The notes under the pieces: model-generated
Told to the model about the DNA's origin: nothing
What the model saw: the letters and a program-made list of their open reading frames with translations, nothing else
The model's database searches: none
From: Candidatus Moraniibacteriota bacterium
GTDB lineage: Bacteria > Patescibacteriota > Minisyncoccia > Moranbacterales > UBA9337
Direction of reading: 5' to 3'
Length of the DNA stretch: 64,000 nucleotides
NCBI GenBank assembly: GCA_028695135.1
Contig: JAQVJM010000001.1
Coordinates: 13,718-77,717 of the forward strand
Made by a program: the position numbers and the translations under genes
Shown here: positions 1 to 64,000 of the stretch, in pieces
How the letters are laid out: the number at the start of each line of letters is the position of its first letter
Position numbering within the stretch: position 1 is the first letter of the stretch

Positions 1-230
1 GGAACTAGGCGTGGGCTGGCGAATATTTAGGGAGTGAGGCTTGAAAGGCTGTCTATATATCTCAAGTTTAAATTAACTTCAATTTTAATATATATCAAAA
101 TATATGTTTCTAGAGATAAATTTGTTGTAGTTGTAGGGACAGGTTTAAAACCTATCCCTACAAAAATATGCACACAAAAAATAATCTCTCCTAAAAGCTA
201 AAACCTATAAGCTGAAAGCTGTAAAAACTA

Positions 231-259
231 TTGACAAACGGATAATCATTATATAATAT
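231..259 (+). promoter_or_regulatory. Putative sigma70 promoter upstream of rpsL (TTGACA at 231-236, TATAAT/TAATAT-like -10 at 252-259)
   Basis: TTGACA hexamer followed 15-17 nt later by TATAAT/TAATAT about 90 bp upstream of the rpsL start; preceded by a small inverted repeat gtagggaca...tatccctac (128-158). Confidence 0.45.
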
Positions 260-348
260 TAGAACTGCGCTAAATTTTTTAGCAGCATTTTAATTTAATA
301 ACAAAAAACTTGGCGAACTTCGCCAAAGGTTTTGAATTTAATCCGGAA

Positions 349-765
349 ATGCCAACAATAAATCAGCTCAAAAGAAAATCGAGAAAATCAGTCAAGAAAA
401 AAACAAAGTCTCCGGCGATGTCTTTTGTTTTTAACACGATAAAAAACAGGCCGACTGAATCGCAGGGTCCTTTTAAAAGAGGAGTCTGCCTGAGCGTAAA
501 AACCACTACTCCTAAGAAACCCAATTCAGCTCTCAGGAAGATTGCCAGAGTTCGTCTTACGAATGGAATGGAAGTGACGGCATATATCCCGGGAATCGGA
601 CACAACCTGCAAGAGCACTCAATCGTGATGATCAGAGGCGGAAGAGTGAAGGACTTACCTGGAGTCAGATATCATGTGGTAAGGGGAATTCTGGATACGG
701 CCGGGGTGGACGGAAGGAAAAGAGGAAGGAGCAAGTATGGAGCCAAGAGACCTAAGGGAGAATAA
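349..765 (+). CDS. rpsL: 30S ribosomal protein S12
   Basis: Translation [10 protein letters not shown]...KRGVC...[10 protein letters not shown]...GHNLQEHS...[14 protein letters not shown] matches S12 signature motifs. Start trimmed from the ORF-track 310 to the ATG at 349 (MPTINQL). Confidence 0.95.
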
Positions 766-879
766 GACTGTCTTTACGAATTACTAATTTATTACGAATA
801 TACGAATGAAATAGTGATTCGAAAGAAATTAATTAAAAATTAGTATATTAGTATAAATTAGTAATTAGTAAAGAAACAC

Positions 880-1347
880 ATGCCAAGAAGAAAGAGAAAA
901 TATCCCAGTCATTGGAAAGCCGATCCAAAATACGGAAATATTTTATTAGGAAGGTTTATAGGTTCTATCATGCTTGACGGAAAAAGAAGCGTAGCCGAAG
1001 AGATAGTATATAAATCCTTCGATATTATCCATGAAAAAACCCAAAAGGGCGGACTGAACGTTTTTGAACAGGCGGTTAAAAACGTATCGCCTCTCTTGAT
1101 AGTTCGATCAAAAAGAGTCGGAGGAACTAATTATCAGGTTCCGGTTCAGGTTTCCGGAACCAAAAGGCAGGCGTTGGCAATGGCATGGATAAAAGAGGCT
1201 TGCAGGAAAAGAAAAGGCAAAAGCATGGCGGAGAAACTGGCAGATGAACTTTTGGAAGCTTCCGAAAAAACCGGGTCAGCCATAAAGAAGAAAGAAGATG
1301 TGCACAAGATGGCTGAATCCAACAAGGCTTTTGCTCACTTCGCGTAG
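880..1347 (+). CDS. rpsG: 30S ribosomal protein S7
   Basis: MPRRK...PKYGN..., 155 aa, canonical S7 N-terminus, located between rpsL and fusA (str operon order). Confidence 0.95.
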   Translation: MPRRKRKYPSHWKADPKYGNILLGRFIGSIMLDGKRSVAEEIVYKSFDIIHEKTQKGGLNVFEQAVKNVSPLLIVRSKRVGGTNYQVPVQVSGTKRQALAMAWIKEACRKRKGKSMAEKLADELLEASEKTGSAIKKKEDVHKMAESNKAFAHFA

Positions 1348-1477
1348 TAATCCGCTAAAATACAAATCTTATACGAATCTACAAATTTATAATTGCCATC
1401 AAATCTATGGGCACGAAGGCTCTAGCCATTTGTATATTGTAGCTAATTTGTAAATTTATAGGTATTAAGTAAAAAAC

Positions 1478-3598
1478 ATGGCCACCGACATAAAAAAATT
1501 AAGAAATATCGGAATTATAGCTCATATAGACGGAGGAAAAACTACTACCACCGAGCGTATTTTATTTTACACCGGAATTACTCACAAGATCGGAGAAGTT
1601 CATGAGGGAGAGGCCACTATGGATTGGATGGAGCAAGAGAGAGAAAGAGGAATCACTATTACCAGCGCGGCTACGACTTGTTTTTGGAAGGATCATCAGG
1701 TAAACATCATAGATACTCCCGGACACGTGGACTTCACGGTGGAAGTAGAGAGATCTCTTCGCGTTTTGGACGGCGCGGTGGTTATTTTTGACGGAAAAGA
1801 GGGAGTGGAGCCCCAGTCAGAGACTGTCTGGAGACAAGCCGATCGATATCATGTTCCTAGGTTTTGCTTCATTAACAAGATTGACAAAGAAGGAGCAGAT
1901 TTTGAAAATGCTTTGAAATCCATCCACAACAGACTTACTCCCAATGCCTTGGCCATACAAATGCCTATTGGGGAAAGGGACCAGTTCAAAGGGGTCATCG
2001 ATCTGGTAAAGATGAGATCCTATACTTTTGAAGGAGATATGGGAGAAAAAGTAATCGAGGGAGAAATCCCTGCAGAACTTTTGGAAGAAGCCAAAAGCAA
2101 AAGGGAAAAAATGGTTGAGAAGATAGCCGAAACGGATGATGCGCTGGTAGAAAAATATCTTGAGGGTCAGGAAATATCCGAAGAAGAGATCAAATCGGGT
2201 CTGCGAAAGGCGGTCATAGAAGTGAAGATCGTTCCGGTCATTATGGGAACAGCCTTGAGAAATAAAGGCGTGCAGCTTCTCTTGGATGCCGTGGTGGATT
2301 ACCTGCCCTCTCCTTTGGATCTGCCTCCGGTAAAAGGAGAAAATGTCAAAACCGGAGAGGAAGTGGAAATCAATCCTTCGGCGGAAGAGCCTTTTGCAGC
2401 GTTGGCCTTTAAAATAGCAGCCGATCCTTTTGTGGGACAGCTTACTTTTTTCAGAATTTATTCAGGATCGGTAAAAGCTGGATCATATATTTTAAATTCG
2501 ACCAAAGGAGAAAAAGAGAGAATCGGCAGGATTTTAAGAATGCATTCAAATCATCGCGAGGAAATAGAGGAACTTGGAGTGGGAGAGATCGGCGCGCTGG
2601 TCGGCCTTAAAAATACTACCACCGGGGACACTCTTTGCGACCAGGATAGGCCGGTGATACTGGAAAAAATGACATTTCCGGAGCCGGTTATCGATATTGC
2701 CATTGAGCCGAAAACAAAAGCTGATCAAGAAAAAATGGGCTTGGCTCTCAAAAAGCTGGCGGAAGAAGATCCGACTTTTAGGGTGAGAAGCGATGAAGAA
2801 ACCGGACAGACCATCATTTCGGGAATGGGGGAATTGCATTTAGATGTTTTGGTGGACAGGATGAAAAGGGAATTCAAGGTAGAAGCTAACGTAGGCAAGC
2901 CCCAGGTAGCTTATAGAGAGACTATCAGATCTTCCAAGGAAGCGGAAGGAAAATATATCAAGCAATCGGGAGGACGAGGACAATACGGACATTGTTGGGT
3001 CAGGATTGAACCTCTGGTCAAAGAAGCCGTTAAGGAAGAAGAAGGAAAGGAAAAAGAGGAAGAAAAAATATTCGAATTCGCAAATGAAATAAAAGGAGGA
3101 GCGATTCCTCAAGAATTTATCCCTCACATCGAAAAAGGAATAAAAGAAGCGATGGGCAACGGAATTTTAGCCGGATTTCCGATGGTTGACGTCAAGGCTA
3201 CTCTTTATGACGGAAGTTATCATGATGTGGACTCGTCTGAGGCGGCTTTTAAGATTGCCGGTTCCATGGCTTTCAAGGCGGCGGCCAGGGAGGCTAACCC
3301 GGTTCTTCTCGAGCCGATAATGAAAGTGGTGGTAACTGTTCCGGAACAATACATGGGAGATGTGGTTGGAGACATAAACTCAAAGAGAGGAATCATAAAA
3401 GAAATAAATGACAGAGGAGAGGGTACCGCTATGGTCAAGGAGATAGAAGCGGAAATTCCCTTAGCTTCCATGTTCGGTTACGCCACTCAACTCAGAAGCA
3501 TGACCCAGGGAAGAGCAAGCTACTATATGGAATTTGAAAAATATTCCGAAGTGCCTAATAATATAGCCCAAGAAATAATATCAGGAGATAAAAAATAA
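1478..3598 (+). CDS. fusA: Elongation factor G
   Basis: N-terminal [16 protein letters not shown]-domain, DTPGHVDF, 706 aa, conserved str operon position; short acidic insertion ([11 protein letters not shown]) before the domain [11 protein letters not shown] motif. Confidence 0.95.
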
Positions 3599-3650
3599 TT
3601 TTTTCAGGCCAAGCCGGCTAAAAAAATTTCATAATTCTGAAATTCAGCCC

Positions 3651-3685
3651 TTGACAGTTGACAAAAAAAGATAGGATGCTACTAT
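3651..3685 (+). promoter_or_regulatory. Putative tuf promoter (tandem TTGACA -35 boxes at 3651/3658, 16-nt spacer, TACTAT -10 at 3680-3685)
   Basis: cccTTGACAgTTGACAaaaaaagataggatgcTACTATgg in the fusA-tuf spacer; followed by two small leader hairpins (tagcacttgtcagtgcta; gcgaaagtggattttctttcgc). Confidence 0.5.
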
Positions 3686-3794
3686 GGCCTAGTAGCACTT
3701 GTCAGTGCTATTGTTTGCAATTTTATTTTACAATAATTAGTAAAAAACATAATAAAAATTTGCGAAAGTGGATTTTCTTTCGCGCGAAAATTTT

Positions 3795-4985
3795 ATGGCA
3801 GAAAAATTTCAAAGAACTAAGCCACATGTAAATGTGGGAACGATCGGCCATGTCGATCATGGCAAGACAACCCTTACGGCTGCGATACTCAAAGTGTTGA
3901 GCTTTAAAGGTTGGGCGTCGGCCAAAGCGGTTTCTGATATCGATAATGCTCCTGAGGAAAAGGAGAGAGGTGTTACCATTGCAACCGCTCACTGCGAATA
4001 TGAATCGGAAAAAAGACATTATGCCCATGTGGATTGCCCGGGGCATGCCGATTATATTAAAAACATGATTACCGGAGCGGCTCAGATGGACGGAGCGATC
4101 CTAGTTGTCAGTGCGACTGACGGACCCATGCCTCAGACAAGAGAGCATATCCTTTTGGCCAAGCAAGTGGGAGTTCCAAATATAGTAGTCTTTATAAATA
4201 AGGTTGATATGGTGGATGATCCGGAACTGATTGATCTGGTTGAGGAAGAAGTGAAAGAGCTTCTTTCCAAATATGAATTCGACGGAGAAAACGCTTCTAT
4301 AATAAGAGGTTCCGCTCTTAAGGCGCTTGAATCATCCAGCGCTGACGATGAAGCAGCTAAACCGATTTTTGATTTGATAAAGGCTTTGGATGAAAAAATT
4401 CCCGAACCTAAAAGAGACACTGAGAAACCTCTACTTATGCCTATTGAAGATATCTTTTCGATTGAAGGAAGAGGAACTGTGGCTACGGGAAGAATTGAAA
4501 GGGGCGTTATAAACTTAAACGATGAAATAGAAATAGTCGGACTTAGAGACACGCAAAAAACGACTGTTACCGGAATTGAAATGTTTAACAAACAACTGGA
4601 CAAAGGAGAAGCTGGAGATAATGCCGGAGTTCTTCTTCGCGGAACTAAAAAAGAGGACATAGAGAGAGGGCAGGTCATTGCAGCTCCCGGATCGATTACC
4701 CCGCATACTGAATTTGAGGGAGAAGTTTACGTTCTCACCAAAGAAGAAGGCGGAAGGCATACTCCTTTTTTCAAGGGATATAAGCCCCAATTCTACATCC
4801 GAACCACTGATGTTACCGGAGAAGTCGAGCTTCCCGAGGGGACAGAGATGGTTATGCCGGGGGACACTGTTAATTTAAAAATAAAACTTTCTTCCCATGT
4901 CGCCATGGAGGATGGAATGAGATTTGCCATTCGCGAGGGAGGAAGAACTGTAGGCGCCGGTATCGTTACTAAAATCATCAAATAA
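3795..4985 (+). CDS. tuf: Elongation factor Tu
   Basis: [31 protein letters not shown]..., [12 protein letters not shown]; start trimmed to the ATG at 3795. Confidence 0.97.
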
Positions 4986-5081
4986 ATTTGAGCGAATATA
5001 ATCCTGCTCTTTTTGAAGGGCAGGACGATTATCCCCTCAAAATCGGGATAAAGTAATTTATTGCCAGATCTTGTTACAAAA

Positions 5082-5405
5082 ATGGTTAAAAAAGAAGAAG
5101 GACAATCAAGGATCAGAATAAAAATCAAGGCTTACGACAATAAAGTCATTGATCAATCTGCCAAGAAAATAATCGACACAGCGATGCGTTCGGGAGCCGA
5201 AGTTTCCGGTCCGATTCCGTTGCCTACGGAAATCCATAAGACAACCGTTAATAAATCAACTTTTGTGCACAAAAACGCTCGCGAGCAATTTGAAATGAGA
5301 GTGCATAAGCGGTTGATAGATATTTTAAATCCGAAACCAAAGACTATAGACGATTTGACCAGCCTTGATCTGCCGGCGGGTGTTGACATCGAAGTTAAGA
5401 TGTAG
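5082..5405 (+). CDS. rpsJ: 30S ribosomal protein S10
   Basis: [24 protein letters not shown]... typical S10; start inferred at MVKKEEG (5082). Confidence 0.9.
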
Positions 5406-5658
5406 TAGATTTAATAAGAAAATACAACTAGTTAAAGTCCCCATCTCTTGAAAAGAGATGCGAGATACTAAGCTAGCCAGGTGGTACCAAAACTATTTTA
5501 GTTTTTTACTGGCTCTTATCGACCAGTTTTTTTATTTGAATCAGTTTTAGAGATTATCCCGCAACCGATTATAAGAAATTATCTGAAAATCCAGATCCTC
5601 ATTTGTAGAATCGCCTGCGGCTTAATCAGAGTAAATATTTAGATTTTAGATGAAATAG

Positions 5659-5707
5659 GTGCGGGATGCTCATTTTGTAGCTGCTCGCTCCACTCGTAGA
5701 CAAAATG
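5659..5707 (+). promoter_or_regulatory. Conserved leader element GTGCGGGATGCTyATTTT...CTCGCTC upstream of rplC, with a hairpin (cattttgt/acaaaatg, 5671-5707) sequestering the rplC start codon
   Basis: Near-identical motif recurs upstream of rplO (15116-15172). The 8-bp stem's 3' arm contains the rplC ATG (5705-5707); no Shine-Dalgarno sequence present. Confidence 0.4.
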
Positions 5708-6277
5708 AGAAAATTTATACTGGGAAAAAAGATAGGAATGACGACTGTTTATGACAAGGACAAGGGAGCTTTGAATGTTACCTTGATTGAATGCGTTCCT
5801 AATAAGGTGTCCCTTATCAGAAGTGAGGATAAGGATGGATATTTCGCCATTCAATTGAGCATGGAAAAATCCAAGAAGGATGAATTCAAAAAAGAGTTCA
5901 GAGTTTCCAAAGAAGAAGTTGGCTCTTTTAAGGAAGGGGGAGAAATCACATTGGATAAATTCGAGTTGGAGGAGAGAGTGCGCGTTTCCGGGGTGGCAAA
6001 ATCCAAGGGATTCCAGGGCGTTATGAAAAGGCATGGATTTCACGGATCTCCATCTAGCCATGGGCACAGACATGATCATAGGGCGCCTGGCTCTATAGGT
6101 CCGGGATATCCGCAACATGTTTTGAAGGGCAGGAAAATGGCGGGAAGAATGGGAGGAAAAAGAGCGACTACTAAAAATTTAAAGATTGCCCTTATCGACA
6201 GAGAAAATAATATTGTAGGTGTTAGAGGTCCTGTTCCGGGAGTAAATGGGAGAATAGTTGAAATATTTTGTAAATAG
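5705..6277 (+). CDS. rplC: 50S ribosomal protein L3
   Basis: 190 aa; KIGMTTVYD..., FQGVMKRHGF typical L3; S10-operon order. Confidence 0.93.
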   Translation: MRKFILGKKIGMTTVYDKDKGALNVTLIECVPNKVSLIRSEDKDGYFAIQLSMEKSKKDEFKKEFRVSKEEVGSFKEGGEITLDKFELEERVRVSGVAKSKGFQGVMKRHGFHGSPSSHGHRHDHRAPGSIGPGYPQHVLKGRKMAGRMGGKRATTKNLKIALIDRENNIVGVRGPVPGVNGRIVEIFCK

Positions 6278-6279
6278 TT

Positions 6280-6906
6280 ATGAAAATAGCAGTTTATAAT
6301 TTGGAAGGAAAAAAACTGAAAGATATGGAATTATCTGAAGATGTTTTTGGTGTTGAAAAAAATGAATTTCTTTTGCACCAGGTTTATGTAGCTAAAAAAG
6401 CCAACCGGAGAAAGCCGATTGCGCATACCAAAAACAGAGGAGAGGTGGCAGGCTCAGGAATAAAGCCCTGGAGACAGAAAGGGACCGGCAGAGCGAGAGT
6501 GGGATCAGTAAGAACTCCGGTTTGGAAAGGCGGAGGAATAGTTTTCGGACCGACCAAAGAAAGAAATTTCAGCAAGAAAGTCAACAATAGGGCCAATCGA
6601 AAAGCCATAAAGATGGCTCTCAGTGAGAAAGCGAAAAAAGGCAATATGATCGTGGTCGACAGTTTCAAGCTAAAGGAGAAAAAGACCAAAGAATTTGCCA
6701 AAGGAATGGATAATCTGAAATTGAAAGGAAAAATTTTACTGAGTCTGGGAGAAAAGGAAAAGGATGCGTATCTGTATTCAAGAAACATAAAAAACATGAA
6801 ATGCATCCCCGCAAAGATTATAAACGTGATGGATTTGCTCGATTATTCAAAATTACTGATCAGCGAGGACTCGATCAAATACCTGGAAAAAAAGTATAAT
6901 AGATAA
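6280..6906 (+). CDS. rplD: 50S ribosomal protein L4
   Basis: 208 aa; ...KPWRQKGTGRARVGSVRTPVWKGGGIVFGP canonical L4 motif. Confidence 0.93.
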   Translation: MKIAVYNLEGKKLKDMELSEDVFGVEKNEFLLHQVYVAKKANRRKPIAHTKNRGEVAGSGIKPWRQKGTGRARVGSVRTPVWKGGGIVFGPTKERNFSKKVNNRANRKAIKMALSEKAKKGNMIVVDSFKLKEKKTKEFAKGMDNLKLKGKILLSLGEKEKDAYLYSRNIKNMKCIPAKIINVMDLLDYSKLLISEDSIKYLEKKYNR

Positions 6907-6911
6907 ATCGT

Positions 6912-7349
6912 ATGAGTTTATTCGGAAAAAAAGGAGACAATAAAAAGGAAGAAAAAGAAGTTTCTGATAAAAAAGCGGAAGGAAGCGAAGTTAAGATTGA
7001 GAAAGGAGAGGATAAAGAGATTTCTGCCCCAAAAAAATCCAAAAAGATTTTGAATAAAGAATTGGATGGAAGTTTGGCATATGAAACTGTGGTAAAGCCA
7101 TGGATAACGGAGAAGACCCACAGTTTAATGTCAGATGGAAAATATGTTTTCAAGATAAGGAAAGGGATAGATAAAATCCGGATTAAAGAGGCGATCGAAA
7201 GCCTGTACGGAGTGGAGATTGAAAAAATCAACATGGTTAACATCCCTCAAAAAAGAAGAAGATTCGGAAGAATTGAGGGAAAGAAGTCAGGTGTTAAAAA
7301 AGCGATCATCACATTGAGAGAAGGAGAAAGCATAGAATTTTTCGAGTAG
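6912..7349 (+). CDS. rplW: 50S ribosomal protein L23 with ~50-aa Lys/Glu-rich N-terminal extension
   Basis: C-terminal 95 aa match L23 (YETVVKPWITEKTHSL...FKI...KIRIKEAIESLYGVEIEKINMVN); N-terminal KKEEKEVSDKKAEG... low-complexity extension. Confidence 0.88.
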   Translation: MSLFGKKGDNKKEEKEVSDKKAEGSEVKIEKGEDKEISAPKKSKKILNKELDGSLAYETVVKPWITEKTHSLMSDGKYVFKIRKGIDKIRIKEAIESLYGVEIEKINMVNIPQKRRRFGRIEGKKSGVKKAIITLREGESIEFFE

Positions 7350-7451
7350 ATCATGCGGATAAGGATATGAATCGAATCCGAATGATATTCCGATGCAATA
7401 AATATGATTCGTATCACATAACTCGCATATAATTAGAATCAAAATTAGCAT

Positions 7452-7778
7452 ATGTCAAGAAGTTTAAAGAAAGGTCCTTATGTAGATGAAAGATTGATGA
7501 AAAAAATCAAGGACAAACAACCTGGTGACAAGAAGCCGATCAGGACATGGTCGAGAGCTTGCACTATTGTGCCGGAGATGGTGGGTTTTGTATTAGAAGT
7601 GCATAATGGAAGAAAATTTGTCGAAGTCAGTGTTATTGAAGAAATGGTCGGCCATAAATTGGGAGAATTTGCCCACACCAGAACATTCTTGAGACACGGA
7701 GGAAAGATCCAGAAGGAATTAGAATTAGCGGCCAAACAGAAAGAAATCGATTCCGCCAAGGCTGCCAAGACAGAATAA
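7452..7778 (+). CDS. rpsS: 30S ribosomal protein S19
   Basis: [19 protein letters not shown]...[19 protein letters not shown]...HNGRKFVEV...[16 protein letters not shown], canonical S19; note it precedes rplV and rplB (non-canonical order). Confidence 0.93.
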
Positions 7779-7806
7779 TCCCTAAGAAATTTCATATAAA
7801 TTAGCA

Positions 7807-7857
7807 GTTCGCCCGCTTGCGATCCATTCGCATAAGCGTCGCGGGCAGATGAGAATA
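7807..7857 (+). repeat. Copy 1 of a ~50-bp direct repeat / leader hairpin element (gcccgc...cgcataagcg...gcgggc) immediately upstream of rplV
   Basis: agttcgcccgcttgcgatccattcgcataagcgtcgcgggcagatgagaata vs copy 2 at 8550-8600 (~85% identity); both end 3 nt before the start codon; forms nested stem gcccgc/gcgggc. Confidence 0.7.
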
Positions 7858-7859
7858 AC

Positions 7860-8411
7860 ATGAAAGTCAAAGTTAAGGCAAAATTGAATAATTTGAGAAT
7901 ATCCCCGAGAAAGGTAAGGATTTCAGCCGATATGGTAAGAAATTGCAACGCAGGCGAGGCAATCTTTAGATTGAAAAATACGATTAAAAAATCCAACGAG
8001 CCTCTGAAAAAATTAATCGAGAGCGCAATCGCCAATGCAAAAGACAGATATGATCTGAAAACGGATGAATTGAAAATAGCAGATATCCAAGTGGGAGAAG
8101 GAATGACCCTGAAGCGCTGGACCCCTAGAGCCTATGGAAGGGCGACCGAGATTTTGAAAAGAAGTTCTCATATTTATCTGACTCTCGAGGCGGAAACGGC
8201 CGAAGAGAAAAAAAAGAAGAGCAAGAAGAAAGAGGTGAAAATTGCGGATGATAAAACAGAGGGAAAAATCGAAACGGTGGAGAAAGTGGATGTCAAAAAA
8301 GACAAGATAACCGGGGATATTAAAAAAGGACATTTTGAAGTAGAAGGCAAGAGGAAAGAAAGCAGGGAAAAAGGCTGGACAAAGAAGATATTTAAGAGAA
8401 AGTCGATGTAA
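7860..8411 (+). CDS. rplV: 50S ribosomal protein L22 with ~70-aa Lys/Glu-rich C-terminal extension
   Basis: N-terminal 110 aa match L22 (AKLNNLRISPRKVR...IESAIANA...LKIADIQVGEGMTLKRWTPRAYGRA); C-terminal EEKKKKSKKKEVK... extension. Confidence 0.9.
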   Translation: MKVKVKAKLNNLRISPRKVRISADMVRNCNAGEAIFRLKNTIKKSNEPLKKLIESAIANAKDRYDLKTDELKIADIQVGEGMTLKRWTPRAYGRATEILKRSSHIYLTLEAETAEEKKKKSKKKEVKIADDKTEGKIETVEKVDVKKDKITGDIKKGHFEVEGKRKESREKGWTKKIFKRKSM

Positions 8412-8549
8412 ATAGCTACTGCGAAGTACGAACTTATACGGATTTACGAACAAGCGCTGGAAGAATTTAAATAATTTATTTTTAATACAAGAATATAATT
8501 TGAATAAGAATTACATTTGTACATAATTTTGCGGTTCTATATGAGTCGT

Positions 8550-8600
8550 AATTCGCCCGCCTGCAATGCATTCGCATAAGCGCCGCGGGCAGGCATAGAA
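8550..8600 (+). repeat. Copy 2 of the ~50-bp direct repeat / leader hairpin element, immediately upstream of rplB
   Basis: aattcgcccgcctgcaatgcattcgcataagcgccgcgggcaggcatagaata; see copy 1. Confidence 0.7.
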
Positions 8601-8604
8601 TAGT

Positions 8605-9432
8605 ATGGCGATCAAAGTTTATAAAAAGAATAATGCGGGACGGAGAAATATGTCCGTAGTCAAGCCCGAAGGGCTTTCGAAAAATAAGCCGGAGAAATCT
8701 CTGCTAGTTGGACGCGGTAAAAAATCCGGACGTTCTGGAGGAAAGATTTCCGTTCGTCATAAAGGAGGCGGTCATAAGAAAAAATACAGGTTGGTGGATT
8801 TCAAGCAGGATAAATTTGGAATTCCCGGAAAAGTCAAATCTATCGAAAAAGATCCTTTCCGTTCAGCGTTGATAGCCCTGGTTGTTTATGCCGACGGAGA
8901 GAAAAGATATGTTCTAGCTACAGAAGGATTAAAGGAAGGAAAAGAAATAATATCAGATAAAAAGACGCCCTTTAAGAAAGGAAATAGGATGCAGATAAAA
9001 AATATTCCTGTCGGCACCATAATTTCCAATGTGGAAATGGCAATGGATGCGGGCGGCCAGCTGGCCAGGAGTGCCGGTTCGAGCGTTGTGCTTATGGGTA
9101 GTGAAGGGAGAATGGCTCAACTTAAGCTTTCTTCGGGAGAGATAAGGCTGGTAAGCAATGAATGTTATGCGACTATAGGACAAGTAAGCAATTTCGAACA
9201 CGGATCTGTCAGAGTGGGAAAAGCCGGAAGAAAAAGGTGGATGGGAATAAGGCCAGCAGTCAGAGGAACAGCTATGAATCCCGTTGACCATCCGCATGGA
9301 GGAGGAGAAGGAGTTCAAGGAATCGGACTGAAATATCCCAAAACTCCGTGGGGAAAGATCGCACTGGGAAAAAAGACCAGAAAGAAGAAAAAGCATAGTA
9401 ATAAATTTATAGTGAAGAGAAAGAAGAAATAA
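8605..9432 (+). CDS. rplB: 50S ribosomal protein L2
   Basis: 275 aa; [10 protein letters not shown]..., GRNNSG-like [24 protein letters not shown], ...HPHGGGEG; located after rplV instead of before rpsS. Confidence 0.95.
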
Positions 9433-9526
9433 CTGTTGAAATTGTGATAATTGTTGAAGATGTTACAGTAAAATAAATTAGGACAAGCAAAGCGATATAA
9501 CAATTTGGACAACTAGAACAATTAAT

Positions 9527-10168
9527 ATGGGACAAAAAGTCAATCCAAAAGGATTCAGAATCGGAATAACAACCACCTGGCGCTCCAGATGGTTCGGGGG
9601 TAAAGATTATAGAAATAATCTCAAGGAAGATGTAAGCATACGCAAGGGGGTTATGGAAAAATGGAAGCAGGCTTCTATAGCCGATGTTGAAATTGAAAGG
9701 TTCAATAACGAAATACAGATTATTATTTTGACTTCTCGTCCCGGAGTGCTTATCGGAAGAGGAGGAACAGGTGTTGAGGATATCCAGAATTTTGTGAAAA
9801 AAAATTATTTTTCCGGAAAGAAAACCGCCATCAAGATAGAGGTTAAGGAAGTTAAAGATTTCGAATCCAACGCTTCCATTGTCGCCCAGCAAGTGGCCGA
9901 ACAGCTGGAAAAAAGGATGCCTTTCAGAAGAGTTTTAAAAACCACGCTGGATCAAGTTATGGGGAATAAGACAGTCAAAGGCGCCAAAGTGGAAGTATCG
10001 GGAAGATTGGGAGGAGCGGAAATGTCTAGGACCGAATGGCTTTCCAGAGGAACTATTCCTCTTCAGACAATGAGAGCGGATATAGATTTCGCCACAGCGA
10101 CTGCTAACACCACCTACGGTTCAATCGGAGTAAAGGCATGGATTTACAAGGGAGAAATATTTGAATAA
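9527..10168 (+). CDS. rpsC: 30S ribosomal protein S3
   Basis: MGQKVNPKGFRIGITTTWRSRWF..., KH and S3-C domains, 213 aa. Confidence 0.95.
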   Translation: MGQKVNPKGFRIGITTTWRSRWFGGKDYRNNLKEDVSIRKGVMEKWKQASIADVEIERFNNEIQIIILTSRPGVLIGRGGTGVEDIQNFVKKNYFSGKKTAIKIEVKEVKDFESNASIVAQQVAEQLEKRMPFRRVLKTTLDQVMGNKTVKGAKVEVSGRLGGAEMSRTEWLSRGTIPLQTMRADIDFATATANTTYGSIGVKAWIYKGEIFE

Positions 10169-10249
10169 TCTCGTAAAGCATAACGTATAGCGCATAACGC
10201 AATAAATAAAAATGATTTGCGTTTCACGCTCCACGTTTTACGAAATAAT

Positions 10250-10663
10250 ATGCTATTGATGCCAAGAAAAGTTAAATATAGGAAAATGCACAGAGGCGGA
10301 GCCATAAGAGGAAAAGTTTCTCGGGGCGGATCCGTAAGTTTTGGCAGTTACGGACTCAAGGCTATGACGGGGGGGTTGATTTCTGCCAGGCAAATTGAGG
10401 CTGCCAGGCGGGCAATGACGAGACATATCCAGAGAGGCGGAAAAATATGGATAAGAATATTTCCCGATAAGCCAATGACCAAAAAAGGAGACGAGACTCC
10501 TATGGGTAAGGGTAAAGGAGCAGTGGATCATTATGTGGCCAAGATTAAGCCTGGGAAAGTTATGTTTGAGATGGATGGCATAGAAAGAGATGTAGCCCAA
10601 AAAGCTATGGAGCTGGCTTCGCATAAATTAAGCGTCAGAACCAAATTTATAGAAAAGAATTAA
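10250..10663 (+). CDS. rplP: 50S ribosomal protein L16
   Basis: [16 protein letters not shown]... canonical L16 N-terminus; start trimmed to the ATG at 10250. Confidence 0.93.
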
Positions 10664-10697
10664 TAAATCAGCTTATAGCTTTTAGGATAATAATTAC

Positions 10698-10886
10698 ATG
10701 AAAGCCAAGGAATTAAGAGAAAAAAATATCAATGAATTGAAGCGCGAGCTCGAAGAGAAAAAAGAAATTGTGAGACAATTGCGGTTTGATATTTCGCTTA
10801 AGCAGGTTAAAGATCACCGAGAGATCAGAAATACAAAAAGAGAGATAGCCAGACTGATGACTATCATAAAGGAAAGAAGCGAATAA
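10698..10886 (+). CDS. rpmC: 50S ribosomal protein L29
   Basis: 62 aa, MKAKELREKNINELKRELEEKKEIVRQLRFD... typical L29. Confidence 0.9.
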   Translation: MKAKELREKNINELKRELEEKKEIVRQLRFDISLKQVKDHREIRNTKREIARLMTIIKERSE

Positions 10887-10910
10887 TTTTTTAAATAATA
10901 ATTTTTAGAT

Positions 10911-11177
10911 ATGGAAAAAGAAGTGAAAAAAGGAGAAAAAATCCATAATGGAGCAGGAAAGAAAAAAATTACCGGAACAGTTATCAGCGATAAGATGGAG
11001 AAGACCATAGTAGTAGCTGTCGATATTTTTAAGACTCATCCTAAATATTTGAAGAAGTATAAATCCACCAAGAACTATAAAGTTCATGATGAGAAGAATA
11101 AATACAAAGTCGGCGATAAAGTTGAATTTACAAACTCCAAGCCGATCAGTAAGGGTAAGAGGTTTATTGTTTTATAA
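10911..11177 (+). CDS. rpsQ: 30S ribosomal protein S17
   Basis: 88 aa; ...KKITGTVISDKMEKTIVVAV...HPKY.K....K...HDE typical S17. Confidence 0.9.
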   Translation: MEKEVKKGEKIHNGAGKKKITGTVISDKMEKTIVVAVDIFKTHPKYLKKYKSTKNYKVHDEKNKYKVGDKVEFTNSKPISKGKRFIVL

Positions 11178-11335
11178 AATCCCTTCCTGTCCGCAACGTT
11201 TATGCGCGTGCGTTGCAGGAGGGCGAAGTACGAATTTTTAAGGATGCACGAATGGGTATAAGGAAATAAGGGGAATCATAATTTATACTAAATTATTCGT
11301 AAATTTGTATAAATTTGTAATCTATAGAGAATAGT

Positions 11336-11701
11336 ATGATACAAGCAGAGACACAATTGAAAGTAGCAGACAATTCTGGAGCAAAAATTATTGAATGCTT
11401 CAAGGTTTTAGGCGGATCTAGAAGGCGGTATGCTTATATAGGCGATATTATTGTCGCTTCGGTCAAAGTTTCCGAGCCGAGAGGCGCAGTCAAAAAAGGC
11501 GACAAGGTCAGAGCGGTTATTGTGAGACAGAAGAAAAATTTTAGGAGAAAGGATGGTTCATATATAAGATTCGATGAGAACGCGGCGGTGATAGTGGACG
11601 GGATGGAGCCCAAAGGCAGCCGAATTTTCGGTCCGATTGCCAGAGAAATAAAGGAGAAAGGATTTAATAAGATCGCATCCCTGGCAGTTGAGGTATTGTA
11701 G
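11336..11701 (+). CDS. rplN: 50S ribosomal protein L14
   Basis: [17 protein letters not shown]... canonical L14, 121 aa. Confidence 0.95.
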
Positions 11702-11753
11702 CTCCTGCATGCCGGTAGGCAGGTATAAATTCGTAATTTGTAGAGAATATAAT

Positions 11754-12065
11754 ATGAGGATTAAAAAGAGCGATAAAGTAAAAATAATTCACGGAAAAGA
11801 TTCAGGAAAAGAAGGCAAGGTGTTGCGTGTTTTTAAAAGTGAAGGGAAAGTGGTTGTAGAAGGAGCAAATATCGCCAAAAAACATACTCGGCCGAAAAAA
11901 GAAGGTCAAAAAGGACAAAGAGTAGAAGTCGCGATGCCGATCGATGTCTCTAATGTCATGCTGGTATGCCCTCACTGCGGTAAAGTGACTCGGATTGGCT
12001 ATAAGGCAACTGATGGAAAGAAAAGCAGGATATGCAAGAAATGCAAAAAAGAAATAATCAGCTAA
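11754..12065 (+). CDS. rplX: 50S ribosomal protein L24
   Basis: MRIKKSDKVKIIHGKDSGKEGKVLRV... (KOW motif); start trimmed to 11754. Confidence 0.92.
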   Translation: MRIKKSDKVKIIHGKDSGKEGKVLRVFKSEGKVVVEGANIAKKHTRPKKEGQKGQRVEVAMPIDVSNVMLVCPHCGKVTRIGYKATDGKKSRICKKCKKEIIS

Positions 12066-12069
12066 AATT

Positions 12070-12642
12070 ATGAAAATTACGAATATTAAAATTAAATATA
12101 AGGAAGAGGCGGTAGCTAAGCTTAAGGATAGATTCGGATACAAGAATATTTTTTCTGTTCCCAGAATAGAAAAGGTAGTGGTTAATTCAGGAATCGGACG
12201 CTTTGAAAAAGAGAATGAAAAGATAAAAGATATAGTGGAAACCTTCAGAATGATTGCCGGGCAGAATCCCATTATGGCTAAAGCTCGAAAATCCATTTCC
12301 GGATTCAAGGTAAGGCAAGGCGCAGATGTTGGAGTGAAAGTTACATTAAGAGGAAAAAGAATGTGGGATTTTATAGATAAGATGGTGAACATTACTTTTC
12401 CGAGAACCAGGGATTTCCAAGGAATCAAATTAAGCAGCATCAGTTCCGAAGGGGATCTTAACCTGGGGATAAAAGAGCAGATAGTTTTTCCCGAGATAAC
12501 TCCGGAAGAAGTGAGGCATATTTTCAGTTTGCAGATAAATGTAAAGACTACCGCCAAGACCGCAGAAGAAGGGGAGGCTTTGTTCAGAGCGCTGGGATTT
12601 CCTCTAGTAGAAAAAAATAGTTTATATAGAATAAAAGATTAA
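12070..12642 (+). CDS. rplE: 50S ribosomal protein L5
   Basis: 190 aa; ...[16 protein letters not shown]..., ...FPEI... typical L5. Confidence 0.93.
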
Positions 12643-12646
12643 TTTT

Positions 12647-12832
12647 ATGGCAAAAACATCAGTGATAGCCAAGGCTAAAAAAACTCCTAAATTTTCCACC
12701 CGAAAAGTGAGACGTTGCTGGAGATGCGGAAGGAAGCGGGGATATATGAGGAAATTCGACATTTGCAGAATTTGTTTCCGCGAATTGGCAAGCAAAGGAG
12801 AAATTCCGGGAGTCAAGAAGAGCAGCTGGTAA
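12647..12832 (+). CDS. rpsZ: 30S ribosomal protein S14 type Z (zinc-binding)
   Basis: 61 aa with [20 protein letters not shown] (two CxxC pairs) typical of S14-Z. Confidence 0.9.
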
Positions 12833-12904
12833 AAAACATGTAACCTATAACGCATAACGTGGATCGTTTCACGCTTCACGATATGCGATTTACGACAACA
12901 AAGT

Positions 12905-13312
12905 ATGTTAGATCCAATTAGCGATATGTTAACAAGAATAAGAAATGCTCAGAAATCGGGTCATGCCGAGGTGTTTTTTCCTGCTTCAAAGTTCAAAGAG
13001 TCCATAATTAAGATACTTATGAAAAAGGGATTTGTAAACGATATGGATAAAATTGAGGGGAAGAGTTTCGACACGCTTAAGCTTTTTTTGAAATATGAAA
13101 GGGAAGAAAATTCCAGCAGATTGAGACCGGCTATCAATGAGATAAAAAGGATCAGCAAAGAAGGTCAAAGGATCTATGTGGACAGTAAGGGCATCAGAAA
13201 AGTTAAAAATGGGCGCGGGGTTTTGATCGTTTCCACTTCTCAGGGAGTAATGAGCGGAGAAGAAGCTAGAAAAAAAGGAGTGGGAGGAGAAATAATCTGC
13301 GAAGTTTGGTAA
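12905..13312 (+). CDS. rpsH: 30S ribosomal protein S8
   Basis: MLDPISDMLTRIRNAQ... canonical S8 start; 135 aa. Confidence 0.93.
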   Translation: MLDPISDMLTRIRNAQKSGHAEVFFPASKFKESIIKILMKKGFVNDMDKIEGKSFDTLKLFLKYEREENSSRLRPAINEIKRISKEGQRIYVDSKGIRKVKNGRGVLIVSTSQGVMSGEEARKKGVGGEIICEVW

Positions 13313-13383
13313 ATTAATCATATAGCGCGTAGCGCACGACCTGGAACGTTCCGGGTTATGCGATATGCGATTCGAGATAAAAT

Positions 13384-13926
13384 ATGTCTAGAATAGGAAA
13401 AAAGCCAATTGAAATACCTTCCGGAGTGCAGATAGAAATAAAGGATAACAGGATAAAAGTTTCCGGTCCCAAGGGTTCTTTGGAGATGATGATTGTTTAT
13501 GAAGTAAAGGTAGAATTGAAGGATAACGCTGTTATTGTAGATCGCAAGCAAAAAAGCAAGAGAGCTTCCGCTATGTGGGGAACGACCAATAGGCTCATAT
13601 CCAATATGATAAAAGGCGTGACTGAAGGTTTTGAAAAGAGGCTTGAGCTTAACGGCGTAGGCTACAGAATGGCGGTTAAGGGAAATCAGCTCGATCTGGC
13701 TCTGGGATTTTCTCATCCTGTTTTGATCGATATTCCGGAAGGAATTACGGCCAAGATAGAGGAAGGAGCCTTATCCATATCGGGAGCGGACAAGCAAGCG
13801 GTCGGACAATTTGCCGCTGAAGTGAGGGGGCTTAAGCCGGTTGAGCCTTACAAGGGAAAAGGATTTAAATATTCCGATGAGATAGTTCGAAGGAAGGAAG
13901 GCAAGAAGGCTGTTGCCGGAGAATAA
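13384..13926 (+). CDS. rplF: 50S ribosomal protein L6
   Basis: MSRIGKKPIEIPSGVQIEIKDNRIKVSGPKGSLE... canonical L6. Confidence 0.93.
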   Translation: MSRIGKKPIEIPSGVQIEIKDNRIKVSGPKGSLEMMIVYEVKVELKDNAVIVDRKQKSKRASAMWGTTNRLISNMIKGVTEGFEKRLELNGVGYRMAVKGNQLDLALGFSHPVLIDIPEGITAKIEEGALSISGADKQAVGQFAAEVRGLKPVEPYKGKGFKYSDEIVRRKEGKKAVAGE

Positions 13927-14013
13927 AATAGTTAAAAGCAGACAGTTTGCAGTTCACATAAGATAATAAGAACCGTGAATCGCTGACTGATAATAACCAA
14001 GAACCAAAATATT

Positions 14014-14352
14014 ATGAGTAGAAATATCAATAGATTGCGCAGACAAAAAAGAATACGCGCCAAGGTTTCCGGCACTGTTCGAAAGCCTCGCCTATCCGTG
14101 TTCAAGAGCCTTACGGAAATGTATATACAGATCATCGATGATGAAAGCGGAAAAACAATCCTGAGCGCCAGCCTGAGCGAAGTCTCCAAGAAGAATAATT
14201 TGGAAGGTGCCAAAAAATTAGGAAAGCTTGTGGCCGAAAAATGCAAAAAAGCCAAGATAGAAGAGATAGTTTTTGATAGAGGGGGATATAAATATCACGG
14301 AAAAGTGAAAGCGGTGGCGGAAGAAGCGAGAAAGAGCGGGTTAAAATTTTAA
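14014..14352 (+). CDS. rplR: 50S ribosomal protein L18
   Basis: 112 aa; ...RLRRQKRIRAK..G...PRLSVFKS...YIQIIDDESGKTILSAS typical L18. Confidence 0.9.
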   Translation: MSRNINRLRRQKRIRAKVSGTVRKPRLSVFKSLTEMYIQIIDDESGKTILSASLSEVSKKNNLEGAKKLGKLVAEKCKKAKIEEIVFDRGGYKYHGKVKAVAEEARKSGLKF

Positions 14353-14470
14353 AAATCCACGAATTTACAAATCTGCTACAAATCTACAAATAAGATAATA
14401 TGTGATATAAAATGTCTAATTTGTATATATGTAAGAGATTTGTATATTTGCGGGGATAATTTCATATTTT

Positions 14471-14986
14471 ATGGATAAAGATAATAATAAATCGAGAAAA
14501 TTTAAATCTAGGAGGCCAAGAAGAGAAAAGCCTGAATTCGAGCAGAAGCTTTTGGATTTGGCCAGAGTTACTCGCGTGGTGAAAGGCGGACGCCGTTTCA
14601 GTTTTCGCGCCACGATGGTTATCGGTGATAGGAAAGGACGAGTGGGAGCAGGAGTGGGCAAAGGAACAGATGTTTCTATCGCGATCGGCAAAGCAGTCAA
14701 CGATGCTAAAAAGAACATGATAAGCATAGATGCGAGCCAAGGAACAATTTTTCATGACGTGAAAGCTAAACTGGGAAGCGCCAGAGTGATGCTTAAGCCG
14801 GCCAGGGAAGGACGCGGAATCGTGGCTGGAGGAGCGGTGAGAGCCGTTATTGATCTGGCGGGATTAAAAGATATCGTTTCCAAATCCCAAGGATCGGCCA
14901 ATAAGCTCAACGTGGCCAGGGCGACGGTCATGGCGCTCAAGGGAATCAAAGAGCCCGGGAAAGTATTAGAGAAAAAAGAGAAATAG
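14471..14986 (+). CDS. rpsE: 30S ribosomal protein S5
   Basis: ...LLDLARVTRVVKGGRRFSFRATMVIGDRKGRVGAGVGK... canonical S5. Confidence 0.93.
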   Translation: MDKDNNKSRKFKSRRPRREKPEFEQKLLDLARVTRVVKGGRRFSFRATMVIGDRKGRVGAGVGKGTDVSIAIGKAVNDAKKNMISIDASQGTIFHDVKAKLGSARVMLKPAREGRGIVAGGAVRAVIDLAGLKDIVSKSQGSANKLNVARATVMALKGIKEPGKVLEKKEK

Positions 14987-15169
14987 TCATTCGAGGCTTA
15001 CTCCATCCCGCAACTGGTTCCGAGAAGATCTGAAGGCAGGCGGAAGATATATCAAAGCGCCTTCACAAAGTTGCGGTTTGGAATTAATTTATATATAAAG
15101 ATCGGTCAGCGGATCAGTGCGGGATGCTTATTTTTATGGTCACTCGCTCTGCTCGCGGAAAAAAATGGC

Positions 15170-15697
15170 ATGCAGATACATGAATTAAAAGTTAAAGGCA
15201 AAAAGTCCCGCAAAAGGATCGGAAGAGGCGGGAAAAGAGGTACGTATTCGGGCAAAGGGATGAAGGGTCAAAAGGCCAGATCCGGAGGAAATGTCGATCC
15301 TCTCTTTGAAGGCGGACGGACAACGCTCATAGATAAGTTAAAGAAAGTTCGCGGATTTAAGGCTATTGTTGCCAAAAAGAGCGTGGTTAATCTGGAAATT
15401 ATCGACAAAAAGTTTAAAAATGGAGATACAGTAAGCTTAAATGCTCTCGTAGAAGCCGGAGCGGTTCAAAAGAGCAAAGCCGGAAGAGGAGTTAAAATTC
15501 TTGGGAATGGAAAATTGAAGAAAAAACTTTATATTGATAAAGAAATATTGTTATCGAAATCTGCCAAAGAAGCTATTGAGAAAGCCGGGGGTAGCATCGG
15601 CAAAAAATTGGCAAGCGGTAAGGAGAAAGGAAAAATGAAAGAGAAGCCGTCAGGCGAGCCGGCTAAAAAGACGGAGAAAAGAACAGCTAAAAAATAA
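15170..15697 (+). CDS. rplO: 50S ribosomal protein L15 with Lys-rich C-terminal tail
   Basis: MQIHELKVKGKKSRKRIGRGGKRGTYSGKGMKGQKARSG... canonical L15; start trimmed to the ATG at 15170. No rpmD (L30) gene between rpsE and rplO. Confidence 0.9.
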   Translation: MQIHELKVKGKKSRKRIGRGGKRGTYSGKGMKGQKARSGGNVDPLFEGGRTTLIDKLKKVRGFKAIVAKKSVVNLEIIDKKFKNGDTVSLNALVEAGAVQKSKAGRGVKILGNGKLKKKLYIDKEILLSKSAKEAIEKAGGSIGKKLASGKEKGKMKEKPSGEPAKKTEKRTAKK

Positions 15698-15703
15698 TTT
15701 CAG

Positions 15704-15734
15704 ACAGCCCTTAAATGGGCTGTTTTCTTGTTTT
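15704..15734 (+). terminator. Rho-independent terminator after rplO
   Basis: acagccc-ttaaat-gggctgt stem-loop followed by tttcttgtttt. Confidence 0.75.
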
Positions 15735-15746
15735 AAATACGAAATT

Positions 15747-15785
15747 AAACGGCCAAATCAATTAATTTAATTGATTTGGCCGTTT
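15747..15785. repeat. 39-bp perfect palindrome (19-bp arms, 1-nt centre): aaacggccaaatcaattaa-t-ttaattgatttggccgttt
   Basis: Exact reverse-complement arms read directly from the sequence; sits between the rplO terminator and the promoter of the next gene. Confidence 0.85.
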
Positions 15786-15803
15786 AATTCCGTCTTTTTC
15801 CGG

Positions 15804-15832
15804 TTGAAAAAGAGTTTTTTTAGTGATATATT
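15804..15832 (+). promoter_or_regulatory. Putative sigma70 promoter (TTGAAA-17-TATATT) for the 15857 gene
   Basis: ttgaaa aagagtttttttagtga tatatt, 25 bp upstream of the ATG at 15857. Confidence 0.5.
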
Positions 15833-15856
15833 AAGATCACAATATGATAAGTCTAG

Positions 15857-16255
15857 ATGAAAAATATGAAAATTAAAAAAGAAAATAGTTATTATATAAA
15901 TCCTGAGAATTTGCATGACCCCAATTTCGATAAAGGGAAAAATGCTTCTATCGCTTATGAAAGGATGGAAAGGCTGCAAAAAATTTTAAAAGAAATAAAT
16001 GAGCATATGGGATTAAAGAAAGCCTTTATCCTGGATCTGGAAAAAAGTTTTTTGAGTTTAAAGGATGATCCTTCACGTGCCGGCGCCATGGAGGAGATGG
16101 AAAAAGTCATAGAGGATGGTAGGAATGAGCTTGAGGATTTGGAGCAAAAGTCGCAGATCCTCGGAAAGATGATAACGAGTTATTTTTTGGCGCATTCGAC
16201 ACAGGAAAGTATCCTGGATAAATCAATTGACGAAAATACGGATACTGAAAATTAA
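15857..16255 (+). CDS. Hypothetical coiled-coil protein (132 aa)
   Basis: ORF with promoter and terminator context; charged, predicted helical; no recognisable family. Confidence 0.4.
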   Translation: MKNMKIKKENSYYINPENLHDPNFDKGKNASIAYERMERLQKILKEINEHMGLKKAFILDLEKSFLSLKDDPSRAGAMEEMEKVIEDGRNELEDLEQKSQILGKMITSYFLAHSTQESILDKSIDENTDTEN

Positions 16256-16355
16256 AATCCGATTCAGCGAATTATTCTTTGGGTTATTTTTCGTTTCTAA
16301 TTTCAAATCGATCTTTTCACAAGCAATCGGGCAAAAATATTTTTGAATAAAAAAT

Positions 16356-16742
16356 ATGAAAATTTTCAAAAGGGTCGCCATTATTTTTGCTATATTTATA
16401 ATCGTTCTCGCCCTAGGATGTTTTTTAGGCATTTTTTTCTATGTAAAAAAGACTTGCGATCGGGCCGAGGATAGGTATGGGGAAGGATGCCAAAATGCGC
16501 TCATAGCGGTTATGGAGGACGATAAGTCTTCAGCCAGAGAGAAAAACGACGCCATCTGGGCGATGGGACAGATGGCCGATCAAGAGTTTCTGGAAACTTT
16601 GGAAAAATTTTATGCCGGATCGGTTCCGGAAGGAAGGGAACCTCTGGATGAAGTCGTGAGCCAATACGAGATTAAAAAAGCCATCCGCTGGATAAACGAG
16701 GGAAACATAACCAGTTGGATGTATGGATGGATAAAGAAATAA
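16356..16742 (+). CDS. Hypothetical membrane-anchored protein with HEAT/PBS-lyase-like repeat
   Basis: N-terminal TM helix (VAIIFAIFIIVLALGCFLGIFFYV), then a DAIWAMGQMADQEFLETLEKF HEAT-like motif. Confidence 0.35.
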   Translation: MKIFKRVAIIFAIFIIVLALGCFLGIFFYVKKTCDRAEDRYGEGCQNALIAVMEDDKSSAREKNDAIWAMGQMADQEFLETLEKFYAGSVPEGREPLDEVVSQYEIKKAIRWINEGNITSWMYGWIKK

Positions 16743-16808
16743 ACATATAAAAAGCACAAGAAATGTGGCGTAAATTGACGGTCGTAGGATTACTGTACAG
16801 CTAAAATT

Positions 16809-17093
16809 ATGAAACATCTCGATATAAAAATTTTTGGGAGAGTGCAAGGAGTGTTTTTCAGGATTTCCGCCCGAAAGAAAGCTGAAAAGTTGGGAATTTC
16901 CGGATACGTCAAGAATATGGAGGACAAGACTGTTAAAATCGAGGCGGAAGGAGAGGAGGAAAATTTAAAAAATTTTTTAGATTGGTGCAGGAAGGGTCCG
17001 TTGATGGCCAAAGTTTCAAGATTGGATCATGAAGAAAGCGAAGACATTAAAGGATATAAAGGATTTGAGATAGAATATAAAACAACGGATTGA
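16809..17093 (+). CDS. acyP: Acylphosphatase
   Basis: 94 aa; ...IFGRVQGVFFR...GISGYVKNMEDKTVKIEAEGEE... canonical acylphosphatase signatures. Confidence 0.85.
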   Translation: MKHLDIKIFGRVQGVFFRISARKKAEKLGISGYVKNMEDKTVKIEAEGEEENLKNFLDWCRKGPLMAKVSRLDHEESEDIKGYKGFEIEYKTTD

Positions 17094-17165
17094 TTCAGAT
17101 GCGGTTGTAATGATTAAATATGAAATGATGTAATAATAAATTATATAATTTTATAGTTAGAAAAT

Positions 17166-18686
17166 ATGCTTCCAAAAACCATCCGATCATTATGGACGGC
17201 GACAACGCCCGAGACGGATTATCCGGAGCTGAGCTCGGAGATCGAAGCGGATGTGGCGATAGTCGGCGGGGGAATGGCCGGCCTCAGCGCCGCTTATTTT
17301 TTGGCGAAAGAAAATTTCAAGGTGGCCGTGATAGAATCTTCCAGGATCGCCACAGGCACTTCCGGAAATACGACAGCCAAGGTGACATCCCAGCATAATC
17401 TGAAATATGCTTTTTTGAAAAAGCATTTCGGATCGAGAAAAGCCCGGATCTATGCTGATTCTAACCAGTGGGCTATTGCGGAAACGGAGAGGATAATCCG
17501 AGAAGAAAAAATAGATTGTGATTTCACGCGCTCTCCAGCCTATGTTTATGCGCTTACGGATGAAGGATTTGAAGATATAAAGAGAGAAAACAGGATCTGC
17601 CAAGAGCTGGGACTACCTTCATCAGTAGTTGAAGAAGTAGAATCGATCCCTTTTCCGATCAGAGGCGCCATAAAATTTGAAAATCAAGCCTATTTCCATC
17701 CCCGCAAGTATCTTCTGGCGCTGGCAGATAAGATAACTGATAAGGGAGGAAAGATTTTTGAAAATACGGAAGCTGTAAGTATCAGATCAGGGAAAAATCC
17801 GGCTGTTATTACCGCAAAAGGGAATATAAGGGCGGATCATATAATAGTAGCGACAAATTATCCGTTTTTTGACAGAGGCTTATTTTCTCTGCGCACGAGC
17901 CAGTCGCGCTCATACGGTTTGGCGGCTAACCCGGGAAATTCCTGTCCAGAAGGGATGTTCATTAATAACGAAGGCGAAGTTTTTTCTTTCCGTCATCATA
18001 AGTCGGGAGAAAAAAACTGGATTATTGTCGGAGGGGAAAACCATATTGCCGGAGAAGAAGAGGGGAAAGACCATTTTTCCAGTTTGGAGAAGTCAGCAGG
18101 CCAAAAGCTTATGGTTGGGAATGTGGAATATATTTGGTCGGCGCAAGACAGTATATCGATCGACGGCGTTCCGTTCATAGGAAAGATGCCGAATGCTGAA
18201 AATGTCTATGTTACGACAGGCTATGGCAAATGGGGGATGACGACCAGCTTAGTTTCAGCTAAGATTCTTGCGGATTCGATTATGGGAAAAAATAGCGAAT
18301 GGATGAATCTGTATAGCCCGCTGAGATTCAATTTTACCGCTTCTTTTTCCGAACTGTTTGATCTCATAAGGCGCGTGAGCAGGAGCTATTTCCGATATAT
18401 CAGGAAAGACAAGTCCGAATTGTCAGAGCCGGATCTTGATGAAGGGAGAATCATCGCATCGAAAGGTAAAAAAATTGCTGTGTATAAAGATAAATCAGGC
18501 AATATCCATTCCTATTCGGCGGTCTGTACTCATCTAGGATGCATAGTTTCTTGGAATAGTTCCGAAAAGACCTGGGACTGTCCGTGTCACGGATCGCGTT
18601 TCGATAAAGATGGAAAAGTTATCCATGGGCCGGCGAGACGTTCATTGCCGGAAATGGATATGGAGGGCGTTGAAAAAGAGTCTTAA
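17166..18686 (+). CDS. FAD-dependent oxidoreductase (DAO family) fused to C-terminal Rieske [2Fe-2S] domain
   Basis: N-terminal VAIVGGGMAGLSAAYFL dinucleotide-binding motif; C-terminal CTHLGC...CPCHGSRF Rieske CxH/CxxH motifs. Confidence 0.75.
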   Translation: MLPKTIRSLWTATTPETDYPELSSEIEADVAIVGGGMAGLSAAYFLAKENFKVAVIESSRIATGTSGNTTAKVTSQHNLKYAFLKKHFGSRKARIYADSNQWAIAETERIIREEKIDCDFTRSPAYVYALTDEGFEDIKRENRICQELGLPSSVVEEVESIPFPIRGAIKFENQAYFHPRKYLLALADKITDKGGKIFENTEAVSIRSGKNPAVITAKGNIRADHIIVATNYPFFDRGLFSLRTSQSRSYGLAANPGNSCPEGMFINNEGEVFSFRHHKSGEKNWIIVGGENHIAGEEEGKDHFSSLEKSAGQKLMVGNVEYIWSAQDSISIDGVPFIGKMPNAENVYVTTGYGKWGMTTSLVSAKILADSIMGKNSEWMNLYSPLRFNFTASFSELFDLIRRVSRSYFRYIRKDKSELSEPDLDEGRIIASKGKKIAVYKDKSGNIHSYSAVCTHLGCIVSWNSSEKTWDCPCHGSRFDKDGKVIHGPARRSLPEMDMEGVEKES

Positions 18687-18707
18687 TAATTTTTTAATTT
18701 TCAAAAT

Positions 18708-19193
18708 ATGGAAGAAGAAAAGATAAAGCCTACGAAAAAAGGAGGAAAAAATATGACTATCATATCCGTAGCTATTGTTGCAATTTTAGCAGTAATATTT
18801 TTCCTGATTAAAAGCGCTAAAGATGAATTCGATTCCATCGATATGGATATGACGAGCGATAACCTCGTCGAGAATGTCGAAAGTCTCGGCCAAGATGAGA
18901 AAGATGCGGAGGAAAACATTGAAGAGTTCGATATTTCCGCCAAGCCTTTTGAATTTTCCATCAAGGAGATCCGAGTCAAAAAGGGTGATAAGGTAAGAAT
19001 AAATCTTTCCATAGAATCCGGAATCCATGATTGGGTAATCGATGATTTTTCTTCCGCCACGAGCCAGCTTTCGGCAGGGCAGTCCGGCTTTGTCGAATTT
19101 ATTGCTGACAAAACAGGCGTTTTCGAGTATTATTGCAGTGTGGGAAACCACCGGCAATTGGGCATGGTTGGAAAATTAATCGTGGAAGAATAA
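18708..19193 (+). CDS. Membrane-anchored cupredoxin (type-1 blue copper) domain protein
   Basis: N-terminal TM helix; C-terminal ...GIHDW...YYCSVGNHRQLGMVGKLIV with His/Cys/His/Met copper ligand spacing. Confidence 0.65.
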   Translation: MEEEKIKPTKKGGKNMTIISVAIVAILAVIFFLIKSAKDEFDSIDMDMTSDNLVENVESLGQDEKDAEENIEEFDISAKPFEFSIKEIRVKKGDKVRINLSIESGIHDWVIDDFSSATSQLSAGQSGFVEFIADKTGVFEYYCSVGNHRQLGMVGKLIVEE

Positions 19194-19197
19194 AAAT

Positions 19198-19416
19198 ATG
19201 CTGGCAAAAATCGCCTACTTCTTAATATTAGGAAAGCCCTTGGTATTTTATTTGGGGATTTTTACGCTTGCTTCGCTTCTATCGACTGCTGCAATAGGTT
19301 TTTTGAATATGAAAGGAATCCACAAAATACCTCTGAAATGGCACTTCAGGATGGCCGGAATAACTGTCGCGTCAGCGCTTCTCCACGGAGTCCTGGCAAT
19401 TTCGGCTTATTTCTAA
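19198..19416 (+). CDS. Small hypothetical membrane protein (72 aa, 2 TM)
   Basis: Hydrophobic ORF immediately downstream of the cupredoxin gene. Confidence 0.3.
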   Translation: MLAKIAYFLILGKPLVFYLGIFTLASLLSTAAIGFLNMKGIHKIPLKWHFRMAGITVASALLHGVLAISAYF

Positions 19417-19439
19417 TTAATTATTACGAAATTTTTTGC

Positions 19440-20489
19440 ATGAAAAATTTTTATATAATGATTGGCGCAATCATTATTTTTCTTCCGGTAATATATTTTT
19501 TGGCATCCTCCAAAAAGTTACATTTTGAAAGAGAAATAGTTTCCGAGTTTCAGGTAGACGAGGGAACCGTTGACGAAAAACAGGATAAAAAAGATTCAAT
19601 AAAAAACGAAAACCATCCCAATTCTATTTTGAGCCTCATTAACAAAAATTTCGAAGGAAGCGATTTCAAAGCGGGAAATGTTCTTGTAAGCGGAAACCTT
19701 TACACGAGGTATTTCATATCTTACAAAAGCGACGGACTTTCCATCTCGGGAATAATGAGCGTGCCGGAAGGGGAAGGTCCTTTTCCGGTTTTAATTCTCA
19801 ATCACGGATATATCGCTCCGGAAATCTATACCAATGGTCGGGGATTGAGAAGGGAGCAGGATTATTTTGCCAAGAACGGATATGCGGTAATCCATCCGGA
19901 TTATCGGGGCTATGCCCTGTCCGATCCCGATCCGGAAACGGGAGATGAGCAAGGGCTGGCTTATTCGGGCTATGTCAGCGATGCCGTCAATCTTGTATTG
20001 GCGCTTCAAGAATCCGGCTTGGATCATCTGAATCTGGGAAAAATCGGAATGCTGGGTCACTCGATGGGCGGAGGAGTGACGATGAACGCCTTGATTTCCC
20101 GGCCGGATCTGTTCGATGCGGCGGTTCTTTTGGCTCCGGTGAGCTCGGACTACCAGAAAAATTTTTTGCGCTGGAGAAAAGATAGTTTGGATGATGAGGA
20201 ATTGGAGATTCTTGAAAGAGAGATAGGCGATACGGATGACGAGAATAATTTCTCTGCTTTTTCTTCGGCGTTTTATTTTGACAGGATAAACGCTCCTATT
20301 ATGATCCATCAGGGAACAGCAGACAAAGATGTTCCCGTTGAGTGGTCGAGAGAGACGCGGGATAGGTTGGAAGAATCCGGCAAGGAGGTTATCTATTTCG
20401 AGTATCCCGGTGAGCCCCATGAATTCGCTTCCGCCTGGCCGACAGTTATGGAAAGAACTTTGTATTTTTTTGATAAAAACTTGAAATAA
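19440..20489 (+). CDS. Alpha/beta hydrolase, S9 prolyl-oligopeptidase/dienelactone-hydrolase-like, N-terminal membrane anchor
   Basis: GHSMGG nucleophile elbow, ...LLAPVS..., HQGTADKDVP catalytic region; start set at MKNFYIM (19440) to avoid overlap. Confidence 0.65.
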   Translation: MKNFYIMIGAIIIFLPVIYFLASSKKLHFEREIVSEFQVDEGTVDEKQDKKDSIKNENHPNSILSLINKNFEGSDFKAGNVLVSGNLYTRYFISYKSDGLSISGIMSVPEGEGPFPVLILNHGYIAPEIYTNGRGLRREQDYFAKNGYAVIHPDYRGYALSDPDPETGDEQGLAYSGYVSDAVNLVLALQESGLDHLNLGKIGMLGHSMGGGVTMNALISRPDLFDAAVLLAPVSSDYQKNFLRWRKDSLDDEELEILEREIGDTDDENNFSAFSSAFYFDRINAPIMIHQGTADKDVPVEWSRETRDRLEESGKEVIYFEYPGEPHEFASAWPTVMERTLYFFDKNLK

Positions 20490-20506
20490 CAATTAAAACT
20501 AAAAAT

Positions 20507-20971
20507 ATGAAAATAATCGCGTTGATATTTTCTGTGGCAATCGCCCAGCTGGCCGGAATTATCGGATCTTTTTTCACTTCTTCGAGCGTCAGGACATGGT
20601 ACGTCGATATCATCAAGCCGCAGTGGAATCCGCCCGCCTGGTTATTCGGACCGGTTTGGATAACCCTTTATACCCTGATGGGCGTTGCGGCTTATCTGAT
20701 CTGGCAACAAAAAGATCAGCCCGGCGCAAAAATTGCCTTAGTTGTATACGGAATTCATCTGGCTCTTAATGCTCTGTGGTCGATTATTTTTTTCGGACTT
20801 AAAAATCCCGGATTGGCTTTCGGAGAAATAATTATCCTACTAGCCTCGATATTGGTCGTGGCCTTTCTTTTTTGGAGGATAAATCCTTATGCCGGCATGC
20901 TTTTTATCCCTTATGTTCTTTGGGTATCGTTCGCTTCATTTCTTAACTACAATATCTGGAAACTGAATTGA
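20507..20971 (+). CDS. tspO: TspO/MBR family tryptophan-rich sensory protein
   Basis: ...WY..IIKPQWNPPAWLFGPVWITLYTLMGVAAYLIW... canonical TspO motifs, 5 TM, 154 aa. Confidence 0.8.
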   Translation: MKIIALIFSVAIAQLAGIIGSFFTSSSVRTWYVDIIKPQWNPPAWLFGPVWITLYTLMGVAAYLIWQQKDQPGAKIALVVYGIHLALNALWSIIFFGLKNPGLAFGEIIILLASILVVAFLFWRINPYAGMLFIPYVLWVSFASFLNYNIWKLN

Positions 20972-20972
20972 T

Positions 20973-21308
20973 ATGAGGATCTGGGATATTCCTGTCAAAC
21001 ATTTATGCAGAAAACACCTGCTCGGTGAGCACCGGGAGCTTCATGGACTTTGGAATATTCTTACTAAGCACAAAGGCAAGGGAGGTTATTCAAGGCATCC
21101 TGAAACAAAAAGATGGGTCGGGAAACTCAAGGCTCTTTATTCGAGGCACGAAAATCTTGCGCGCGAGATGGAAAAAAGGGGATACCGTCATATTTCTCTT
21201 CTAGATGAAAGATTGGCGGGAGGAAAGGAAAAACAAGATGTTTTCATAAATACTGTTTCCGAGCAGAAAGAGATTCTTAGGAGAAAGAATTGCGGATGTT
21301 TCTCTTAA
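20973..21308 (+). CDS. Pyrimidine dimer DNA glycosylase-like protein (Pyr_excise/DenV family)
   Basis: MRIWDIPVKHLCRKHLLGEHRELHGLWNIL resembles the T4 endonuclease V family N-terminus (LxxxxLxxExREL). Confidence 0.45.
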   Translation: MRIWDIPVKHLCRKHLLGEHRELHGLWNILTKHKGKGGYSRHPETKRWVGKLKALYSRHENLAREMEKRGYRHISLLDERLAGGKEKQDVFINTVSEQKEILRRKNCGCFS

Positions 21309-21362
21309 AAATTTTGACTTTCCAAAAAACGTTTTTTCGATTTTTTCATATCAGAATTTTGA

Positions 21363-21412
21363 AAATCGCGCAAAAAGCGCGATTTGATATTTATTTGAAA
21401 AAATGCGATAAT
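21363..21412 (+). promoter_or_regulatory. Putative promoter (TTGATA-17-GATAAT) overlapped by a 9-bp-arm palindrome aaatcgcgc-aaaaa-gcgcgattt (possible operator)
   Basis: Palindrome 21363-21385 overlaps the -35 box 21384-21389; -10 at 21407-21412; upstream of the M23 peptidase gene. Confidence 0.4.
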
Positions 21413-21467
21413 GAAATTTAGCGGTAATCAGGAGCGTATCAATAATTAGGAGCGATTGCCAAAGTTT

Positions 21468-22742
21468 ATGTATAAAGTGCCTTTAGATAAATATACCAAA
21501 CAAAATATAATAAATCCCGAGAAAAGCAGAAAAAAGTTCTGGATAGCAGCGGGAGCTGTTTTTATTTTTTTTGCCTGCTTTGCTCTGATCCGTGCTTTTC
21601 CGAGATCGGAAGGGATCACGACGGAGCAGGAAAGTGAAATTCTATCTGAGGAAGCAATCTTAGAAGAGAAAAAAGAAATTTTGGTCAATTACGAAGTTTC
21701 TGAGGGGGACATTCCAGCGGAAATTTTTAGCAAATACGGAAAGTTCGACGCTAATGACACGGAAGCTCTTTTATATGCTTCAAGCGATGTTTATGATTTT
21801 TCCAGCCTAAAGATAGGAAGGCCTCTGCGATTCTATTTTAACGGAGAAGAAAAAGCCATGCGGATGGAATACGATCGGGATACAGAAAGAGTGGTGATTG
21901 TCGAAAGAGTCGGGCAAGAATTCAGCGTGCGTGAAGAAGAGATAAAATACGATGTGAGCGAAGAGACGGTTCGAGGAAAAATAGAAAACTTTTTTTATGC
22001 CGATGCGCTTGATTTGGGAGTTTCCGAAGCGACGGTTCTGGAGATGGGAGACATTTTTTCTTTCAGTGTCGACTTTACGACCGAGATAAAGCAAGGCGAT
22101 GAATTTATAATCATTTATGAAAAAAGATTTCGCGATGGCCAAAAAGGTCCGGATGGAAATATTTTAGCTGCTAAATTTATAAATGAAGGGACGGCTTATT
22201 ATGCTTATCACTTTGATAACGACGGAAATGGAGGATATTATGATGAGGAGGGGCGGGTCTTGGAAAGGCAATTCCTAAAGGCACCCCTCAGTTATCGTCG
22301 GATCACATCCGGATTTACCGGCGCGCGTCTTCACCCGATAACCCGCACGGTGAGCGCCCATTACCAGATCGATTACGCGGCGCCCGTCGGCACGCCAGTA
22401 GTTTCTACGGCCAGAGGCACCATTATGAGCGCCGGATGGGAAGGAGGATGGGGTAATATGGTAAGGATCCGCCATGATAACGGATATACGACCCATTATG
22501 GCCATTTGAGCGCCTTTGCCAAAGGCATCGCCGGAGGAACAAAAGTCAGCCAGGGGGAAGTTGTCGGATATGTGGGATCTACCGGTTGGTCCACGGGACC
22601 GCATCTTGATTACGGGATGAAGCTTAATGGTGTTCCTGTAAATCCTCTCAAGTTAGATCTTCCCAAGGGAGAGCCTCTCGGAGAAGAAAAAATGAGGGAA
22701 TTTGAAAAAATTAAGAAAAAGTATGAGAGAGATATAAATTGA
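21468..22742 (+). CDS. M23 family (LytM-like) metallopeptidase with N-terminal TM anchor
   Basis: C-terminal HYQIDYAAPVGTPV...GYTTHYGHLS...GSTGWSTGPHLDYG M23 motifs (HxxxD, HxH). The ORF track starts at a TTG (21456); the ATG at 21468 is preferred. Confidence 0.8.
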   Translation: MYKVPLDKYTKQNIINPEKSRKKFWIAAGAVFIFFACFALIRAFPRSEGITTEQESEILSEEAILEEKKEILVNYEVSEGDIPAEIFSKYGKFDANDTEALLYASSDVYDFSSLKIGRPLRFYFNGEEKAMRMEYDRDTERVVIVERVGQEFSVREEEIKYDVSEETVRGKIENFFYADALDLGVSEATVLEMGDIFSFSVDFTTEIKQGDEFIIIYEKRFRDGQKGPDGNILAAKFINEGTAYYAYHFDNDGNGGYYDEEGRVLERQFLKAPLSYRRITSGFTGARLHPITRTVSAHYQIDYAAPVGTPVVSTARGTIMSAGWEGGWGNMVRIRHDNGYTTHYGHLSAFAKGIAGGTKVSQGEVVGYVGSTGWSTGPHLDYGMKLNGVPVNPLKLDLPKGEPLGEEKMREFEKIKKKYERDIN

Positions 22743-22849
22743 TTTTTACGGAGCAATTTTTAGCTTGAAAATTATTTTTTCTATTGCAATAAAAAACTCA
22801 AGATTGTATACTTCTAGTAGCCGAAGTTAAAAATTAATTTTTTAAAAAT

Positions 22850-23164
22850 ATGGAGACGGAAATCAAAGAAGAACAAAATAAAGAAGAAAGCTCCTCGAGC
22901 CATTGGAAAAATTTCGCCCAGTTATTTCTTACAAATTTGGCTTCCCGGATAAGCGGAAGCATTTCCGATAAGATAAGCGAGTGGGTGGACAAAATAAAAA
23001 AGAGGGCGATTTCTATGTTTTTGATGGCGGTCGGGACGATATTTTTTTTGGTCGGAGCGGCGATTTATACGAATACCATTATTGATAATTCTTCCCAGTG
23101 GGCCGGATATGCCATAGTAGGAGGCGCGGTTCTTATTATCGGCTATTTGTTAAGCCGGGATTAA
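22850..23164 (+). CDS. Small hypothetical membrane protein (104 aa)
   Basis: Two predicted TM helices; no family recognised. Confidence 0.3.
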   Translation: METEIKEEQNKEESSSSHWKNFAQLFLTNLASRISGSISDKISEWVDKIKKRAISMFLMAVGTIFFLVGAAIYTNTIIDNSSQWAGYAIVGGAVLIIGYLLSRD

Positions 23165-23189
23165 CGCTAATAAATTTAATTATAAATAA

Positions 23190-23444
23190 ATGGATACTAA
23201 AAAAGCAAAAAAGGCCATATCGCAGAACATAAAGAAAGCGCAGAAGAAAGGCGCAGAGCTTGAAGGGGCTGCGATGAAAGAATTTAAAAAAGTCCAAAAG
23301 GAAATGGAAAAAACCACGAAAAAAGTGGGAGACTACATGAAAAAAAATCCTGAGAAAGCCGCTCTTATATCTGCCGGAATAGGAGCCGCTCTAGGAGCTG
23401 CCGCCGCTTTCCTTATTTCTTCGAAGAAAAAAAATAAGAAATAA
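23190..23444 (+). CDS. Small charged protein with C-terminal TM helix (YqjD/ElaB DUF883-like)
   Basis: Lys-rich helical N-terminus and C-terminal ALISAGIGAALGAAAAFLI anchor, followed by a strong terminator. Confidence 0.4.
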   Translation: MDTKKAKKAISQNIKKAQKKGAELEGAAMKEFKKVQKEMEKTTKKVGDYMKKNPEKAALISAGIGAALGAAAAFLISSKKKNKK

Positions 23445-23465
23445 AACCTGAATGCGATATGAAGA

Positions 23466-23491
23466 AGTTTCGAGAAATCGAAACTTTTTTA
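23466..23491 (+). terminator. Rho-independent terminator (agtttcga-gaaa-tcgaaact + TTTTTT)
   Basis: 8-bp perfect stem with GAAA tetraloop, then T-run. Confidence 0.85.
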
Positions 23492-23583
23492 TTTGAGAGA
23501 GTCGCATCTGATTTTTTAGGAAAATTAAATTTTTTCCCATTGTATGCTAAGATTGATATGTAATTTTATGAATTTTTTTAAGT

Positions 23584-24186
23584 ATGGAATTTACAAGGCA
23601 TGAAAAGATGATAGTCGGAGTTAATCTGCTGATTGTTTTATTTTTTTCAACATTCTTTTTGCTTGATAAGAATTATGAATTTATAATATATATTTTCGTA
23701 CTTTTGGCGCTGATGACCTTGATAATAATTTCTCATAAAAAATTCCGATATTCAGCGGCAGTTTTATGGGCACTGACTGTTTGGTCGTTTCTCCATCTTG
23801 TCGGTGGAGGTCTGACTTATGTCGAGGGAGAAGTTTTTTATAAATTGATCATAGTTCCAATTATAGGAGAGCCATACAATATCTTAAAATACGATCAAGT
23901 CCTACACTTTTACGGATTTTGGGCAGCTACATTGGTGGTTTATTATGTTTTAAAGCCTTCTTTAAGAGATAATTTGGAAGGCAAAAGCGCCATACTTTTC
24001 ATAGTTGCCATGGCCAGTCTGGGGCTGGGAGGCTTGAATGAGATAGTTGAATTTGCGGCTACAGTGAGCGTTCCCGATACCAATGTCGGAGGTTACGAGA
24101 ACACGGCTATCGATTTGGTGGCTGATTTTCTCGGAGCATTGGGCGCTGTAATCTATATCGGATGTTTCAAATTAAAAAGGTCTTAA
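23584..24186 (+). CDS. Hypothetical integral membrane protein (200 aa, ~6 TM)
   Basis: Hydrophobicity pattern only. Confidence 0.35.
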   Translation: MEFTRHEKMIVGVNLLIVLFFSTFFLLDKNYEFIIYIFVLLALMTLIIISHKKFRYSAAVLWALTVWSFLHLVGGGLTYVEGEVFYKLIIVPIIGEPYNILKYDQVLHFYGFWAATLVVYYVLKPSLRDNLEGKSAILFIVAMASLGLGGLNEIVEFAATVSVPDTNVGGYENTAIDLVADFLGALGAVIYIGCFKLKRS

Positions 24187-24233
24187 TTTTTGCCTTTTGA
24201 ATTAAATTGTAGTTCCCAAGAAATCAATAAAAA

Positions 24234-25778
24234 ATGGAAAATAAAATTTGTCTCATAACTTATCCCGACAGTCTGGGAAAAAATTTAAAAGAACTGGACA
24301 CGATATTGGAAAAATATTTTAAAGGCGCATTCGGAGGAATTCATATATTACCCTTTTATCCCTCATCAAGTGATCGCGGTTTTTCTCCGCTCACTCACTT
24401 GAAAGTGGATGAGTCTTTCGGCAGTTGGGAGGATATAAAAAGTATATCCGGAAGATACTTCTTGATTGTCGATATCATGGTAAATCACATATCGGTCGAA
24501 TCCGATATCTTTCGGGACTATATCCTGAGGGGAGAAGATTCCAAGTATAGCGATTTTTTCATAACGAATGATAAGTTTTCTAGAAGGATTATTCCGCGCC
24601 GCAAATCCACTCCTGTCATTCTGGGTCTATTGGAAAAGACTGCCAACAAAATCAGGGATCTTGATGCGTTTTTCCATTGTTCGGGGGTCAATAGATTTTC
24701 TCTGAAAAAAATATATCGCCCTAGGACAGAGAATCCGTTGGTTCCTTTTAAAATTAATAATGGAAGAGTCGAGCACCTTTGGTGCACTTTTTCGAGAGAT
24801 CAGGTCGATTTGGACATATATAATGAGGAAGTGATGGATCTTTTGAAAAAGTACGTGAAAAAACTGGCGGAAAACGGCGTGAATATGGTAAGGCTGGACG
24901 CAGTCGGATATTTGGTAAAAAAAAGAGATACTAACAGCTTTATGCTTCCGGAAGTTTATGATTTTATAAATCGGATAGGGAAAACAATTCACGAGGAAGG
25001 GATGCTGGTCTTGCCGGAAGTCCACCATCATTATTTCTATCAGATAAAGCTTCATAATACGAAAGAGGTCGATTATATCTATGATTTTCAGATGCCTATG
25101 CTCATGCTTAATGCGATTTATGAAAAAAATTTTTCAGGTATAAAAAAATGGCTGAAGATCAGGCCGGAAAAGGCCATCAGTATACTGGACAGCCATGACG
25201 GAATTCCGGTTGTTGACGTCGAGGATTTATTGGATGAAAAAGATATTTCCAAAACAGTTGAAAAGGTAATTCTTAACGGAGGAAATGAAGCCAGAAGAGC
25301 TTCCGGGGAGAATGGAGCTATAAATGCGGATATTTATCAGATAAATTGCACCTATTATTCGGCGCTGGGCGAAGACGACGACGCCTATATTATTGCCAGA
25401 GCCGTCCAGTTTTTCGTTCCGGGAATCCCTCAGGTTTATTATGTCGGGCTTTTGGCCGGAAAAAATGATGTCGAAAAGCTGAGAGAGACAAACGTCGGCA
25501 GGGATATAAACCGGCATGACTATTCGGAAGAAGAGATAAAAAAAGAGATGAAAAGAGGCGTCGTCAAAAGGCTTATGAAACTCATGGAATTCAGGAACAA
25601 TTATCCAGTTTTTGACGGAAAATTTTCCTTGGGGAACTCTTATGATAACAACGAGCTCGTCTTGAGATGGCGCAGAGGAAGGCTTTTTTTGGAAGTAGAG
25701 ATAAGCTTAAAAAGCAACAAGGTTCACGCGATTTATTTTGATGAAAAAAACGAAAAAGAGATGAGGAAAAAATTCTGA
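24234..25778 (+). CDS. Sucrose phosphorylase-like glycoside hydrolase (GH13 subfamily 18)
   Basis: N-terminal ITYPDSLGKNL...FGGIHILPFYPSSSDRGFSP...VDESFGSW..., DIMVNH, RLDAVGY motifs characteristic of sucrose/glucosylglycerate phosphorylases. Confidence 0.65.
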   Translation: MENKICLITYPDSLGKNLKELDTILEKYFKGAFGGIHILPFYPSSSDRGFSPLTHLKVDESFGSWEDIKSISGRYFLIVDIMVNHISVESDIFRDYILRGEDSKYSDFFITNDKFSRRIIPRRKSTPVILGLLEKTANKIRDLDAFFHCSGVNRFSLKKIYRPRTENPLVPFKINNGRVEHLWCTFSRDQVDLDIYNEEVMDLLKKYVKKLAENGVNMVRLDAVGYLVKKRDTNSFMLPEVYDFINRIGKTIHEEGMLVLPEVHHHYFYQIKLHNTKEVDYIYDFQMPMLMLNAIYEKNFSGIKKWLKIRPEKAISILDSHDGIPVVDVEDLLDEKDISKTVEKVILNGGNEARRASGENGAINADIYQINCTYYSALGEDDDAYIIARAVQFFVPGIPQVYYVGLLAGKNDVEKLRETNVGRDINRHDYSEEEIKKEMKRGVVKRLMKLMEFRNNYPVFDGKFSLGNSYDNNELVLRWRRGRLFLEVEISLKSNKVHAIYFDEKNEKEMRKKF

Positions 25779-25913
25779 TTTTGCTTTATTTTTTTTTTAT
25801 GTTATCATACTTTATATAGTCTGATTTCTTCAATAGACAAAATAGAAATAAAAATTTATCAAAAGCTGTATTTTGCCGGCGGAATAAGCAGGATTAATAT
25901 TTTTTAGTTTGAA

Positions 25914-28900
25914 ATGAGGATTAACATAAAAATAAAATTATTATTAATAAGCTTTTTTTTCATTGCTTCAGGCGATGTTAAGGCTGATTTTTTCGATCCT
26001 TCTACGATCTATTCTCTTCCGCCTGCCTGGGGGACGGGAAGCCTGTTCACTATCGATCAGGACACTTGGACGGAAACCGATGAGGTGCCGATATATTTCG
26101 CAGATGATCCGGCCGAAGGAGTGACTGGAGGACTCGGCTTAGCTGTTAATCCTTTGACCGGAGAATATTATGCCATCATAAAATCGGCGGATGATTTGCA
26201 AGAAGATCCTGGATATTTAGTAATTCTTGATCCGACTACAGGGGAAGCACAAAGAATAGGGCAATTTTCTACAAGAATAAACAGTTTGGCTTTTGACTCG
26301 AGGGGAAACCTCTACGGAACAGCCGGATTGGGAGATGTGGCGACGGAAGGCCTTTTTTCCATAGATATTTCCGATGCTTCTATTACCAAGATAATGTCTT
26401 TGAGTGAAAGCGATTCAGGAAGAGCTTTGGCATATAACAAGGACGACGGGTATCTGTATTATGCATATGGCGTAGATATCCCCGACTCATGGTATGACAA
26501 GTTCATCGACAAGATAGACATTTCTGATCCGGATAATCCGGCCCTAATGAGTACCTTGGAAGCAGAGCCGAATGTTAATGAACGTCCGATTTCAGCGATG
26601 GTTTACATCGGTGGCGGAGAATTTTTGGCAGGAGATACTTGGTGCTATTTGTATAAGATAGATGTTGCTACAGGTGCTCTCACATACTTGAATGAGACCG
26701 ATGAATGTTCAAAAGGCCTTGCCGTACCTTGGGAAGTGGCATTGAGCGTTTCAAGCCTGAGTCCCGCCGATAACGCGGAAAATGTTTCAACTGGCTCAGA
26801 TTTGGAAATCGTTTTTGGCGATAACGCTTATCAAGGAACAGGCAATATAGTCGTGAAGAAGAGGGGTGATGATTCCGTCGTAGAGACGATAGATGTCTCA
26901 TCGTCCGATGTCACGGGCTGGGGAAGCGCAACTTTGTCGATTGATTTGCAGGACAATCTTCCTGCCAGCACCCACCTTTATGTGAATATCGATTCGGGAG
27001 CGATAAAGAATGCGGATGACGATGATTTTTCGGGAATATCGGACACGACAACTTGGAATTTCACTACCGATAATATAATTATTGAGACAGTTCCTGACGG
27101 AGAATGCTATGAGGTCGGGTCGGCCGAAGCTAGCCAGCCGGCTGACACCGTTCTAGAATATTCAAATGATGATCAGTCGTCCTGGACATATGCTCCGGTA
27201 GATCAAGGAGATGGAGGAGATTGCAATGTGACGGATATCCGTCTCACGTTGGACAGCCAATCTGACTCCGTGGGGGAAGATCTGGAGGCTGAATTTGTGG
27301 GAACTGTCTCGGACACAGAAGTTATCAGCAGTGGTGATGGCGGTGTAGATCTTTTGGAAAATAATCATGGAGCTTATGCTATCGTTACTGAGGAATCTTG
27401 GACTTATAATGTCGGCTATGACATTGAGATCGGAAGCACGGGAGATATTTATACAACTGGAGATTTTGAGGGCGTTACAGATTTTGATCCGACAGATGGT
27501 GAAGATATCCGCACGCCTTATTCAGGTACAGACGTATTTATCACAAAATTCAACGCGGATGGGACTTATGGGTGGACAAGAAACTTCCCGGGGGCTACAG
27601 GAGATCTAAAGCATGGCATGGCACTGGATAGTTCCGATAATGTTTATGTCGGAGGAGGATTTCAAGGAACGGTTGATTTTGACGATGCTGGAGGAACAGA
27701 TGAACACATTTCAGTCGGCTCTAGCGATACTTTTCTTACGAAATATAATTCGGACGGTTCATACGGCTGGACGATCACTTTTGGCGCAACTCAAATAGGA
27801 GGTGTTGCTGTGGATGATTCAGATAATATCTATATCACAGGGGAGTTCAGCCTGACTGCGAATTTTGACGGTACCGGTACTGGTCCGGATGAGCATACCT
27901 CTGTCGGAGACGAAGATATATTCATAACAAAATATAACTCGGACGGTTCATACGGCTGGACAAGAACTTTCGGCGGAACAAACGATGATAGAGGTTATGG
28001 AATTTCCATAGATAGTTCAGGAAGCGTTTTTGCAACCGGTTTTTTTCTGAACACGGTAGATTTTGATGGCACTGACGGAGTGGACAACCACACTTCTTCT
28101 GGCAGTCTTGATACTTTCATAACTAAATATAATCCTGATGGATCATACGTCTGGACCAGAACATTCGGTCCGGATATCGGTTATCAGATCGCTAATGACA
28201 GTTACGGAAATATTTTTGTAGTCGGAAGTTTTTTCGGTTCCCCGGATTTTGATGCCTCCGAACTGACGGAAGATATTCACACATCTGAGGGTTATGAGAA
28301 CGGCTTTATCACTAAATATAACAATGACGGATCATACGGCTGGACGAGGACATTTGGTGAATATGATGAAGATTTTGGATACGGAGTCGCAACGGATGAT
28401 TCCGGCAATGTCTTCATAACAGGAAGCTTTTTTGATACGGTCAATTTTGACGATACCGGCGGAACAGATGAGCATACCTCTGCCGATGATAGTGATATAT
28501 TCATCACCAAATATGATGCTGATGGATCATACGGTTGGACGAGGACTTTCAGCGGTGCGACAGGATATGACGAAGGCTATGACATCGCTACGGATGGTGA
28601 TAATGTTTTTGCAACCGGATATTTCTTAGGCGCGGTCGACTTTGATGATACGGGCGGAGAGGATATCGTTACAACTCCTTCAAATACTATAACCGGCGGT
28701 TTTATAGTCAAATATGCTAATGATGGATCATATGGAACGATATACTCAAAATATTCATTAAGCGGGACTTATGAAACTTCGATAGCCCCCTCATCTTTAT
28801 TGGCCTGGGATAGTTTGGAAATATCCCAAACGACTCCGGCCGGCACGGAAATCGAATATACAATCCTTGACAACACATGCAATAGCATATTGGTCGGACC

Positions 28901-31484
28901 GACGACCGAAACTTCCATAGATATATCTTCTATCGGAATCAGTGAGGATGAATTGTGTCTGAGGGCATCTTTTTCCACTACTGATTCTACGATAACAGGC
29001 GAACTGGAGAGTTGGACCGTCGATTATGAGACAGAGAGAAGCCTTGCGAGCTTCGATTATTCCACCGTAAGCGAAGATGAGCCTGCAGGCAACAGCGCTC
29101 CGACAGACATCTCTCTTTCAATCGATGCGGTTGATGAAGGAGTGGATATCGGCACCGTTGTCGGAACCCTTTCCACCACTGACGCGGACGGGGGGGATAC
29201 GCATACCTATTCATTCGCTTGTGCTACTCCTGGGGCGGATGATGCCAGCTTCCAGATCTCAGGATCGGATCTTTTGACTGATGAAGTTTTTGATTATGAA
29301 ACTAAGACCAGTTATGCTATTTGCATAAGGGCAGATGATGGCAATGGAGGAATCTATGACAAAAATTTCACGATAAATATTACGGATGTGGATGAAAATG
29401 GCAACGATGACACTGACGACACCGACGGAGAAGACGAAGATGAAGATGAAGATGACGACGAATACATAAACCTAAAAAGTTCCAAAGGCGGAAAACTGAC
29501 TTTTGACGTAAAAATTCCGAAAGACACAAAGGTCAAATCGGATTCCATCAAAGAATCCAAGGATGAATCGACAGAAATAAGGAATGTCGGCATCAAGACC
29601 AAAAAAGACAAAAAAGTCAAAGGGGAGCTCACCATAAAAGATAAGAAGGAAAAACCGGAGGATGTCGTCTTTCCGGAAGAGGTGGACCAGTGCACCCCCT
29701 ATCAGATCTTGGACATAGACGCGGAATTTTCCGATAAGGACATCAAGAAAGCGGAACTGACTTTCCGCGTCCCCAAGGGCTGGCTCAAGAAATACGACAG
29801 GGAAACCATGACTTTCGTCATAGGCAAGAAAGCGGCCAACGAGAAGATGCTTGAAAAGAACAAATGGGCCATCGTCCTTTCAAGCAGCTTGGTAAAGACC
29901 AAGGATGGCTATGATATCTATGAGGTTGAATCAGAATCGCTAGACGGCTATTGGGGAGTCTATGGATGCGGAGGAGGAGCAGGAGAGGATCGAGAGAATA
30001 GCGATAATAATAACAATAATGATAACAACATTGATGACAAGTCGCAGAAGAAAAAAGATATCGATAGAGACGGGAATGATGAGATAGCTATCGATCAAAA
30101 CGGAGATATTTCGGACGGAAACACTGACGGATATGAAGAATTCAGCGATCCAGACGGCTCATCTGACGACATCTACAAAATAGATGGGGATCAGGACGGC
30201 CAAACCGATTTCCTCATAGATACCGATGGAGACGGAAGTGCGGATGCCTATTGGGATCCAGATGACGGGATAGCGACCGATACCGGCATCGAAGAGGTGG
30301 ATGGCAAGACCGTGATTGCGATAGATACTGACGGAGACGGAGAATTTGACAGCTACTATTATCCGATAAGAGATGAGATAAGGGAAATAATAGATGTCCA
30401 ATCGAGCGAGAAAGATGATATAATTTCTTCAAATACGGTTAGAACAAGCGATGATAAGATGAATGGAATTATTAAAAATGAAGAGACGATCAGCGCTGTC
30501 TCAATAATAGGTCTCATAACGGGAGCTGGTGCGGTTATGGCTTCAGCCGGAGGAGCGATTCCTCTGGTTCCTTTTGTGCCTAATAATTTAAACTCGTCTT
30601 TTTTTTACAGGATGCTCTCGGCTTTTAAAAGGAGAAGATTTTTCAGTATTTTTCAGCTTATTCCTTTCTCGACGGCAACCTCTAGAGAAAAAATTGCTTT
30701 TCCTTTTGATAGAAAAGGAGAAGATCCTGCGTGGGGAATTGTTTTTGATTCATATACGAAACTGCCTGTTCCCGACGCGCTTGTCCAGCTGGTCGATAAA
30801 GACAGAGGCAAGATGGTTGAGCAAGTGATAACTGACAAAGAGGGAAGATATGGATTCTTAATAAAAAAAGGAGGAGAATATGTCTTAAAGATAAAGAAAG
30901 GAGAATATGAGATTAAGTCTGATGCTGGAAAAGACAGTCTTTATGGAAAAATTTACAGCGATCCGATATCTTTGAAAGAAGGAGAGGTGGCTAAAATAAA
31001 TGTTGCCCTGGAAGCAAAAGGTTTCAATTGGGATGCTTTTTCTGAAAATATGCTTAAGAGATACCATTCCTTTTTCTTGAGGTCGTTCAGCTATTTTTTG
31101 GATACGGTTTACATTTTAGGATTTCTTTTTTCAATATATGCTGTCATGAACTATCCGAATCTCATAAATTATATAATTTTAATATTATATATCGGATTGC
31201 TTGCCTATAAGCTTGTAAAATACTATTCGGCTAAAAAATTCGGTACAATCATAGGCAAAGAAAGCGGGAGGCCTCTTCCTTTCGCTGTCATAGAATTATA
31301 TGACAAGATTACCAAGCAAAGACTGAATTTTACGGTTTCGGATCTCTTGGGAAGATACTACCTTTTGGCTGATAATGGCGAATATATCATCAGAATTAAA
31401 TACTCAAGTAATTCGGAAGATTTTGAGGGAGAAGATAAAATAATCATAAAAGACGGAATTTTTAAGAAGGACTTAGTTGTTTAG
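25914..31484 (+). CDS. Giant secreted surface protein 1 (1856 aa)
   Basis: Signal peptide; SBBP beta-propeller repeats; Ig-like (Big_5-like) domain; cadherin-like repeat; poly-Asp/Glu tract; Ca-binding DxDxDG-type repeats; C-terminal TM/carboxypeptidase-regulatory-like module shared with protein 2. All read from the translation. Repeats are TKYNSDGSYGWTRTFGG..., Ig-like region is SLSPADNAENV...LYVNIDSGAI, cadherin-like stretch is DIGTVVGTLSTTDADGGDTHTYSF, Ca-binding repeats are DTDGDGSADAYWDPDDG. The C-terminal module has a ~330-aa counterpart in the downstream gene. Confidence 0.75.
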   Translation: MRINIKIKLLLISFFFIASGDVKADFFDPSTIYSLPPAWGTGSLFTIDQDTWTETDEVPIYFADDPAEGVTGGLGLAVNPLTGEYYAIIKSADDLQEDPGYLVILDPTTGEAQRIGQFSTRINSLAFDSRGNLYGTAGLGDVATEGLFSIDISDASITKIMSLSESDSGRALAYNKDDGYLYYAYGVDIPDSWYDKFIDKIDISDPDNPALMSTLEAEPNVNERPISAMVYIGGGEFLAGDTWCYLYKIDVATGALTYLNETDECSKGLAVPWEVALSVSSLSPADNAENVSTGSDLEIVFGDNAYQGTGNIVVKKRGDDSVVETIDVSSSDVTGWGSATLSIDLQDNLPASTHLYVNIDSGAIKNADDDDFSGISDTTTWNFTTDNIIIETVPDGECYEVGSAEASQPADTVLEYSNDDQSSWTYAPVDQGDGGDCNVTDIRLTLDSQSDSVGEDLEAEFVGTVSDTEVISSGDGGVDLLENNHGAYAIVTEESWTYNVGYDIEIGSTGDIYTTGDFEGVTDFDPTDGEDIRTPYSGTDVFITKFNADGTYGWTRNFPGATGDLKHGMALDSSDNVYVGGGFQGTVDFDDAGGTDEHISVGSSDTFLTKYNSDGSYGWTITFGATQIGGVAVDDSDNIYITGEFSLTANFDGTGTGPDEHTSVGDEDIFITKYNSDGSYGWTRTFGGTNDDRGYGISIDSSGSVFATGFFLNTVDFDGTDGVDNHTSSGSLDTFITKYNPDGSYVWTRTFGPDIGYQIANDSYGNIFVVGSFFGSPDFDASELTEDIHTSEGYENGFITKYNNDGSYGWTRTFGEYDEDFGYGVATDDSGNVFITGSFFDTVNFDDTGGTDEHTSADDSDIFITKYDADGSYGWTRTFSGATGYDEGYDIATDGDNVFATGYFLGAVDFDDTGGEDIVTTPSNTITGGFIVKYANDGSYGTIYSKYSLSGTYETSIAPSSLLAWDSLEISQTTPAGTEIEYTILDNTCNSILVGPTTETSIDISSIGISEDELCLRASFSTTDSTITGELESWTVDYETERSLASFDYSTVSEDEPAGNSAPTDISLSIDAVDEGVDIGTVVGTLSTTDADGGDTHTYSFACATPGADDASFQISGSDLLTDEVFDYETKTSYAICIRADDGNGGIYDKNFTINITDVDENGNDDTDDTDGEDEDEDEDDDEYINLKSSKGGKLTFDVKIPKDTKVKSDSIKESKDESTEIRNVGIKTKKDKKVKGELTIKDKKEKPEDVVFPEEVDQCTPYQILDIDAEFSDKDIKKAELTFRVPKGWLKKYDRETMTFVIGKKAANEKMLEKNKWAIVLSSSLVKTKDGYDIYEVESESLDGYWGVYGCGGGAGEDRENSDNNNNNDNNIDDKSQKKKDIDRDGNDEIAIDQNGDISDGNTDGYEEFSDPDGSSDDIYKIDGDQDGQTDFLIDTDGDGSADAYWDPDDGIATDTGIEEVDGKTVIAIDTDGDGEFDSYYYPIRDEIREIIDVQSSEKDDIISSNTVRTSDDKMNGIIKNEETISAVSIIGLITGAGAVMASAGGAIPLVPFVPNNLNSSFFYRMLSAFKRRRFFSIFQLIPFSTATSREKIAFPFDRKGEDPAWGIVFDSYTKLPVPDALVQLVDKDRGKMVEQVITDKEGRYGFLIKKGGEYVLKIKKGEYEIKSDAGKDSLYGKIYSDPISLKEGEVAKINVALEAKGFNWDAFSENMLKRYHSFFLRSFSYFLDTVYILGFLFSIYAVMNYPNLINYIILILYIGLLAYKLVKYYSAKKFGTIIGKESGRPLPFAVIELYDKITKQRLNFTVSDLLGRYYLLADNGEYIIRIKYSSNSEDFEGEDKIIIKDGIFKKDLVV
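27414..28794 (+). repeat. Tandem coding repeats (~60 aa units) encoding SBBP beta-propeller blades within giant protein 1
   Basis: Recurring (F)ITKYNSDGSYGWTRTFGG...DxxGNxxxTG units, at least 8 copies. Confidence 0.6.
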
Positions 31485-31635
31485 TTTCACTTTTAATCTT
31501 TTGTGGCATGATTATTTTACATATAGAGGGAATGATTTTTTGATTTGCGCTTGATTTTATTTTACTAATTCTCTCTCTTTCTGTCTGGATATACATTCCT
31601 TTTAAAATATTTTTAATCCTAACGAATAATTTAAG

Positions 31636-34600
31636 ATGGCCGATTTTAGCGGTGAAAAAATAAATAGGAGAATCCATATCTTCTTTTTTTTGCTTTTTAC
31701 TCTATTTTTATTTGGTAATAGAGCTAATGCATCCCCAGAAGACGATTTCGTGACGACCTGGAAGACAGATAATCCAGGAACTTCAAACAACACTTCAATA
31801 ACTATTCGAACGTCAGGAGGCGGATACAACTACGATGTCGATTGGAACAATGATGGCGTGTTTGATGAATTCGGCATTACGGGAAATGTTACCCATGATT
31901 TTGGCGTTGCCGGGACATATACTATCAGAATAACCGGTGCATTTCCAATGATTCGCTTTGGGGGACTTGGGGATTCAAAAAAAATCTTATCTGTCGATCA
32001 ATGGGGCACGAACCCTTGGGTCTCTATGTCGAATGCTTTTTACGGCTGCAGCAACTTGGAAATAAATGCTATCGACACGCCGGATTTGTCAGGAGTTACC
32101 AATATGGAATATATGTTCAGAGGCGCTTCATCTCTCGATCAAGATATTGGCTCTTGGGATGTTTCGACTATCGAAAATATGTACGGGATGTTCTATGAGG
32201 CCACGTCTTTCAATCAGGATATTGGCTCGTGGGATACCTCAAGTGTTACTGATATGACATGGATGTTTTACGGAGCCACATCTTTCAATCAGGATATCAG
32301 CTCTTGGAATGTATCTAACGTTGTCACGATGTATGAAATGTTCAAAAACGCTATTTCCTTCAATCAGGATATCGGATCGTGGAATGTTTCCACTGTTTCA
32401 AATATGTTTGGCATGTTTCAAAGCGCCACTTCTTTTGACGGTGATATAAGTGCATGGAATACTTCTAGCGTCACAGACATGAGAAGCATATTTAGATTTG
32501 CCACTTCTTTCAACCAGAATATCGGGTTGTGGGACGTTTCGAATATAACATCTACCACAGATATGTTCGGGGGCGCCACTTCCTTTAATCAGGATATTGG
32601 CTCATGGAACTTATCTAACGTCACTGACATGAGAAGAACGTTTGCGGGAGCCTCATCTTTCAACAAAGATATCGGACTCTGGAATGTTTCCAATGTTTTA
32701 TATATGGAAGGTATGTTCGGGGGTGCCACTTCCTTTAATCAGGATATCGGGTCGTGGGATGTTTCCAGTGTCACCGAGATGATCGGAATGTTCAGTTTTG
32801 CTACATCCTTCGATCAAAATATAGGCTTATGGGATACGTCCAGTGTTACCAATATGAACAATATGTTTTATGGCGCTTCATCTTTTAATCAAGACATAGG
32901 AGCTTGGAACGTTTCCAATGTTACCGATATGTATAGAATGTTTTTTGAGGCAGCATCTTTTAATGGAGATATAAGTTCTTGGAATACATCAAGTGTTGTC
33001 AGTATGCGAGATATGTTCAAAAACGCTATTTCCTTCAATCAGGATATCGGATCGTGGAATGTTTCCAATGTATTGTATATGGATGACATATTTGACGGAG
33101 TCTCTTTGTCTGTCGAAAATTACGATGGTATTCTTATTGGATGGAGCTCTTTGCTTTTGCAGAATAATGTAGTCTTTGACGCAGGAGACAGCCAATATTG
33201 TGACGGAGCCGATAATCGGGCTTATATTATTACCACATATAATTGGACAATTTTGGATGACGGACAATATTGTGGTCCGGCAGAATGTGGGGGGGCGGCA
33301 AAAAATTATAAATTCGACGAAACTGACTTCGAGGGAACTTTCTGTTCGGTTGGAACGGAGGATATAGTACCGTCTTTCCCGTCCTATGGAGGAATCATAA
33401 GTTGGACATGCAACTATTATACTGCCAGCATTAGTTGTAGTGCCAGCAGAGATGCGGTCTGTGGTGCGGCTGCTCAAAAATATGATTATAGGGACACTGA
33501 TTTCAACGGATCATTCTGCGCGACCGGGTCTGTTTTGGAGATCCCAACGTTTCCCGAACTGGGTCAGACGGCATTTTGGAGCTGCATATTTGATTCAGGG
33601 GAAGAAATGTGTAGTGCCAACAGACTGGGGTTTTCCAATTTTTACTCCATAGATGATGAATATCTAAGAATGATCGACGAAGATGATTTTGCGGGATTAA
33701 CCTCGGACGAGATTGCTGTTGATACTGCGGAGAATATTTTTTCTGCTCACGGAGCGACGGTTGATCCGACCAATAACGATGTTTATGCCGTTCTTTGGCT
33801 TTCATCTAACGGGCGCAGTTTAGTTAAAATAGACATGGATAATTATGAGGCTGAATTTATTGGAACAATGAGTGATAATTTTTCAAACATCGCTTTTAGC
33901 GATAGCGGAACACTTTATGGCATAACCGGAGACGGCGCAAATATACCATCTTCTCTTTTTGAGATAAATAAAACAGATGCGTCAGTAGTGCTTCTGGCAA
34001 CGTATGAAAGAAATTGGGACGGAGAGGCCATAGCTTTTAATTTTGATGATAGGCGGATGTACAGGGCTAGCGGTAATGATATTTATGCCATTGATCTTTC
34101 TGATGCCGAAAACCTTATAGATATCTCCGTCAATAACGGGGAATTACCATGGTCATCTAATGGTCTGCTGCACAGAGGAAGAGATGACTTTTATGTCGGA
34201 GGAAGTTGGGGTGAAGTATATTCTTTTAATTCATCTACAGAAACAGTTGAATATCTGGGAGACATTAATGATTCAAAGAGTATGTTTTTTTGGCCGCTCG
34301 ATATTCGCATCAGCATAGAATCTCTGTCGCCGCATAACAGAGCGACAGATGTCGCTGTCGATACCGATCTTCGAATAGTTTTTGATAAAGAAGTTTATAA
34401 AGGCGCCGGGAGTATATCGGTTAAAAAATCAAATGGCGGCACAATCGTTGAAAACATTGACATAAACAGAGAAAACATAACCGGTTGGGGAAGTGATACT
34501 CTCCATATAAATTTAGTCAATAGTTTAGAATATGAAACATCTTATTACGTAGACATAGACAGTACGGCTATAATGGATGTGCATGGTAATCCCTTTGCTG

Positions 34601-36159
34601 GAATTTTTGGCAATTCAATCTGGTCTTTTACTACCTCACAGTATTTTGAAGATTCTGTGGAAGATGATGTGGAGAAGGAAGGTGGACCACTTTTCATTAA
34701 AATAGAAAAAATAAAGGATATAATTTCTAACTCCTTATCTATCTTAGTCAAGGTAGAAAATTATGACAAGAGAAATCTTAATTTCAAAGTGAGGATAAAA
34801 AACGTGGAAACAGGCGATACGGAAACCGTAAAAATTACGAAGAAAGTCAACAATGACGGAGAAACGACTTTAAAAATAGAAAATCTTCTTCCGGGAACGG
34901 AATATTCCTTCAGGGCGAAGGTTTCTGAGGAAGGCAAAGATGATTATTCGGATTATTCAAACAGCAGAAGAGCCACGACAGATGAAGAAAAATCGTCGAG
35001 AACATTATTTCTCGATTTAACTGATAGCTTTTCGGATTTTGCAGATAATGGTCCTGAAATTGGAGAAGAAATCTCATCTAATCCTATGATAACGCCGACA
35101 TTTCCTGGATCTTCTCCCCAAAGCGCTTTATCTAGAGAGGACAATTCCGATGTAATTTTTCATAAGAATGCCATGAGAGATTTTGTAGATGAAAATCCGG
35201 CTTTAGCAGGCGCCACAGTCGCTACGGGCTTGATAGCCGGAGCATCGGCGGCCGGAGCGGCTAGCGCAGCGTCTCTTCCCTTTTTCCCTCTTTTCCCCAA
35301 TACTTTGAGCAGAAGACTTTCTGACTTGTTTAAAATTCTTCCGATATTGGCTTCTTCCAAAAAAAGATTCGCTTTGCCCCTGAGGAGGAAAAAGAAGGAG
35401 AGATATTGGGGAGTTGTTTTTGATTCATTCACTAAACATCCCATAAAAAACGTAGGTGTTTTTCTTTTGGACAGAGAAAGGGAAAGGATTGTCGATCAGA
35501 CTGTTACTGACGATCAAGGTAGATATGGATTTCTCATATCCAAAGATGGTGAATATGAATTGATGATAAAGAAGAGCGGTTATAAAATTGAAATGAAGAA
35601 AAAAAAAGACAGACTCTACGGAAATCTTTATACCGGACCCCAATTTTTTGAAAGTAAGAATATCATAAAATTGAACATTTCTTTGAATTGCGAGGGCTTT
35701 GATTGGTCAAGATTTGCTGTCAAGGTGATCAATCAATATAATTCTTTTTCGGCAAAATTAGTCAAATATACATTGGATGTTTTTTTCGTGACTGGTTTTT
35801 CTTTCTCCACATACGCCGCCTTTATTTATCCAAGTACTATAAATATCATCATCTTGGCAGCCTATATCTTTTTTCTTGTTTATAGGATTATAAAGCGCAA
35901 TAAGAATCAGTTCGGGACTGTAACGAGCAAGGATACCGGCAAACCGCTCCCTTTCACCGTACTGGAAGTTTATGATCCTATGGCAAACCAGAGGATTGCC
36001 TTTACTGTCTCTGATATTCTGGGAAGATATTATTTGCTGATAAATAATGGAAGTTATATCCTTAAGGTGAAAGCGGTCAATACGGAAGGAGAAACTTTTG
36101 AGGGGCAGGATAAAATAAGCGTAGAAAACGGAGTATTGAAAGAAAGCATCTCAATTTGA
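31636..36159 (+). CDS. Giant secreted surface protein 2 (1507 aa)
   Basis: Signal peptide; ~13 DUF285-type 26-aa repeats; Cys-rich region; beta-propeller-like region; Ig-like (Big_5-like) domain; FN3-like domain; C-terminal TM/carboxypeptidase-regulatory-like module shared with protein 1. DUF285 repeat unit is [25 protein letters not shown]; Ig-like region [12 protein letters not shown]...[10 protein letters not shown] is homologous to protein 1; the C-terminal module aligns along its length with the protein 1 C-terminus. Confidence 0.75.
32086..33091 (+). repeat. ~13 tandem 78-bp coding repeats (DUF285-like [20 protein letters not shown] units)
   Basis: Near-identical 78-bp units (e.g. tcctttaatcaggatat(t/c)gg(c/g)tc(a/g)tgg(a/g)a...) visible directly in the nucleotide sequence. 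Confidence 0.8.
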
Positions 36160-36238
36160 AAGCGTCTTGATGAAATTAGGATGGCGGATTAATTTTTCGC
36201 CTTTTTAAATTATTCTTTTTTATGTTAAAATTCAAGGT

Positions 36239-36943
36239 ATGGACGAGAAAAATTCAAAATTAAATAAAACCCACACTCTTATCGTTTCTGATTTTCATAT
36301 GGGGAGCCGGGTGAGCCGGAGCCGAGATTTTCATGAGATGATCAAAAATTTCAATTTTAAAAAGCTTATTCTTTTGGGAGATATCTTTGAAAGTCTTAAT
36401 TTTCAAAAATTGAAAGAATCGGACTGGGAACTTATTTCGGATATAAGCAATCTGGCTAAAGAAAAGAAAGTTATCTGGGTAGAAGGAAATCATGACAGAA
36501 AATTGACAAGTTTTTTTTCCAGCCTTACCGATATAAAGGTCTGTAAGATTTATAAGTGGAAATATAACAATAAGAAATATGTGGCGATCCACGGTCATCA
36601 ATTTGATAATTTTCTTGTAAACAATGCGGTTCTGAGCGTTGTGGCCAACCAGATATATAATTTTATCCAGCTTATGGATTTTAAGGATCGAAAGGTTAGC
36701 CGTCTTATAAAAAGAAAGAGCAAAGGCTGGCTCAGGCTTTCGAAGAAAGTTGCCGAAAGGGCGATAATGTACGCAAAATTTACACAGGCGGATTATATTT
36801 TTTGCGGACATACCCATAAGGCGATGAAGAAAGAAAAAGGGGGAATCAAATACTATAATTGCGGATGTTGGACAGATATTCCTTGCACTTATGTTATTCT
36901 TGATAAGGATAATATAGAAATAAAAGAATATAGCTCCGGTTAA
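36239..36943 (+). CDS. Calcineurin-like metallophosphoesterase
   Basis: LIVSDFHMGS, LLGDIFE, EGNHDR, IHGHQFD, CGHTHK metal-binding motif series. Confidence 0.7.
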   Translation: MDEKNSKLNKTHTLIVSDFHMGSRVSRSRDFHEMIKNFNFKKLILLGDIFESLNFQKLKESDWELISDISNLAKEKKVIWVEGNHDRKLTSFFSSLTDIKVCKIYKWKYNNKKYVAIHGHQFDNFLVNNAVLSVVANQIYNFIQLMDFKDRKVSRLIKRKSKGWLRLSKKVAERAIMYAKFTQADYIFCGHTHKAMKKEKGGIKYYNCGCWTDIPCTYVILDKDNIEIKEYSSG

Positions 36944-36945
36944 CT

Positions 36946-37581
36946 TTGAAACTTATGAAAAAATGCATCCCGGCAATTATAATAATCATGGTATTTTTGC
37001 TTTCTTCTTTTGTTTCTCAGGAATATTCCGATTTTCTGGGAAATTTTATTCTTGGTCACAAAATATTGGGAATTGTTGCCTATATAATAGCAGTTATACT
37101 GGCTATAGTCGTTGCCCCTCTTACAAGCATCCCTTTTATTCCTTTGGTGGTAGGCTATTACGGAGTCTTTTGGACGGTAGTGCTTAGCGTGATAAGTTGG
37201 ACAATAGGTTCTTTGGCGGCTTTCTGGATAGCCAGAAGATTCGGTGTTCCGGTAGTTGAAAAACTGGTTCCGATAAATGAGAAAAGAAAAATTTTTTATA
37301 AAAACATTCCAGAAAAAAGGTTGTTCTGGTATCTCATATTTCTCAGGATAATAATCCCGGTCGATATTCTCAGCTATATGCTCGGACTTTTTACAAATAT
37401 AAGTTGGAAAATTTTTGCCGTAACCACTTTTTTGGGAGTAATTCCCGCTATTGCTTTCTTATCTTTATTTGGCAATGTTCCCGTCGAATATCAATTCATT
37501 TTATTTTTAGCCGGTTCGGTCTTATTTATTTTGTTCTTATTTGCAAGAAGATTGTTGAAAAATAGAAAAAAATATGATTAA
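36946..37581 (+). CDS. DedA/TVP38 (SNARE-associated)-like membrane protein
   Basis: 211 aa, multi-TM, ...GVPVVEKLVP...FLRIIIPVDILSYMLGLF resembles the DedA family. Confidence 0.45.
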   Translation: MKLMKKCIPAIIIIMVFLLSSFVSQEYSDFLGNFILGHKILGIVAYIIAVILAIVVAPLTSIPFIPLVVGYYGVFWTVVLSVISWTIGSLAAFWIARRFGVPVVEKLVPINEKRKIFYKNIPEKRLFWYLIFLRIIIPVDILSYMLGLFTNISWKIFAVTTFLGVIPAIAFLSLFGNVPVEYQFILFLAGSVLFILFLFARRLLKNRKKYD

Positions 37582-37966
37582 AAAGATAAAAAAAACCGAA
37601 AAAGAATGGAAAAAAATCCTGACTTCCGAACAATATCGCATAATGCGCGAAAAAGGGACAGAGCCGGCTTTTTCTTGTGCTTGGAAAAAAATCGGTTCCG
37701 GTTCCTATTATTGTGCAGCTTGCGGTCTGCCCCTTTTTGAGTCGGAAAAAAAGTTTGAATCAGACACTGGTTGGCCGAGTTATTTCGAACCGATAAATCC
37801 GGGGCATATTGAAGAGCGCCAGGATAATTCTTTCGGAATAACTCGCACGGAAGTTATCTGCGCCAGATGCGATTCCCATTTGGGGCATGTCTTTAATGAT
37901 GGGCCTCCACCGACAGGAAAAAGGTATTGCATAAATTCCGTGGCTTTGAAATTTAGAAAGAAGTAA
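37574..37966 (+). CDS. msrB: Peptide-methionine (R)-S-oxide reductase MsrB
   Basis: YYCAACGLPLFES...GWPSYF...CARCDSHLGHVFNDGP...RYCINS; two CxxC zinc motifs and the catalytic site. Confidence 0.9.
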   Translation: MIKKIKKTEKEWKKILTSEQYRIMREKGTEPAFSCAWKKIGSGSYYCAACGLPLFESEKKFESDTGWPSYFEPINPGHIEERQDNSFGITRTEVICARCDSHLGHVFNDGPPPTGKRYCINSVALKFRKK

Positions 37967-38073
37967 GCCGGCGGGAAAGTAGAGCTGTGATGCTAGTGGC
38001 AGAAAGCCGTTAACTCTATCTGTAAAAGAGTAAAATTTCAAAATATATTTTCTTAAATGCTAATTTTAAATGT

Positions 38074-38625
38074 ATGGGAAAGGAAATAAAGGAAGCTTAT
38101 TTTGGCGGAGGGTGCTTTTGGTGTACAGAAGCGCTGTTTTTCAGGCTCAAGGGAGTGATAGATGTTATTTCCGGATATGCCGGAGGAACAATCGAAAGTC
38201 CTACCTATGAAAAAGTTTGTACGGGGAAAACAGGCCACGCCGAAGTTGTCAAGATAAAATATGATCCTGATATCATAGGTTATGAAACTTTGGTCAGCAT
38301 ATTTTTCTCAACCCATGACCCGACCACTCTTGACAGGCAGGGCAATGATACTGGAACCCAATATCGTTCGATAATTTTATATGGAAACGATGAGGAAAAG
38401 GAAATAGCGCAAAAAGTAATAGATGATTTAGAAAGTGAAGGAGTTTATGGCGATCCGATTGTTACCGAAATTGTACCCTTTGATAAATTTTATCCGGCTG
38501 AAGATTATCATCAGAAATATTATGAAAATAATCCTGAGCAGGCCTACTGTCAGGCGATAATCGCTCCAAAGCTAATAAAATTCAGGGAAAAATTTAAGAA
38601 ATATTATAAGGAAAGTAATAAGTAG
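38074..38625 (+). CDS. msrA: Peptide-methionine (S)-S-oxide reductase MsrA
   Basis: FGGGCFWCTEALF...GYAGG...PTYEKVCTGKTGHAEVVKIKYDP... canonical MsrA. Confidence 0.92.
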   Translation: MGKEIKEAYFGGGCFWCTEALFFRLKGVIDVISGYAGGTIESPTYEKVCTGKTGHAEVVKIKYDPDIIGYETLVSIFFSTHDPTTLDRQGNDTGTQYRSIILYGNDEEKEIAQKVIDDLESEGVYGDPIVTEIVPFDKFYPAEDYHQKYYENNPEQAYCQAIIAPKLIKFREKFKKYYKESNK

Positions 38626-38775
38626 ATAAAATGGTAGGATATTTTTTTAATTCAAATAAGACTGAAAAATATACCATTTAGATGCGCATCTTCCGATATC
38701 AATAGATATCGTCGATACATCGCCTGTCTAACCGTTCTGTCACACCACTCACAAGGCATTATTGCTTTTCTGCCA

Positions 38776-40962
38776 TCATAGCCTTTTTCTTTTTAAAAGA
38801 AGAGAATTGGTCACTACTGAAACACTGCTCATTGCCATTGCCAAGCCGGCGAATTCCGCTTGCAATAAGCCGAAAGCGGCTATAGGGATTCCGATACTGT
38901 TATAAAAGAGTGCCCAGAAAAGATTTTGCTTAATTTTTTGCATAGTTTCCTTGCTGAGTTTTATTGACTTGGCGACATCTCTGGCATCATTTTTAACCAA
39001 CACGATATTTCCGGATTCGATTGCAATATCGGCTCCTTTGCCCATAGCAATTCCTACATCAGCTTGGGCCAGAGCGGGTGCGTCGTTTATGCCGTCTCCG
39101 ACCATGGCTACTATGGAAGTTTTTTGAATTTCCTTTATTTTTGATACTTTCTCTTCCGGAAGCACTTCGGAAATTACTCTTTTAATTTCCAGTTTCCTTC
39201 CGATAGCTTCAGCGGTGCGCCTGTTATCTCCGGTAAGCATCACGGATTCTATTCCCATGGCAGACAGTATTTTAATTGCGCTCTTGCTGCTTTCCTTGAT
39301 CTGATCACTTATCGCTATTATGCCGATGATATTGCCATTTTCGGCGCACAGCACTGCCGTCTTCCCTTCTTCTTCAAGGGATAATTTTTTCCCTTTGATA
39401 TTTTCAGATATGTCAATTGAATTATCCCGCATGAAATTTTCCGTTCCGATCAGTATTTTATTGTCGTTCAAAAATCCCTCTATGCCATGTCCCGGAGATG
39501 TTCTAAATCCCTGGGCATTTTCTAAGGATAATTTTTTTTCTTTGGCTTTATTTATAATAGCCTCTGCAAGCGGATGCTCGGATCTATTTTCTATAGAAGC
39601 TGATTTTCTGAGAATATTTTCTTCAGAATAACCTTCGAAAGATATGATATCAACTACCTCAGGGAAGCCTTTGGTCAGGGTACCGGTTTTATCGAAAACA
39701 ACGGTTTTGATTTTATTGGATATTTCAAGAGTTGCGCCATCGCGGATCAAAATTCCATTTTCAGCTCCTTTGCCAGTTCCGACAATGATGGCAGTGGGGG
39801 TGGCTAGTCCGAGAGCGCAAGGACATGCGATTACAAGAACTGCTGTAAAGGTGAGAAGGGCGGTTACAAAACTTGATCCTATAAAGAAGTACCAGACGAT
39901 AAAAGTTATAATCGCGATTACAATAACCGCCGGCACGAAATAGCCGGATATCTTATCTGCATATTTTTGGATAGGGGCTTTGGATCCTTGAGCTTCCTCG
40001 ACAAACTTGATAATTTGAGAAAGAATCGTATCTTTTCCAACCTTGGTGACCTCAAATTTAAAAGACCCGGTCTTATTTATCGTAGCGCCTATGACCGAAT
40101 CTCCGGCTTTTTTTTCCACAGGAATACTTTCTCCGGAGATCATAGATTCATCAATGCTTGAATGGCCTTCGATTATTTTTCCGTCCGCAGGTATTTTTTC
40201 TCCTGGGCGGACTATTACCATATCTCCCGGAGCGACCTCATCTAGCGGAATATCTATTTCTTCCCCATCTTTTTCTACCCGGGCGGTTTTGGCCTGAAGT
40301 CCCATTAGCTTTTTGATAGCGTCTCCCGCTTTTCCTTTGGCGCGAGCTTCAAGCCACTTCCCCAAAACTACGAAAGTAATAAGCAGAGCCGATGTCTCAT
40401 AGAAAACCTCTCCTTCGATCAAATAAGTCGTAGCTAAACTATAAAAGTAGGCGGCGCTTGTTCCGACAGCGATAAGGGTATCCATATTGGCGGTCTTATT
40501 CCTTAGTCCTATCCAGGTTCCTTTGTAAAATCGAAGGCCGATATAGAATTGGACTATCCCGGCAAGGACTGATTGCAAAACCTTGCTTTCAAATGACATA
40601 TTGTGAAAAATCATAGTCAAAAGAAGAATGGGAAATGATAAAAACAGACTGATTATGAACGTCAGCCTTTCTTTTTTTATTTCCGTTTCTGAACTTTTTG
40701 CGTGATGTGCATGGTTATGATCGCTTTCGGGATAAGCTTCATATCCTGCTTTCTTGACAGCCGATAAGACGGCTTTTGAATCTCTCTCGTTATTATATTC
40801 AACTGAAAGTTTTTCCGAAGCAAGATTCACATCGGCTTTCTTTATTTGAGGAAGCTTTTTCAGCTTATCTTCTATGGTAAAAACGCAGGAAGCGCAATGC
40901 ATTCCTTTTATAGAAAAAACTTCTTTGTCCTTCTTGTTTTTCATGATGATGTCTTTTGTCAT
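38776..40962 (-). CDS. copA: Copper-translocating P1B-type ATPase
   Basis: N-terminal HMA (GMHCASCV), CPC motif ([11 protein letters not shown]), DKTGTLT phosphorylation site, GDGINDAP; 728 aa. Confidence 0.93.
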
Positions 40963-41065
40963 AAGCGGGCAATTCTTATCGGAAGAATTATTATTGGAAA
41001 ATAATCCTGTTTTATTTATGTTTAGTTATACAATTACGCGGTTGCGGGATTATGCAACTATTAAA

Positions 41066-41106
41066 CCTTTGCCTACAACGGTGTTGGGTGCCCGTTGCAG
41101 GCAAAG
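41066..41106 (-). repeat. Hairpin 1 of three tandem covarying hairpins (conserved core caacggtgttgggtgcccgttgc)
   Basis: cctttgcctacaacgg-tgttgggtg-cccgttgcaggcaaag; the A.C mismatch on + becomes a G.U wobble on the minus-strand transcript. Confidence 0.7.
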
Positions 41107-41121
41107 ATTTAATATTATTCC

Positions 41122-41165
41122 GTCCCTATCTGCAACGGTGTTGGGTGCCCGTTGCAGATAGGGAC
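41122..41165 (-). repeat. Hairpin 2 of three tandem covarying hairpins (perfect 17-bp stem)
   Basis: gtccctatctgcaacgg-tgttgggtgc-ccgttgcagatagggac; the outer stem sequence differs from hairpins 1 and 3 but is fully compensated. Confidence 0.75.
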
Positions 41166-41238
41166 GTCTGATTTCAATAAGTCATTTTATATAACCAGAC
41201 GTCTTTTGTCTCCGAATAAAATGCTTATTATCAGATCC

Positions 41239-41274
41239 TTGCCTACAACGGTGTTGGGTGCCCGTTGCAGGCAG
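41239..41274 (-). repeat. Hairpin 3 of three tandem covarying hairpins
   Basis: ttgcctacaacgg-tgttgggtgc-ccgttgcaggcag; begins ~16 nt after the stop codon of the upstream (minus-strand) gene. Confidence 0.7.
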
Positions 41275-41289
41275 AAATCCGATAATTTT

Positions 41290-42687
41290 TTATTCGACGA
41301 CCTCTATGGTTCCCGAGACCATTCCCATCCAACAGCTGAATTTGAACTTTCCCGCCTGGGTTGGCAAGAACTCTTTTATGCTGGTTTCTCCCGGAGTCAG
41401 ATTTATCTGTCCGTTGAACAAATTTCTGGATATTATTGCGTTTGTGCATCCGCTGGTTCCCCTGTCTTCAATCCGCCATTCAACCGGTATGTTTTTCCTG
41501 ACTTTTATATAATTGGGAGAATATCCGGAAGATGTGGCTGTTGTTTTGACTATCTGCTTCCCGTTTTCTATCAAAGGGAGTCCATCTATATCTCTCAGGG
41601 CGCTCTTGCCTGATTTCTGGCTTAATCCCGGCTCTTCCTTTTGATTTTTTGCCAGATCGCTTGCGCTTGTAAATCCTAAAGCATTCAATTGGGAATTTAT
41701 ATTGAATAAAGCGAAAAAAACTATCAGAATTCCGGCGGTTTTTGAAAAAATCAAAGCGGTATTGTGGCTGCTTATAAATTTTACGCTGGTCAGTCCTATG
41801 AGGAGAAGGGAAGGGAGCGTGCCGATGGCGAACATGAGCATGATAAGGCCTCCTGATATGAAACTTCCCGATAGCAGAGCGAATCCTTGAGCGGTTATGG
41901 TGAATCCGCAAGGCAGAAAAAAAGTCAGCGCGCCTATGAGAAAGGGGGATCTATTTTTTTTGTTCTGCGGAGCGCCGAAAATTTTATCTGTTGCGGATTT
42001 GGGCAGAGCGATCCTTATTTTTTTAAGCTGTTTGATCCCGATCATTTGAAATCCGATGATTAACATTGCCGCTGAAACGATGAAGACCAGTATTGACGAA
42101 AAAGCGGGCGAAAGGGTGAATTTTTCTCCTATCGATCCAAGCATTCCTCCCAATAAAGCATAAGAAAACAATCTTCCGGAGTTGAATAATATTTGGGGCC
42201 TGATCCTTCTGAAATATTTTTTTTCATCTGAATAATCCTCGTCCCATTTCTTCGACAAGGAAAGGACTAGTCCTCCTACCAGAGCCGCGCAGCTGGATAT
42301 GCCGGCAACCAGCCCGAGAAACAGAAAGGCTGTCAAAGGAGATGCGGGGGACGCTTGCGCGATATTTGTGATTTCCGATTTATCCAGCAGGAAAAAAGCT
42401 GTTATCAATAAGGCGGAAATCAAAAAACTGATCGCAGTGCCTGAGGATTTTCCTTCTGTGCCAGGCTTATTTTCCGATAATCTGTAGTTGTTATTCCTCA
42501 AGGCCTTGTTAATTTCCGGAATGTTTATTTTATTTTTATATTGAATGGTGACTGAATTTTTTTTCTGTGAAACATCGGCAGAGCAAATATTGGGGATCTT
42601 TTCAAGCTCGTTCTTTATGATCAGTTCGCAGGAAGAACAACGCATCCCATCAATATATAATATTTTAGTTTTCATCGTTTGCCGCAA
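41290..42687 (-). CDS. HMA-domain / DsbD-like transmembrane / C-terminal cupredoxin-like fusion protein (putative copper handling)
   Basis: N-terminal MRCSSCE HMA motif; membrane core with GISSCAAL and FFLPCGFT Cys-containing helices; C-terminal beta-rich domain ending FKFSCWMGMVSGTIEV. Confidence 0.5.
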   Translation of the reverse strand: MRQTMKTKILYIDGMRCSSCELIIKNELEKIPNICSADVSQKKNSVTIQYKNKINIPEINKALRNNNYRLSENKPGTEGKSSGTAISFLISALLITAFFLLDKSEITNIAQASPASPLTAFLFLGLVAGISSCAALVGGLVLSLSKKWDEDYSDEKKYFRRIRPQILFNSGRLFSYALLGGMLGSIGEKFTLSPAFSSILVFIVSAAMLIIGFQMIGIKQLKKIRIALPKSATDKIFGAPQNKKNRSPFLIGALTFFLPCGFTITAQGFALLSGSFISGGLIMLMFAIGTLPSLLLIGLTSVKFISSHNTALIFSKTAGILIVFFALFNINSQLNALGFTSASDLAKNQKEEPGLSQKSGKSALRDIDGLPLIENGKQIVKTTATSSGYSPNYIKVRKNIPVEWRIEDRGTSGCTNAIISRNLFNGQINLTPGETSIKEFLPTQAGKFKFSCWMGMVSGTIEVVE

Positions 42688-42950
42688 ATCCTTATTACTT
42701 TTAAAAGTTCCTTTATTTTTTCTTTCTTGACTCTTTTGCCGGGTTTATCGATAGCTTCCAAGAAACAACCGTTAAGATGACCTTCCATGATCATCCGGTG
42801 AGCCGATTTTAACAGTCCGATTACGGCCAAGTTCTGAGTCATTATGTCGACGCAGTATCTATCTTCTTCTATCATCTTGATTATATTGTTTATCTGCCCG
42901 CGCGCTTTTTTAAAGCTGACAAGGGACTGTTTCTTTTTTGCGTTAGCCAT
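42672..42950 (-). CDS. csoR: CsoR/RcnR-family metal-sensing transcriptional repressor
   Basis: 92 aa; ...ARGQINNIIKMIEEDRYCVDIMTQ...H...EGHLNGC matches DUF156/CsoR architecture (Cys/His ligands); overlaps the downstream gene by 16 nt. Confidence 0.65.
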   Translation of the reverse strand: MANAKKKQSLVSFKKARGQINNIIKMIEEDRYCVDIMTQNLAVIGLLKSAHRMIMEGHLNGCFLEAIDKPGKRVKKEKIKELLKVIRICGKR

Positions 42951-42974
42951 TTGTTTGCTTATTTAATTGTTTAC

Positions 42975-43032
42975 CCAACATCCCCCCCTGGGGGTTGTGT
43001 GATGATAATATCATAATAAAAATTTTTGTCAA
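42975..43032 (-). promoter_or_regulatory. csoR promoter (minus strand TTGACA-16-TATTAT) with GC-rich pseudo-palindromic operator aacccccagggggggatgtt
   Basis: RC of 43027-43032 = TTGACA; RC of 43005-43010 = TATTAT; palindrome 42975-42998 lies between the -10 box and the start codon. Confidence 0.55.
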
Positions 43033-43132
43033 ATTCATCAATTTTTCATGATTTAAACGCTGGCCAATTCAAGATTTTTGTAATAGAATATGGTAAGACA
43101 GTCTGGCCTAATATTTAAACAAGCCCAAAAAT

Positions 43133-43525
43133 ATGGATGAAAAAAATAAGAAAATAATAATTGTTGCCGAAGATCAGCCTGAAGAGCTAAGCGCTCTTTC
43201 TGACAAATTGACTAACAGCGGTTTTGAAGTTGTGGGAACTTCCGATGGTGAAAAGTGTCTGGAGGCCGTTAAAAAAAACAGTCCGGATCTGATATTGCTG
43301 GATCTAGTAATGCCGAGAATGGGCGGCTTGGCGGTTCTCGAAGAATTAAAAAAAGATGAAAATCATAGATTTATTCCCGTTATCGTGCTTACCAATCTTG
43401 ACAGTCTGGGCGATATCCAAAAAGTCGCCGAAAGAGGAGTTCGCGACTATCTGATAAAAAGCGATTGGGATCTTGACGGGATAGTAGGGAAAATAAATGA
43501 TATATTAGGAACAAAGGAAAAATAA
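43133..43525 (+). CDS. Stand-alone response regulator receiver (REC) domain protein
   Basis: 130 aa, ...DLILLDLVMPRMGG...VIVLT...K CheY-like; no output domain and no adjacent kinase. Confidence 0.7.
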   Translation: MDEKNKKIIIVAEDQPEELSALSDKLTNSGFEVVGTSDGEKCLEAVKKNSPDLILLDLVMPRMGGLAVLEELKKDENHRFIPVIVLTNLDSLGDIQKVAERGVRDYLIKSDWDLDGIVGKINDILGTKEK

Positions 43526-43578
43526 ATATTATTTTTTCCTTTGTATTAATTAACGGGTAAATTCAATATTTTAAAATT

Positions 43579-44631
43579 ATGGAAAAAATCCTTCTGATGA
43601 TCCTCTTGGCGGCCATAGGGATCGTAATTTTTCTCCTGACGAAAAAGAAAGATTCGGGAGACAGCGATAAAATCGCGGCCATGATGGAAAGACTCTCGAC
43701 TCTTTCCGAAGAGAACAAGGATTTGCGCAATCTTGTGGATTGCAAGTTGTCTGAAACCCATAAGGCCAGCGCCCAAACTATCAAGGATATACACAGCCAG
43801 TCTGTCAGGCAGATCGAAAGCATAACCGAAAAATTGGCGAAATTAGAAAACACCAATAAGCAGGTAGTCGGCTTTTCCGAGCAGTTGAAAAATCTTCAGG
43901 ACATATTGCAGAATTCCAAGCAAAGAGGCGCGCTGGGCGAATATTTTTTGGAAACCACGATAAAGAATGTTTTGCCTCCGGAAAGCTACGAGTTCCAGTA
44001 TCCTTTTAAGGATGGATCGATCGTGGATGCTGTTATAAAATTGCCGGACGGGATAGTCCCAGTTGATTCTAAGTTCTCATTGGAAAATTACAACAAGATA
44101 TTGTCAGAGAAAGAGCCTCAACAGAAGAAAGAGTTAGAAAGGAAATTTAAGGAAGATCTTAAAAACAGAATAATGGAAACCAGCAAATACATAAAACCGA
44201 AAGAGGGAACCATGGATTTTGCCTTCATGTTTATCCCCTCAGAAGGAATATACTATGATCTGCTCATCTCAAAAATAGGAGTAGTCGACTCTAAAAATTT
44301 TTTGGAATACGCTTTTCGAGATAAAAAAGTCATAATTGTTTCTCCGACTACCCTACATGCCTATTTGCAGACCGTTATGCAAGGATTAAAATCTCTCAAG
44401 ATTGAGAAACAGGCGATGGAAATAGGAAAAAGAGTTGAAAATTTGCAAAGACATATAATAAAATATTCAACTTATCACCAAAAACTGGGAAATTCGATAT
44501 CTACCGTGGTCAATCATTACAACGAAACCAGCAAATCATTAAAGCAAGTGTCCAATGACACTATTAAAATTACCGAAGCGGGAGACGTTATCGAGGTGGA
44601 AGCCCTAGAGCGTCCGAAAATGGAAGATTAG
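43579..44631 (+). CDS. rmuC: DNA recombination protein RmuC homolog
   Basis: N-terminal TM, coiled coil, then ...GALGEYFLETTIKNVLP...YEFQY...DAVIKLPDG..VPVDSKF resembling the RmuC core. Confidence 0.6.
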   Translation: MEKILLMILLAAIGIVIFLLTKKKDSGDSDKIAAMMERLSTLSEENKDLRNLVDCKLSETHKASAQTIKDIHSQSVRQIESITEKLAKLENTNKQVVGFSEQLKNLQDILQNSKQRGALGEYFLETTIKNVLPPESYEFQYPFKDGSIVDAVIKLPDGIVPVDSKFSLENYNKILSEKEPQQKKELERKFKEDLKNRIMETSKYIKPKEGTMDFAFMFIPSEGIYYDLLISKIGVVDSKNFLEYAFRDKKVIIVSPTTLHAYLQTVMQGLKSLKIEKQAMEIGKRVENLQRHIIKYSTYHQKLGNSISTVVNHYNETSKSLKQVSNDTIKITEAGDVIEVEALERPKMED

Positions 44632-44697
44632 ATATATTATTGAAATATTTAATCTTCTTTGTTATTCTTAAAATCGTTAAGATTAAGGTTTAAGATA

Positions 44698-45570
44698 ATG
44701 AAAGTTACTTTGAGTAAATATGCCGGATTTTGCGACGGAGTGGAGAGAGCATACGAAATAGTCAAAGAAATTGCCAAAAAGCCGGATATAAAGAGGCCGA
44801 TTTTCATCTTGGGCTCATTGGTGCATAATGAGGATGTTGTTGAAAGTATCGAAAAGATGGGAATTGGTAAGATTGATTTTGACGGAAAAGTGGAAGAAAT
44901 CACCAAAAAAATTGATAAAAAAATAGGCACTTTAGTAATTACCGCTCATGGCATAGGTCCTAAGATATTTGAAATAGCCAGGAAAAAAGGAGTGGATATA
45001 GTGGATACGACCTGCCCGAAAGTGATAAAAGTTCAAAGATTAGCGCAAGCTTTTTTTGGGAGAAATCATCAGGTAATAATTATAGGGGAGGAAAAGCATA
45101 AAGAGGTCCAAGGGATACACCGTTGGGCGAGAAGGAAATCTTTTATCGTATCGAGCAAAGAAGATATAATGGGTTTAGAACTGGATATCTCAAGGCCGAT
45201 AACGGTCATTTCCCAAACTACCCAGAATAGAGACTGGGTCGAAGAAATGGCCGAGGCGATAAGCAAGAAATATCCCCAAGCGGAAATAATCGATACGGTA
45301 TGCTCGACGACTCGCGATAGGCAATCGGAGGCCAAAGAGCTTGCTCGTAGCAACGATCTGGTTCTGGTCATAGGTTCGCCTGCAAGTTCCAATTCAAACA
45401 GGCTTTGGGAAATTTCCAAGGATATAAACAGAAAGACTTATTTCATAGAAAGACTGGAAGACATAAAGGAAGAGTGGCTTGGCAATTGTGAAAAAATCGG
45501 AATTACGGCCGGGGCGTCTTCTCCAAGATGGGTTATAAGAGAAGTTGTCGAATATTTAAAAAAAGTCTAA
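44698..45570 (+). CDS. ispH: 4-hydroxy-3-methylbut-2-enyl diphosphate reductase
   Basis: ...GFCDGVERA..., ...LGSLVHNEDVV..., ITAHG..., TTCPKV, TVCSTTRDRQ; three conserved Cys for the Fe-S cluster; start trimmed to 44698. Confidence 0.85.
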   Translation: MKVTLSKYAGFCDGVERAYEIVKEIAKKPDIKRPIFILGSLVHNEDVVESIEKMGIGKIDFDGKVEEITKKIDKKIGTLVITAHGIGPKIFEIARKKGVDIVDTTCPKVIKVQRLAQAFFGRNHQVIIIGEEKHKEVQGIHRWARRKSFIVSSKEDIMGLELDISRPITVISQTTQNRDWVEEMAEAISKKYPQAEIIDTVCSTTRDRQSEAKELARSNDLVLVIGSPASSNSNRLWEISKDINRKTYFIERLEDIKEEWLGNCEKIGITAGASSPRWVIREVVEYLKKV

Positions 45571-45626
45571 ACTATCTTAGCGTCCTTAAATTTTTTGTAA
45601 ATAAAGGATTTACGGAACAAAAAAAT

Positions 45627-46946
45627 ATGGAAAGAACATTAATAGGCAAGACGCCGGATTTTATCGGAAAGAAAGTGAAAATTTCCGGGTGGGTTAGCAC
45701 TCGCCGTGATCATGGAAAGCTTGTTTTTATGGATATCCGAGACAGGAGCGGGCAGATTCAGACCATTGTCATTCCGGATAAGGAAAAGGCCCATAGTCTT
45801 GCCAAGGAAATCCGGAACGAATATATAGTGGAGATAGAAGGCCTGGTCAAAGAGAGGCCGGGAGGGTCGAGCAATGAAAAAGTGGATACGGGAGGGTTGG
45901 AGATAGAGGTTGAGAACATAAGCATAATTTCCAAGCCCAAAAAAGATCTTCCGGTGGATGTTTCCGAGGACAGGATGGATTTGAATATTGAGACTCTTCT
46001 CAATCATCGGGCTTTGGTTTTGCGAAACAGAAGGATAAGAGCCATTTTCAAAGTTTATGCGGAAATCCTAAAATCATATTCGGAGGCCATGAGAAAATTC
46101 GGATTTTTGGAAATAAAGTCTCCCAAAATACTCAATGCGGCTACTGAAGGCGGAGCAAATTTCTTTAAAATAAAATATTTCGAAAGAGACGCTTTCTTGG
46201 CGCAGAGTCCTCAATTTTATAAGCAATCCGGAGTAGGCGCTTTTGAGAGGGTTTTTGAGGTGGGATCGGTCTTTAGGGCCGAACCTCACTATACGACCAG
46301 GCATATAAACGAATATGTCGGCATGGATGCCGAAATGGGATTCATAGAAAGCTTTGAAGATATAATGGGCCAATTGGAAAAAGTGTTGATCGCCATGCTC
46401 AAGGACGTAAAAAATAATTGCAAAGAAGAATTGAAACTTTATGAAGCGGAAATTCCGGAAATAAAAACCATTCCCCGGATAAAATTGACAGAAGCTCTGA
46501 ATGTTTTGGAAAAGGAATTTGGGAAAAAAATGGACAAAGTGGATATCGATCCGGAAGGAGAAAGGCTTATCTGCCAATGGGCCAAGGAGAAATATGACAG
46601 CGATTTCATATTTTTGACGCATTATCCTTCGAGTATACGCCCCTTTTATACTATGCCGAGCAAGGATCCTCAATATACGGAGAGTTTCGACCTTCTTTTC
46701 AGAGGAGTCGAGATTGCTACGGGGGGGCAGCGCATCCATGATTATGACAAGCTTGTGGAAAGCATCAAAAAGCACAATCTCGATCCGAAAGACTTTAAGC
46801 ATTATTTGGATAATTTCCTTTTTGGAATGCCGCCTCATGGAGGATGGGGGATGGGAAGCGAAAGAATCGTGCAAAAAATTCTGGATTTAGACAATATAAA
46901 GGAGGCCGTTTTGTTTCCCAGAGACGTAAAGAGGCTCACTCCTTGA
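45627..46946 (+). CDS. aspS: Aspartate--tRNA ligase, archaeal/eukaryal type (AspRS2; possibly non-discriminating)
   Basis: N-terminal OB anticodon-binding fold (VKISGWVSTRRDHGKLVFMDIRD), class II motifs (FRAEPHYTTRHINEYVGMDAEMGF; GGWGMGSERIV), C-terminal FPRDVKRLTP typical of archaeal-type AspRS. Confidence 0.65.
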   Translation: MERTLIGKTPDFIGKKVKISGWVSTRRDHGKLVFMDIRDRSGQIQTIVIPDKEKAHSLAKEIRNEYIVEIEGLVKERPGGSSNEKVDTGGLEIEVENISIISKPKKDLPVDVSEDRMDLNIETLLNHRALVLRNRRIRAIFKVYAEILKSYSEAMRKFGFLEIKSPKILNAATEGGANFFKIKYFERDAFLAQSPQFYKQSGVGAFERVFEVGSVFRAEPHYTTRHINEYVGMDAEMGFIESFEDIMGQLEKVLIAMLKDVKNNCKEELKLYEAEIPEIKTIPRIKLTEALNVLEKEFGKKMDKVDIDPEGERLICQWAKEKYDSDFIFLTHYPSSIRPFYTMPSKDPQYTESFDLLFRGVEIATGGQRIHDYDKLVESIKKHNLDPKDFKHYLDNFLFGMPPHGGWGMGSERIVQKILDLDNIKEAVLFPRDVKRLTP

Positions 46947-46974
46947 TGCGGGGATAATTTTTTTAAACACAAAA

Positions 46975-48183
46975 ATGAAAATAAATCGATTCAAACATAA
47001 AGAAAAGGTAAATTATAAAAAACTCAACATAATAAACGCCCTGGCTTTTTTGATGGGTTTTTCGGGAGCGCTCTTGGCCTATGTCATATCCAGTTATCTT
47101 AAGGAAATTTTGGGAACGGATAATGTCGGATTCATATATTTCATAGCTTATTTCATAGTTTTGATACTGCTCTTAAATCTCCATAGGATAGTCAGAGTCT
47201 TTGGCAAATCTTTTACTCTGCAGCTTTCTATTATTTTAAAAATAATATCGATAACGGGAATATTATTTTCCGGATTTTCATTCTGGGGAATATTTTTTCT
47301 TATAATTTATACTATTGCGGGCACTTTGTCGTGGACGGCGATGGATACGATTGTCGAATCTTTTTCCAAAGACATAGAATCGGGAAGGATAAGGGGTATC
47401 CACTTGACTATTGCCAATGCGGGCTTCTTGATGGGCCCGCTTTTATCTTCGCAAGTTTTGGAGAGATATGATTTTTACGGAGTTTTTCTGATGTCCCTTA
47501 TAACTTATTCGGTAATTCTTATTATTTCCATAATAAGCCTGAGACGAACCAATCATAAATTTAGAGAAAAGATAGGGGCGATCAAGTTGCTCAAGAAAGT
47601 TTTAGAAAGGAAAAATATAATGAGAATCTATTATGTTTCTTTCGTCCTAGAGCTTTTTTACGCGCTGATGCTCATATATGCCCCGCTTTATCTTTTAAGC
47701 AAGGGTTTTTCTTGGGATCAGCTAGGAATCGCTTTCACCATAATGCTTGTTCCTTTTGTTCTCATACAATATCCTATGGGAATATTGGCGGACAAGAAAA
47801 CCGGAGAAAAAGAATTTTTGCTCTTATCTTTTCTTATTCTGGGGATATCCACGTTGATCTTTTATTTTTCCGACAGTGCGGATATAATGGTTTGGGCGAC
47901 GATTCTTCTTTTGGGGAGGATAGGCGCGGCATTAGTGGAAATATTGAGGGAGTCCTATTTTTATAAAAGAGTAGACGGTGATAATGTCGATATAATAAAT
48001 TTTTTCAAGACGGCTCGTCCCGTAGCTTATATCATAGCGACATTTTTTTCCAGCATCCTTTTGTACTTTTTTGACTTGAAATCAATATTTCTTTTCATAA
48101 CCGTCGCTTGTTTCTCGGCAATTTATCCGACTTTCAGGCTTATGGACAACAAATCGGAAAAAGAGATTTTAAAGATGAATTGA
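46975..48183 (+). CDS. MFS-type transporter
   Basis: 402 aa, ~12 TM, two 6-TM halves separated by a charged loop. Confidence 0.5.
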   Translation: MKINRFKHKEKVNYKKLNIINALAFLMGFSGALLAYVISSYLKEILGTDNVGFIYFIAYFIVLILLLNLHRIVRVFGKSFTLQLSIILKIISITGILFSGFSFWGIFFLIIYTIAGTLSWTAMDTIVESFSKDIESGRIRGIHLTIANAGFLMGPLLSSQVLERYDFYGVFLMSLITYSVILIISIISLRRTNHKFREKIGAIKLLKKVLERKNIMRIYYVSFVLELFYALMLIYAPLYLLSKGFSWDQLGIAFTIMLVPFVLIQYPMGILADKKTGEKEFLLLSFLILGISTLIFYFSDSADIMVWATILLLGRIGAALVEILRESYFYKRVDGDNVDIINFFKTARPVAYIIATFFSSILLYFFDLKSIFLFITVACFSAIYPTFRLMDNKSEKEILKMN

Positions 48184-48215
48184 ATTTTTTAATTTGTAAA
48201 AAATATTTGAAAAAT

Positions 48216-48794
48216 ATGGCAATTCCCAAAAAAGTTATAAATTATTTGGAAAAAGAAGGATTTAATTACGAGGCCATATCTCATAAGACCGCTTATACCG
48301 CTTGGGACATATCTCAAACCAAGAGAATAAGTCCCAAGGAAATTGTCAAAGCGCTCGTTCTAAGGATCGACAGAGATTATGTTTTAGCCCTGCTTCCGGC
48401 TGACAGGAATTTGGATAGAAAAAAATTTTTAAAGACTGTAAATGCAGGAAGGAAAAAGATGGGAGGAAAGATTGCCAAAAGGATCGATTTTGCCAAAGAA
48501 GCGTGGATGAAAAAAAATGTATTTGGAAAGCCGGGAGCGGTTCCGCCGTTCGGAGGACTGCTCAATATGAAGATTTATGCCGATAATTCAATATTAAAAA
48601 ATAAAAAGTTATATCTGGGATCCGGTGATTATGAGACATCAATAAGCGTAAAATTGTCAGACTATGTCAAAAGAGAGGAGATTGAAAAAGGAAATTTCAG
48701 CATGGCTAAAAAAATAAAAAAATCTTTTGCAAAAAAGGATAGATCGAAAAAAACAAAAAAGAGGAGGTCGGGATGCGGCTGCTGCCGCGGTTGA
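48216..48794 (+). CDS. YbaK/ProX-type aminoacyl-tRNA editing deacylase-like protein with Lys-rich C-terminal tail
   Basis: ...EAISHKTAYTAWDISQTKRISPKEIVKALVLRIDRDYVLALLPADRNLD... resembles YbaK domain; start trimmed to 48216. Confidence 0.5.
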   Translation: MAIPKKVINYLEKEGFNYEAISHKTAYTAWDISQTKRISPKEIVKALVLRIDRDYVLALLPADRNLDRKKFLKTVNAGRKKMGGKIAKRIDFAKEAWMKKNVFGKPGAVPPFGGLLNMKIYADNSILKNKKLYLGSGDYETSISVKLSDYVKREEIEKGNFSMAKKIKKSFAKKDRSKKTKKRRSGCGCCRG

Positions 48795-48804
48795 TCGAAA
48801 TGAT

Positions 48805-48834
48805 AAAAACTGCCTTTTTCTAGGGCAGTTTTTT
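48805..48834. terminator. Bidirectional Rho-independent terminator between convergent genes
   Basis: aaaactgcc-tttttcta-ggcagtttt flanked by A-run and T-run. Confidence 0.75.
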
Positions 48835-48851
48835 ATTGCAGGGCGCTTTTT

Positions 48852-49295
48852 TTAATAGCTTTTTATCTCCTCGATCAGGATGGCCAAATGTTTTTCGGTT
48901 TCATCATTCATTTTTTTAAATACTTTTTCTATGGCAGTGTTAGAAGGGGAAAATATTTCGAAACATTTTTTTTCCAATATCGAACGTTCTATGCGGAGAG
49001 CCGAACGCAAAGCGTCATCGTGAGATATCCTTTTTTTCTCGGCGCGGTCTATCTCTTTTTGCACGAAATCCATTACATACCTTACAATTCCTCGCGAAAA
49101 CTTGTTTTCTTTTATCAAGGCGTTTCCGTCCGCGCCTATATTTTTATTTATATAGGCGGCATGGGCTATTTCTTCGTCAGCCAATTTTTTCCAAAAATCT
49201 TTTTTTTCGGGTATCTTTTCCGCGTATAAGGAATACAGCTTACTGATGTTGATTTCATTTTCTTTAAATAAGATTATTATCGGTTTTTCTTCCAT
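48852..49295 (-). CDS. Ferritin-like/rubrerythrin-like domain protein (hypothetical)
   Basis: 147 aa helical; EEIAHA and E...H pairs suggest a ferritin-like diiron fold; weak. Confidence 0.3.
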   Translation of the reverse strand: MEEKPIIILFKENEINISKLYSLYAEKIPEKKDFWKKLADEEIAHAAYINKNIGADGNALIKENKFSRGIVRYVMDFVQKEIDRAEKKRISHDDALRSALRIERSILEKKCFEIFSPSNTAIEKVFKKMNDETEKHLAILIEEIKSY

Positions 49296-49431
49296 AAAGT
49301 ATTTGATTGATGGAATTTCTCATAAATATGTTGCGAGATATCCCATCCTAATTATTATGATCATATTTTCCATGGCCGGATTAAGCATAATTTAATTCGG
49401 GTCAGGATCGGTTGCCTTTTCGCTTAAGGCA

Positions 49432-50025
49432 TTACCCGATTAAATTTTCCAATTTATTCGCCAAATCTTTTATTTTTTCAAGCTCTTCTTCTGAAAATTC
49501 TTGCAAAATGAATTTGTTTCCGGGGACTTGACGCGATTGCCTGCCTCCTTTTTTCTCCACGCCGATGCGGATCCTTTTGAATTCTTGGGTTCCGAGTCTA
49601 TCGATAATATTTTGTATGCCATTGTGTCCGGCGGATCCGGAATTTTCTGAAATTTTAAAATTTCCTACCTTTATATCCAAATCATCGTGGATGACGGTTA
49701 TATTTTTAGGAGGTATCTTATAAAAATCCATTATCTTTTTTATTGCTTCTCCCGATTTATTCATAAAAGACAAGGGTTTCATAAGAAGCGTTTTGCTGGC
49801 ATCTTCCCTTTGGAATAATTTTTTTAAAAATCCTCCACGGATATTCCCAATTTCAATCTTTTCCGCCATCTCGACGTTAAATTTTTTTTCAAATCTAAAA
49901 TCGGAAAAGTTAAGCCTTTTCTGCAATTCGTCCAGTATTATAAATCCGGCATTATGCCTGGTTCTTGAATATCTTTCACCCGGATTTCCAAGTCCTATTA
50001 TCAATCTGTGATTTTTATCGCTCAT
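49432..50025 (-). CDS. pth: Peptidyl-tRNA hydrolase
   Basis: LIIGLGNPGERYSRTRHNAGF...; 197 aa canonical Pth. Confidence 0.9.
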   Translation of the reverse strand: MSDKNHRLIIGLGNPGERYSRTRHNAGFIILDELQKRLNFSDFRFEKKFNVEMAEKIEIGNIRGGFLKKLFQREDASKTLLMKPLSFMNKSGEAIKKIMDFYKIPPKNITVIHDDLDIKVGNFKISENSGSAGHNGIQNIIDRLGTQEFKRIRIGVEKKGGRQSRQVPGNKFILQEFSEEELEKIKDLANKLENLIG

Positions 50026-50044
50026 ATATTATATTTTAAAGCAA

Positions 50045-51643
50045 TTATCGATTATTTGGAACTAATAATTCCTTATTGTCAAAATCATTCCGATCATCTT
50101 CCATTTCTTTCATGGAATTCTCTTCAAATGAGTAGGGGCCTATCAAGTCGGTTCCCAACAAAATAACCAAATCGAATCCCTCTGTTTCGTTTTCAGATAA
50201 TGAATATTTTTCATTTAATGTTGCTGGAAGTTTTTTGATCAATTCATCCAGAGTGAATGGGACTTGTCCATTTGTCATATCGATAATCTGTGTCGAGCTT
50301 ACCAATTTGGTCCTATCTCCCTGTAGGATGCCTATGTTTTTGATTTTCAATTTATCCTTGATAAGGCTGTTTATTTTTTCCAATAATTCCGGACTTCCGC
50401 TTTGGTTTATGATCGCAATATTGACTTCTTCCTTTTCAATCTCTTCCCTTCTTCTTTCCACTTCGTTGAGGTTAAAAATATTTTGGGCAAGTTCTTGGAT
50501 TTCGCTGTAATTTCCTACTCGAGGCACAAGGATGAAAGCGCGCATATTTTCATGATATATGTGCGAAACTTTTAGCAAGCTGTCCTTTTTCCATGCATCG
50601 ACGACCACATTATTGATATTTTGAGTATCCAGCTCTCTGGATAATTTCAGAAAACTTTCCATTTCCTCCAAGGAAATGTCGGTTTTTATATTTTCTCCCA
50701 GAGTATTGAGAATATCGTTTATCGCGAAAGGATTGAGGAGAACCTTTGTCGAAAATATCCTGTTTTTTATCGCCTGCATGACCTGCTGCTGTCTCTTGGC
50801 TCTTCCAAAATCCCCCTCGGGATCATTATGGCGTTCGCGGGCGTATTTAAGAGCCGTAGACCCGTCAAGCAGATGAGTTCCTTTTTCGAGAGCGAATAGC
50901 TCATAGCTGTAGTTGGGTCCCGGATAGTTGGGATCGTAAATATCTCTCTCATTATTTACGATTATCCCATCAATATCATCGATAAACTTTTCAAAGCCCG
51001 CGAAACTGGCTACGAAATAATAATTTATTTCAAGTCCGGTAATTTTTTCAACAGTTTTTTTAAGCGGATTTACACCTTTATTGTCGGCTAGTCCGTATTT
51101 GTAAATAGAGTTTATTTTTGCGTTGTATCCGGATTCGGGAATTTCCACGTAAAGATCTCTGGGAAGAGACAATAGGGCCGTTTTTTTATTTTTCGTATCA
51201 ATACTGGCTATCATTATCGTATCGGTCAAGCTTCCCCCGGCGCGTCCTTCTCCGGCGATTCCCAAAAGAAGAATGTTTATTCTTCCCTGATTTTCACCCC
51301 TAAGTTCAGCTCTGTCTTTCGCCGCCATTTTTGAAATGACGCTAAAAGCAGAAGGATTTTCTCCATTGCTTATTATTATTTTTGAACTTACTGAGCCTAT
51401 TTTCCAAAAAAAATATATCCCAGTGGCAGAAATTGACAAAAATAAAGCAGAAATTACAAAAACAAGTGTTTTTTTAAAAAAGGCGCCCTTTTTCTTTTCG
51501 GTTTTATCGGGGATAGGGTTGTTTTCAAATAACCGGGAGCCGTCAAAATCTTTCCGGATGTCCGGGTTTTTGCTGTAATTCGGACCATAACCATAAGCGG
51601 GAACGGTCTTTCTAATTTTGGGTCTTCTTATTATCCCGTCCAT
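50045..51643 (-). CDS. LytR-CpsA-Psr (LCP) family cell-envelope phosphotransferase
   Basis: N-terminal TM; ...INILLLGIAGEGRAGGSLTDTIMIASIDTKNKKTALLSLPRDLYV... LCP core. Confidence 0.75.
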   Translation of the reverse strand: MDGIIRRPKIRKTVPAYGYGPNYSKNPDIRKDFDGSRLFENNPIPDKTEKKKGAFFKKTLVFVISALFLSISATGIYFFWKIGSVSSKIIISNGENPSAFSVISKMAAKDRAELRGENQGRINILLLGIAGEGRAGGSLTDTIMIASIDTKNKKTALLSLPRDLYVEIPESGYNAKINSIYKYGLADNKGVNPLKKTVEKITGLEINYYFVASFAGFEKFIDDIDGIIVNNERDIYDPNYPGPNYSYELFALEKGTHLLDGSTALKYARERHNDPEGDFGRAKRQQQVMQAIKNRIFSTKVLLNPFAINDILNTLGENIKTDISLEEMESFLKLSRELDTQNINNVVVDAWKKDSLLKVSHIYHENMRAFILVPRVGNYSEIQELAQNIFNLNEVERRREEIEKEEVNIAIINQSGSPELLEKINSLIKDKLKIKNIGILQGDRTKLVSSTQIIDMTNGQVPFTLDELIKKLPATLNEKYSLSENETEGFDLVILLGTDLIGPYSFEENSMKEMEDDRNDFDNKELLVPNNR

Positions 51644-51794
51644 TTTATCAGATGCTTATTTCTTTATAATTTTACCATAAGGCTTGATTATAACAAAAGG
51701 ATCAATCTATTTTTGAGCGGATTTTTGGTAGATAGGGTGTATTTTAGCTCCAAATATGTTAAAATATAATTGAAAATTAAAAACAAAATTATCA

Positions 51795-52739
51795 ATGGAT
51801 TGGCTATATTTATCTTTAGCGGGCTATTTTTTGCTTGCAGTTTCATTTGTTCTCGATAAGCTATTGCTTAAAAAACGCATTCCCGAACCGTCGGTTTACG
51901 CTTTTTATGTTGCTGTTTTGAGTTTGTTCACAATCGTACTTTTTCCTTTTGGCGTAGAATGGATAGACTTCAAGTTTTTCTTTATTTCCATTTTTTCCGG
52001 AGCTATTTTTATCTGGGGATTGCTTTACTACTACAAAGCCGTTAAGGAAAATGAGATATCAAAAGTCGCTCCGTTAGTGGGGACAATCTCTCAGATCACG
52101 GCGATTTCTTTGTCAGTGTTTTTCTTGGGCAACGTTTTTTATAGGAGCGACTTTTTGGGAATCTTATTTTTGATAACGGGAGGATTTCTGGTCTCTTTTG
52201 ATATTCCTTTTAATTATGGAAAGATCTTTAAAGGCGTTAAGTATTCTTTGATAGGAGGGGTAATGATGGCGGTGGCTTTCGGATTTTTTGAATATCTTTA
52301 TAGCGATCTTAGGGAAAACGGGATTGAAAAAGTTTTTCTGAACGGTTTTTTGTGGACCAGAATGGGCCTGTTCGCAGGAGGGATAAGCCTTCTTGCAAAT
52401 AAAAGATATAGGACAAGCATAAAAAAATCATTGTTTAAAAAGAGCCGGAAATATAAAAAAAGAAGAAATATAAAAACCATTGCGATATTTATGCTCAATA
52501 AAATTTCCGGGGGGAGCTCTTCCATCCTCATAAATCTGGCAGTAGCTTACGGAGGGGTAGCCATGGTTTATGCCATAGGCAGCGCCCAGTTCGTATTCGT
52601 TCTGATTTTGGCGCTTTTTGCCTCCGTGAAATATCCTGACATTTTTGAGGAGAAGCTTTATTTCTGGGATTGGGCGCAAAAAGTAGGAGCAATAATAATG
52701 ATAGCCGTGGGAACTTTTTTGGTTTATAGCGTTTTTTAA
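51795..52739 (+). CDS. Hypothetical polytopic membrane protein (314 aa, ~9-10 TM)
   Basis: Hydrophobicity only. Confidence 0.35.
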   Translation: MDWLYLSLAGYFLLAVSFVLDKLLLKKRIPEPSVYAFYVAVLSLFTIVLFPFGVEWIDFKFFFISIFSGAIFIWGLLYYYKAVKENEISKVAPLVGTISQITAISLSVFFLGNVFYRSDFLGILFLITGGFLVSFDIPFNYGKIFKGVKYSLIGGVMMAVAFGFFEYLYSDLRENGIEKVFLNGFLWTRMGLFAGGISLLANKRYRTSIKKSLFKKSRKYKKRRNIKTIAIFMLNKISGGSSSILINLAVAYGGVAMVYAIGSAQFVFVLILALFASVKYPDIFEEKLYFWDWAQKVGAIIMIAVGTFLVYSVF

Positions 52740-52783
52740 TTTTTTTTATAAAAATTATCTTTGATATATTATAAATTAAAAAA

Positions 52784-53824
52784 ATGTTGAAAATTTTTTT
52801 AAAATCAATTGCGGTAGCCGTTTCAGCGATAACCGTTGCAACAATTATTTTTTTTATATATTTCAATCTCCCGACAGAAAACATTATTGAGAAGGCCGAT
52901 ATCGGAGTCACATTTTCGTTGAGGTATTCTCAGGATATAGGATTGGATTGGAAAGAAAATTATCTGGCGATGCTTGATGATTTGAAGATCAAAAAAATAA
53001 GAATTCCCGTTTATTGGGATCTCGTAGAAAAAGAGAAAGACCAATATGATTTTTCCGATATTGACTGGCAGTTGGAAGAAGCGCAAAAGAGAGGGGCGGA
53101 AATAATTTTAGTTGTAGGGCAGAAAGTTCCCAGATGGCCGGAATGCCACATTCCCAGATGGATAGGGGAAAATTCAAGCGAGGTCAGAGAAAATGAGAAG
53201 CTCAAAGATGAAGAAATATTGGAATTTGTAGGAGATGTCGTTAAGAGGTACAAAAATCATGAAGCAATCAAATATTGGCAGGTGGAGAATGAGCCTTTCT
53301 TGGCATTCGGAGATTGCTCCAGGCCGACAATCGGGGCAGAAATGCTGGACAAAGAGATTGCCGTGGTCAAGTCGACTGATTCAAGCAGGCAGGTAATCGT
53401 GACTGATAGCGGAGAATTAAGCACTTGGATTCCGGCAGCCAAAAGAGCCGACGTTTTTGGTACTACGATGTATCGCAATGTTTATAAGGAAGGATGGGGA
53501 TATTATGTCTATCCGATCGGTCCCAGATTTTTCCTCACAAAGAGATGGTTCATAGAAAAATTTGCCGGTCAGGAAGATGCGATAGTCATAGAGCTTCAAG
53601 GAGAACCGTGGGTGGCGGGCTGGACTACCAATCAGCCCCTGGAAGAGCAGTTTAAATCAATGAATGCCGAAAAGCTTTCCGAAAATATTTTATACGCGCA
53701 AAAGTCCGGTTTTGATACCATCTATATTTGGGGAGTGGAGTGGTGGTATTGGCTTAAGACGGAGAAAGATCTTCCTGAAATATGGAATATGATGAAAGGA
53801 ATTATAAATAAAAATCAAAAATGA
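52784..53824 (+). CDS. Putative TIM-barrel glycoside hydrolase (GH5/GH42-like), membrane-anchored
   Basis: N-terminal TM; ...KIRIPVYWDLVEKEKDQYDF...; NEP-type catalytic acid (VENEPFLAF); second E (IELQGEPW). Confidence 0.4.
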   Translation: MLKIFLKSIAVAVSAITVATIIFFIYFNLPTENIIEKADIGVTFSLRYSQDIGLDWKENYLAMLDDLKIKKIRIPVYWDLVEKEKDQYDFSDIDWQLEEAQKRGAEIILVVGQKVPRWPECHIPRWIGENSSEVRENEKLKDEEILEFVGDVVKRYKNHEAIKYWQVENEPFLAFGDCSRPTIGAEMLDKEIAVVKSTDSSRQVIVTDSGELSTWIPAAKRADVFGTTMYRNVYKEGWGYYVYPIGPRFFLTKRWFIEKFAGQEDAIVIELQGEPWVAGWTTNQPLEEQFKSMNAEKLSENILYAQKSGFDTIYIWGVEWWYWLKTEKDLPEIWNMMKGIINKNQK

Positions 53825-54960
53825 AATCCGAGAAAAACAAAAAATTATTCAGTGCCGTTCTGGTGATAATTTCTTTCGCGCTGGCCTTTTGCGGGCTTGC
53901 TTACGTTTTTGGTAATTATGCCGGAGCGTTCCAGACAAAAATATGGCTGGAAAAAAATGGGGAGGTTGATTTTGACGAGACGGTTATCATGAGATTTTCC
54001 GACAGCATGATGACTAATAATTTTCAAGAATTCATAGAAATTATCCCGGCGCAAAGAGCTGATTACAGATGGGAAGATTCCAATAAAACTTTGAAGATAA
54101 CTCCGCAAAAAAATTGGGAGTTGGGAAAAAGATATACGGTAAAAATTAATGGCCTGAAGAACATATTTTTTGTAAGCAATAATAAGGAATTTTCCTTCAG
54201 TACTGTCAGTTATCCTGAAATAAAGGATTTTTATCCGGAAAACGGCGCCAAAGAAATAATAATAGACATTGAAAGTCCGGGAAAAATATATTTTGATAAA
54301 ACTCTAAAGGATTTTAATTTAAAGATAAAAGTTTTTCCGGAAAAAAAGCTGGCCTACAATATCAATGAAGCAAAAAACTCGATCTTCTTTACTTTTAGGG
54401 ATGGATATGAGAGAGGCCAGGAATATAAAATAGATATTTTCATAAAGCACAAGAAAGAAGATAAAAATGATTATAGGGACATATATTCCTCGTCTTTTCA
54501 AACGGAATCGCCCCCTCCGGAGGAGTGGGGAGATGATTTTGCCTCAAGGATAGAAAAAGCCAAGAAATTCACCAAGGCTAGGATGGAGCAGGGGAAATAT
54601 ATAGACATAAATTTAAACATACAGGTCTTGACCATATTTGAAAATGGAAGCATATTGGATTCTTTTCTCATTTCTTCCGGGAAAAGAGGAATGGAAACCC
54701 CTAAGGGGGAATTTAAGATAAGCAACAAACATCCTCGTCCCTGGTCTAGACAATACGGTCTTTTTATGCCATACTGGATGGCGATAGTTCCTTCTGGTAA
54801 ATTTGGAATTCACGAACTTCCGGAATGGCCGGGAGGCTATAAGGAAGGCCAGAATCATTTAGGCATTCCGGTTTCTCACGGATGCGTAAGATTAGGAGTG
54901 GGCGCAGCCAAAAAAGTCTATGATTGGGCGGAAATAGGAACACCTGTTGTAATTTATTGA
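53821..54960 (+). CDS. L,D-transpeptidase (YkuD family) with N-terminal TM and Ig-like domains
   Basis: C-terminal ...FGIHELPEW...PVSHGCVRLGV... catalytic His/Cys motif. Confidence 0.75.
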   Translation: MKSEKNKKLFSAVLVIISFALAFCGLAYVFGNYAGAFQTKIWLEKNGEVDFDETVIMRFSDSMMTNNFQEFIEIIPAQRADYRWEDSNKTLKITPQKNWELGKRYTVKINGLKNIFFVSNNKEFSFSTVSYPEIKDFYPENGAKEIIIDIESPGKIYFDKTLKDFNLKIKVFPEKKLAYNINEAKNSIFFTFRDGYERGQEYKIDIFIKHKKEDKNDYRDIYSSSFQTESPPPEEWGDDFASRIEKAKKFTKARMEQGKYIDINLNIQVLTIFENGSILDSFLISSGKRGMETPKGEFKISNKHPRPWSRQYGLFMPYWMAIVPSGKFGIHELPEWPGGYKEGQNHLGIPVSHGCVRLGVGAAKKVYDWAEIGTPVVIY

Positions 54961-55131
54961 GATAACAAGTGGCTAGACGACGAGGCTCTTAACAGTAAGA
55001 ACAGCCATAGGTTCATGGGTGATAAATTTTCATTCTTAGGACTAAAGACCGGCAATCATTTTTACAGCCGATGGCTTATGTTGCCAAGAACTATTCGTAT
55101 AAATCCAGCTGTAGCTTAATTTTTAAAATTA

Positions 55132-55941
55132 ATGAAAAATAGAATAATCATCTTTATCATAATAGCAGTGTCAATTGGGGCTGCTTTTTTGTTATTTCCG
55201 AAAAAGGAAACCAAAGACGACGCGGATATCTTGTCGGAAGAGAAAAACAATAATGTCTTGGTTAAAGACGGCAAAGATATCAGAAGAGACGGAATAAATG
55301 ATAATGAGAAAAAGAAACCTATCTCGGCGGAAAAAGAGGATAACTTTCAAAGGAGTGCCGTTTTGCCGGATAAAATAAAAATAGAAGTTCCTTTTACTTC
55401 GCAAGCACCATATGGAGTCTGGGACGAGAGGCATGACGATGCTTGTGAAGAAGCTTCTTTGTTGATGGTAGTCAAATACTTGGACAACGATAAATTGACT
55501 CCGGAAATTGCGGAAAAAGAGCTCCAGTCAGTCATTGATTATCAGATAGAAAAATATGGTGATTATAAGGACAGCGATATGGAGGAACTGGTTCAAATAG
55601 CTGAAGGTTTTTATTCCGTAAGCAATTTGGAAGTTATTTATGATTTTAAAAAAGAGAGAATAAAAGAGGAGCTGGCAAAGGGAAATCCAATCATTGTTCC
55701 AACAGCAGGAAGACTTCTTGGAAATCCATACTATACTCCTCCGGGACCGCTTTATCACAACTTAGTTTTAGTAGGATATGAAGGAGATAATGTTATAACT
55801 AATGATCCCGGAACCAAAAGAGGCGAGGGATACATCTATGATATAGACGTTTTATATAACGCGATTCACGACTTTCCTGGCAAAAAAGAGGATATAGAGG
55901 ATGGGAGAAAAGCTATGATAATCATAGAGCATGGAGCATAA
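55132..55941 (+). CDS. Peptidase C39-like domain protein (BtrH-like), N-terminal TM
   Basis: ...FTSQAPYGVWDERHDDACEEASLLMV... catalytic Gln/Cys; ...HNLVLVGYEGD... catalytic His. Confidence 0.5.
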   Translation: MKNRIIIFIIIAVSIGAAFLLFPKKETKDDADILSEEKNNNVLVKDGKDIRRDGINDNEKKKPISAEKEDNFQRSAVLPDKIKIEVPFTSQAPYGVWDERHDDACEEASLLMVVKYLDNDKLTPEIAEKELQSVIDYQIEKYGDYKDSDMEELVQIAEGFYSVSNLEVIYDFKKERIKEELAKGNPIIVPTAGRLLGNPYYTPPGPLYHNLVLVGYEGDNVITNDPGTKRGEGYIYDIDVLYNAIHDFPGKKEDIEDGRKAMIIIEHGA

Positions 55942-56045
55942 AAATGTTGGTAAATAGTTTAAGAGTGTATTATAATAAAAAGTGTCCGTAGTCTTTGTTT
56001 GAATTTTTTATAAAACAAAAATTAAAAGAAAGGGGGTGTTGGGTT

Positions 56046-56258
56046 ATGATAACAAAATGCGGAGATTGTAGAAAAGGAGCTGGTTTTTTGATGGTTCTTT
56101 CCATAATTGCCCTAGCTCTATCAGCTTTAGTTTCTCTGTTTCAGATGGATCTCTGGTTGGCTGGAACCCAGTGGATTCTTATCGCCATACTCTTAGCCTT
56201 ATATTCGCTTATATTTTCTGTCGGATGTTTCGGGGGCAAAAATGAATCCGAAAAATAA
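56046..56258 (+). CDS. Small membrane protein (70 aa) with N-terminal CGDC motif
   Basis: Strong RBS (aaagggggtg) 5 nt upstream of the ATG at 56046; two TM helices; followed by a terminator (~56311-56345). Confidence 0.4.
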   Translation: MITKCGDCRKGAGFLMVLSIIALALSALVSLFQMDLWLAGTQWILIAILLALYSLIFSVGCFGGKNESEK

Positions 56259-56479
56259 CAAAATTTTAGAATCCGGTTTTGTATAAGTTAAATCGTTTTT
56301 AAATCACCATAAAACAGCTTTTGAAAATGGCTGTTTTTATGTTTTCTGGAGCGGCCTGAAAGTCTTCCAAAATTATTAATAGTATGCTATTATTATATAG
56401 TAATATATTAGCGTGAAAAACCCCAAAAGCCTTGTAGAACAAAGCTAAACAGGTTTTTCGGGAATAAATATTTCATTAA

Positions 56480-58522
<2,043 letters not shown>

Positions 58523-58556
58523 TCTTATTCAGTTTTCTTAAAGCGTAAATTTTAGG

Positions 58557-58593
58557 CAGGCCCTAGCGATATTCGGGGCCTGTTTTATTTTTT
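58557..58593 (+). terminator. Rho-independent terminator after gyrB
   Basis: caggccc-tagcgatattc-ggggcctg followed by ttttatttttt. Confidence 0.75.
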
Positions 58594-58643
58594 CCAAGAA
58601 AGTATCTGGATTAAAGACAGCGCCTCATATCTTTTGCCATATA

Positions 58644-58672
58644 TTGACAAACTGTTTTAAATTTGCTACAAT
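58644..58672 (+). promoter_or_regulatory. Consensus-like sigma70 promoter TTGACA-17-TACAAT with no downstream ORF
   Basis: ttgaca aactgttttaaatttgc tacaat; the nearest ORF on either strand starts >350 bp downstream (59026). Confidence 0.6.
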
Positions 58673-58678
58673 AGCTCG

Positions 58679-58840
58679 TCATAAATAAAAACCTCGTTCT
58701 GTAGCAGTTTTTAAAATTTTGCTTGCAGTTTGAAATCAGGCAATCCTCCTTAAATTCCTGAGAGTAAATTAAGCGTATCTAAACTTTATTATTAAAGAGA
58801 AGATGCCACTGCGGGCAAAATTTTGAAAACTGCTTTTTTA
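58679..58840 (+). ncRNA. Candidate ~160-nt small RNA or structured 5' leader (unclassified)
   Basis: ORF-free; 19-nt segment 58704-58722 (gcagtttttaaaattttgc) is the reverse complement (18/19) of 58815-58833, immediately followed by TTTTTT (58834-58839); internal hairpin tcagg...CCUCC...cctga. Confidence 0.4.
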
Positions 58841-59025
58841 GTCTGTAATAATTGAGAATTTTATCCGCCCGAATCGCTACATAAAACGTTGCGGACGGAC
58901 GAAACTGCGAATCGGTTTATAATTTATACTGACCGAATCTATGAAATAAAATGAAAATATGGTAGTATTTTATCAAGTAATAGAGTAGCAGTCAGTAATT
59001 TTGTAAGAATTATTCGTAAAAATAT

Positions 59026-60084
59026 ATGCAAATAAAGAATCTTAATATCTATTTTTTTATGCTAGTCCTCATCGGTATAACTATCCTGGTTTTTTTATTG
59101 TTTAAACCTTTCTTATCGGCGATTTTTACAGCAGCTATTCTGGCGGCGACTTTCCGTTCCCCTTATAAACTTCTGCTGAAAAATATAAAAAATAAAATGG
59201 CCAGTTCTCTCTTGACTTGTTTTTTAGTTCTTTTTGTCATCGTAATCCCTATGCTTATAGTTTTGGGATTAGTGGTTAACGAATTGGGAGGGGCTTATCA
59301 AAAATTTGTTACAAATAATGAATTTTACCACGACAGGATTTCAGAAATTATTCACTTGGTCAAGAGCTCGCCCCTGGTTCAATCTTTCAGCATGGAAAGA
59401 TTTCTTGAACAAGAGCAGATAGGAGAATCTCTAAAGACTATCAGCGGCAATATCCTGATGATTTTTCAAAAAACTTATCAGAATGTAATTGCTTCAGTTT
59501 TGTGGATATTTGTTATGTTTTTTGCCCTGTATTATTTTCTGATAGATGGAAAAAAATTTATAGACAAGATAATGTATCTGAGTCCCCTCAAAGATAAATA
59601 TGAAGGAGAACTTTCTTTTAAATTCACTTCTATGACTAGAGCTACTCTGAAGGGAACCATCATAGTCGGCTTGGTCCAGGGAATTTTAGGAGGATTGATG
59701 TTTTGGATCGCGGGGATCCCTTCTTATGTTATTTGGGGAGTAATTATGACAATTTTGTCCATAATTCCAGCTGTCGGCGCCGGATTGGTTTGGGGACCGG
59801 CGGGGATAATACTTCTTTTTATAGGAAATATCTGGCAGGGCGTTTTTGTCTTGTCTTTCGGAATACTGGTGATTTCTTTTATCGACAACATATTGAGACC
59901 CAAGCTTGTCGGAAATGACACGGAGATGCATCCGCTTTTGGTATTTTTTGCCACTTTGGGAGGATTGATAACTTTCGGAATAATAGGTTTCGTTATCGGT
60001 CCAGTTATAATGGCACTTTTTTTGTCTCTCTGGGACATTTATGGGAAAGAATTTAAGAGTCAACTGAATAAATTTAACGCGTAA
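59026..60084 (+). CDS. AI-2E family transporter (PerM/UPF0118)
   Basis: 352 aa, 8 TM, ...IWGVIMTILSIIPAVGAGLVWGPAGIILLF... typical of the AI-2E family. Confidence 0.7.
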   Translation: MQIKNLNIYFFMLVLIGITILVFLLFKPFLSAIFTAAILAATFRSPYKLLLKNIKNKMASSLLTCFLVLFVIVIPMLIVLGLVVNELGGAYQKFVTNNEFYHDRISEIIHLVKSSPLVQSFSMERFLEQEQIGESLKTISGNILMIFQKTYQNVIASVLWIFVMFFALYYFLIDGKKFIDKIMYLSPLKDKYEGELSFKFTSMTRATLKGTIIVGLVQGILGGLMFWIAGIPSYVIWGVIMTILSIIPAVGAGLVWGPAGIILLFIGNIWQGVFVLSFGILVISFIDNILRPKLVGNDTEMHPLLVFFATLGGLITFGIIGFVIGPVIMALFLSLWDIYGKEFKSQLNKFNA

Positions 60085-60180
60085 AACCATTAAGCATGGA
60101 GCATAAAACACATAACATATAGCATAAAATAAATAACACATAACATTGCTATAAACCTTACTCTTCGTGATCGTTGCCTT

Positions 60181-61005
60181 ATGCTATCATATGAATATCA
60201 AAATTTGCCTCAAATCATAGATCCTATCGCTTTTTCGGTCGGGTCTTTTTCTATACGATGGTATTCGCTGATGTATCTGGCAGGATTTTTAGTCATCCTG
60301 TCTCTTTTAAAGTTGAGGAAAAATAGGAAAGAAACCGAGTTGAGATGGGAAGATATTTTAGACTTCCTGATGTATGCGTTTTTAGGATCTCTTATCGGAG
60401 GCAGGATCGGATATGTGCTTTTTTACAATTTATCTTATTATCTTGACAATCCTATCGAGATAATTCTGCCGATCCGAATCACGGATTATGGATTGCGATT
60501 TGCGGGATTTTACGGAATGAGTTATTTCGGAGCGGTGCTGGGAATATTTTTTGTCGCTTGGATTTTTTCCAAAAAAAGGAGGGTGGATATTTTTAACATT
60601 TCTGATTTTGTTTTGCCGGCCGTCCCTCTCGGATATTTTTTCGGACGGATCGGAAATTTTTTGAATGGGGAGCTTTACGGAAGGGCTACTGAAGGACGGT
60701 GGGGGATGTATTTTAGCGACGGACAGCTGAGGCATCCCTCCCAGTTTTATGAAGCTTTTTTTGAAGGAATCGTTTTGTTTTTCATCCTTTGGTCATTAAG
60801 GAACAAGCTTTCGGACAAAAAGGGCGCGCTTACCGGGATTTATTTGGCAGGATACGGGCTTTTTAGATTTTTTATCGAATTTTTTCGGGAACCGGACAAG
60901 CAGTTGGGATTTATTTTAGGATTTCTGACACTGGGACAAATCTTTGCAATCTTTTTATTTTTTATCGGCGCTTTTATAGTGCGAAAGTCTGGGGCTTTTC
61001 GATAA
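60181..61005 (+). CDS. lgt: Prolipoprotein diacylglyceryl transferase
   Basis: ...SFSIRWYSL.Y..G...., ...YGL.FAG..G...., FGRIGNFLNGELYGR signature. Confidence 0.85.
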   Translation: MLSYEYQNLPQIIDPIAFSVGSFSIRWYSLMYLAGFLVILSLLKLRKNRKETELRWEDILDFLMYAFLGSLIGGRIGYVLFYNLSYYLDNPIEIILPIRITDYGLRFAGFYGMSYFGAVLGIFFVAWIFSKKRRVDIFNISDFVLPAVPLGYFFGRIGNFLNGELYGRATEGRWGMYFSDGQLRHPSQFYEAFFEGIVLFFILWSLRNKLSDKKGALTGIYLAGYGLFRFFIEFFREPDKQLGFILGFLTLGQIFAIFLFFIGAFIVRKSGAFR

Positions 61006-61024
61006 GATATTCTTGTAATATAAA

Positions 61025-61060
61025 CGTAGCATAATAATGCGGTCGCATTATTATGCTACG
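61025..61060. terminator. 16-bp perfect-stem hairpin between convergent lgt and comF (putative bidirectional terminator)
   Basis: cgtagcataataatgc-ggtc-gcattattatgctacg. Confidence 0.45.
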
Positions 61061-61195
61061 AATTAAAATGCTGGTAGCTGATGGGAATAAAAAAGAATCC
61101 GCTCTTTCGCAATCTTTGCTTCAAGCCAGCAGTTTTAATTTTGTTTCTTTTTTATTTCCATATCCCATTTCATATTCTCTGCTTCTTGCCTAATC

Positions 61196-61942
61196 CTATT
61201 CTCTCGCCAAAACAATCCCGTAAACCTTCTTGGCGCCTTTTTTCTTCAAGACTTTGGCGCACTCGAAAAGCGTGGATCCGGTGGTGGCTATATCGTCGAC
61301 CAAAAGTATATTTTTTCCTTTTATTCCGCTTATGAATTTTCTTTCCATTAAAAAAACGCCTTTCAAGTTCCTTTCCCGTTGGCGGCGATTTTTTATCTTC
61401 ATCTGGGGAATAGTATATTTTTTTCTTATCAACGCATTCTTTAAAACAGAAATTTCCAAACCCGGGGCGATACGGGAGGCCAAATAATAGCAGAGCATCT
61501 CCGATTGATTAAATCCCCGCCAGCGCAACCGGCGAGAATGGAGCGGAACCGGAACGATGGCATCGGGGAGGGGAAGCGATGAATTAAGGAGCGATTTTTT
61601 TAGTATTTCTCCCAAGTAAATGTTTAATTCCGAAATGAATCGATATTTATAATAATGGACTATTTTAGCGAGAAGCGTTTTTTCTCCATTTGATTTATAG
61701 GCGGAAGAAACCAGCACCCCGTCAATGATATATTTTTTTCTGCATTCAAAACAAGTTTTTCCATCCGGAGTGACGGATCTCTTGCAAATCGGGCAAAATT
61801 GCGGGATATCGACGGGTATTTTTTCTAAACAATCTCTGCAGACCCAGTCCCCGTATTTTTTGCATGATATGCAATGGATGGGAAAAAGAGTATCAAGTAT
61901 CTCTTTGCGAATTGCGATAAGCTTTCTACGAATTACGAACAT
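61196..61942 (-). CDS. comF: ComF family protein (phosphoribosyltransferase-like competence protein ComFC)
   Basis: N-terminal double CxxC zinc ribbon (CISCKKYGDWVCRDC...CPICKR...CFEC) and C-terminal PRTase motif ILLVDDIATTGSTL. Confidence 0.75.
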   Translation of the reverse strand: MFVIRRKLIAIRKEILDTLFPIHCISCKKYGDWVCRDCLEKIPVDIPQFCPICKRSVTPDGKTCFECRKKYIIDGVLVSSAYKSNGEKTLLAKIVHYYKYRFISELNIYLGEILKKSLLNSSLPLPDAIVPVPLHSRRLRWRGFNQSEMLCYYLASRIAPGLEISVLKNALIRKKYTIPQMKIKNRRQRERNLKGVFLMERKFISGIKGKNILLVDDIATTGSTLFECAKVLKKKGAKKVYGIVLARE

Positions 61943-62034
61943 ACGCGGAATTGCGAATGATATTTATTTTTTTATCGGATTTATCCGGGAGCGATTAAAA
62001 TAGCAAATCCGCTTCAGATTGTCAGGCTCGTTAT

Positions 62035-64000
62035 TTAAATGGCGATTATCTTGCCTCCTTTTATTTCCAAAGAAATTTTGTTGTTTTTTATCTTGCTTTC
62101 TGAAATTTTTTGAGCGATCGGATTTTCTATCAGATCGCGGATGTTTTTTTTGACTCCGCGGGCGCCCTTATCAGATCGGGAACTTTTTTTTGCCAGACAT
62201 CCTATAACGCCCTTTGAATATTTCATTGAAATCCCCCGTTCCCTCAATCGATCCTCCAGATTTTTCATCTCTAATCCGACTATTCTTAGGATATCTTTGG
62301 AAGAAAGAGGATTAAAGACTATGGAATAGTCTAGGCGGTTTAAAATTTCCGGTTTGATTTTTGCGTCAAGCTCCTTAATGACCTTTTCTTTTATGAATTT
62401 AAATTTTTCTCTCGAGCTGTTTTTTTTATCCAGAGACTTGTCTCCAAAGCCCAAATCGGCAGCTTTGGTAAATTCGCCGGTTCCTATATTGGAAGTCAGG
62501 ATTATTATCGCATTTTTAAAATCAACGGTTCTTCCTTCCGCGTCATTGAGTGTCCCTTCCTCCAATATTTGAAGAAGAATATTGTAAACGTCCGGATGGG
62601 CTTTTTCTATCTCGTCAAAAAGCACTAAACTGTAAGGCTGGCGGCGCAATTTTTCGGTGAGTTTCCCGCCTTCTCCATAACCGACATATCCGGCTGGCGC
62701 TCCCAAAAGCTGGGAGACATTATGTCTTTCCATAAACTCGCTCATATTTATTCTTATCAGAGCGGAAGCATCGCCAAAAAACTCCTCGGCCAAAACTCTT
62801 GCCGTAAGAGTTTTTCCCACCCCGCTGGGACCGAGAAACAGGAATGATCCGATGGGCCTCTCCTTGTCGGCGATCCCGCTTTGCGATCTCAGGATGGCAT
62901 AGGATATTTTTTGAATGGCCTCTTTCTGTCCTATTATTTTAGAATCAAGGCGCCGCTTTATGTTTTTGGAATAAGTCGAGTTTTTAGAAAGGAGCTTTTC
63001 CAGAGGAATTCCGGTTGAAATTGATACGGTCCGGGCGATATCTTCGGCATCTATTACTATCGGATTTTCCTTCTCGAATTTTTCTTGTTTTTTCTTAAAA
63101 GAAGAAATTTTCTTTATTATCTTTTCTTCTTTTTGACGCAGGGCTATGGCTTCGTCATAAAGTTCCTTGCTGACAAGAGAATGCTTTGAGGCGATTGTTT
63201 TTTCCAGTTCTTTCTCTAGCCGGGATATCTTTTTAAAAAAATCTGAAACTCCTTTCTTACTTCTGATCCAGGAGGAAGTTTCGTCGATCAGATCAATTGA
63301 CTTGTCGGGCTGAAATCGGTCTCGAATATAGCGCGAACTGAGAGAAACGGCCTGGCTGATCGCATCTTCGGTTATCTCTACATTATGGAAGTTCTCATAA
63401 CTATTTTTTATCCCTGTAATAATTTTTTCCGTTTCCTTGGCACCCGGCTCCCTGATGATTATCGGCTGGAAGCGCCTTTCCAGTGCCGGATCCTTCTCGA
63501 TGTATTTTTTGTATTCATCCAGAGTGGAAGCTCCGATGAATTGTATCTCTCCCTGAGTCAGTATTGGCTTTAAAATATTGGCTGCGTCCAATCCGCCGCT
63601 TACGTTTCCGGCGCCGATGATGCTGTGGATCTCATCGATAAAAAGGATGACATTTTTATTTTTTCCGGCTTCGTCCAATATATCCTTGAGCCTTTGTTCG
63701 AATTCTCCGCGGAAACTTGTTCCGGCTACCACCAGAGCTATATCCAGAGCCAGGATTTTTTTTCTCAAAAGGTGCTGAGGAACCTGTTCCAGATTTATTT
63801 TTTTTGCCAAACCTTCCACTATAGCGGTTTTTCCGACTCCCGGATCTCCGACTAAGAGAGGATTGTTTTTGTTCTTTCTTCCCAATGTGCCGGAGATTCT
63901 TTCAATTTCTTTTTCTCTTCCGATTATGAGAGTGTCGTTTCTCTTTACTTTTTCGTTTAGGTTTACGCAAAAATGATCCAGATTGGGAGTACCTCCGGGG
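62035..64000 (-). CDS. clpC: ATP-dependent Clp protease ATP-binding subunit ClpC (AAA+; N-terminal part lies beyond the window end)
   Basis: Two AAA+ modules: [15 protein letters not shown] (D1), [19 protein letters not shown] (D2), short M-domain; the frame stays open to the window edge. Confidence 0.8.

Follow-up and report, generated by a model that had tools for sequence, protein, structure and literature searches.

The REP, BIME and REPIN sequences of proteobacteria are mobilised by RAYT Y1 transposases, and some REP sequences have been shown to act as 3'-exonuclease barriers that stabilise the mRNA upstream of them. Repeats of the ERIC/IRU, Correia, RUP and BOX kinds are transcribed within operons and form long hairpins, and related genomes differ in how many copies they carry; the foldback (FB) transposons of eukaryotes are of kilobase scale. 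The genomes of the CPR/Patescibacteria are about 1 Mb in size and very gene-dense. The TAACTGA repeats of Beggiatoaceae, Cyanobacteria and Bacteroidetes (compare the cyanobacterial STRR) are intergenic tandem heptamers located near start codons (PMC4679880). They also occur inside ribosomal-protein operons and in genomes or regions that are poor in Shine-Dalgarno (SD) sequences; no function has been assigned to them, and their phyletic distribution is patchy (PMC4679880). Such arrays are almost always direct, there being one inverted set among 170 in BOGUAY (PMC4679880). The E. coli operators for S7 (rpsL-rpsG) and S8 (rplE) are single-copy mimics of rRNA sites, each at one fixed junction and of narrow distribution (PMC3616713). 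S7 binds its mRNA in the rpsL-rpsG spacer (PMC3616713), and the preliminary description of the present locus was thus mistaken in placing that site between rpsG and fusA.

In this report, we examine two related spacers, rpsG-fusA and rplR-rpsE, in the ribosomal-protein cluster of a Candidatus Moranbacteria genome. On balance, we think it probable that both hold diverged copies of a dispersed CPR/Patescibacteria foldback repeat of the MITE or REP kind, which is widespread in those bacteria, is passively co-transcribed with its host genes and is no ribosomal-protein operator. Members of the family are non-coding foldbacks of ~80-120 bp, whose arms of 30-40 nt are 75-92% complementary. One arm contains four TACNAAT heptamers (unit, 0-1 nt, unit, 3-4 nt, unit, 1 nt, unit), the opposite arm is the inverted heptamer array, and a variable loop lies between them. 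The spacing of the heptamers is irregular, at 7, 8 and 11 nt.

Like the REP, BIME and REPIN sequences, these copies are short, imperfect, multi-copy palindromes that are extragenic, often lie between co-directional genes and are co-transcribed. A REPIN is also a hairpin of ~70-110 nt made of two inverted halves, and the CTAC...GTAG ends of one TACNAAT subfamily recall the GTAG head of REP. However, the stems of the TACNAAT copies are AT-rich, whereas those of REP are GC-rich; the arm is a direct array of four heptamers with a periodic unpaired position, and is not itself a small palindrome; and no RAYT gene could be tied to the family. The likeness to MITEs and to the ERIC/IRU, Correia, RUP and BOX repeats resides in a non-coding length of about 100 bp, terminal inverted repeats and dispersal between genes, but in the TACNAAT element tandem heptamer words make up the entire arm, and neither a target-site duplication nor a parent insertion sequence was seen. 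The TAACTGA and STRR arrays are likewise tandem intergenic heptamers near starts, including those of ribosomal-protein operons; every TACNAAT copy, in contrast, is mirrored into a foldback, and the direct-only arrays found in the present genomes are of other unit types. With the S7 and S8 operators the element shares structured RNA in str/spc intercistronic spacers, but it is multi-copy and occupies many unrelated junctions. The likeness to FB transposons, with their long inverted arms of short tandem subrepeats around a short or variable middle, is architectural only. In the open-access literature, we found no description of the TACNAAT family in CPR/Patescibacteria. It belongs to a familiar class of bacterial repeats, as a new family or as a variant in architecture.

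The window (the whole stretch of 64,000 nucleotides that was analysed) has a G+C content of ~40%, and the closest relatives of its rplB product are found in Candidatus Moranbacteria and Parcubacteria MAGs, at 63-73% identity. The same DNA is present at 99.9-100% identity in an ENA assembly (a 141-kb contig), in GCA_028718005.1 and in the JGI metagenome 3300014206, and six strain-level contigs of the genome are 99.9-100% identical. The str/S10/spc ribosomal-protein cluster occupies bases 310-15697 of the + strand, as confirmed with Pfam. A good promoter match (231-259) precedes it and terminator-like hairpins (15702-15789) close it, so that the cluster looks like one long transcription unit; a second good promoter match lies before tuf. 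A scan of the window for sigma-70-like promoters gave 44 sites against 36±6.4 expected, which is no enrichment, and placed no high-scoring site on any element. The terminator scan listed none of the elements either, and a GC-rich stem followed by a U run is absent from all of them. An SD-like word within 20 nt upstream occurs in only 5 of 54 window genes, and the start regions are rich in A and U, which suggests SD-independent initiation in this organism. Some metagenome copies have 3' ends of the GTAGGA type; the idea of an element-borne Shine-Dalgarno sequence was dropped in light of that same count of SD-like words.

The preliminary description had labelled the two spacers correctly: by Pfam, S7 and EF-G flank 1348-1477, and L18 and S5 flank 14353-14470. 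It was also right that the two are related. Positions 1349-1386 and 14354-14391 are 82% identical across 38 nt, and 1352-1387, in the 5' half of the first element, forms an inverted cross-match with 14418-14453, in the 3' half of the second, at 81% complementarity. The local alignment of the whole spacers scores 41, whereas 2000 dinucleotide-preserving shuffles score 19.1±3.0 with a maximum of 40; the similarity therefore persists when it is set against shuffled AT-rich sequence, 0/2000 shuffles being as good. Further, the word TACAAATCTACAAAT (≤3 mismatches) was found at 14 places where 4.6±2.3 would be expected; 0/100 shuffles reach 14, and 12 of the 14 occurrences fall in the first 15 kb. 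A pattern for the four-unit architecture has its matches at precisely the two reported spacers, with 0 expected. An arm HMM trained solely on arms from other genomes finds both elements independently. A chance resemblance of AT-rich spacers would draw on their low G+C content (~20-25%) and on the folding of the rpsG-fusA copy, which as RNA is no better than that of its shuffles; against these alignment scores, motif counts and HMM matches, such a resemblance is vanishingly improbable.

The claim that each spacer folds into a long imperfect hairpin held at the level of DNA, where the arms match in 30 of 38 columns (element at 1348) and in 31 of 39 (element at 14353). At the level of RNA it held for one element only. 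The 14353-14470 spacer folds at -30.6 kcal/mol (z = -5.3), with 0/200 shuffles as good, but 1348-1477 folds at -20.8 kcal/mol (z = -1.3), a value equalled by 20/200 shuffles. By its folding energy the former is thus a good hairpin and the latter a decayed one. The element of the rpsG-fusA spacer spans 1348-1467 on the + strand, with a 5' arm at 1348-1386 (TACAAAT at 1361, TACGAAT at 1372, TACAAAT at 1380) and a 3' arm of the ATTTGTA type at 1428-1467; the arm HMM scores them at E=6.5e-4 (match at 1359-1389) and E=0.19, respectively. The element of the rplR-rpsE spacer spans 14357-14453 (+ strand). Its 5' arm (14357-14395) reads CACGAAT, T, TACAAAT, CTGC, TACAAAT, C, TACAAAT and has E=1.5e-5; its 3' arm (14415-14453) has E=1.2. 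Both belong to a CpG-decayed subtype (TACAAAT / ATTTGTA), and the element at 1348-1467 is a decayed copy.

When every spacer of the cluster is folded, many are seen to hold long imperfect hairpins built from units of 7-8 nt, the clearest of them at 771-874. Within the window there are at least four copies of the TACNAAT element: the two just described and those at 771-874 and 11228-11322. The best-preserved one is 771-874 (+ strand), in the rpsL-rpsG spacer. Its 5' arm (771-807) reads TCTT, TACGAAT, TACTAAT, TTAT, TACGAAT, A, TACGAAT, and its 3' arm (839-874) carries four ATTAGTA units; 33 of 36 arm columns are complementary, the fold reaches -29.2 kcal/mol (z = -7.1), and the arm HMM matches both strands (771-819, E=1.9e-10 on the + strand; 873-838, E=2.6e-5 on the - strand). 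The copy at 11228-11322 (+ strand), in the rpsQ-rplN spacer, has a degenerate 5' arm (~11228-11261, E=4.8), a 3' arm at 11283-11322 (HMM match 11321-11294, E=3.7e-3) and a fold of z = -2.1 on the + strand; a separate GC-rich hairpin (~11180-11224) precedes it. Just upstream of the window, after lepA, lies a fifth copy (L081:5227-5337, fold z = -3.2), and the genome has 4-6 copies in 73 kb.

The remaining arms and the positions 61922-61939 and 8427-8450 give weaker HMM signals. A half copy with a single arm, ACGAATTACGAACATACGCGGAATTGCGAATG, lies at 61928-61959 (+ strand; E=0.018) between ClpB-like and ComF-like genes, both on the minus strand, and belongs to direct-repeat family D8. A possible, strongly degenerate copy, which we regard as uncertain, is at 8421-8556 (+ strand) in the rplV-rplB spacer. 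It reads GCGAAGTACGAACTTATACGGATTTACGAAC ... GGTTCTATATGAGTCGTAATTCGC, its arms being separated by a long AT-rich insert; it has an arm-HMM match of only E=0.41 and a fold of z = -0.8, and forms a direct repeat with 11223-11252 (family D8). Two further + strand hairpins, at 12851-12887 (rpsN-rpsH spacer; unit CATAACG / CGATATG; fold z = -3.0) and 13326-13371 (rpsH-rplF spacer; related unit GCGYAKC / GCGATATGC; -27.7 kcal/mol, z = -4.4), are not matched by the arm HMM and are not in the TACNAAT family; the first is the same kind of object from outside that family.

The layout of the arms is common to 771-874 and 14357-14453, whereas 1348-1467 differs in having a degenerate outermost unit and TATAATT as its innermost one. 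Complementary, subfamily-specific ends reach 2-3 nt beyond the units (run 1.56 versus a null of 0.72±0.12). Aligning 23 copies drawn from many genomes allowed us to compare the conservation of the word with that of the pairing. Six fixed positions of the heptamer are almost invariant and are paired in 17-23 of the 23 copies. Position 4, by comparison, is mostly unpaired, in 15/23, 11/22, 8/20 and 6/23 copies across the four units, with six G·U pairs in addition at the fourth. All four centres are mismatched in some copies (L001:633, L166:7546 and the L122 element); in the last of these, four TACAAAT units stand opposite four ATTCGTA units. At position 4, agreement between units is higher within an arm (0.61) than across opposite arms (0.55; permutation p=0.016). 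Covariation of the hairpin, which the preliminary description proposed as a check, gave no compensatory support beyond the terminal pairs. Within genomes (the L009 and L011 copies) we found 0 compensatory pairs, the copies being too similar; across genomes covariation is modest and confined to two terminal pairs, which reflect subfamilies. The outermost of these is C-G (CTAC...GTAG) in nine aligned copies and U-A (TTAC...GTAA) in nine, the window copies being of the TTAC or CCAC type.

These observations bear directly on the main rival to a passively transcribed repeat, namely that the elements are host-functional intercistronic RNA hairpins that punctuate the polycistronic mRNA through RNase III-type processing, a 3'-exonuclease barrier or stop-start coupling. 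An RNA helix under selection in the sense strand would be expected to show wobble pairs, but there is no excess of them between the arms: 44 mismatches are of the G·U type and 74 of the A·C type, which lends no support to RNA-level selection via wobble pairs. The centre of the heptamer is unpaired in about half of the copies, and three of the four window copies fold about equally well in sense and antisense. The exception, which speaks for the rival, is 11228-11322, with -18.1 kcal/mol in sense and -9.7 kcal/mol in antisense. The decay of the 1348 copy to z = -1.3 again counts against it. Given neither wobble tolerance nor covariation at the variable positions, the selected object is probably not an RNA hairpin. 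The TAC-AAT word is kept on both strands, and the helix is not kept. A conserved word without a conserved helix points to a protein that reads the sequence, and the heptamers are probably protein-binding words. Ends composed of such arrayed sites would suit a MITE-like or REP-like repeat. The central mismatches, we infer, may keep the palindrome imperfect enough to be stable as DNA.

The near-invariance of these six positions is seen among genomes whose ribosomal proteins are only ~50-80% identical to those of the window. This fact, together with the symmetry of the motif on both strands, accords with another reading, that the arrays serve the host as DNA, for instance as sites for a nucleoid or segregation protein or as uptake-signal-like sequences for CPR competence. 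Yet the words come in tight clusters of eight and are not scattered over the genome, coding sequence contains hardly any of them, the units differ greatly from one relative to another, and no candidate protein was found. We judge this reading decidedly unlikely.

To place the family phyletically, we compared the window with rplB-anchored loci (denoted by L-numbers) from 14 related MAGs. The ribosomal-protein spacers of these relatives are likewise long and rich in hairpins. Copies of the TACGAAT/CGAAT type number seven in L009 (88-100% identity), six in L011 and at least six in L001, and identity within a genome is 85-100%. They reside in spacers that are non-orthologous to those of the window and that differ from genome to genome: rpsG-fusA, rplC-rplD and rpsS-rplV, among others, in L001; rplB-rpsS, rpsQ-rplN, rplX-rplE, rpsH-rplF and rplF-rplR, among others, in L009. 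Copies gain and lose 8-nt units; in L009 the chief difference between copies lies in 0-3 additional CTACGAAT units, placed at the top of the 5' arm. In L003, L004, L005 and L007, analogous foldbacks are built from quite different units, such as AACTAAC/GTTATAAGT and ACAGAAT. Such differences in position between genomes argue against the RNA-hairpin reading, whereas the construction of similar hairpins from unrelated units, in the same operon of other Moranbacteria, argues for it.

We also ran the HMM on 66 rplB loci from more distant organisms (1.02 Mb; for the most part Bacillota and Chloroflexota). It matched only two of these, L074 and L079, both from Patescibacteria and one of them from Saccharibacteria. 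The family thus appears restricted to the CPR in the sample examined, a restriction that would also suit a DNA-level role for the host. In the rpsJ-rplC spacer of the L074 MAG, a foldback of ~190 bp (L074:7981-8170) has (TACGAAT)x4 at each end, and its 45-nt centre is enclosed by additional arm sequence that is perfectly complementary. This foldback may represent a young or longer version of the TACNAAT element.

A scan of metagenomes with the exact four-unit pattern extended the comparison beyond ribosomal-protein loci. This pattern matches the window at 776-807 and 14359-14391, with 0 expected by chance, and it matches at least 120 metagenome contigs. After merging of arms, the matches listed comprise 132 elements, and all of the following counts refer to those matches. 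Genes of str/S10/spc adjoin only 14 of the 132, whereas 118 (~89%) lie elsewhere; one further metagenome locus has copies on both sides of rplJ. The 132 immediate neighbour proteins match 186 Pfam families, including pilus ATPases, glycosyltransferases, SHMT, ABC transporters, DnaJ, RecJ and RNase H, and only 10 of the 132 elements fall within putative ORFs. Of 94 spacers with an element, 80 lie between co-directional genes, and the baseline share among all neighbouring gene pairs on the same contigs is 81% (p=0.36); divergent and convergent spacers are thus occupied at the baseline rate, a further point against RNA punctuation. No match was present in 2.9 million viral contigs, so phage carriage was not seen there.

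Copies between so many unrelated genes mark the element as a repeat dispersed through genomes, as opposed to a site that controls ribosomal proteins. The suggestion of a lineage-specific autoregulatory operator common to the rpsG-fusA and rplR-rpsE junctions drew on two copies at ribosomal-protein junctions, and it can now add that the best window copy occupies the rpsL-rpsG spacer, which in E. coli is that of the S7 site (PMC3616713). However, the element occurs in at least four operon spacers and after lepA, the junctions differ between relatives, some 89% of the listed metagenome copies adjoin unrelated genes, the structure is not conserved, and the elements have no match to an Rfam leader or any other Rfam family at gathering thresholds or at E up to 5. 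The scatter without specific gene association in metagenomes and relatives is what would be expected if no operator were present, and we consider the operator highly improbable.

The varied neighbours and baseline orientation describe a general intergenic repeat in which ribosomal-protein clusters are over-represented, but not exclusive. By our estimate these clusters account for roughly 3% of gene junctions, against ~11% of the copies among the matches listed, and across 15 rplB-anchored loci long hairpins are found in 44/106 cluster spacers versus 12/57 outside. This enrichment of 2-4-fold, along with the analogous hairpins made from other units, could reflect selection for a hairpin as such. 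The reading of the elements as functional RNA hairpins is further favoured by the presence of strong hairpins within one transcription unit and without terminator features, and by their placement: the element usually starts 0-6 nt past the upstream stop codon, and the window copies end 6-16 nt before the next start codon. We hold this reading to be unlikely, though a serious competitor, and it retains that standing because ribosomal-protein operons are enriched and because foldback families of unrelated sequence occur in the same spacers.

An important question is whether the TACNAAT element moves. The alternative offered in the preliminary description, a mobile intergenic repeat, was borne out as far as the sequence data allow: the element is multi-copy, near-identical within a genome, and variable in position and in unit number. 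Among the 12-nt sequences on either side of 84 arm matches (where a palindromic copy may count twice, once per strand), no consistent direct repeat betrays a target-site duplication, although the ends are too ill-defined to exclude one of 2 nt. The loci contained no pair of close contigs with and without an element that would give an empty and a filled site. Neither an autonomous relative nor a linked transposase was found in the sampled loci. A search with an approximate query, an IS608 TnpA sequence, identified two ORFs for IS200/IS605-like Y1 transposases in ~1 Mb of loci (L011:287-745 and L189:9410-9742). Both are flanked by unrelated GC-rich hairpins, and no link to IS200/IS605 or RAYT elements was seen in these loci. 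Y1 transposases are therefore present in these CPR genomes, but unlinked to the TACNAAT repeat.

The dispersed repeat that we favour would, we infer, spread as mobile DNA of the MITE or REP kind or as recombinationally copied DNA, and the protein that propagates it would bind the heptamers as repeated words. Within operons such as str, S10 and spc, the element would merely be co-transcribed and fold on itself. Self-folding would keep the upstream stop codon and the AU-rich, SD-less start region close together and unobstructed. The free last 6-16 nt before the start, combined with the near absence of SD sequences, make it likely that the hairpin is tolerated. A more elaborate scheme may also be put forward, in which the TACNAAT arrays are sites for a CPR-specific nucleic-acid-binding protein and, with the foldback, form a lineage-wide, domesticated punctuation of operon transcripts (processing, stabilisation or stop-start coupling) in organisms without SD-led initiation. 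Ribosomal-protein operons would be its main clients, and lineages with different unit words would have cognate proteins to suit. We offer this scheme as speculation and think it quite doubtful.

Several other structured or repeated features were noted in the same DNA. In the rpsJ-rplC spacer, 5425-5535 carries the conserved motif CUAGUUAAAGUCC-(variable hairpin)-GGAUACUCAACUAG(CCAG), after which come a stem and a U run. The window and ten further Moranbacteria/Parcubacteria loci share this motif upstream of rplC; its inner stem covaries (three pairs with double changes), and it has no Rfam match; we regard it as a candidate for a previously undescribed leader or attenuator of rplC-rplD. A second multi-copy structured element, UAUCCCGCA...CGCCUGCGGCUU...UGCGGGAUGCUCAUUUUGUAGCUACUCGC...CUCGUAGACAAA, is present at ~5555-5704 and also lacks an Rfam match. 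It lies in different ribosomal-protein spacers in different genomes (L001:11811-11985, L002:7055-7178, L009:11866-12170 and, in L003, 10832-10988, 11935-12103 and 13530-13670).

A 41-nt direct repeat, 90% identical between 7808-7848 and 8552-8592, forms a GC-rich hairpin directly upstream of both rplV and rplB. The local gene order, L23-S19-L22-L2-S3, is non-canonical and common to the window and L006, and the repeat may mark a gene-order rearrangement. Tandem octamer arrays of the CATAAC type, with no inverted partner, occupy 10169-10216 and 60085-60180 in the window and L009:12816-12865 (CGCATAAC x5); the rpsC-rplP spacer holds the arrays of both the window (10169-10216) and L009. Farther along, the 327-nt spacer between two minus-strand genes contains three copies of a GC-rich hairpin (..GCCTACAACGGTGTTGGGTGCCCGTTGCAGGC..) at 41059-41289, from a different repeat family. 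Finally, two very large ORFs, 25914-31484 (1856 aa) and 31636-36159 (1507 aa), contain tandem repeats, whose period is ~189-195 nt at 27504-28732 and 75 nt at 32102-33092.

Recognition of the TACNAAT family averts the mis-annotation of such spacers as ribosomal-protein leaders or small RNAs. Further, the inverted TACNAAT x4 array is a sequence marker by which CPR contigs might be binned or typed. A gene-dense genome here gives up ~100 nt to a repeat at many of the junctions in the operon that it expresses most highly, and a heptamer with a free central base raises the question of its reader, be it a transposase-like mobiliser or a host factor. If it is true that these hairpins shape the fate of operon mRNA, they would provide a first clue to post-transcriptional organisation in uncultured, SD-poor bacteria.

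What the first reader, a model, noticed from the sequence alone, without database searches (positions are those of the whole stretch)
5406..5707. Unusually long (300 bp) structured rpsJ-rplC spacer with a conserved GTGCGGGATGCT leader shared with rplO
S10 and L3 genes are normally adjacent. Here 300 bp separate them. The spacer contains a GAA-loop hairpin (catctctt-gaa-aagagatg, ~5446-5464), an AT-only hairpin (aaaacta-ttt-tagtttt), a T-run, and then the motif ggtgcgggatgctcattttg...ctcgctc. That motif recurs almost verbatim before rplO (agtgcgggatgcttatttttatggtcactcgctc, 15116-15150). In the rplC copy an 8-bp stem pairs cattttgt with acaaaATG, occluding the start codon. There is no Shine-Dalgarno sequence. 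This may be an autoregulatory site, analogous to L4 binding the S10 leader in E. coli, or an internal promoter/leader cassette.
Basis: partly seen in the sequence, partly recalled or inferred. Interest (0 to 1): 0.5.

Follow-up and report, generated by a model that had tools for sequence, protein, structure and literature searches.

The report
Repeated start-codon-masking RNA leader cassette
The long gap between the S10 and L3 ribosomal protein genes holds two separate conserved RNA elements: a lineage-specific terminator-type leader for the L3 operon, and a copy of a previously undescribed 165-base cassette that, in one group of tiny "Moranbacteria", sits in front of dozens of unrelated housekeeping genes and folds so as to hide their start codons.

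Summary
Part A (5425-5533) is a structured RNA ending in a hairpin plus T-run. It occurs once, exactly at rpsJ-rplC, in all 10 Moranbacteria relatives examined and in no other locus searched. It is a candidate ribosomal-protein attenuator. Part B (5550-5710; second copy 14999-15170 before rplO) carries GTGCGGGATGCT. It belongs to a ~165-nt family: 62 copies in metagenome contigs, in front of about 45 different genes (ribosomal proteins, SecE/SecY, NusG/NusB, RecA, GroEL, MreB, MurA and others), always in register with the start codon. Covariation supports a 12-20 bp long-range helix (5' box CCCGCACC with 3' box GGUGCGGG). It also supports a hairpin that pairs with the start codon, and that pairing is kept when the codon changes. 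The hairpin loop (CUCGCUCC) mimics the 5' box. Modelling predicts that the start codon opens when the 5' box is absent or occupied. I read Part B as a portable translational gate, released by upstream translation or by cleavage of the long helix. Part B is not an L3/L15 autoregulatory site. Neither element matches Rfam or the searchable literature. No transcript data were available.

The parts
5083..5405 (+). rpsJ (S10), context; stop codon at 5403-5405
   Evidence: ORF and translation; identified by its sequence and by the conserved position and C-terminal sequence of the upstream gene in relatives; not Pfam-checked here
5383..5411 (+). sigma-70-like site TTGACA-17-TAGATT overlapping the rpsJ stop codon; it would start transcripts just upstream of Part A
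   Evidence: 10 of 12 matches; consensus match only, and TTGACA lies in the coding sequence
5425..5481 (+). Part A 5' domain. P1a is CUAGUU 5428-5433 paired with AGCUAG 5471-5476. The internal loop is AAA on one side and ACUA on the other. P2a is GUC 5437-5439 paired with GAU 5464-5466, capped by the GAA-loop hairpin 5442-5460
   Evidence: model R2 scores 52.8 bits; 96% of cells paired across 13 sequences, with compensatory A-U to C-G and C-G to U-A changes and many G.U pairs on this strand
5477..5513 (+). Part A putative antiterminator: CCAG 5477-5480 pairs with CUGG 5509-5512, enclosing the AT-only hairpin 5489-5505
   Evidence: direct reading and MFE folds of relatives; inference
5508..5533 (+). 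Part A terminator-like hairpin ACUGG(5508-5512)...CCAGU(5523-5527), followed by U7 at 5527-5533
   Evidence: conserved in position, with stems that differ between the 13 sequences, read by eye; not flagged by the strict scan, because the loop is 10 nt
5550..5710 (+). Part B cassette, copy 1, before rplC
   Evidence: model R1 scores 105 bits, E 6e-27
5556..5566 (+). Part B 5' box AUCCCGCAACC (5' strand of helix P1)
   Evidence: pairs with 5658-5667 in MFE and centroid folds; P1 is 94.9% paired in 62 copies, and 7 of its 12 pairs show double changes
5613..5621 (+). Part B mid box, mini-hairpin P3: GCC-UGC-GGC within AAUCGCCUGCGGCUUA
   Evidence: 98% paired and nearly invariant
5622..5657 (+). 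AT-rich linker J3/1. Its length is conserved: 38-40 nt from GGC to UGCGGG in 36 of 41 copies where the mid box could be located. It carries a weak TAAAnT/AAAnUUU signal
5658..5670 (+). It is the 3' strand of P1, or alternatively the partner of the decoy
5670..5708 (+). P4 hairpin: UCAUUUUGU 5670-5678 pairs with ACAAAAUGA 5700-5708; the inner stem is 5681-5684 with 5696-5699. It contains the rplC start codon at 5705-5707
   Evidence: 93.7% paired, and 11 of 14 pairs show double changes, including start-codon variants
5684..5691 (+). decoy CUCGCUCC in the P4 loop, complementary to the 3' box GGUGCGGG (5658-5665)
   Evidence: MFE of 5'-truncated RNA; pair counts; in-silico mutation of the decoy
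5705..6277 (+). rplC (L3), the gene served by copy 1
14999..15170 (+). Part B cassette, copy 2, between rpsE and rplO. The 5' box is 15004-15018, the 3' box 15113-15128, the decoy 15143-15150, and the vestigial ATG 15165-15167
   Evidence: model R1 scores 73.6 bits, E 2.5e-18; fold; P3 region diverged (alignment)
15170..15697 (+). rplO (L15). Its true start lies 5 nt after the cassette's ATG (junction type ATGGC+ATG)

Best explanation
The spacer is two RNA elements in series.

Part A (5425-5533) is the leader of the rplC operon. A conserved internal-loop domain (CUAGUU-AAA-GUC...GAU-ACUN-AACUAG) is followed by alternative antiterminator and terminator pairings and a U-run. It most likely acts as a factor-dependent transcription attenuator. 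The factor is presumably a ribosomal protein encoded downstream, but this is inferred, not shown.

Part B (5550-5710 and 14999-15170) is a portable cis-acting translational gate made of three matching segments. As it is transcribed, the 5' box (CCCGCACC) pairs with the 3' box (GGUGCGGG) to form the long helix P1. The next hairpin, P4, then base-pairs the A-rich initiation region and the start codon, which is the OFF state. If the 5' box is removed or occupied, the freed 3' box pairs instead with the decoy CUCGCUCC in the P4 loop. P4 can no longer form, and ACAAAAAUG is left single-stranded, which is the ON state.

I think the usual trigger inside operons is the ribosome finishing the upstream gene, whose stop codon typically lies a few to about 20 nt before P1. 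That would make the mechanism translational coupling across a 165-nt spacer. Cleavage of the roughly 20-bp P1 by a double-strand RNase would flip the same switch irreversibly.

Shown: family membership, helices P1 and P4, the register with start codons, and the diversity of genes served. Inferred: the decoy switch, which rests on thermodynamic modelling and weak covariation, and the trigger.
For: Two elements. Part A is present in every Moranbacteria locus examined, with or without Part B. R2 hits occur only at rpsJ-rplC, once per locus, in 1.27 Mb. Part A's 5' domain is 96% paired, with compensatory changes and G.U pairs specific to the sense strand. Its terminator stems differ between relatives while the U-run is kept (by-eye reading).

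Part B family. 62 sense copies were found in 357 kb. They lie upstream of 75 Pfam families among 44 proteins. In one 4.1-kb contig, secE, nusG and rplK each carry their own copy.

Part B structure. 91.9% of cells are paired, against 37-52% in slid controls, and 23 of 34 pairs show double changes. P4 keeps pairing when the codon in the start-codon position changes: AAG/CUU and AUU/AAU at the vestigial AUG of two ATGGC+ATG junctions, UUG/CAA in one copy with no clear downstream gene, and CAUAAUUGU/ACAAUUAUG in three copies.

Switch. The MFE of 5'-truncated RNAs pairs the 3' box with the decoy. That helix is 85% paired, with 9 double-change cells against 3.6 in shuffles, and has fixed G.U pairs. 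The median predicted openness of positions -6 to +3 is 0.12 in the full element, 0.51 without the 5' box, and 0.04 without the 5' box and with the decoy mutated (p = 2.8e-5 and 6.6e-8, n = 52).

Trigger. The distance from the stop codon of a co-directional upstream ORF to the P1 core has a median of 21 nt and is 20 nt or less in 26 of 53 copies.

Selection. The L3-linked copies are 70-76% identical, while the L3 coding sequence is 65-68% identical at the nucleotide level and 58-63% at the amino-acid level. The same genes (S7, L11, S5, L36, NusB, MurA, ParB, pyk, RF2, L27, L3) carry a copy in different contigs.
Against: No transcript or probing data exist. G.U versus A.C counts do not show a clear strand bias for P1 or P4, so a DNA-level role for the inverted boxes is not excluded. 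Most columns of the decoy helix are invariant. Slid controls at -3 and +3 also pair well because CUCG is repeated, so the covariation evidence for the switch is weak. Ten of 53 copies have no upstream ORF within 100 nt, and some face a divergent gene. Upstream translation therefore cannot be the only trigger. A ribosome at the stop codon would reach only the outer part of P1 in many copies. The folding predictions are noisy: window copy 2 is predicted open even in full length (0.96). The family was collected with an exact 17-mer, which inflates apparent conservation of the 3' box. For Part A, the strict terminator scan found nothing and the regulator is unknown.
Confidence: 0.5

Rival explanations
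1. Part B is a propagated promoter cassette. The AT-rich linker holds a -10 element (TAAAnT) with the mid box CTGCGG as a -35-like site. Transcripts start about 10 nt before GAATTGG, and the inverted boxes act at the DNA level or insulate the promoter from read-through.
For: The linker length is fixed at 38-40 nt while its sequence is loosely AT-rich, as in a promoter spacer. A peak of -10-like hexamers lies at -22/-21 from TGCGGGAT, with CTGCGG/TTGCGG 18 nt upstream, in about a fifth of copies. The truncated copy L124 keeps only the linker's 3' part, the 3' box and P4. Some copies face a divergent gene. Homologous upstream regions before unrelated genes are a known phenomenon (PMC3488235).
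Against: There is no sigma-70 consensus site at the conserved place in either window copy. The supposed -35 matches TTGACA at only 2 of 6 positions, although relatives do use canonical TTGACA-17-TAcAAT promoters. T at the first and last -10 positions is present in only about 55-65% of copies. Copies sit between genes that need no promoter, such as S12-S7, L14-L24 and three in a row at secE-nusG-rplK. A constitutive promoter downstream of Part A would bypass that conserved attenuator. The P1 and P4 covariation is unexplained by a promoter alone.
Confidence: 0.2
2. Part B is mainly an intercistronic processing site. The 14-20 bp P1 helix is cut by RNase III, separating cistrons and setting mRNA ends and stability. 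This is compatible with the switch model, as its trigger.
For: P1 plus its GGGC/GCUC extension forms a 17-20 bp duplex of about -24 kcal/mol in nearly all copies. Other spacers in the same cluster are single long hairpins running from stop codon to start codon. Correia elements in Neisseria are repeated elements whose inverted repeats bind RNase III and are cleaved or protected by it (PMC2649163).
Against: The sequence of P1 is far more conserved than a duplex requirement alone would need (consensus). Processing alone does not explain the decoy or the pairing of the start codon. No rnc gene or cleavage data were examined.
Confidence: 0.25
3. Part B senses one global signal, such as a metabolite, an alarmone, temperature or a protein. 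The P1-P2-P3 three-way junction would be the sensor, and the 3' box/decoy/P4 region the expression platform. That would make it a lineage-wide post-transcriptional regulon.
For: The mutually exclusive helices resemble a riboswitch platform. The AU-rich P4 resembles RNA thermometers. The genes served are core housekeeping functions. The nearly invariant mid box AAUCGCCUGCGGCUUA has no role in the simpler models.
Against: Conservation sits in the helices rather than in the junction nucleotides. The 30-nt linker is poorly conserved. P3 tolerates large hairpin insertions. No ligand can be inferred from so mixed a gene set.
Confidence: 0.15
4. Part B is a selfish miniature inverted-repeat element with no function for the host.
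For: It has terminal inverted boxes of about 15 nt, about 1 copy per 32-36 kb, and a patchy distribution. It is absent from about 150 kb of eight of the ten reference Moranbacteria loci examined. L186 carries copies at S7 and L28 but lacks the L3 copy.
Against: The conserved unit extends 45 nt beyond the 3' box. Every copy has the same orientation and the same register with a start codon. The same genes carry it in genomes whose L3 is only about 60% identical, and it evolves no faster than the L3 coding sequence. Compensatory changes keep P4 paired with altered start codons. No transposase or target duplication was seen.
Confidence: 0.07
5. The GTGCGGGATGCT region is an autoregulatory binding site for a ribosomal protein of the L3 or L15 operons.
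For: It precedes rplC and rplO in the window, and many other copies precede ribosomal protein genes.
Against: Equally good copies precede recA, groEL, mreB, murA, ddl, pyk, nrdD, parB, trpS, glyS, pilC and others.
Confidence: 0.03

Closest known systems
Translational coupling through long-range mRNA structure (E. coli IF3-L35-L20 operon; phage MS2/Qbeta coat-replicase), from my own knowledge; see also PMC2978339
   Same: The downstream initiation region is base-paired, and the pairing is thought to open when ribosomes translate the upstream cistron. Part B has its masking strands next to the upstream stop codon in about half the copies.
   Different: Those are single, gene-specific structures. 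Part B is one conserved 165-nt module reused before about 45 genes. It has a built-in decoy of the masking strand and spans distances at which termination-reinitiation is not expected (PMC6728339, PMC10666635).
Riboswitch-type expression platforms (sequestor/anti-sequestor helices)
   Same: There are three segments of which the middle one can pair with either neighbour, and the start codon is sequestered in one state.
   Different: No ligand-binding core is evident. The sequence conservation lies in the helices. No Rfam family matches.
Correia repeat enclosed elements (CREE/nemis) of Neisseria, PMC2649163
   Same: They are elements of about 100-160 bp, present in many copies near genes, with inverted-repeat ends that form an RNase III substrate when transcribed. 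They influence expression of the adjacent gene.
   Different: CREE are MITEs bounded by their repeats. They insert at variable distances and in both orientations and create promoters at their ends. Part B has a fixed orientation, a fixed register with the start codon, a conserved 45-nt tail outside the repeats, and unrelated sequence.
Putative mobile promoters ('Promoter propagation in prokaryotes', PMC3488235)
   Same: Highly similar upstream regions occur in front of non-homologous genes within and between genomes.
   Different: Part B includes the start codon and a covarying RNA structure, and evidence for a promoter inside it is weak.
S10-operon leader with L4-mediated attenuation (E. coli; Firmicutes S10 r-leader), and L4 leader of Archaeoglobi upstream of rplC (PMC3616713, PMC7247131)
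   Same: Part A is a structured leader before the L3-L4-L23 genes, with a weak terminator hairpin and U-run that could be factor-dependent.
   Different: Part A lies after rpsJ, not before it. It is restricted to Moranbacteria, has an unrelated sequence and fold, and matches no Rfam model. Its ligand is unknown.

Membership tests
Any Rfam 15 family (both elements) | Score at or near the family's gathering threshold | tested here: not met
   No match at gathering thresholds in the window. Nothing relevant at E<=10 in 4900-15400. Nothing at the best Part B copies or at Part A of L008 at E<=1; only a 22.7-bit chance match against a threshold of 80.
S10 leader / L4 attenuator | Located at the 5' end of the operon, upstream of rpsJ | tested here: not met
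   Part A lies downstream of rpsJ and upstream of rplC in all 13 sequences.
S10 leader / L4 attenuator | Terminator hairpin with U-run whose use is modulated by the regulator | tested here: inconclusive
   A hairpin plus U5-U7 is conserved, and a competing antiterminator pairing can be read. The strict scan reports no terminator. Modulation is not testable here.
S10 leader / L4 attenuator | Binding of ribosomal protein L4 | not testable with these tools
   Needs binding or termination assays.
Ribosomal-protein leader in general (Part A) | Conserved structure confined to one ribosomal-protein operon junction across a lineage | tested here: met
   R2 hits occur once per locus at rpsJ-rplC in the window and 10 Moranbacteria loci, and nowhere in 70 other loci. 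Covariation is shown.
Ribosomal-protein leader (Part B) | Association restricted to genes of the regulating protein's operon | tested here: not met
   Copies precede 75 Pfam families among 44 proteins.
sigma-70 promoter (Part B linker) | -35 and -10 hexamers at conserved position and spacing | tested here: inconclusive
   There are no consensus sites at the conserved place in the window copies. The family shows a weak TAAAnT peak at -22 with CTGCGG 18 nt upstream.
MITE / Correia-like element | Terminal inverted repeats that bound the unit | tested here: not met
   Inverted boxes exist, but the conserved unit continues 45 nt past the 3' box to the start codon.
MITE / Correia-like element | Insertion in either orientation and at variable distance from genes; target-site duplication | tested here: not met
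   All 62 copies are oriented towards a start codon in fixed register. No duplication was noted, though this was not searched systematically.
Sequestor/anti-sequestor RNA switch | Mutually exclusive helices sharing one strand, one of which hides the start codon | tested here: met
   P1 and P4 covary. The 3' box-decoy helix is 85% paired with limited covariation. Predicted start-codon openness rises from 0.12 to 0.51 and depends on the decoy. All of this is in silico.
Sequestor/anti-sequestor RNA switch | Defined sensor (ligand, protein, ribosome) that selects the state | not testable with these tools
   There is only indirect evidence: the stop codon is 20 nt or less from P1 in 26 of 53 copies.
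RNase III processing site | About two turns of nearly perfect duplex | tested here: met
   Duplexes of 17-20 bp, mean -24 kcal/mol. Cleavage itself is not testable.

The most novel reading that the evidence does not exclude
In one Moranbacteria sublineage, an estimated 30-40 core genes per genome (translation, secretion, division, cell wall, chaperone, repair) are wired to a single conserved 165-nt RNA module. The estimate extrapolates about 1 copy per 32-36 kb to a genome of about 1.2 Mb. The module folds the whole spacer away and places the upstream stop codon next to a masked start codon. It would act either as a bacterial 'shunt/coupling' device that lets ribosomes pass from one cistron to the next across 165 nt, or as the receiver of one global signal. 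Either way it would be a genome-wide post-transcriptional regulon in an organism with very few transcription factors.
Probability: 0.3. Interest if true: 0.85.

Novelty: new variant of a known kind. Interest (0 to 1): 0.7.

Why it matters
Candidate-phyla-radiation bacteria have tiny genomes and few recognisable regulators, and almost nothing is known about how they control gene expression. One RNA module reused, in exact register with the start codon, before dozens of essential genes would be a compact way to couple or co-regulate translation. It has not, to my knowledge, been described as an RNA family. It matches nothing in Rfam 15, and its sequence strings are absent from the searchable literature. 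The module gives a directly testable three-segment switch. It also suggests an explanation for why operons in these genomes tolerate long structured spacers. Part A adds a candidate ribosomal-protein leader for the L3 operon in a phylum where none is known.

Tried and rejected
- Rfam at gathering and permissive thresholds found nothing. A tRNA/tmRNA scan found nothing.
- RNAalifold on a plain MAFFT alignment missed P1, because single-base bulges put the 5' box out of register. I solved this with a hand-given structure on a 14-sequence seed and realignment to the model.
- Antisense hits of model R1 (24-42 bits) are an artefact of the near-palindromic P1, so I excluded them by using a stricter threshold.
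- I tried G.U versus A.C counts to decide whether the helices act in RNA of the sense strand. The result was inconclusive for Part B and clear for Part A.
- A pseudoknot between the P4 loop CCGC and the mid box GCGG was considered and dropped. Loop variants (CUCGUACC) occur with an unchanged mid box.
- K-turn and rRNA mimicry for Part A were considered from memory only and could not be tested. No rRNA is in the window.
- A scan of viral contigs for the 22-mer found nothing.
- A baseline of rpsJ-rplC spacer lengths in other phyla failed, because tblastn with the window's S10 found too few loci. I did not use it.
- A first upstream-gene analysis was confounded by spurious antisense ORFs and was redone.
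- An invertible-promoter reading was rejected because the interior has the same orientation in all copies.
Full report
**What is there.** The window is a ribosomal-protein cluster of a Candidatus Moranbacteria (Patescibacteria) genome. The best L3 relatives, at 53-63% identity, are all Moraniibacteriota. rpsJ ends at 5405 and rplC starts at 5705, leaving a 299-nt spacer. GTGCGGGATGCT occurs exactly twice, at 5659 and 15117. The 12-mer alone is not statistically remarkable: 5 sites at up to 2 mismatches against 2.2 expected. The two loci, however, align over about 160 nt.

**Two elements, not one.** I read the rpsJ-rplC spacer in ten Moranbacteria reference genomes. The first part of the window's spacer is present in all of them. 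This part, called Part A, runs ACAACTAGTTAAAGTCCC-hairpin-GATACTNAACTAGCCAG-hairpin-ACTGGC...CCAGTTTTTTT.

**Part A (5425-5533).** The 5' domain folds as follows.
- P1a is CUAGUU paired with AACUAG.
- An internal loop has AAA on one side and ACUN on the other.
- P2a is GUC(C)...(G)GAU, capped by a variable hairpin. In the window this is the GAA-loop hairpin.

Across 13 sequences, 96% of cells pair, against 26-48% in slid controls. Compensatory changes are A-U to C-G in P1a and C-G to U-A in P2a. Many G.U pairs exist only on the sense strand, which argues for an RNA structure.

Downstream, CCAG can pair with CUGG around the AT-only hairpin. The same CUGG can instead pair with the next CCAG, which is followed by five to seven U. 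MFE folds of different relatives choose one or the other pairing. That is the layout of an attenuator.

A covariance model of the 5' domain (R2) finds it once per locus. All hits lie at rpsJ-rplC, in the window and the ten Moranbacteria loci. There are no hits in 70 other loci totalling 1.27 Mb. No Rfam family matches. The published ribosomal-leader surveys I checked list nothing for this lineage (PMC7247131; PMC3616713). The regulator remains unknown.

**Part B is a multi-copy family.** I scanned metagenome contigs with TGCGGGATGCTYATTTT. About 55 true relatives came back, sharing the consensus TGCGGGATGCTCATTTTTGTAGCnnCTCGCtcCGCTCgcAGACAAAAATGGCA. They are followed by many different genes.

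Each copy also has, about 105 nt upstream, a box ATCCCGCACCAATTC that is complementary to GAATTGGTGCGGGAT. The duplex is 17-20 bp, with a mean of -24 kcal/mol.

I built a model from 14 copies with a hand-given structure (R1). Its results were as follows.
- Exactly two copies in the window, at 105 and 73.6 bits; the next best hit scores 14 bits.
- One copy, in L002, among 22 reference candidate-phyla loci.
- 62 sense copies in 357 kb of metagenome loci, ten of which lack the 17-mer used for fishing.

Density is about one copy per 32-36 kb. It can be much higher locally: in one 4.1-kb contig, secE, nusG and rplK each have their own copy.

**Structure of Part B.** On the 62-copy alignment, 91.9% of cells pair, against 37-52% in slid controls. 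Of the 34 pairs, 23 show changes on both sides. By helix:
- P1 is 94.9% paired.
- The start-codon hairpin P4 is 93.7% paired.
- The mini-hairpin P3 in AAUCGCCUGCGGCUUA is nearly invariant.
- The base of P2 is less well supported, at 76%.

The most telling cases concern the start-codon position.
- Three copies have CAUAAUUGU paired with ACAAUUAUG in place of CAUUUUUGU paired with ACAAAAAUG.
- In two ATGGC+ATG junctions the vestigial AUG has become AAG or AUU, with matching CUU or AAU on the other strand.
- One further copy, with no clear downstream gene, has UUG paired with CAA.

P4 is therefore selected as a helix that contains the start-codon position.

**Junction with the gene.** In 44 of 56 copies the cassette's ATG is the start codon, usually as ATGGCA giving Met-Ala. 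In 12, the gene's own ATG follows 5 nt later and out of frame (ATGGC+ATG). That group includes rplO of the window, S12, S7, L36, L28, SecY and MreB.

**Genes served.** Pfam finds 75 families among 44 downstream proteins. They include RecA, MreB, pyruvate kinase, NrdD, MurA, TrpRS, Ddl, UDP-glucose dehydrogenase, S7, S11, S12, S5, L27, L11, NusB, NusG, SecY, GroEL and a pilus platform protein. By N-terminal sequence I also recognise L3, L15, L24, L36, L28, SecE, ParB and RF2 with its frameshift site. This rules out a site specific to L3- or L15-operon proteins.

The same genes recur in different contigs: L3 three times, and S7, L11, S5, L36, NusB, MurA, ParB, pyk, RF2 and L27 twice each. The L3-linked copies are 70-76% identical. 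The L3 coding sequence is only 65-68% identical at the nucleotide level and 58-63% at the amino-acid level. The element is thus inherited in place and under purifying selection.

Its distribution among Moranbacteria is nevertheless patchy. No copy was found in the other reference loci, and L186 has copies at S7 and L28 but none at L3.

**A three-part switch.** The P4 loop CUCGCUCC (or CUCGUACC) is a near copy of the 5' box CCCGCACC and is complementary to the 3' box GGUGCGGG. When the 5' box is left out, the MFE structure pairs the 3' box with this decoy and leaves ACAAAAAUG unpaired.

Counted on the alignment, that helix is 85% paired and has fixed G.U pairs. It shows limited covariation: 9 double-change cells against 3.6 in shuffles. 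In two variant copies, both the 3' box (UUCGCGGG) and the loop (CUCGCGAC) change together. Most columns are invariant, so this evidence is suggestive only.

Partition-function modelling of 52 copies gives the following median openness for positions -6 to +3.

| RNA modelled | Median openness |
|---|---|
| Full element | 0.12 |
| Without the 5' box | 0.51 |
| Without the 5' box, decoy replaced | 0.04 |

The Wilcoxon p-values are 2.8e-5 for full against truncated and 6.6e-8 for truncated against decoy-replaced.

**What flips it.** In 53 copies with a co-directional upstream ORF, the distance from that ORF's stop codon to the P1 core has a median of 21 nt. It is 20 nt or less in 26 copies. In the window it is 18 nt for rplO.

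Folded, the element brings the upstream stop codon and the downstream start codon together at the base of two adjacent helices. I consider ribosome-dependent opening, meaning translational coupling across a long spacer, the most likely trigger inside operons. Cleavage of the roughly 20-bp P1 by RNase III is an alternative or additional trigger. Neither is shown.

Ten copies have no nearby upstream ORF, so another trigger must exist for those. Candidates are an internal promoter that omits the 5' box, or a trans-acting factor.

The internal-promoter idea has only weak support. The linker has a fixed length and a modest TAAAnT peak. There is no consensus site in either window copy, while relatives clearly use canonical TTGACA-17-TAcAAT promoters.

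**Context.** Other spacers of the same cluster also fold into one long hairpin running from just after the stop codon to just before the next start codon, with z-scores of -3.7 to -6.1. Juxtaposing stop and start codons by RNA structure therefore looks like a general habit of this genome, and Part B is its conserved, reusable form.

**Comparison and novelty.** Part B works like a sequestor/anti-sequestor platform, and like long-range translational coupling. It resembles Correia elements and mobile promoters in being a repeated upstream module (PMC2649163, PMC3488235). It is not a member of any of those families. Its orientation and register with the start codon are fixed. The conserved unit extends beyond the inverted boxes. 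There is no Rfam match, no literature match to its sequence and no viral copy.

I rate it a new variant of a known kind. Part A is a new candidate member of the ribosomal-leader kind.

**Limits.** All structural and mechanistic statements rest on sequence comparison and folding models. The family was collected with an exact 17-mer, which biases conservation estimates. No expression data were available.

Noticed in passing
window 766-879, 10169-10252, 12833-12904, 13313-13383, 13927-14013, 14353-14470: Most intergenic spacers of the ribosomal-protein cluster fold into one long hairpin spanning nearly the whole spacer, from 5-8 nt after the stop codon to 8-20 nt before the next ATG. Examples: S12-S7 at -29.2 kcal/mol (z -6.1), L18-S5 at z -5.8, S8-L6 at z -4.75, S3-L16 at z -3.7. 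The arms are built of short degenerate repeats (TACGAAT, TACAAAT, ATAACGC).
   Followed up: partly
window 7808-7848 and 8552-8592: A 41-nt GC-rich hairpin repeat (90% identical; GCCCGC-TGCGA...TCGCA-GCGGGC) lies 12 nt before the ATG of rplV and of rplB. It may be a second, smaller leader family.
   Followed up: no
window 6912-9432 and 14471-16255: Unusual gene order. The order is L23-S19-L22-L2-S3, with L2 moved behind L22. There is no L30 between S5 and L15. No secY, adk, map or infA follows L15; unrelated small ORFs follow instead.
   Followed up: no
window 8421-8450, 11223-11252, 61928-61957; 1349-1386 and 14354-14391: Further short repeats are shared between different spacers (GCGAAGTACGAA..., AATCCGCTAAAATACAAATC...).
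   Followed up: no
L004 ~2080-2130, L007 ~2830-2880, L010 ~9890-9940: A canonical TTGACA-17-TAcAAT promoter sits inside the variable hairpin of Part A in three relatives. This shows that Moranbacteria use sigma-70 consensus promoters. It also raises the question of how Part A works in those genomes.
   Followed up: no
L098, L113, L117, L161, L168, L127, L197 (7489-7696), L085: GC-rich mini-hairpins (for example GCCTCGCC...GGCGAGGC, GCCTACCGGCAGGCAGG) are inserted into the P3 loop or the P4 stem of some Part B copies. A similar hairpin lies in the L005 spacer. This may be a separate small mobile palindrome.
   Followed up: no
L166 and L179 downstream of Part B: The downstream ORFs stop after 22-23 codons at ...LSDYL* and ...LRDWL*. 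This is the pattern of the programmed +1 frameshift of release factor 2, which therefore also lies behind the cassette.
   Followed up: no
window 32102-33092; 27504-28732; 41059-41289: Three further repeat regions. The first is a tandem array with a 75-nt period (11 copies, 60-70% identical). The second has repeats of 189/195-nt period, probably a repeat protein. The third has three copies of a 61-nt hairpin repeat (CCTTTGCCTACAACGGTGTTGGGTGCCCGTTGCAGGCAAAG).
   Followed up: no
L124 2430-2599; L147, L151: Truncated or degenerate Part B copies. L124 keeps only the last part of the linker, the 3' box and P4. L147 and L151 keep the 3' box but have unrelated P4 hairpins without a decoy.
   Followed up: partly

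Follow-up and report, generated by a model that had tools for sequence, protein, structure and literature searches.

The ribosomal protein gene order L23-L2-S19-L22-S3 is among the most conserved of gene orders, being common to bacteria, archaea, and plastids. Tandem duplication followed by random loss has been described for the gene orders of animal mitochondria. Among bacterial intergenic repeats, the Correia elements of Neisseria (CREE/NEMIS), RUP, and BOX are MITEs of 100-160 bp bounded by inverted repeats; Correia elements occur in hundreds of copies genome-wide, with TA target duplications. Elements of the Correia type are co-transcribed, can form long hairpins that are cleaved by RNase III, may carry outward promoters, and vary in presence between close strains. 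The REP/BIME repeats of enterobacteria and the REPINs, mobilized by RAYT transposases, also reach hundreds of copies; REP/BIME are short GC-rich imperfect palindromes that form mosaics in transcribed intercistronic spacers and can affect mRNA stability.

We report a ribosomal protein operon of Candidatus Moranbacteria, a host that an earlier note on the same DNA had correctly placed in the CPR, in which an unusual gene order and a repeated leader sequence coincide. Within the window (the whole 64-kb stretch of DNA analyzed), open reading frames and Pfam matches give the order L23-S19-L22-L2-S3, all on the plus strand, as the note had read it:

6280-6906, plus strand: L4 (ORF/Pfam)
6912-7349, plus strand: rplW (L23), last gene 5′ of the rearranged block (Pfam PF00276, E 4.8e-28)
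7350-7451, plus strand: L23-S19 spacer, new junction 1 of the transposition (adjacency not in the canonical order)
7452-7778, plus strand: rpsS (S19) (Pfam PF00203, E 2.3e-34)
7860-8411, plus strand: rplV (L22) (Pfam PF00237 over residues 7-109 of 183)
8412-8604, plus strand: L22-L2 spacer, new junction 2, occupied by a palindromic cassette of the type that we call FamC (homology to cassettes of relatives L083 and L115)
8605-9432, plus strand: rplB (L2), out of its canonical place (Pfam PF00181 and PF03947)
9433-9526, plus strand: L2-S3 spacer, new junction 3 (comparison of adjacencies with the canonical order)
9527-10168, plus strand: rpsC (S3), first gene 3′ of the rearranged block (Pfam PF00189 and PF07650)
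10250-10663, plus strand: L16 (ORF/Pfam)

The rplB gene thus sits two genes downstream of its near-universal position. Three adjacencies are lost (L23-L2, L2-S19, and L22-S3) and three gained (L23-S19, L22-L2, and L2-S3), while rpsS, rplV, and rplB each keep their orientation and are single-copy in the 64-kb window, the pattern of a same-strand transposition with every gene retained. The rplV product carries a Lys/Glu-rich C-terminal extension of ~70 aa.

The comparison of gene order with relatives, which the earlier note had proposed, places the change within a single group. Apart from the window's own species, 12 related lineages were sampled, and every one has the order L23-S19-L22-L2-S3 (L2 identity 68-84%; ACD_7C and GW2011_GWE2_35_2- among them); the canonical order is found elsewhere. 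Among the matches listed, rplB lies directly 3′ of rplW in 13 other Moranbacteria-type loci. Twelve of these have the full canonical order, as do 66 loci of other phyla. Of the 80 species representatives with the full block, 78 are canonical, and one more locus is truncated after rplB. A peptide scan of genome contigs had yielded at least 14 Moranbacteria-type genomes. The rearranged lineages form one clade inside Candidatus Moranbacteria, with 97% bootstrap from 10 genes and 94% when only the seven genes lying outside the rearrangement are used. The tree from L2 alone has too little signal for this clade (5% bootstrap), while it recovers the Moranbacteria-type set as monophyletic with 100% bootstrap, from which it follows that rplB was not swapped for a foreign copy. 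This clade-wide order points to a single ancient same-strand transposition. In the literature we found no description of the L23-S19-L22-L2-S3 order or of the repeats described below.

In the transposition that we propose, the adjacent blocks [rplB] and [rpsS-rplV] would have changed places once, in the common ancestor of a large subclade of Moranbacteria from which the window would have inherited the outcome. The simplest route would be for rplB-rpsS-rplV to have been duplicated in tandem and for one copy of each gene then to have been lost, simplest because all genes would be functional at each step. Such a history would resemble mitochondrial duplication–random loss in that neighboring blocks are swapped on the same strand, three adjacencies are broken, and all genes are kept, but it differs in that the new junctions here are without pseudogene remnants. 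In blastx comparisons, four spacers gave nothing below E = 0.3 against L23, S19, L22, L2, and S3; the L23-S19 spacer holds no rplB remnant (best E 1.5) and the L2-S3 spacer no remnant of S19 or L22. No trace of the transposition mechanism survives in the three remnant-free junctions; missing remnants are expected of an old event and are compatible with duplication and loss.

The second peculiarity of the locus is a direct repeat on either side of rplV, each copy containing a GC-rich stem-loop:

7808-7857, plus strand: repeat copy 1, in the S19-L22 spacer, ending 2 nt 5′ of the rplV ATG (repeat search and blastn)
7811-7846, plus strand: GC-rich stem-loop 1 (GCCCGC...GCGGGC), 13 nt 5′ of the rplV ATG, predicted −19.6 kcal/mol
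8552-8602, plus strand: repeat copy 2, ending 2 nt 5′ of the rplB ATG (repeat search and blastn)
8555-8590, plus strand: GC-rich stem-loop 2, 14 nt 5′ of the rplB ATG, predicted −18.6 kcal/mol

These coordinates are essentially those from which the earlier note had inferred a ~50-bp repeat (7807-7857 and 8550-8600), and its suggestion of duplicated leaders is a fair wording for duplicated sequences directly 5′ of start codons. The ungapped core (7808-7848 versus 8552-8592) is identical at 37 of 41 nt; with one gap, blastn extends the similarity over 52 columns at 86.5%, up to 2 nt before each ATG. Predicted hairpin stability is barely beyond that of shuffled sequences of such high GC content (z = −1.8 for copy 1 and −0.95 for copy 2). 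None of the four changes that separate the copies is compensatory; they break predicted inner pairs, and the inner folds differ. The hairpins are invariant among three assemblies of the species, which have nine SNPs elsewhere in the aligned region. Within the 64 kb, a degenerate form of the 41-mer has exactly two matches, as has the pattern GCCCGC-N15-40-GCGGGC; the numbers expected from shuffled sequence are 0.00 and 0.01, respectively. In a metagenome scan with the 3′ half of the hairpin, true copies were confined to one contig, the known locus, in a collection where assembly of the remaining genome may be poor; the 20 other matching contigs (49-68% GC) are chance matches.

Sequence comparison suggests that the repeat belongs to a palindromic intergenic cassette, of which it would form the start-proximal end and in which the GC hairpin is nested. 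FamC cassettes combine TTCGTAA-type inverted arms, each ~35 nt long, with a conserved AT-rich core; some also have a GC-rich stem-loop joined to one of the arms. The window holds these parts:

8419-8450, minus strand: left inverted arm of the L22-L2 cassette, with TACGAA heptads (nhmmer FamC profile, E 6.5e-4 in 883 kb)
8500-8527, plus strand: promoter-like TTGAAT-N16-CATAAT in the AT-rich core of the cassette (consensus scan; such sites occur at chance frequency)
11296-11338, plus strand: paralogous FamC right arm that adjoins the rplN ATG and lacks the GC hairpin (profile seed sequence)
11715-11755, plus strand: paralogous FamC right arm abutting the rplX ATG (profile seed; a short GC hairpin, 11704-11723, precedes it)
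771-882, plus strand: FamC-like cassette in the S12-S7 spacer (fold z = −7.8), with left arm 771-806 (minus strand, nhmmer E 0.0029) and right arm 843-882 (plus strand, E 0.0013)

Plus-strand FamC matches end at ribosomal protein ATGs and minus-strand matches begin just past the upstream stop, which makes them inverted arms; opposite-strand matches at both ends of a spacer, with arms that align, are what is expected of MITEs of 80-200 bp. The L22-L2 spacer is homologous lengthwise to the S19-L22 and L22-L2 cassettes of L083 and to the S17-L14 cassette of L115 (E 2e-5 to 5e-3), and the AT-rich block around 8500-8527 is conserved in L083, L085, and L115. The left arm, beginning 7 nt 3′ of the rplV stop, matches the reverse complement of the L083 right arm at 28 of 33 positions, whereas the right arm is split by the hairpin and matches the profile weakly. 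With the hairpin deleted, the two copies score only 4.6 and 3.5 bits against the FamC profile (shuffle maximum 6.9); this is no better than shuffles, so the reading of the hairpin as an insertion into a FamC arm rests on other evidence, and we assign the copies to FamC on account of the significant left arm and a junction shared with L083, not of the right arm. In copy 2, the arm-hairpin junction, TCGTAATTC|GCCCGCCTGCAA or TCGTAATTC|RCCCGCCTGCAA, agrees with L083 8645-8625 at 20 of 21 positions, the L083 counterpart being in another spacer and in opposite orientation. Window positions 7788-7820 also align to the arm and hairpin junction of L083 FamC (27 of 33, E 0.002). The L083 hairpin homologue has conserved arms and a divergent loop.

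Repeated spacers of this kind are widespread in the group. Direct-repeat spacers within the operon occur in 14 of 21 Moranbacteria-type loci, eight of these 14 having the canonical order, and the cassettes occupy different ribosomal protein spacers in different genomes. The median spacer is 36 nt in Moranbacteria-type loci but 19 nt in controls, and of the Moranbacteria-type spacers that reach 50 nt or more, half have a fold z < −2. Sense and antisense folding of 122 Moranbacteria spacers gave no RNA-specific (G-U) signature, both strands having a median z of about −2; palindromy that is equal on both strands is compatible with a DNA-level element as well as with RNA structure. In L083, the two spacers flanking rplV share a 145-nt direct repeat at 90% identity.

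We have two features to explain, and the reading that we think probable is that they are superimposed: a gene order left by one ancient transposition, and a repeat that is the copied end of a cassette with a role at the RNA level. Gene conversion or duplication may carry the cassettes from one spacer to another of the same genome, and the nested GC hairpin would be common to both copies in the window because one gave rise to the other. Such a cassette could be transcribed together with the operon, or a promoter inside its AT-rich core could drive it. The setting is a genome without Shine-Dalgarno use: the motif precedes 3 of 63 genes, the chance level, and the start context is A-rich. A stable hairpin 13-14 nt 5′ of a start lacking a Shine-Dalgarno sequence would act at the RNA level, as a determinant of processing or stability and as a structural insulator by which the A-rich start region stays single-stranded, the outcome being that rplV and rplB output is tuned relative to their neighbors. 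We infer that the hairpin is most likely a co-transcribed leader stem-loop affecting mRNA processing or stability. A role as an intrinsic (Rho-independent) terminator is ruled out: the hairpins are followed by AGATGAGAATAAC and AGGCATAGAATAGT rather than by a U-tract, and a terminator scan found no plus-strand site at them. Counts from sigma-70 promoter and terminator scans of the region are those expected by chance.

The rival that retains most force, although we hold it to be less than likely, is that the hairpins and cassettes are selfish or neutral repeats of the MITE or REP/BIME kind, tolerated where harmless and with no role in expression. Inverted arms, lengths of 80-190 bp, several copies per genome, and a subfamily that varies between genomes are all as such an origin predicts, and sister genomes differ in the presence of cassettes, the spacers flanking rplV being 171 and 189 nt in L083 versus 25 and 35 nt in L089. 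The strand symmetry of the palindromy and the lack of covariation between the two hairpin copies fit as well, and any insertion into a short spacer necessarily adjoins both a stop and a start codon. Against this, five of the six FamC matches in the unbiased 64-kb window lie within ~17 kb of ribosomal protein operons; the element provides a conserved A-rich ATG-adjoining sequence (AGAATAAC/ATG) at many different genes; its AT-rich core is conserved across genomes whose ribosomal proteins differ by ~30%; the hairpin has but two copies; and no target-site duplication was found. On this last point, filled spacers (L083 and the window) and empty ones (L088 and L089) have no flanking sequence in common, so that neither an insertion boundary nor a target duplication can be defined.

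Comparison with the known repeat families is similarly divided. The Moranbacteria cassettes resemble Correia elements in being intergenic, bounded by inverted repeats, and present or absent among relatives, but copies are seen almost only in ribosomal protein operon spacers, without visible target duplication, and the arms consist of TTCGTAA heptads, the right arm supplying the sequence adjoining the ATG. The focal hairpin resembles REP/BIME in being a short (36 nt) GC-rich imperfect palindrome in intercistronic spacers and in a mosaic with other motifs, and the ends of FamB and FamC carry a GTAG-containing terminus (CGTAGAG/CGTAGAC) with a putative role. It differs in lacking the high copy number of REP and in lying 5′ of a start codon rather than just past a stop.

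A further reading, which we regard as doubtful, takes the cassettes as co-opted mosaics that would deliver a leader, and perhaps a promoter, to ribosomal protein genes without Shine-Dalgarno sequences and would be exchanged between spacers by gene conversion; unequal recombination between the cassettes would have broken the gene order in this clade, and the GC hairpin would be a functional module, a signal for RNA processing or stability.

An autoregulatory role for the hairpin, as an operator that mimics rRNA, binds L22, L2, or another ribosomal protein, and was duplicated for shared feedback control, is improbable. The hairpin does lie directly 5′ of two ribosomal protein genes, is identical in three assemblies, and has the L083 homologue with conserved arms, and it shares with the E. 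coli S10/L4 leader and the Rfam ribosomal protein leader families the position of a structured sequence directly 5′ of S10/spc-cluster genes. Unlike those leaders, it has no Rfam match (none at the gathering score in the 64-kb window, where Rfam also finds no rRNA gene, and none at E ≤ 5 in 5300-11800), is not kept at orthologous positions, serves other genes from one genome to the next, and lacks covariation. The hairpin is missing from the rplV and rplB leaders of L083, L085, L087-L089, and L112-L117, and its L083 counterpart is in another spacer and on the opposite strand; the two copies in the window, moreover, have no common inner fold. The rplB leader had no BLAST match in any complete E. 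coli genome, rRNA included, which is a weak test of rRNA mimicry.

The earlier note had raised the possibility that the repeats mark the rearrangement breakpoints. That they were the substrate or the scar of the event, recombination between them having moved rplB or rpsS-rplV, is very improbable and largely refuted. Copy 2 does occupy a genuine new junction (L22-L2), long direct repeats between operon spacers occur in the phylum and could drive unequal crossing-over, and L014, of canonical order, has similar sequence in its L23-L2 and L22-S3 spacers. Copy 1, however, lies in the S19-L22 adjacency, which was never broken and is intact in the canonical order. Around rplV, six clade members with the rearranged order (L008, L088, L089, L112, L113, and L115) lack the repeats and have short spacers, 19-46 nt on either side (reaching 72 nt in L088); in L085 the leader precedes S19 and L22 but not L2. 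Direct repeats of 50-160 nt between ribosomal protein spacers also occur in the canonical L013, L011, L005, and L003. The event lies at the base of a clade with ~30% ribosomal protein divergence, yet the copies are 90% identical, and direct repeats on the two sides of rplV would, if they recombined, lead to loss or duplication of that gene, not to transposition of rplB. The note had named, as telling against its idea, a repeat-free order ancestral to the lineage together with an element dispersed commonly through the genome: the former is what we find, but the hairpin, with two copies only in the window and metagenome scan, is not a common dispersed repeat.

Repeats are able to produce mis-joins in short-read metagenome assemblies, but an assembly artefact in order or repeat is refuted for practical purposes, with next to no probability left to it, by at least three independent assemblies of the species (JGI 3300014206 and GCA_028718005.1 align collinearly and without gaps, at 99.86-99.92% identity to the window), by four NCBI MAGs (accessions MDD3497895, MDD5652434, MDX9855634, and MFA6790691) in which the L22 and L2 proteins have consecutive accessions, and by dozens of contigs from the 12 related lineages, mostly without the repeat.

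As a single-origin exception to the canonical order, the arrangement is a rare genomic change diagnostic of a Moranbacteria subclade, and a natural experiment which indicates that the L23-L2-S19-L22-S3 order is not obligatory for ribosome biogenesis. To our knowledge, CPR bacteria are unculturable and little is known of their transcription and translation signals. The wider point may matter more: ribosomal protein operons that are normally tight here have long, cassette-filled spacers abutting starts without Shine-Dalgarno sequences, and these spacers point to an undescribed layer of operon organization or gene expression in CPR bacteria.

The window, from a low-GC host (about 40%), holds str, S10 and spc ribosomal-protein clusters. 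ORF calling and Pfam place the genes around the segment at issue as follows:

6280-6906, plus strand, L4
6912-7349, plus strand, L23
7452-7778, plus strand, S19
7860-8411, plus strand, L22
8605-9432, plus strand, L2
9527-10168, plus strand, S3
10250-10663, plus strand, L16

These calls bear out the order L23-S19-L22-L2-S3 claimed in the earlier note. Nor is it a misassembly: the exact L2 protein is also encoded on two independent contigs, L001 (JGI metagenome) and L002 (NCBI MAG), both collinear with the window and free of gaps (99.86% identity with 6 SNPs and 99.92% with 3 SNPs, respectively), and four NCBI MAGs with the name Candidatus Moranbacteria bacterium list L22 and L2 under consecutive accessions. 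Lys/Glu-rich extensions lie outside the Pfam domains of L23 (N-terminal, ~55 aa), L22 (C-terminal, ~70 aa) and S19 (C-terminal, ~25 aa).

The same order is found in every relative fetched from the L2-homologue list, eleven lineages with 70-84% L2 identity, some represented on at least 24 contigs, and including the 2012 ACD_7C genome and GW2011_GWE2_35_2-. Among 80 fetched GTDB species representatives, one locus (L008) is rearranged and 78 have the canonical L23-L2-S19-L22-S3, namely 12 of Moranbacteria type and every one of the 66 from other phyla; the remaining locus, L007, ends just after rplB. In our ribosomal-protein trees, all distance-based, the eleven taxa with the rearrangement group as a single clade, with neighbour-joining bootstrap values of 94% for seven proteins outside the rearrangement and 97% for ten. 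The L2-only tree recovers the Moranbacteria-type set at 100%, so rplB was inherited vertically rather than replaced from a foreign source. The rearrangement happened once, long ago, and is a synapomorphy of a subclade within Moranbacteria. It breaks the L23-L2, L2-S19 and L22-S3 adjacencies and makes L23-S19, L22-L2 and L2-S3, a change with the shape of an adjacent-block transposition, usually modelled as tandem duplication and loss; no vestige of a lost copy of any gene can be recognised in the four spacers examined.

The direct repeat reported before rplV and rplB is present. Its copies in the S19-L22 spacer (copy 1, 7808-7848) and the L22-L2 spacer (copy 2, 8552-8592) are identical at 37 of 41 ungapped positions; with one gap they align over 52 columns at 86.5%, ending 2 nt short of each ATG. 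The stem-loops themselves span 7811-7846 and 8555-8590, leaving 13 and 14 nt before the start codons, and both fold at about -19 kcal/mol, only modestly better than GC-rich shuffles of the same composition (z = -1.8 and -0.95). Three strains share an invariant hairpin and differ by nine SNPs elsewhere in the aligned region. No U-tract follows the hairpins, so they are not intrinsic terminators. Searches of Rfam (even at E <= 5) and of E. coli genomes, rRNA included, returned nothing similar to the repeat. It occurs exactly twice in 64 kb, as against about 0 expected, and a metagenome scan with the hairpin 3' half found true copies on only the contig equal to this locus, the 20 further hits being chance matches on contigs of 49-68% GC; in these data the element is not a dispersed high-copy repeat.

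The proposal that the repeats mark the rearrangement breakpoints fails, since copy 1 sits in S19-L22, an adjacency left untouched, and since rearranged loci L008, L088, L089, L112, L113 and L115 lack the repeat; their spacers on both sides of rplV are short, at 19-46 nt, with L088 reaching 72 nt. Another compared locus, L085, has a related leader on S19 and L22, but the leader on its L2 differs. Repeats in direct orientation, 25-160 nt long (78-96% identity), connect different operon spacers in 14 of 21 Moranbacteria-type loci, eight of these 14 having the canonical order. At locus L013 rplB, in its canonical place, is flanked by an 87-nt, 91% repeat, and at L011 ~100 nt are common to three spacers (88-96%).

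These comparisons establish that the two copies are paralogous and belong to a cassette family copied between ribosomal-protein spacers. A 145-nt, 90% direct repeat occupies the S19-L22 and L22-L2 spacers of locus L083, and the L22-L2 spacer of the window has full-length homology to these and to the S17-L14 spacer of L115 (E 2e-5 to 5e-3). We built a profile, FamC, from the shared 3' part of the cassettes (TTCGTAATTTCGTATAAGTTTGTAATTCGTAGAGAATAAC-ATG). On the plus strand the profile's hits end, without exception, at a ribosomal-protein ATG (S19, L22, L2, L14, L24, L29, L5, S3 and S7 in various genomes); on the minus strand they fall, within the same spacers, a few nt past the stop of the preceding gene. 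The spacers are thus filled by cassettes with inverted arms. The arms, ~35 nt of TTCGTAA-like heptads, flank an AT-rich core with the conserved block GAATTTGAATAARWAATTACA..., and both arms of one cassette have variants in common that other cassettes lack. FamC sequences in the window include:

8419-8450, minus-strand FamC hit (E 6.5e-4), left arm of the L22-L2 cassette
11296-11338, copy before rplN
11715-11755, copy before rplX
771-882, copy in the S12-S7 spacer

The GC hairpin appears to be a module joined to a FamC arm. The copy 2 junction between TCGTAATTC and GCCCGCCTGCAA is matched at 20/21 positions, in opposite orientation, in the S8-L6 spacer of L083, where the hairpin that follows keeps the arms but has a different loop; this L083 junction also aligns with copy 1 (27/33, E 0.002). 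Once the hairpin is removed, however, neither of the two copies in the window scores better than shuffled sequence against the FamC profile.

Spacers in Moranbacteria-type operons are longer than those of other phyla (median 36 versus 19 nt; 41% versus 17% of at least 50 nt), and half of those of at least 50 nt fold at z < -2, both strands alike. Several leader families recur before different genes in different genomes; the relatives' loci were centred on ribosomal-protein genes, which biases where cassettes appear to occur. Most cluster spacers in the window are long imperfect palindromes that fill almost the entire stretch between one stop codon and the following ATG (766-879, 10169-10249, 12833-12904, 13313-13383 and 14353-14470; z = -3 to -7.8). 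They consist of short units in tandem, TACGAA, ATAACGC and ACAAATC among them, and several have CGAAT in the 5' arm facing ATTAG in the 3' arm, giving regularly spaced G-A mismatches.

A second conserved leader of ~50 nt, FamB (GGTGCGGGATGCTCATTTTTGTAGCTACTCGCTCCGCTCGTAGACAAAA-ATG), gave 9 nhmmer hits, all on the sense strand and in Moranbacteria loci only (E 1e-7 to 3e-18), among them:

5658-5706, window, before rplC
15117-15172, window, before rplO (L15)
4944-4991, 6050-6106 and 7658-7712, relative L005
5932-5988, relative L003
6812-6868, relative L004
964-1017, relative L083

With a single exception, the hits end at a ribosomal-protein ATG (L3, S3, S17, S19, L16 or L15) or no more than ~25 nt from it. 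FamB is predicted to form a hairpin, with a few changes that preserve pairing, and has no Rfam match; it may represent a cis-regulatory RNA or a promoter module so far undescribed.

Other structures were also seen. The rpsJ-rplC (S10-L3) spacer, 299 nt here (5406-5704) and unusually long (121-309 nt) in all Moranbacteria-type loci, has a conserved hairpin that resembles a terminator, with a T-run behind it (ACTGGCTCTTATCGACCAGTTTTTTT in the window, e.g. 5508-5533; CTGGCTGAGAAGCCAG and a T-run in loci L006 and L009), a possible attenuator within the S10 operon. Downstream of rplO, a very strongly folding spacer of 159 nt (15698-15856; -57.7 kcal/mol, z = -9) holds two perfect long hairpins, each followed by a T-run, probably terminators of the spc-type operon. 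Between two minus-strand genes, spacer 40963-41289 (-126.6 kcal/mol, z = -9.4) bears at 41059-41289 three copies of a ~60-nt GC-rich hairpin with core CTGCAACGGTGTTGGGTGCCCGTTGCAG, related to a hairpin in the S17-L14 spacer (11181-11223, GCAACG...CGTTGCAGG). Very large ORFs at 25914-31484 (1856 aa; 189-195-nt tandem coding repeats at 27504-28732) and 31636-36159 (1507 aa; twelve or more 75-nt tandem units at 32038-33092) probably encode repeat-domain surface proteins.

A literature search found no paper describing this gene order or these cassettes; the order has been in public genomes since 2012-2015, and is undescribed rather than unseen. The cassettes do not belong with ribosomal-protein leaders in the Rfam sense. 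Closest in working are Correia-type MITEs or REP/BIME mosaics, with which they have in common inverted arms, a length of 80-190 bp, predicted co-transcription with the genes around them, possible promoters and a patchy distribution. The 64 kb of this genome and the relatives' loci gave no target duplication and no genome-wide dispersal, and the cassettes have no known transposase. The main rival explanation, which we consider rather unlikely, makes the cassettes functionless selfish repeats, of MITE or REP type, that the genome tolerates.

SD-like tetramers (GGAG, GAGG or AGGA at -20 to -4) precede 3 of 63 genes, the chance rate; the genome does not use Shine-Dalgarno sites. At the 63 starts, A makes up 52-68% at positions -6 to -2, and T makes up 63% at position -1. 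The hairpin lies 13-14 nt ahead of starts that have no Shine-Dalgarno site. We think it probable that this lineage carries an inherited transposition together with paralogous cassette ends. On function we are tentative, with a reading that we hold to be less likely than not: the cassette would be transcribed with the operon, or from a TTGAAT-N16-CATAAT site (8500-8527, conserved core), and its hairpin might act at the RNA level, governing processing or stability and insulating the A-rich start region so that it stays unpaired.

Follow-up and report, generated by a model that had tools for sequence, protein, structure and literature searches.

A C-terminal module of two transthyretin-like sandwiches and a membrane hairpin on large secreted proteins of Patescibacteria

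The prevailing view of CPR bacteria (Patescibacteria) is that they live attached to host cells, and to our knowledge little is known of how their surface proteins are held in place or how contact with a host is sensed. C-terminal cassettes that serve many unrelated secreted proteins are familiar from the LPXTG/sortase, PEP-CTERM, PGF-CTERM and GlyGly-CTERM systems, in which a hydrophobic stretch is followed by a cluster of Lys and Arg residues. The T9SS CTD of Bacteroidota is a conserved C-terminal β-sandwich found on diverse and often giant surface proteins, where it acts as a soluble export tag of ~80-100 residues for outer-membrane crossing and is later removed. Sandwiches of the CarboxypepD_reg type (PF13620 and PF13715; an example is the regulatory domain of carboxypeptidase D, PDB 5aq0) are described in Pfam as a single soluble domain. 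Chemoreceptor-CheA-CheY and accessory-sensor histidine-kinase systems link a membrane receptor to a kinase that lacks a sensor of its own. Adhesins of wall-less or reduced bacteria such as Mycoplasma, and eukaryotic type I adhesion receptors (cadherins, integrins), expose a large adhesive region outside the cell, cross the membrane close to the C-terminus and leave a cytoplasmic portion free for partners; each is anchored by one helix, whose tail is short or unstructured. The module described here resembles each of these in part: it is C-terminal, it is shared by unrelated secreted proteins and it contains two CarboxypepD_reg-like sandwiches, placed around a membrane hairpin and preceded by a stop-transfer region.

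The shared C-terminal module of two window proteins

The window analysed is a stretch of 64,000 nucleotides from a contig of a Candidatus Moraniibacteriota bacterium. Two large secreted proteins are encoded in it as same-strand neighbours (Table 1), as the preliminary description had noted, and each begins with a Sec-type signal peptide, cleaved between VKA and D in ORF A and between ANA and S in ORF B. In a promoter and terminator scan the 151-nt gap between the two ORFs showed no hairpin resembling a terminator; one lies 3' of ORF B, at 36183-36201. The ectodomain contents first named agree with Pfam, which assigns SBBP and Big_5 (aa 275-385) to ORF A and DUF285 (E 3e-172) and Big_5 to ORF B, with the cadherin match of the former and the fn3 match of the latter falling slightly under the cut-off. 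DUF285 repeats are typical of Mollicutes surface proteins. The ectodomains are nevertheless not completely different, as had been stated, since pairwise alignment reveals a second homologous block of ~350 residues between them (33% identity, E 9e-46). Both ectodomains are very acidic (pI 4.05 and 4.07), whereas the module downstream of the first hydrophobic segment has a pI of 9.25 and 9.70, respectively.

Table 1. Coordinates of the two ORFs and of the parts of their modules in the window
Feature	Position (nt)	Strand	Description
ORF A	25914..31484	+	1856 aa; GenBank MDD3497921.1, 'Ig-like domain-containing protein', Candidatus Moranbacteria
ORF A layout, N to C			signal peptide, propeller-like block, Big_5, SBBP repeats, cadherin-like domain, acidic Ca-binding-type repeats, C-terminal module
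ORF A block homologous to ORF B aa 677-1010	26043..27098	+	aa 44-395; propeller-like region and Big_5 Ig-like domain
Module A	30474..31481	+	ORF A aa 1521-1856; 41% identity to module B
Segment A, module A	30486..30569	+	aa 1525-1552; uncharged, Ala/Gly-rich, IPLVPFVP end; Kyte-Doolittle 1.85
Basic linker, module A	30570..30731	+	aa 1553-1606; partly amphipathic, includes KRRR
Sandwich 1, module A	30732..31019	+	aa 1607-1702; CarboxypepD_reg / transthyretin-like fold
Helical membrane hairpin, module A	31071..31226	+	aa 1720-1746 and 1750-1771; short NYPN turn
Sandwich 2, module A	31242..31481	+	aa 1777-1856
ORF B	31636..36159	+	1507 aa; GenBank MDD5651773.1 / MDX9855661.1, 'BspA family leucine-rich repeat surface protein'
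ORF B layout, N to C			signal peptide, DUF285 repeats, Cys-containing repeats, propeller-like block, Big_5, fn3-like domain, C-terminal module
ORF B block homologous to ORF A aa 44-395	33664..34665	+	aa 677-1010
Module B	35191..36156	+	ORF B aa 1186-1507
Segment A, module B	35197..35271	+	aa 1188-1212; Ala/Gly/Ser-rich helix
Sandwich 1, module B	35410..35691	+	aa 1259-1352; PF13620, 51.4 bits
Helical membrane hairpin, module B	35746..35898	+	aa 1371-1397 and 1401-1421; YPSTIN turn; AlphaFold pLDDT >90
Sandwich 2, module B	35914..36156	+	aa 1427-1507

Pairwise alignment of the C-terminal 337 residues of ORFs A and B (63% positives, E 1e-79) bears out the proposal that the two proteins end in the same module, of ~320 residues, and no further copy was found when the whole window was searched by tblastn. 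Chance or low-complexity similarity is ruled out by this E-value together with the conservation of the sandwiches, in which GRYGF and WG.V.D..TK, along with a number of invariant Gly, Tyr and Asp residues, persist in members at 25% identity. The order of parts is as first outlined, with an Ala/Gly-rich hydrophobic segment, a basic patch, sandwich 1, helices and sandwich 2. The two CarboxypepD_reg-like domains held up in a profile-HMM search, in which two stretches per module are matched by PF13620, scoring 46.2 bits in module A and, as tabulated, higher in module B, against a gathering cut-off of 32.3. Sandwiches 1 and 2 are themselves related (31% over 55 aa, E 7e-9) and have the seven-/eight-stranded transthyretin-like β-sandwich fold. 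The AlphaFold model of module B (pLDDT 86.4, pTM 0.70) has the two sandwiches flanking the helical hairpin and is weak at segments A/B (pLDDT 43-81).

Two points of the initial outline had to be revised. Between the sandwiches there are not roughly three TM helices but one short basic amphipathic helix and the two-helix hairpin, and ahead of sandwich 1 the family as a whole has two hydrophobic segments, here termed A and B, rather than one. The basic linker of module A stands where most family members have segment B; behind segment A of module B come a basic amphipathic stretch (aa 1223-1239) and a ten-residue patch.

The module family and its genomic contexts

Word-indexed protein searches gave just 7 and 24 relatives and are therefore unfit for surveying domain fusions; the family was exposed by an exhaustive profile search of 1.84 billion representatives, which returned 1,957 clusters (50% identity) at E<1e-30. 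Both ORFs have a full-length match to the family profiles (A1/A3) at their extreme C-terminus, that of ORF A (P0010) having an E-value of 1.3e-119 over profile positions 30-365 and residues 1492-1855 of 1856. As ORF B was among the nine sequences from which profile A1 was built, its independent evidence is the alignment with ORF A and its end-to-end 45% match to P0046, a family match at residues 1205-1508 of 1509. Module-bearing proteins are 245-4077 aa long, and the module joins ectodomains of every kind and size, invariably at the extreme C-terminus except in the kinase fusions described below: 0-2 residues follow it in 129 of 153 members, and an N-terminal signal-like hydrophobic segment is present in 91 of 108 full-length members. 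GTDB species genomes contain at least 403 matched stretches encoding a module relative. The best 80 of these loci comprise 69 from named CPR lineages, 7 labelled only 'bacterium' and 4 with other names, in line with the suggestion that the module would be found in CPR genomes. The module is thus a genuine cassette on highly diverse secreted ectodomains, mainly in Patescibacteria/CPR, where it occurs on thousands of secreted proteins, the largest ones included. No phage-borne copy was found in IMG/VR.

Despite these thousands of proteins we found no family model, solved structure or literature account of the module, which had been proposed to be undescribed: a full-text search returned no description, and neither Pfam, NCBIfam nor the PDB has an entry dedicated to it. 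Pfam recognises only the sandwiches (CarboxypepD_reg), and no curated model or solved structure was found to cover the entire module with its architecture of two sandwiches around a hairpin. Nor is it one of the C-terminal signals with which it shares a position, as was also anticipated. LPx[TSA][GANS] is absent from ORF A and is represented in ORF B only by LPWSS at aa 837, 670 residues from the C-terminus; neither protein has a PEP motif, a match to the NCBIfam C-terminal sorting-domain models at E<=1, or an SLH (PF00395) repeat. Whereas the hydrophobic and basic parts of LPXTG- and PEP-CTERM-type signals are terminal, here ~250 residues comprising two folded domains and the hairpin lie C-terminal to the basic patch, and there is no linked transpeptidase. 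The T9SS CTD families likewise gave no match (E<=1 in NCBIfam, E<=10 in Pfam), and the module differs from them in its membrane segments and probable cytoplasmic location. We found no sequence or structural relationship to the anchor regions of Mycoplasma adhesins, cadherins or integrins, which the module would exceed in having three crossings and two folded domains.

All-against-all clustering of the neighbours of the 80 related loci identified no gene common to all contexts. These loci thus speak against a universal partner gene, and the sortase- or exporter-like partner that had been envisaged did not emerge as a conserved neighbour. Three separate contexts recur instead: a Peptidase_M50 gene, the module gene and rpsL; u323/u252 and the module gene; and a module gene adjoining a kinase or receiver. 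The M50 gene lies directly upstream of the module gene in ~14 related loci, all belonging to one syntenic block (M50, module gene, rpsL, rpsG, fusA). A Pfam scan of 40 ORFs of the window found no sortase, exosortase, rhomboid or M50 protease.

Membrane topology and kinase-linked relatives

Basic residues are distributed very unevenly along the module. Summed per alignment column, Lys and Arg amount to ~3.9 after segment B, ~4.3 before the hairpin and ~3.0 after it, compared with ~0.2 each in the A-B turn and the hairpin turn; a single sequence has ~11 on the sandwich side and ~0.4 in the two short turns. By a simple Hessa-scale sum segments A and B are only marginally hydrophobic (medians 2.7 and 5.4 kcal/mol), none of 138 members has both below 1 kcal/mol, and the hydrophobicity of one is weakly anticorrelated with that of the other (rho -0.16, p 0.055). 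Segment B is not TM-like in the window proteins, where KRRR or RR..K..KK breaks it.

A second line of evidence comes from relatives in which the module is fused directly to HisKA and HATPase_c, found in three contigs (P0132/L081, L082 and L083) that represent two distinct lineages only: L082, on a 60.9-kb contig from a separate project, is 99% identical to P0132/L081, and L083 is 70% identical to it. The fused ORFs consist of a signal peptide, a Cys-rich ectodomain, the full module, ~50 polar residues, HisKA and HATPase_c, and contain no hydrophobic segment after sandwich 2. The P0132 module is 32-37% identical to the window modules over sandwich 1, hairpin and sandwich 2. A stand-alone receiver gene begins 16 nt downstream of the fusion in L082, and in L084 and L087 the module gene is followed on the same strand by a separate kinase gene, with a receiver next in L087. 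The neighbouring kinases of the GTDB loci are 231-264 aa long, lack a TM segment and have their H-box near the N-terminus; such sensor-less kinases count among the top matches to the kinase portion of the fusions (28-41% identity). Up to two genes away from a module gene, 18 of 276 genes belong to two-component systems, compared with 12 of 805 farther off (odds ratio 4.6, p 5e-5, a figure that disregards the shared ancestry of the loci). The link belongs to one subfamily, whose GWINF-repeat ectodomains are ~600-950 aa long. No HisKA/DHp or HATPase_c domain is found by Pfam in ORF A or ORF B, neither ORF has a kinase beside it, no kinase of the sensor-less type was found in the window, and no signalling gene adjoins the two window genes, nor the module gene in most of the 80 loci.

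The basic residues on the sandwich side and the direct kinase fusions together argue for placing both sandwiches in the cytoplasm, and the topology is most likely N-out, with three crossings and C-in. By homology the same arrangement would apply to the window proteins, in which segment A is likely to be the single crossing ahead of sandwich 1. The preliminary description implied that the transthyretin-like domains are exposed at the surface, which is probably wrong in view of the charge asymmetry and of kinases joined without an intervening hydrophobic segment. Against a cytoplasmic placement it must be said that transthyretin and CnaB-type sandwiches are usually extracellular in bacterial adhesins.

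Anchoring, docking and signalling

We consider it probable that the module is a polytopic membrane anchor and transducer characteristic of a large, mainly CPR family. A Sec signal peptide would export the acidic ectodomain until one hydrophobic segment stops transfer; we infer that this is the Ala/Gly-rich A in the window proteins and that in many relatives the Leu-rich B would take its part. The basic patch would then remain in the cytoplasm together with sandwich 1, the tight two-helix hairpin would cross the membrane and return, and sandwich 2 would likewise end up inside. Variable surface domains, adhesin-like repeats in the case of the window, could in this way be fixed in the cytoplasmic membrane without a sortase while a rigid transthyretin-like pair is displayed inside the cell. 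If the sandwiches are cytoplasmic the module is more than an anchor, as a conserved folded unit is placed within the cell. In one subfamily that pair appears to be coupled to a histidine kinase without a sensor and to a stand-alone receiver resembling CheY, fused or adjacent, and we therefore propose that the module acts there as a transmembrane receptor, plausibly working like a split or fused sensor kinase. As in chemoreceptor and accessory-sensor systems, a membrane protein bearing a large ectodomain is combined there with a soluble kinase reduced to DHp and CA domains and with a single-domain receiver, although the kinase is of the HisKA rather than the CheA type and the transthyretin-like pair takes the place where a HAMP, PAS or coiled-coil signalling domain usually sits; the window proteins differ further in having no kinase. 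For these we infer a signalling or docking role, the cytoplasmic pair probably docking a partner, serving as a plug that resists pull-out, or both.

The same topology would also suit a purely mechanical anchor, in which the sandwiches have no partner and the crossings and folded plugs resist pull-out of a load-bearing protein. This would be useful to an organism in which anchoring to the wall may be limited, and the dearth of adjoining signalling genes and the variety of ectodomains carried are both in keeping with it; we nevertheless find it a doubtful account of the whole family, as sandwich conservation exceeds what a plug would seem to need and the kinase-linked subfamily indicates that the pair can pass on information. 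It is less probable still that A and B both span the membrane, giving a four-crossing anchor with the sandwiches outside as a stalk or as cell-wall/S-layer-binding domains. Most family members do have two hydrophobic segments ahead of sandwich 1, and the closest structural neighbours of the sandwiches (SdrD B, CnaB, pilins, SusC NTE and SlaB) are extracellular, but such an arrangement would leave almost no charge on the inner side, with the three strongly basic clusters all outside, and would deprive the kinase core that follows sandwich 2 of cytoplasmic ATP. It is also hard to reconcile with a segment B broken by basic residues in the window proteins and with the finding that A and B are strongly hydrophobic together in no member.

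The preliminary description spoke of a membrane-anchoring or sorting cassette, of which we favour the anchoring half; sorting is disfavoured by a folded unit of 300 residues where a terminal tripartite signal would be expected, and a cleaved sorting signal is unlikely. Such a signal would require a sortase-, exosortase- or rhomboid-like enzyme to recognise the hydrophobic segment and basic patch, the ectodomain being released or moved to wall or lipid and the rest of the module being a leftover or a recognition platform, which strikes us as very improbable. The small-residue hydrophobic segment, (I/V)P(L/F)(F/L)..P, the second hydrophobic segment and the RKK cluster do resemble tripartite signals, and an M50 protease is a recurrent neighbour. 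These proteases usually act on N-in substrates, however, and no neighbour, M50 included, is kept across contexts; the signal-like part lacks an LPXTG or PEP motif, is conserved less than any other region of the module and is followed by ~250 conserved, confidently folded residues, and the window ORFs scanned include no candidate enzyme. Most likely the module protein remains whole in the membrane as an integral protein, unlike the substrates of sortase and PEP-CTERM systems.

Returning to the anchor and transducer that we favour, its widest form is a CPR-wide transmembrane receptor superfamily, in which any grafted ectodomain, be it of adhesin repeats, propellers or Cys-rich sensors, would report contact with a host or ligand to the cytoplasm through a dimerising transthyretin-like pair. 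We put this forward tentatively and think it possible rather than probable. Were it true, the sandwich pair would take the position of HAMP or PAS domains in classical sensor kinases, the giant adhesins of the window would be host-contact sensors as well as attachment devices, and signalling in episymbiont bacteria would have an architecture for input and transduction that had not been recognised before. More immediately, the module provides a sequence tag by which membrane-anchored surface proteins can be catalogued in any CPR genome. Placing its folded domains inside the cell would correct the topology expected of these proteins and so shift the candidate host-binding surfaces, and the kinase fusions point to a testable link between the cell surface and gene regulation or behaviour in organisms in which very few sensors can be recognised.

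A C-terminal module common to two neighbouring surface proteins

Pairwise alignment of the last 337 residues encoded by ORF A and ORF B, neighbouring genes for large secreted surface proteins, gives 41% identity and 63% positives (E 1e-79), bearing out the common C-terminal module of the preliminary description; a tblastn search with the module finds no further copy in the window. The order of elements also stands (hydrophobic segments, basic patch, sandwich 1, helices, sandwich 2), except that the roughly three TM helices placed between the sandwiches are instead a short basic amphipathic helix and a two-helix hairpin. Both sandwiches are members of the CarboxypepD_reg/transthyretin-like fold family, as had been proposed, and are related to one another (31% over 55 aa, E 7e-9). 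AlphaFold with a 9-sequence alignment gave a pLDDT of 71; with 83 sequences the ORF B module reaches pLDDT 86.4 and pTM 0.70, residues 85-337 lying mostly above pLDDT 90 and two helices upstream of sandwich 1 (18-42 and 53-69) having low modelling confidence.

The two genes lie 151 nt apart on the same strand, and each protein begins with a typical Sec signal peptide (ending FFFIASGDVKA before Asp in ORF A, and ahead of Ser in ORF B). Pfam identifies SBBP repeats and Big_5 in ORF A, with a cadherin domain slightly below cut-off, DUF285 (E 3e-172) and Big_5 in ORF B, with fn3 slightly below cut-off, and CarboxypepD_reg close to both C-termini. Identical sequences from Candidatus Moranbacteria MAGs are labelled 'Ig-like domain-containing protein' (ORF A) and 'BspA family leucine-rich repeat surface protein' (ORF B) in GenBank; since these labels name other domains only, the C-terminal part is without annotation of its own. 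The ectodomains had been called completely different, which is contradicted by the alignment of ORF A residues 44-395 with ORF B residues 677-1010 (33% identity, E 9e-46). This block is N-terminal in ORF A and mid-protein in ORF B, which marks the two genes as mosaic paralogues and not as a common anchor with unrelated ectodomains. G+C is 0.446-0.460 in the ectodomain-coding part of ORF A (26001-30000) versus 0.36-0.40 in the module-coding part (30001-32000) and flanks, which could reflect Gly/Asp/Thr-rich composition or mosaic origin. A terminator-like hairpin and T-run lie at 36183-36201, 24 nt past the ORF B stop codon, and no such hairpin is found in the 151-nt gap, so the genes may be co-transcribed.

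The window neighbours are ordinary chromosomal genes: rpsL, rpsG, fusA and tuf, a cluster for ribosomal proteins, M23 peptidase, alpha-amylase, MsrA, MsrB, copper ATPase, LCP, YkuD L,D-transpeptidase and Lgt; no sortase, exosortase, rhomboid or M50 protease occurs among the scanned window ORFs. An oxidative- and metal-stress cluster (MsrB, MsrA and two metal genes) lies just 3' of ORF B at 37574-42687, and cell-envelope genes lie nearby at 50045-51643, 53821-54960 and 60181-61005: LCP (LytR_cpsA_psr), YkuD, whose Big_5 domain resembles the ones in ORF A and ORF B, and Lgt.

Features of the window, of the ORF B module model and of genomic loci with module relatives (L-numbers)
Feature	Position or locus	Strand	Details
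ORF A	25914-31484	+	1856 aa
ORF B	31636-36159	+	1507 aa
Propeller-like region and Big_5 Ig-like domain, ORF A	26043-27098	+	pairwise alignment
Propeller-like region and Big_5 Ig-like domain, ORF B	33664-34665	+	pairwise alignment
Sandwich 1, ORF B module	residues 89-182		AlphaFold
Amphipathic helix, ORF B module	residues 187-198		AlphaFold
Helical hairpin, ORF B module	residues 201-227 and 231-251		AlphaFold
Sandwich 2, ORF B module	residues 257-336		AlphaFold
Copper-type P-type ATPase with HMA domain	within 37574-42687	-	
DsbD_2-cupredoxin-HMA membrane protein	within 37574-42687	-	
Stand-alone receiver-domain response regulator	43133-43525		130 aa; 7 kb downstream of ORF B, opposite-strand genes between
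Module-kinase fusion	L081		3,991-bp ENA groundwater contig
Module-kinase fusion	L082		60.9-kb JGI contig, 99% identical to L081
Module-kinase fusion	L083		orthologue, 70% identical
DHp+CA kinase subfamily	L046 6168-6914; L056 3472-4167; L017 7310-8026; L021 11238-11936; L022 11239-11937; L084 second ORF		
Peptidase_M50-module loci	L029, L034, L041, L047, L050, L053, L055, L065, L066, L071, L072, L073, L080		
Secreted-pair loci	L007, L013, L016, L018, L019, L023, L025, L028, L030, L032, L033, L037, L058, L059		

Membrane topology

In the family profile, segment A is uncharged, ~24 residues long, shows a small-xxx-small pattern and closes with P-L-F-x-S-P; the ~17 residues of segment B are Leu-rich and often include a single Asp/Glu and a single Arg. 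Next come a basic cluster (K/R 0.80-0.96 in three neighbouring columns) and sandwich 1. An amphipathic helix rich in Lys then leads to the hairpin, made up of helix C, the turn N-P-S-x-x-N and helix D, and a second basic cluster precedes sandwich 2. Column-summed K/R amounts to ~11 basic residues per sequence by the membrane on the sandwich side and ~0.2 each in the A-B and hairpin turns, which by the positive-inside rule would place the sandwiches in the cytoplasm. The window proteins show a marked contrast, the ectodomains having pI 4.05 (ORF A, net charge -221) and 4.07 (ORF B, net charge -102), and the module past the first hydrophobic segment pI 9.25 and 9.70.

Gene fusions provide an independent line of evidence. 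The 943-aa protein P0132, a match of the family profile, opens with a signal peptide; a GWINF-repeat ectodomain rich in Cys, the complete module, ~50 purely polar residues, HisKA and HATPase_c follow in that order, and L081, L082 and L083 encode this same fusion. As a kinase core requires cytoplasmic ATP and no hydrophobic segment intervenes, sandwich 2 should be cytoplasmic in such fused proteins and, the hairpin making two crossings, so should sandwich 1. With the ectodomain exported, the chain must cross the membrane an odd number of times ahead of sandwich 1, so just one of segments A and B would span the membrane, consistent with the two being strongly hydrophobic together in 0 of 138 members. 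Segment B of the window proteins is interrupted by KRRR or RR..K..KK, leaving the Ala/Gly-rich segment A as the probable crossing. The P0132 module is 32-37% identical to the window modules over sandwich 1, hairpin and sandwich 2, and by this homology we infer the same topology for the window proteins. The probable cytoplasmic position of the sandwiches is the chief correction to the preliminary description.

Family distribution and genomic contexts

A word-indexed protein search returned only seven module relatives. An exhaustive search of 1.84 billion representative proteins with a profile built from them, the kind of scan the preliminary description had called for, brought out a large family, with 6,104 proteins at E <= 1e-3, 3,963 at E <= 1e-10 and 1,957 at E <= 1e-30. 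The best 150 matches cover the whole module, apart from a few giants (3,865-6,850 aa) with 22-30 tandem single-sandwich CarboxypepD_reg-like repeats. Matching the sandwich part of the profile only, P0020, P0036, P0071 and P0089 were rejected as members; such giants swell the weaker match counts. The module forms the extreme C-terminus (0-2 trailing residues in 129 of 153 members) of proteins of 245-4077 aa with very diverse N-terminal parts, and of the 108 full-length members, 91 start with a signal-like hydrophobic segment. Ectodomains and modules appear, from sequence comparison, to recombine: for the profile match P0029, identity to ORF A is 48% across 670 residues of the ectodomain and only 36% in the module, while ORF A and ORF B show little likeness outside the module and their shared block.

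At least 403 matched stretches in GTDB species genomes encode relatives. CPR lineage names (Paceibacteria, Moran-, Nomura-, Lloyd-, Vogel-, Campbellbacteria, 'Saccharibacteria' and others) are borne by 69 of the 80 best loci, 'bacterium' only by 7 and non-CPR names by 4; these last four, L003, L004, L005 and L006, come from MAGs given as Bdellovibrionales, Bacteroidales or Chlorobiaceae, which could mean that CPR contigs were mis-binned, that the MAGs were mislabelled or that the module was truly transferred outside CPR. IMG/VR viral contigs yielded no copy.

Two-component genes account for 18 of the 276 genes lying no more than two genes from a module gene, versus 12 of the 805 farther off (odds ratio 4.6, Fisher p 5e-5, loci being counted as independent despite shared ancestry). 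A stand-alone receiver gene begins 16 nt past the fused gene of L082, a 234-aa kinase five codons past the module gene stop in L084, and in L087 module gene, PAS-kinase and receiver follow on one strand. The GTDB loci, an unbiased set, also show kinases of 231-264 aa adjoining module genes, in several different arrangements. These kinases lack TM segments, have the H-box close to the N-terminus and, at 28-41% identity, rank among the nearest relatives of the kinase part of the fusions. Those of 231-248 aa form a distinct histidine kinase subfamily of DHp+CA only (motif SL.AMKW..KM..DGDFG), adjoining module genes or, in L081-L083, fused to them. The kinase link concerns one subfamily, with GWINF-repeat ectodomains; no kinase of this type lies beside ORF A and ORF B or elsewhere in the window. 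The window receiver clusters by similarity with receivers adjoining module genes in other CPR loci, to which we give little weight.

A co-occurring sortase- or exporter-like partner had been envisaged, but no neighbour is conserved across all compared loci. At ~14 loci the order is Peptidase_M50, module gene, rpsL, rpsG, fusA, the small site-2-protease-like gene being directly upstream on the same strand; either synteny alone or a link to processing could explain this. The window also opens with rpsL-rpsG-fusA (310-3598), yet its module genes are 22 kb off. Two secreted proteins of unknown function recur, singly or together, upstream or downstream of the module gene at ~14 loci: u323 (~320 aa), with a C-terminal TM and weak WxLIP_PGBD resemblance (E 0.03-0.06), and a ~250-aa protein starting YVASSSNYRIQ.DSVN.GG, an arrangement recalling WxL cell-surface clusters of Firmicutes. 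Both contexts, absent beside the window genes, may reflect synteny within clades.

A probable anchor and putative transducer

We consider the module probably an anchor and transducer that crosses the membrane three times, N-out and C-in. It would hold diverse secreted domains in the membrane and expose two conserved transthyretin-like domains on the cytoplasmic side, where in one subfamily the pair would feed a kinase. What suggests the signalling role is gene fusion and adjacency in relatives. A four-crossing anchor with external sandwiches is unlikely, as both the charge distribution and the kinase fusions contradict it, and a cleaved sorting signal is more improbable still, given the large folded remainder and the lack of a motif or linked enzyme. 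The defining features of LPXTG, PEP-CTERM-type, T9SS CTD and SLH signals are likewise absent from the module, in agreement with the claim that it resembles no known anchoring signal. For the window proteins, a purely mechanical anchor without a partner deserves more credence than either, while still being the lesser prospect; under the anchor and transducer reading, their module may double as a mechanical plug and their cytoplasmic partner is putative.

The closest functional analogies, as distinct from family membership, are chemoreceptor-CheA-CheY systems and accessory-sensor kinases, in which membrane receptors are coupled to sensor-less kinases, and C-terminally anchored adhesins. Full-text searches, covering part of the journals, found no description of the module. 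The membrane-anchored surface receptor is a kind already known; what would be new is a widespread, unannotated anchor and transducer architecture.
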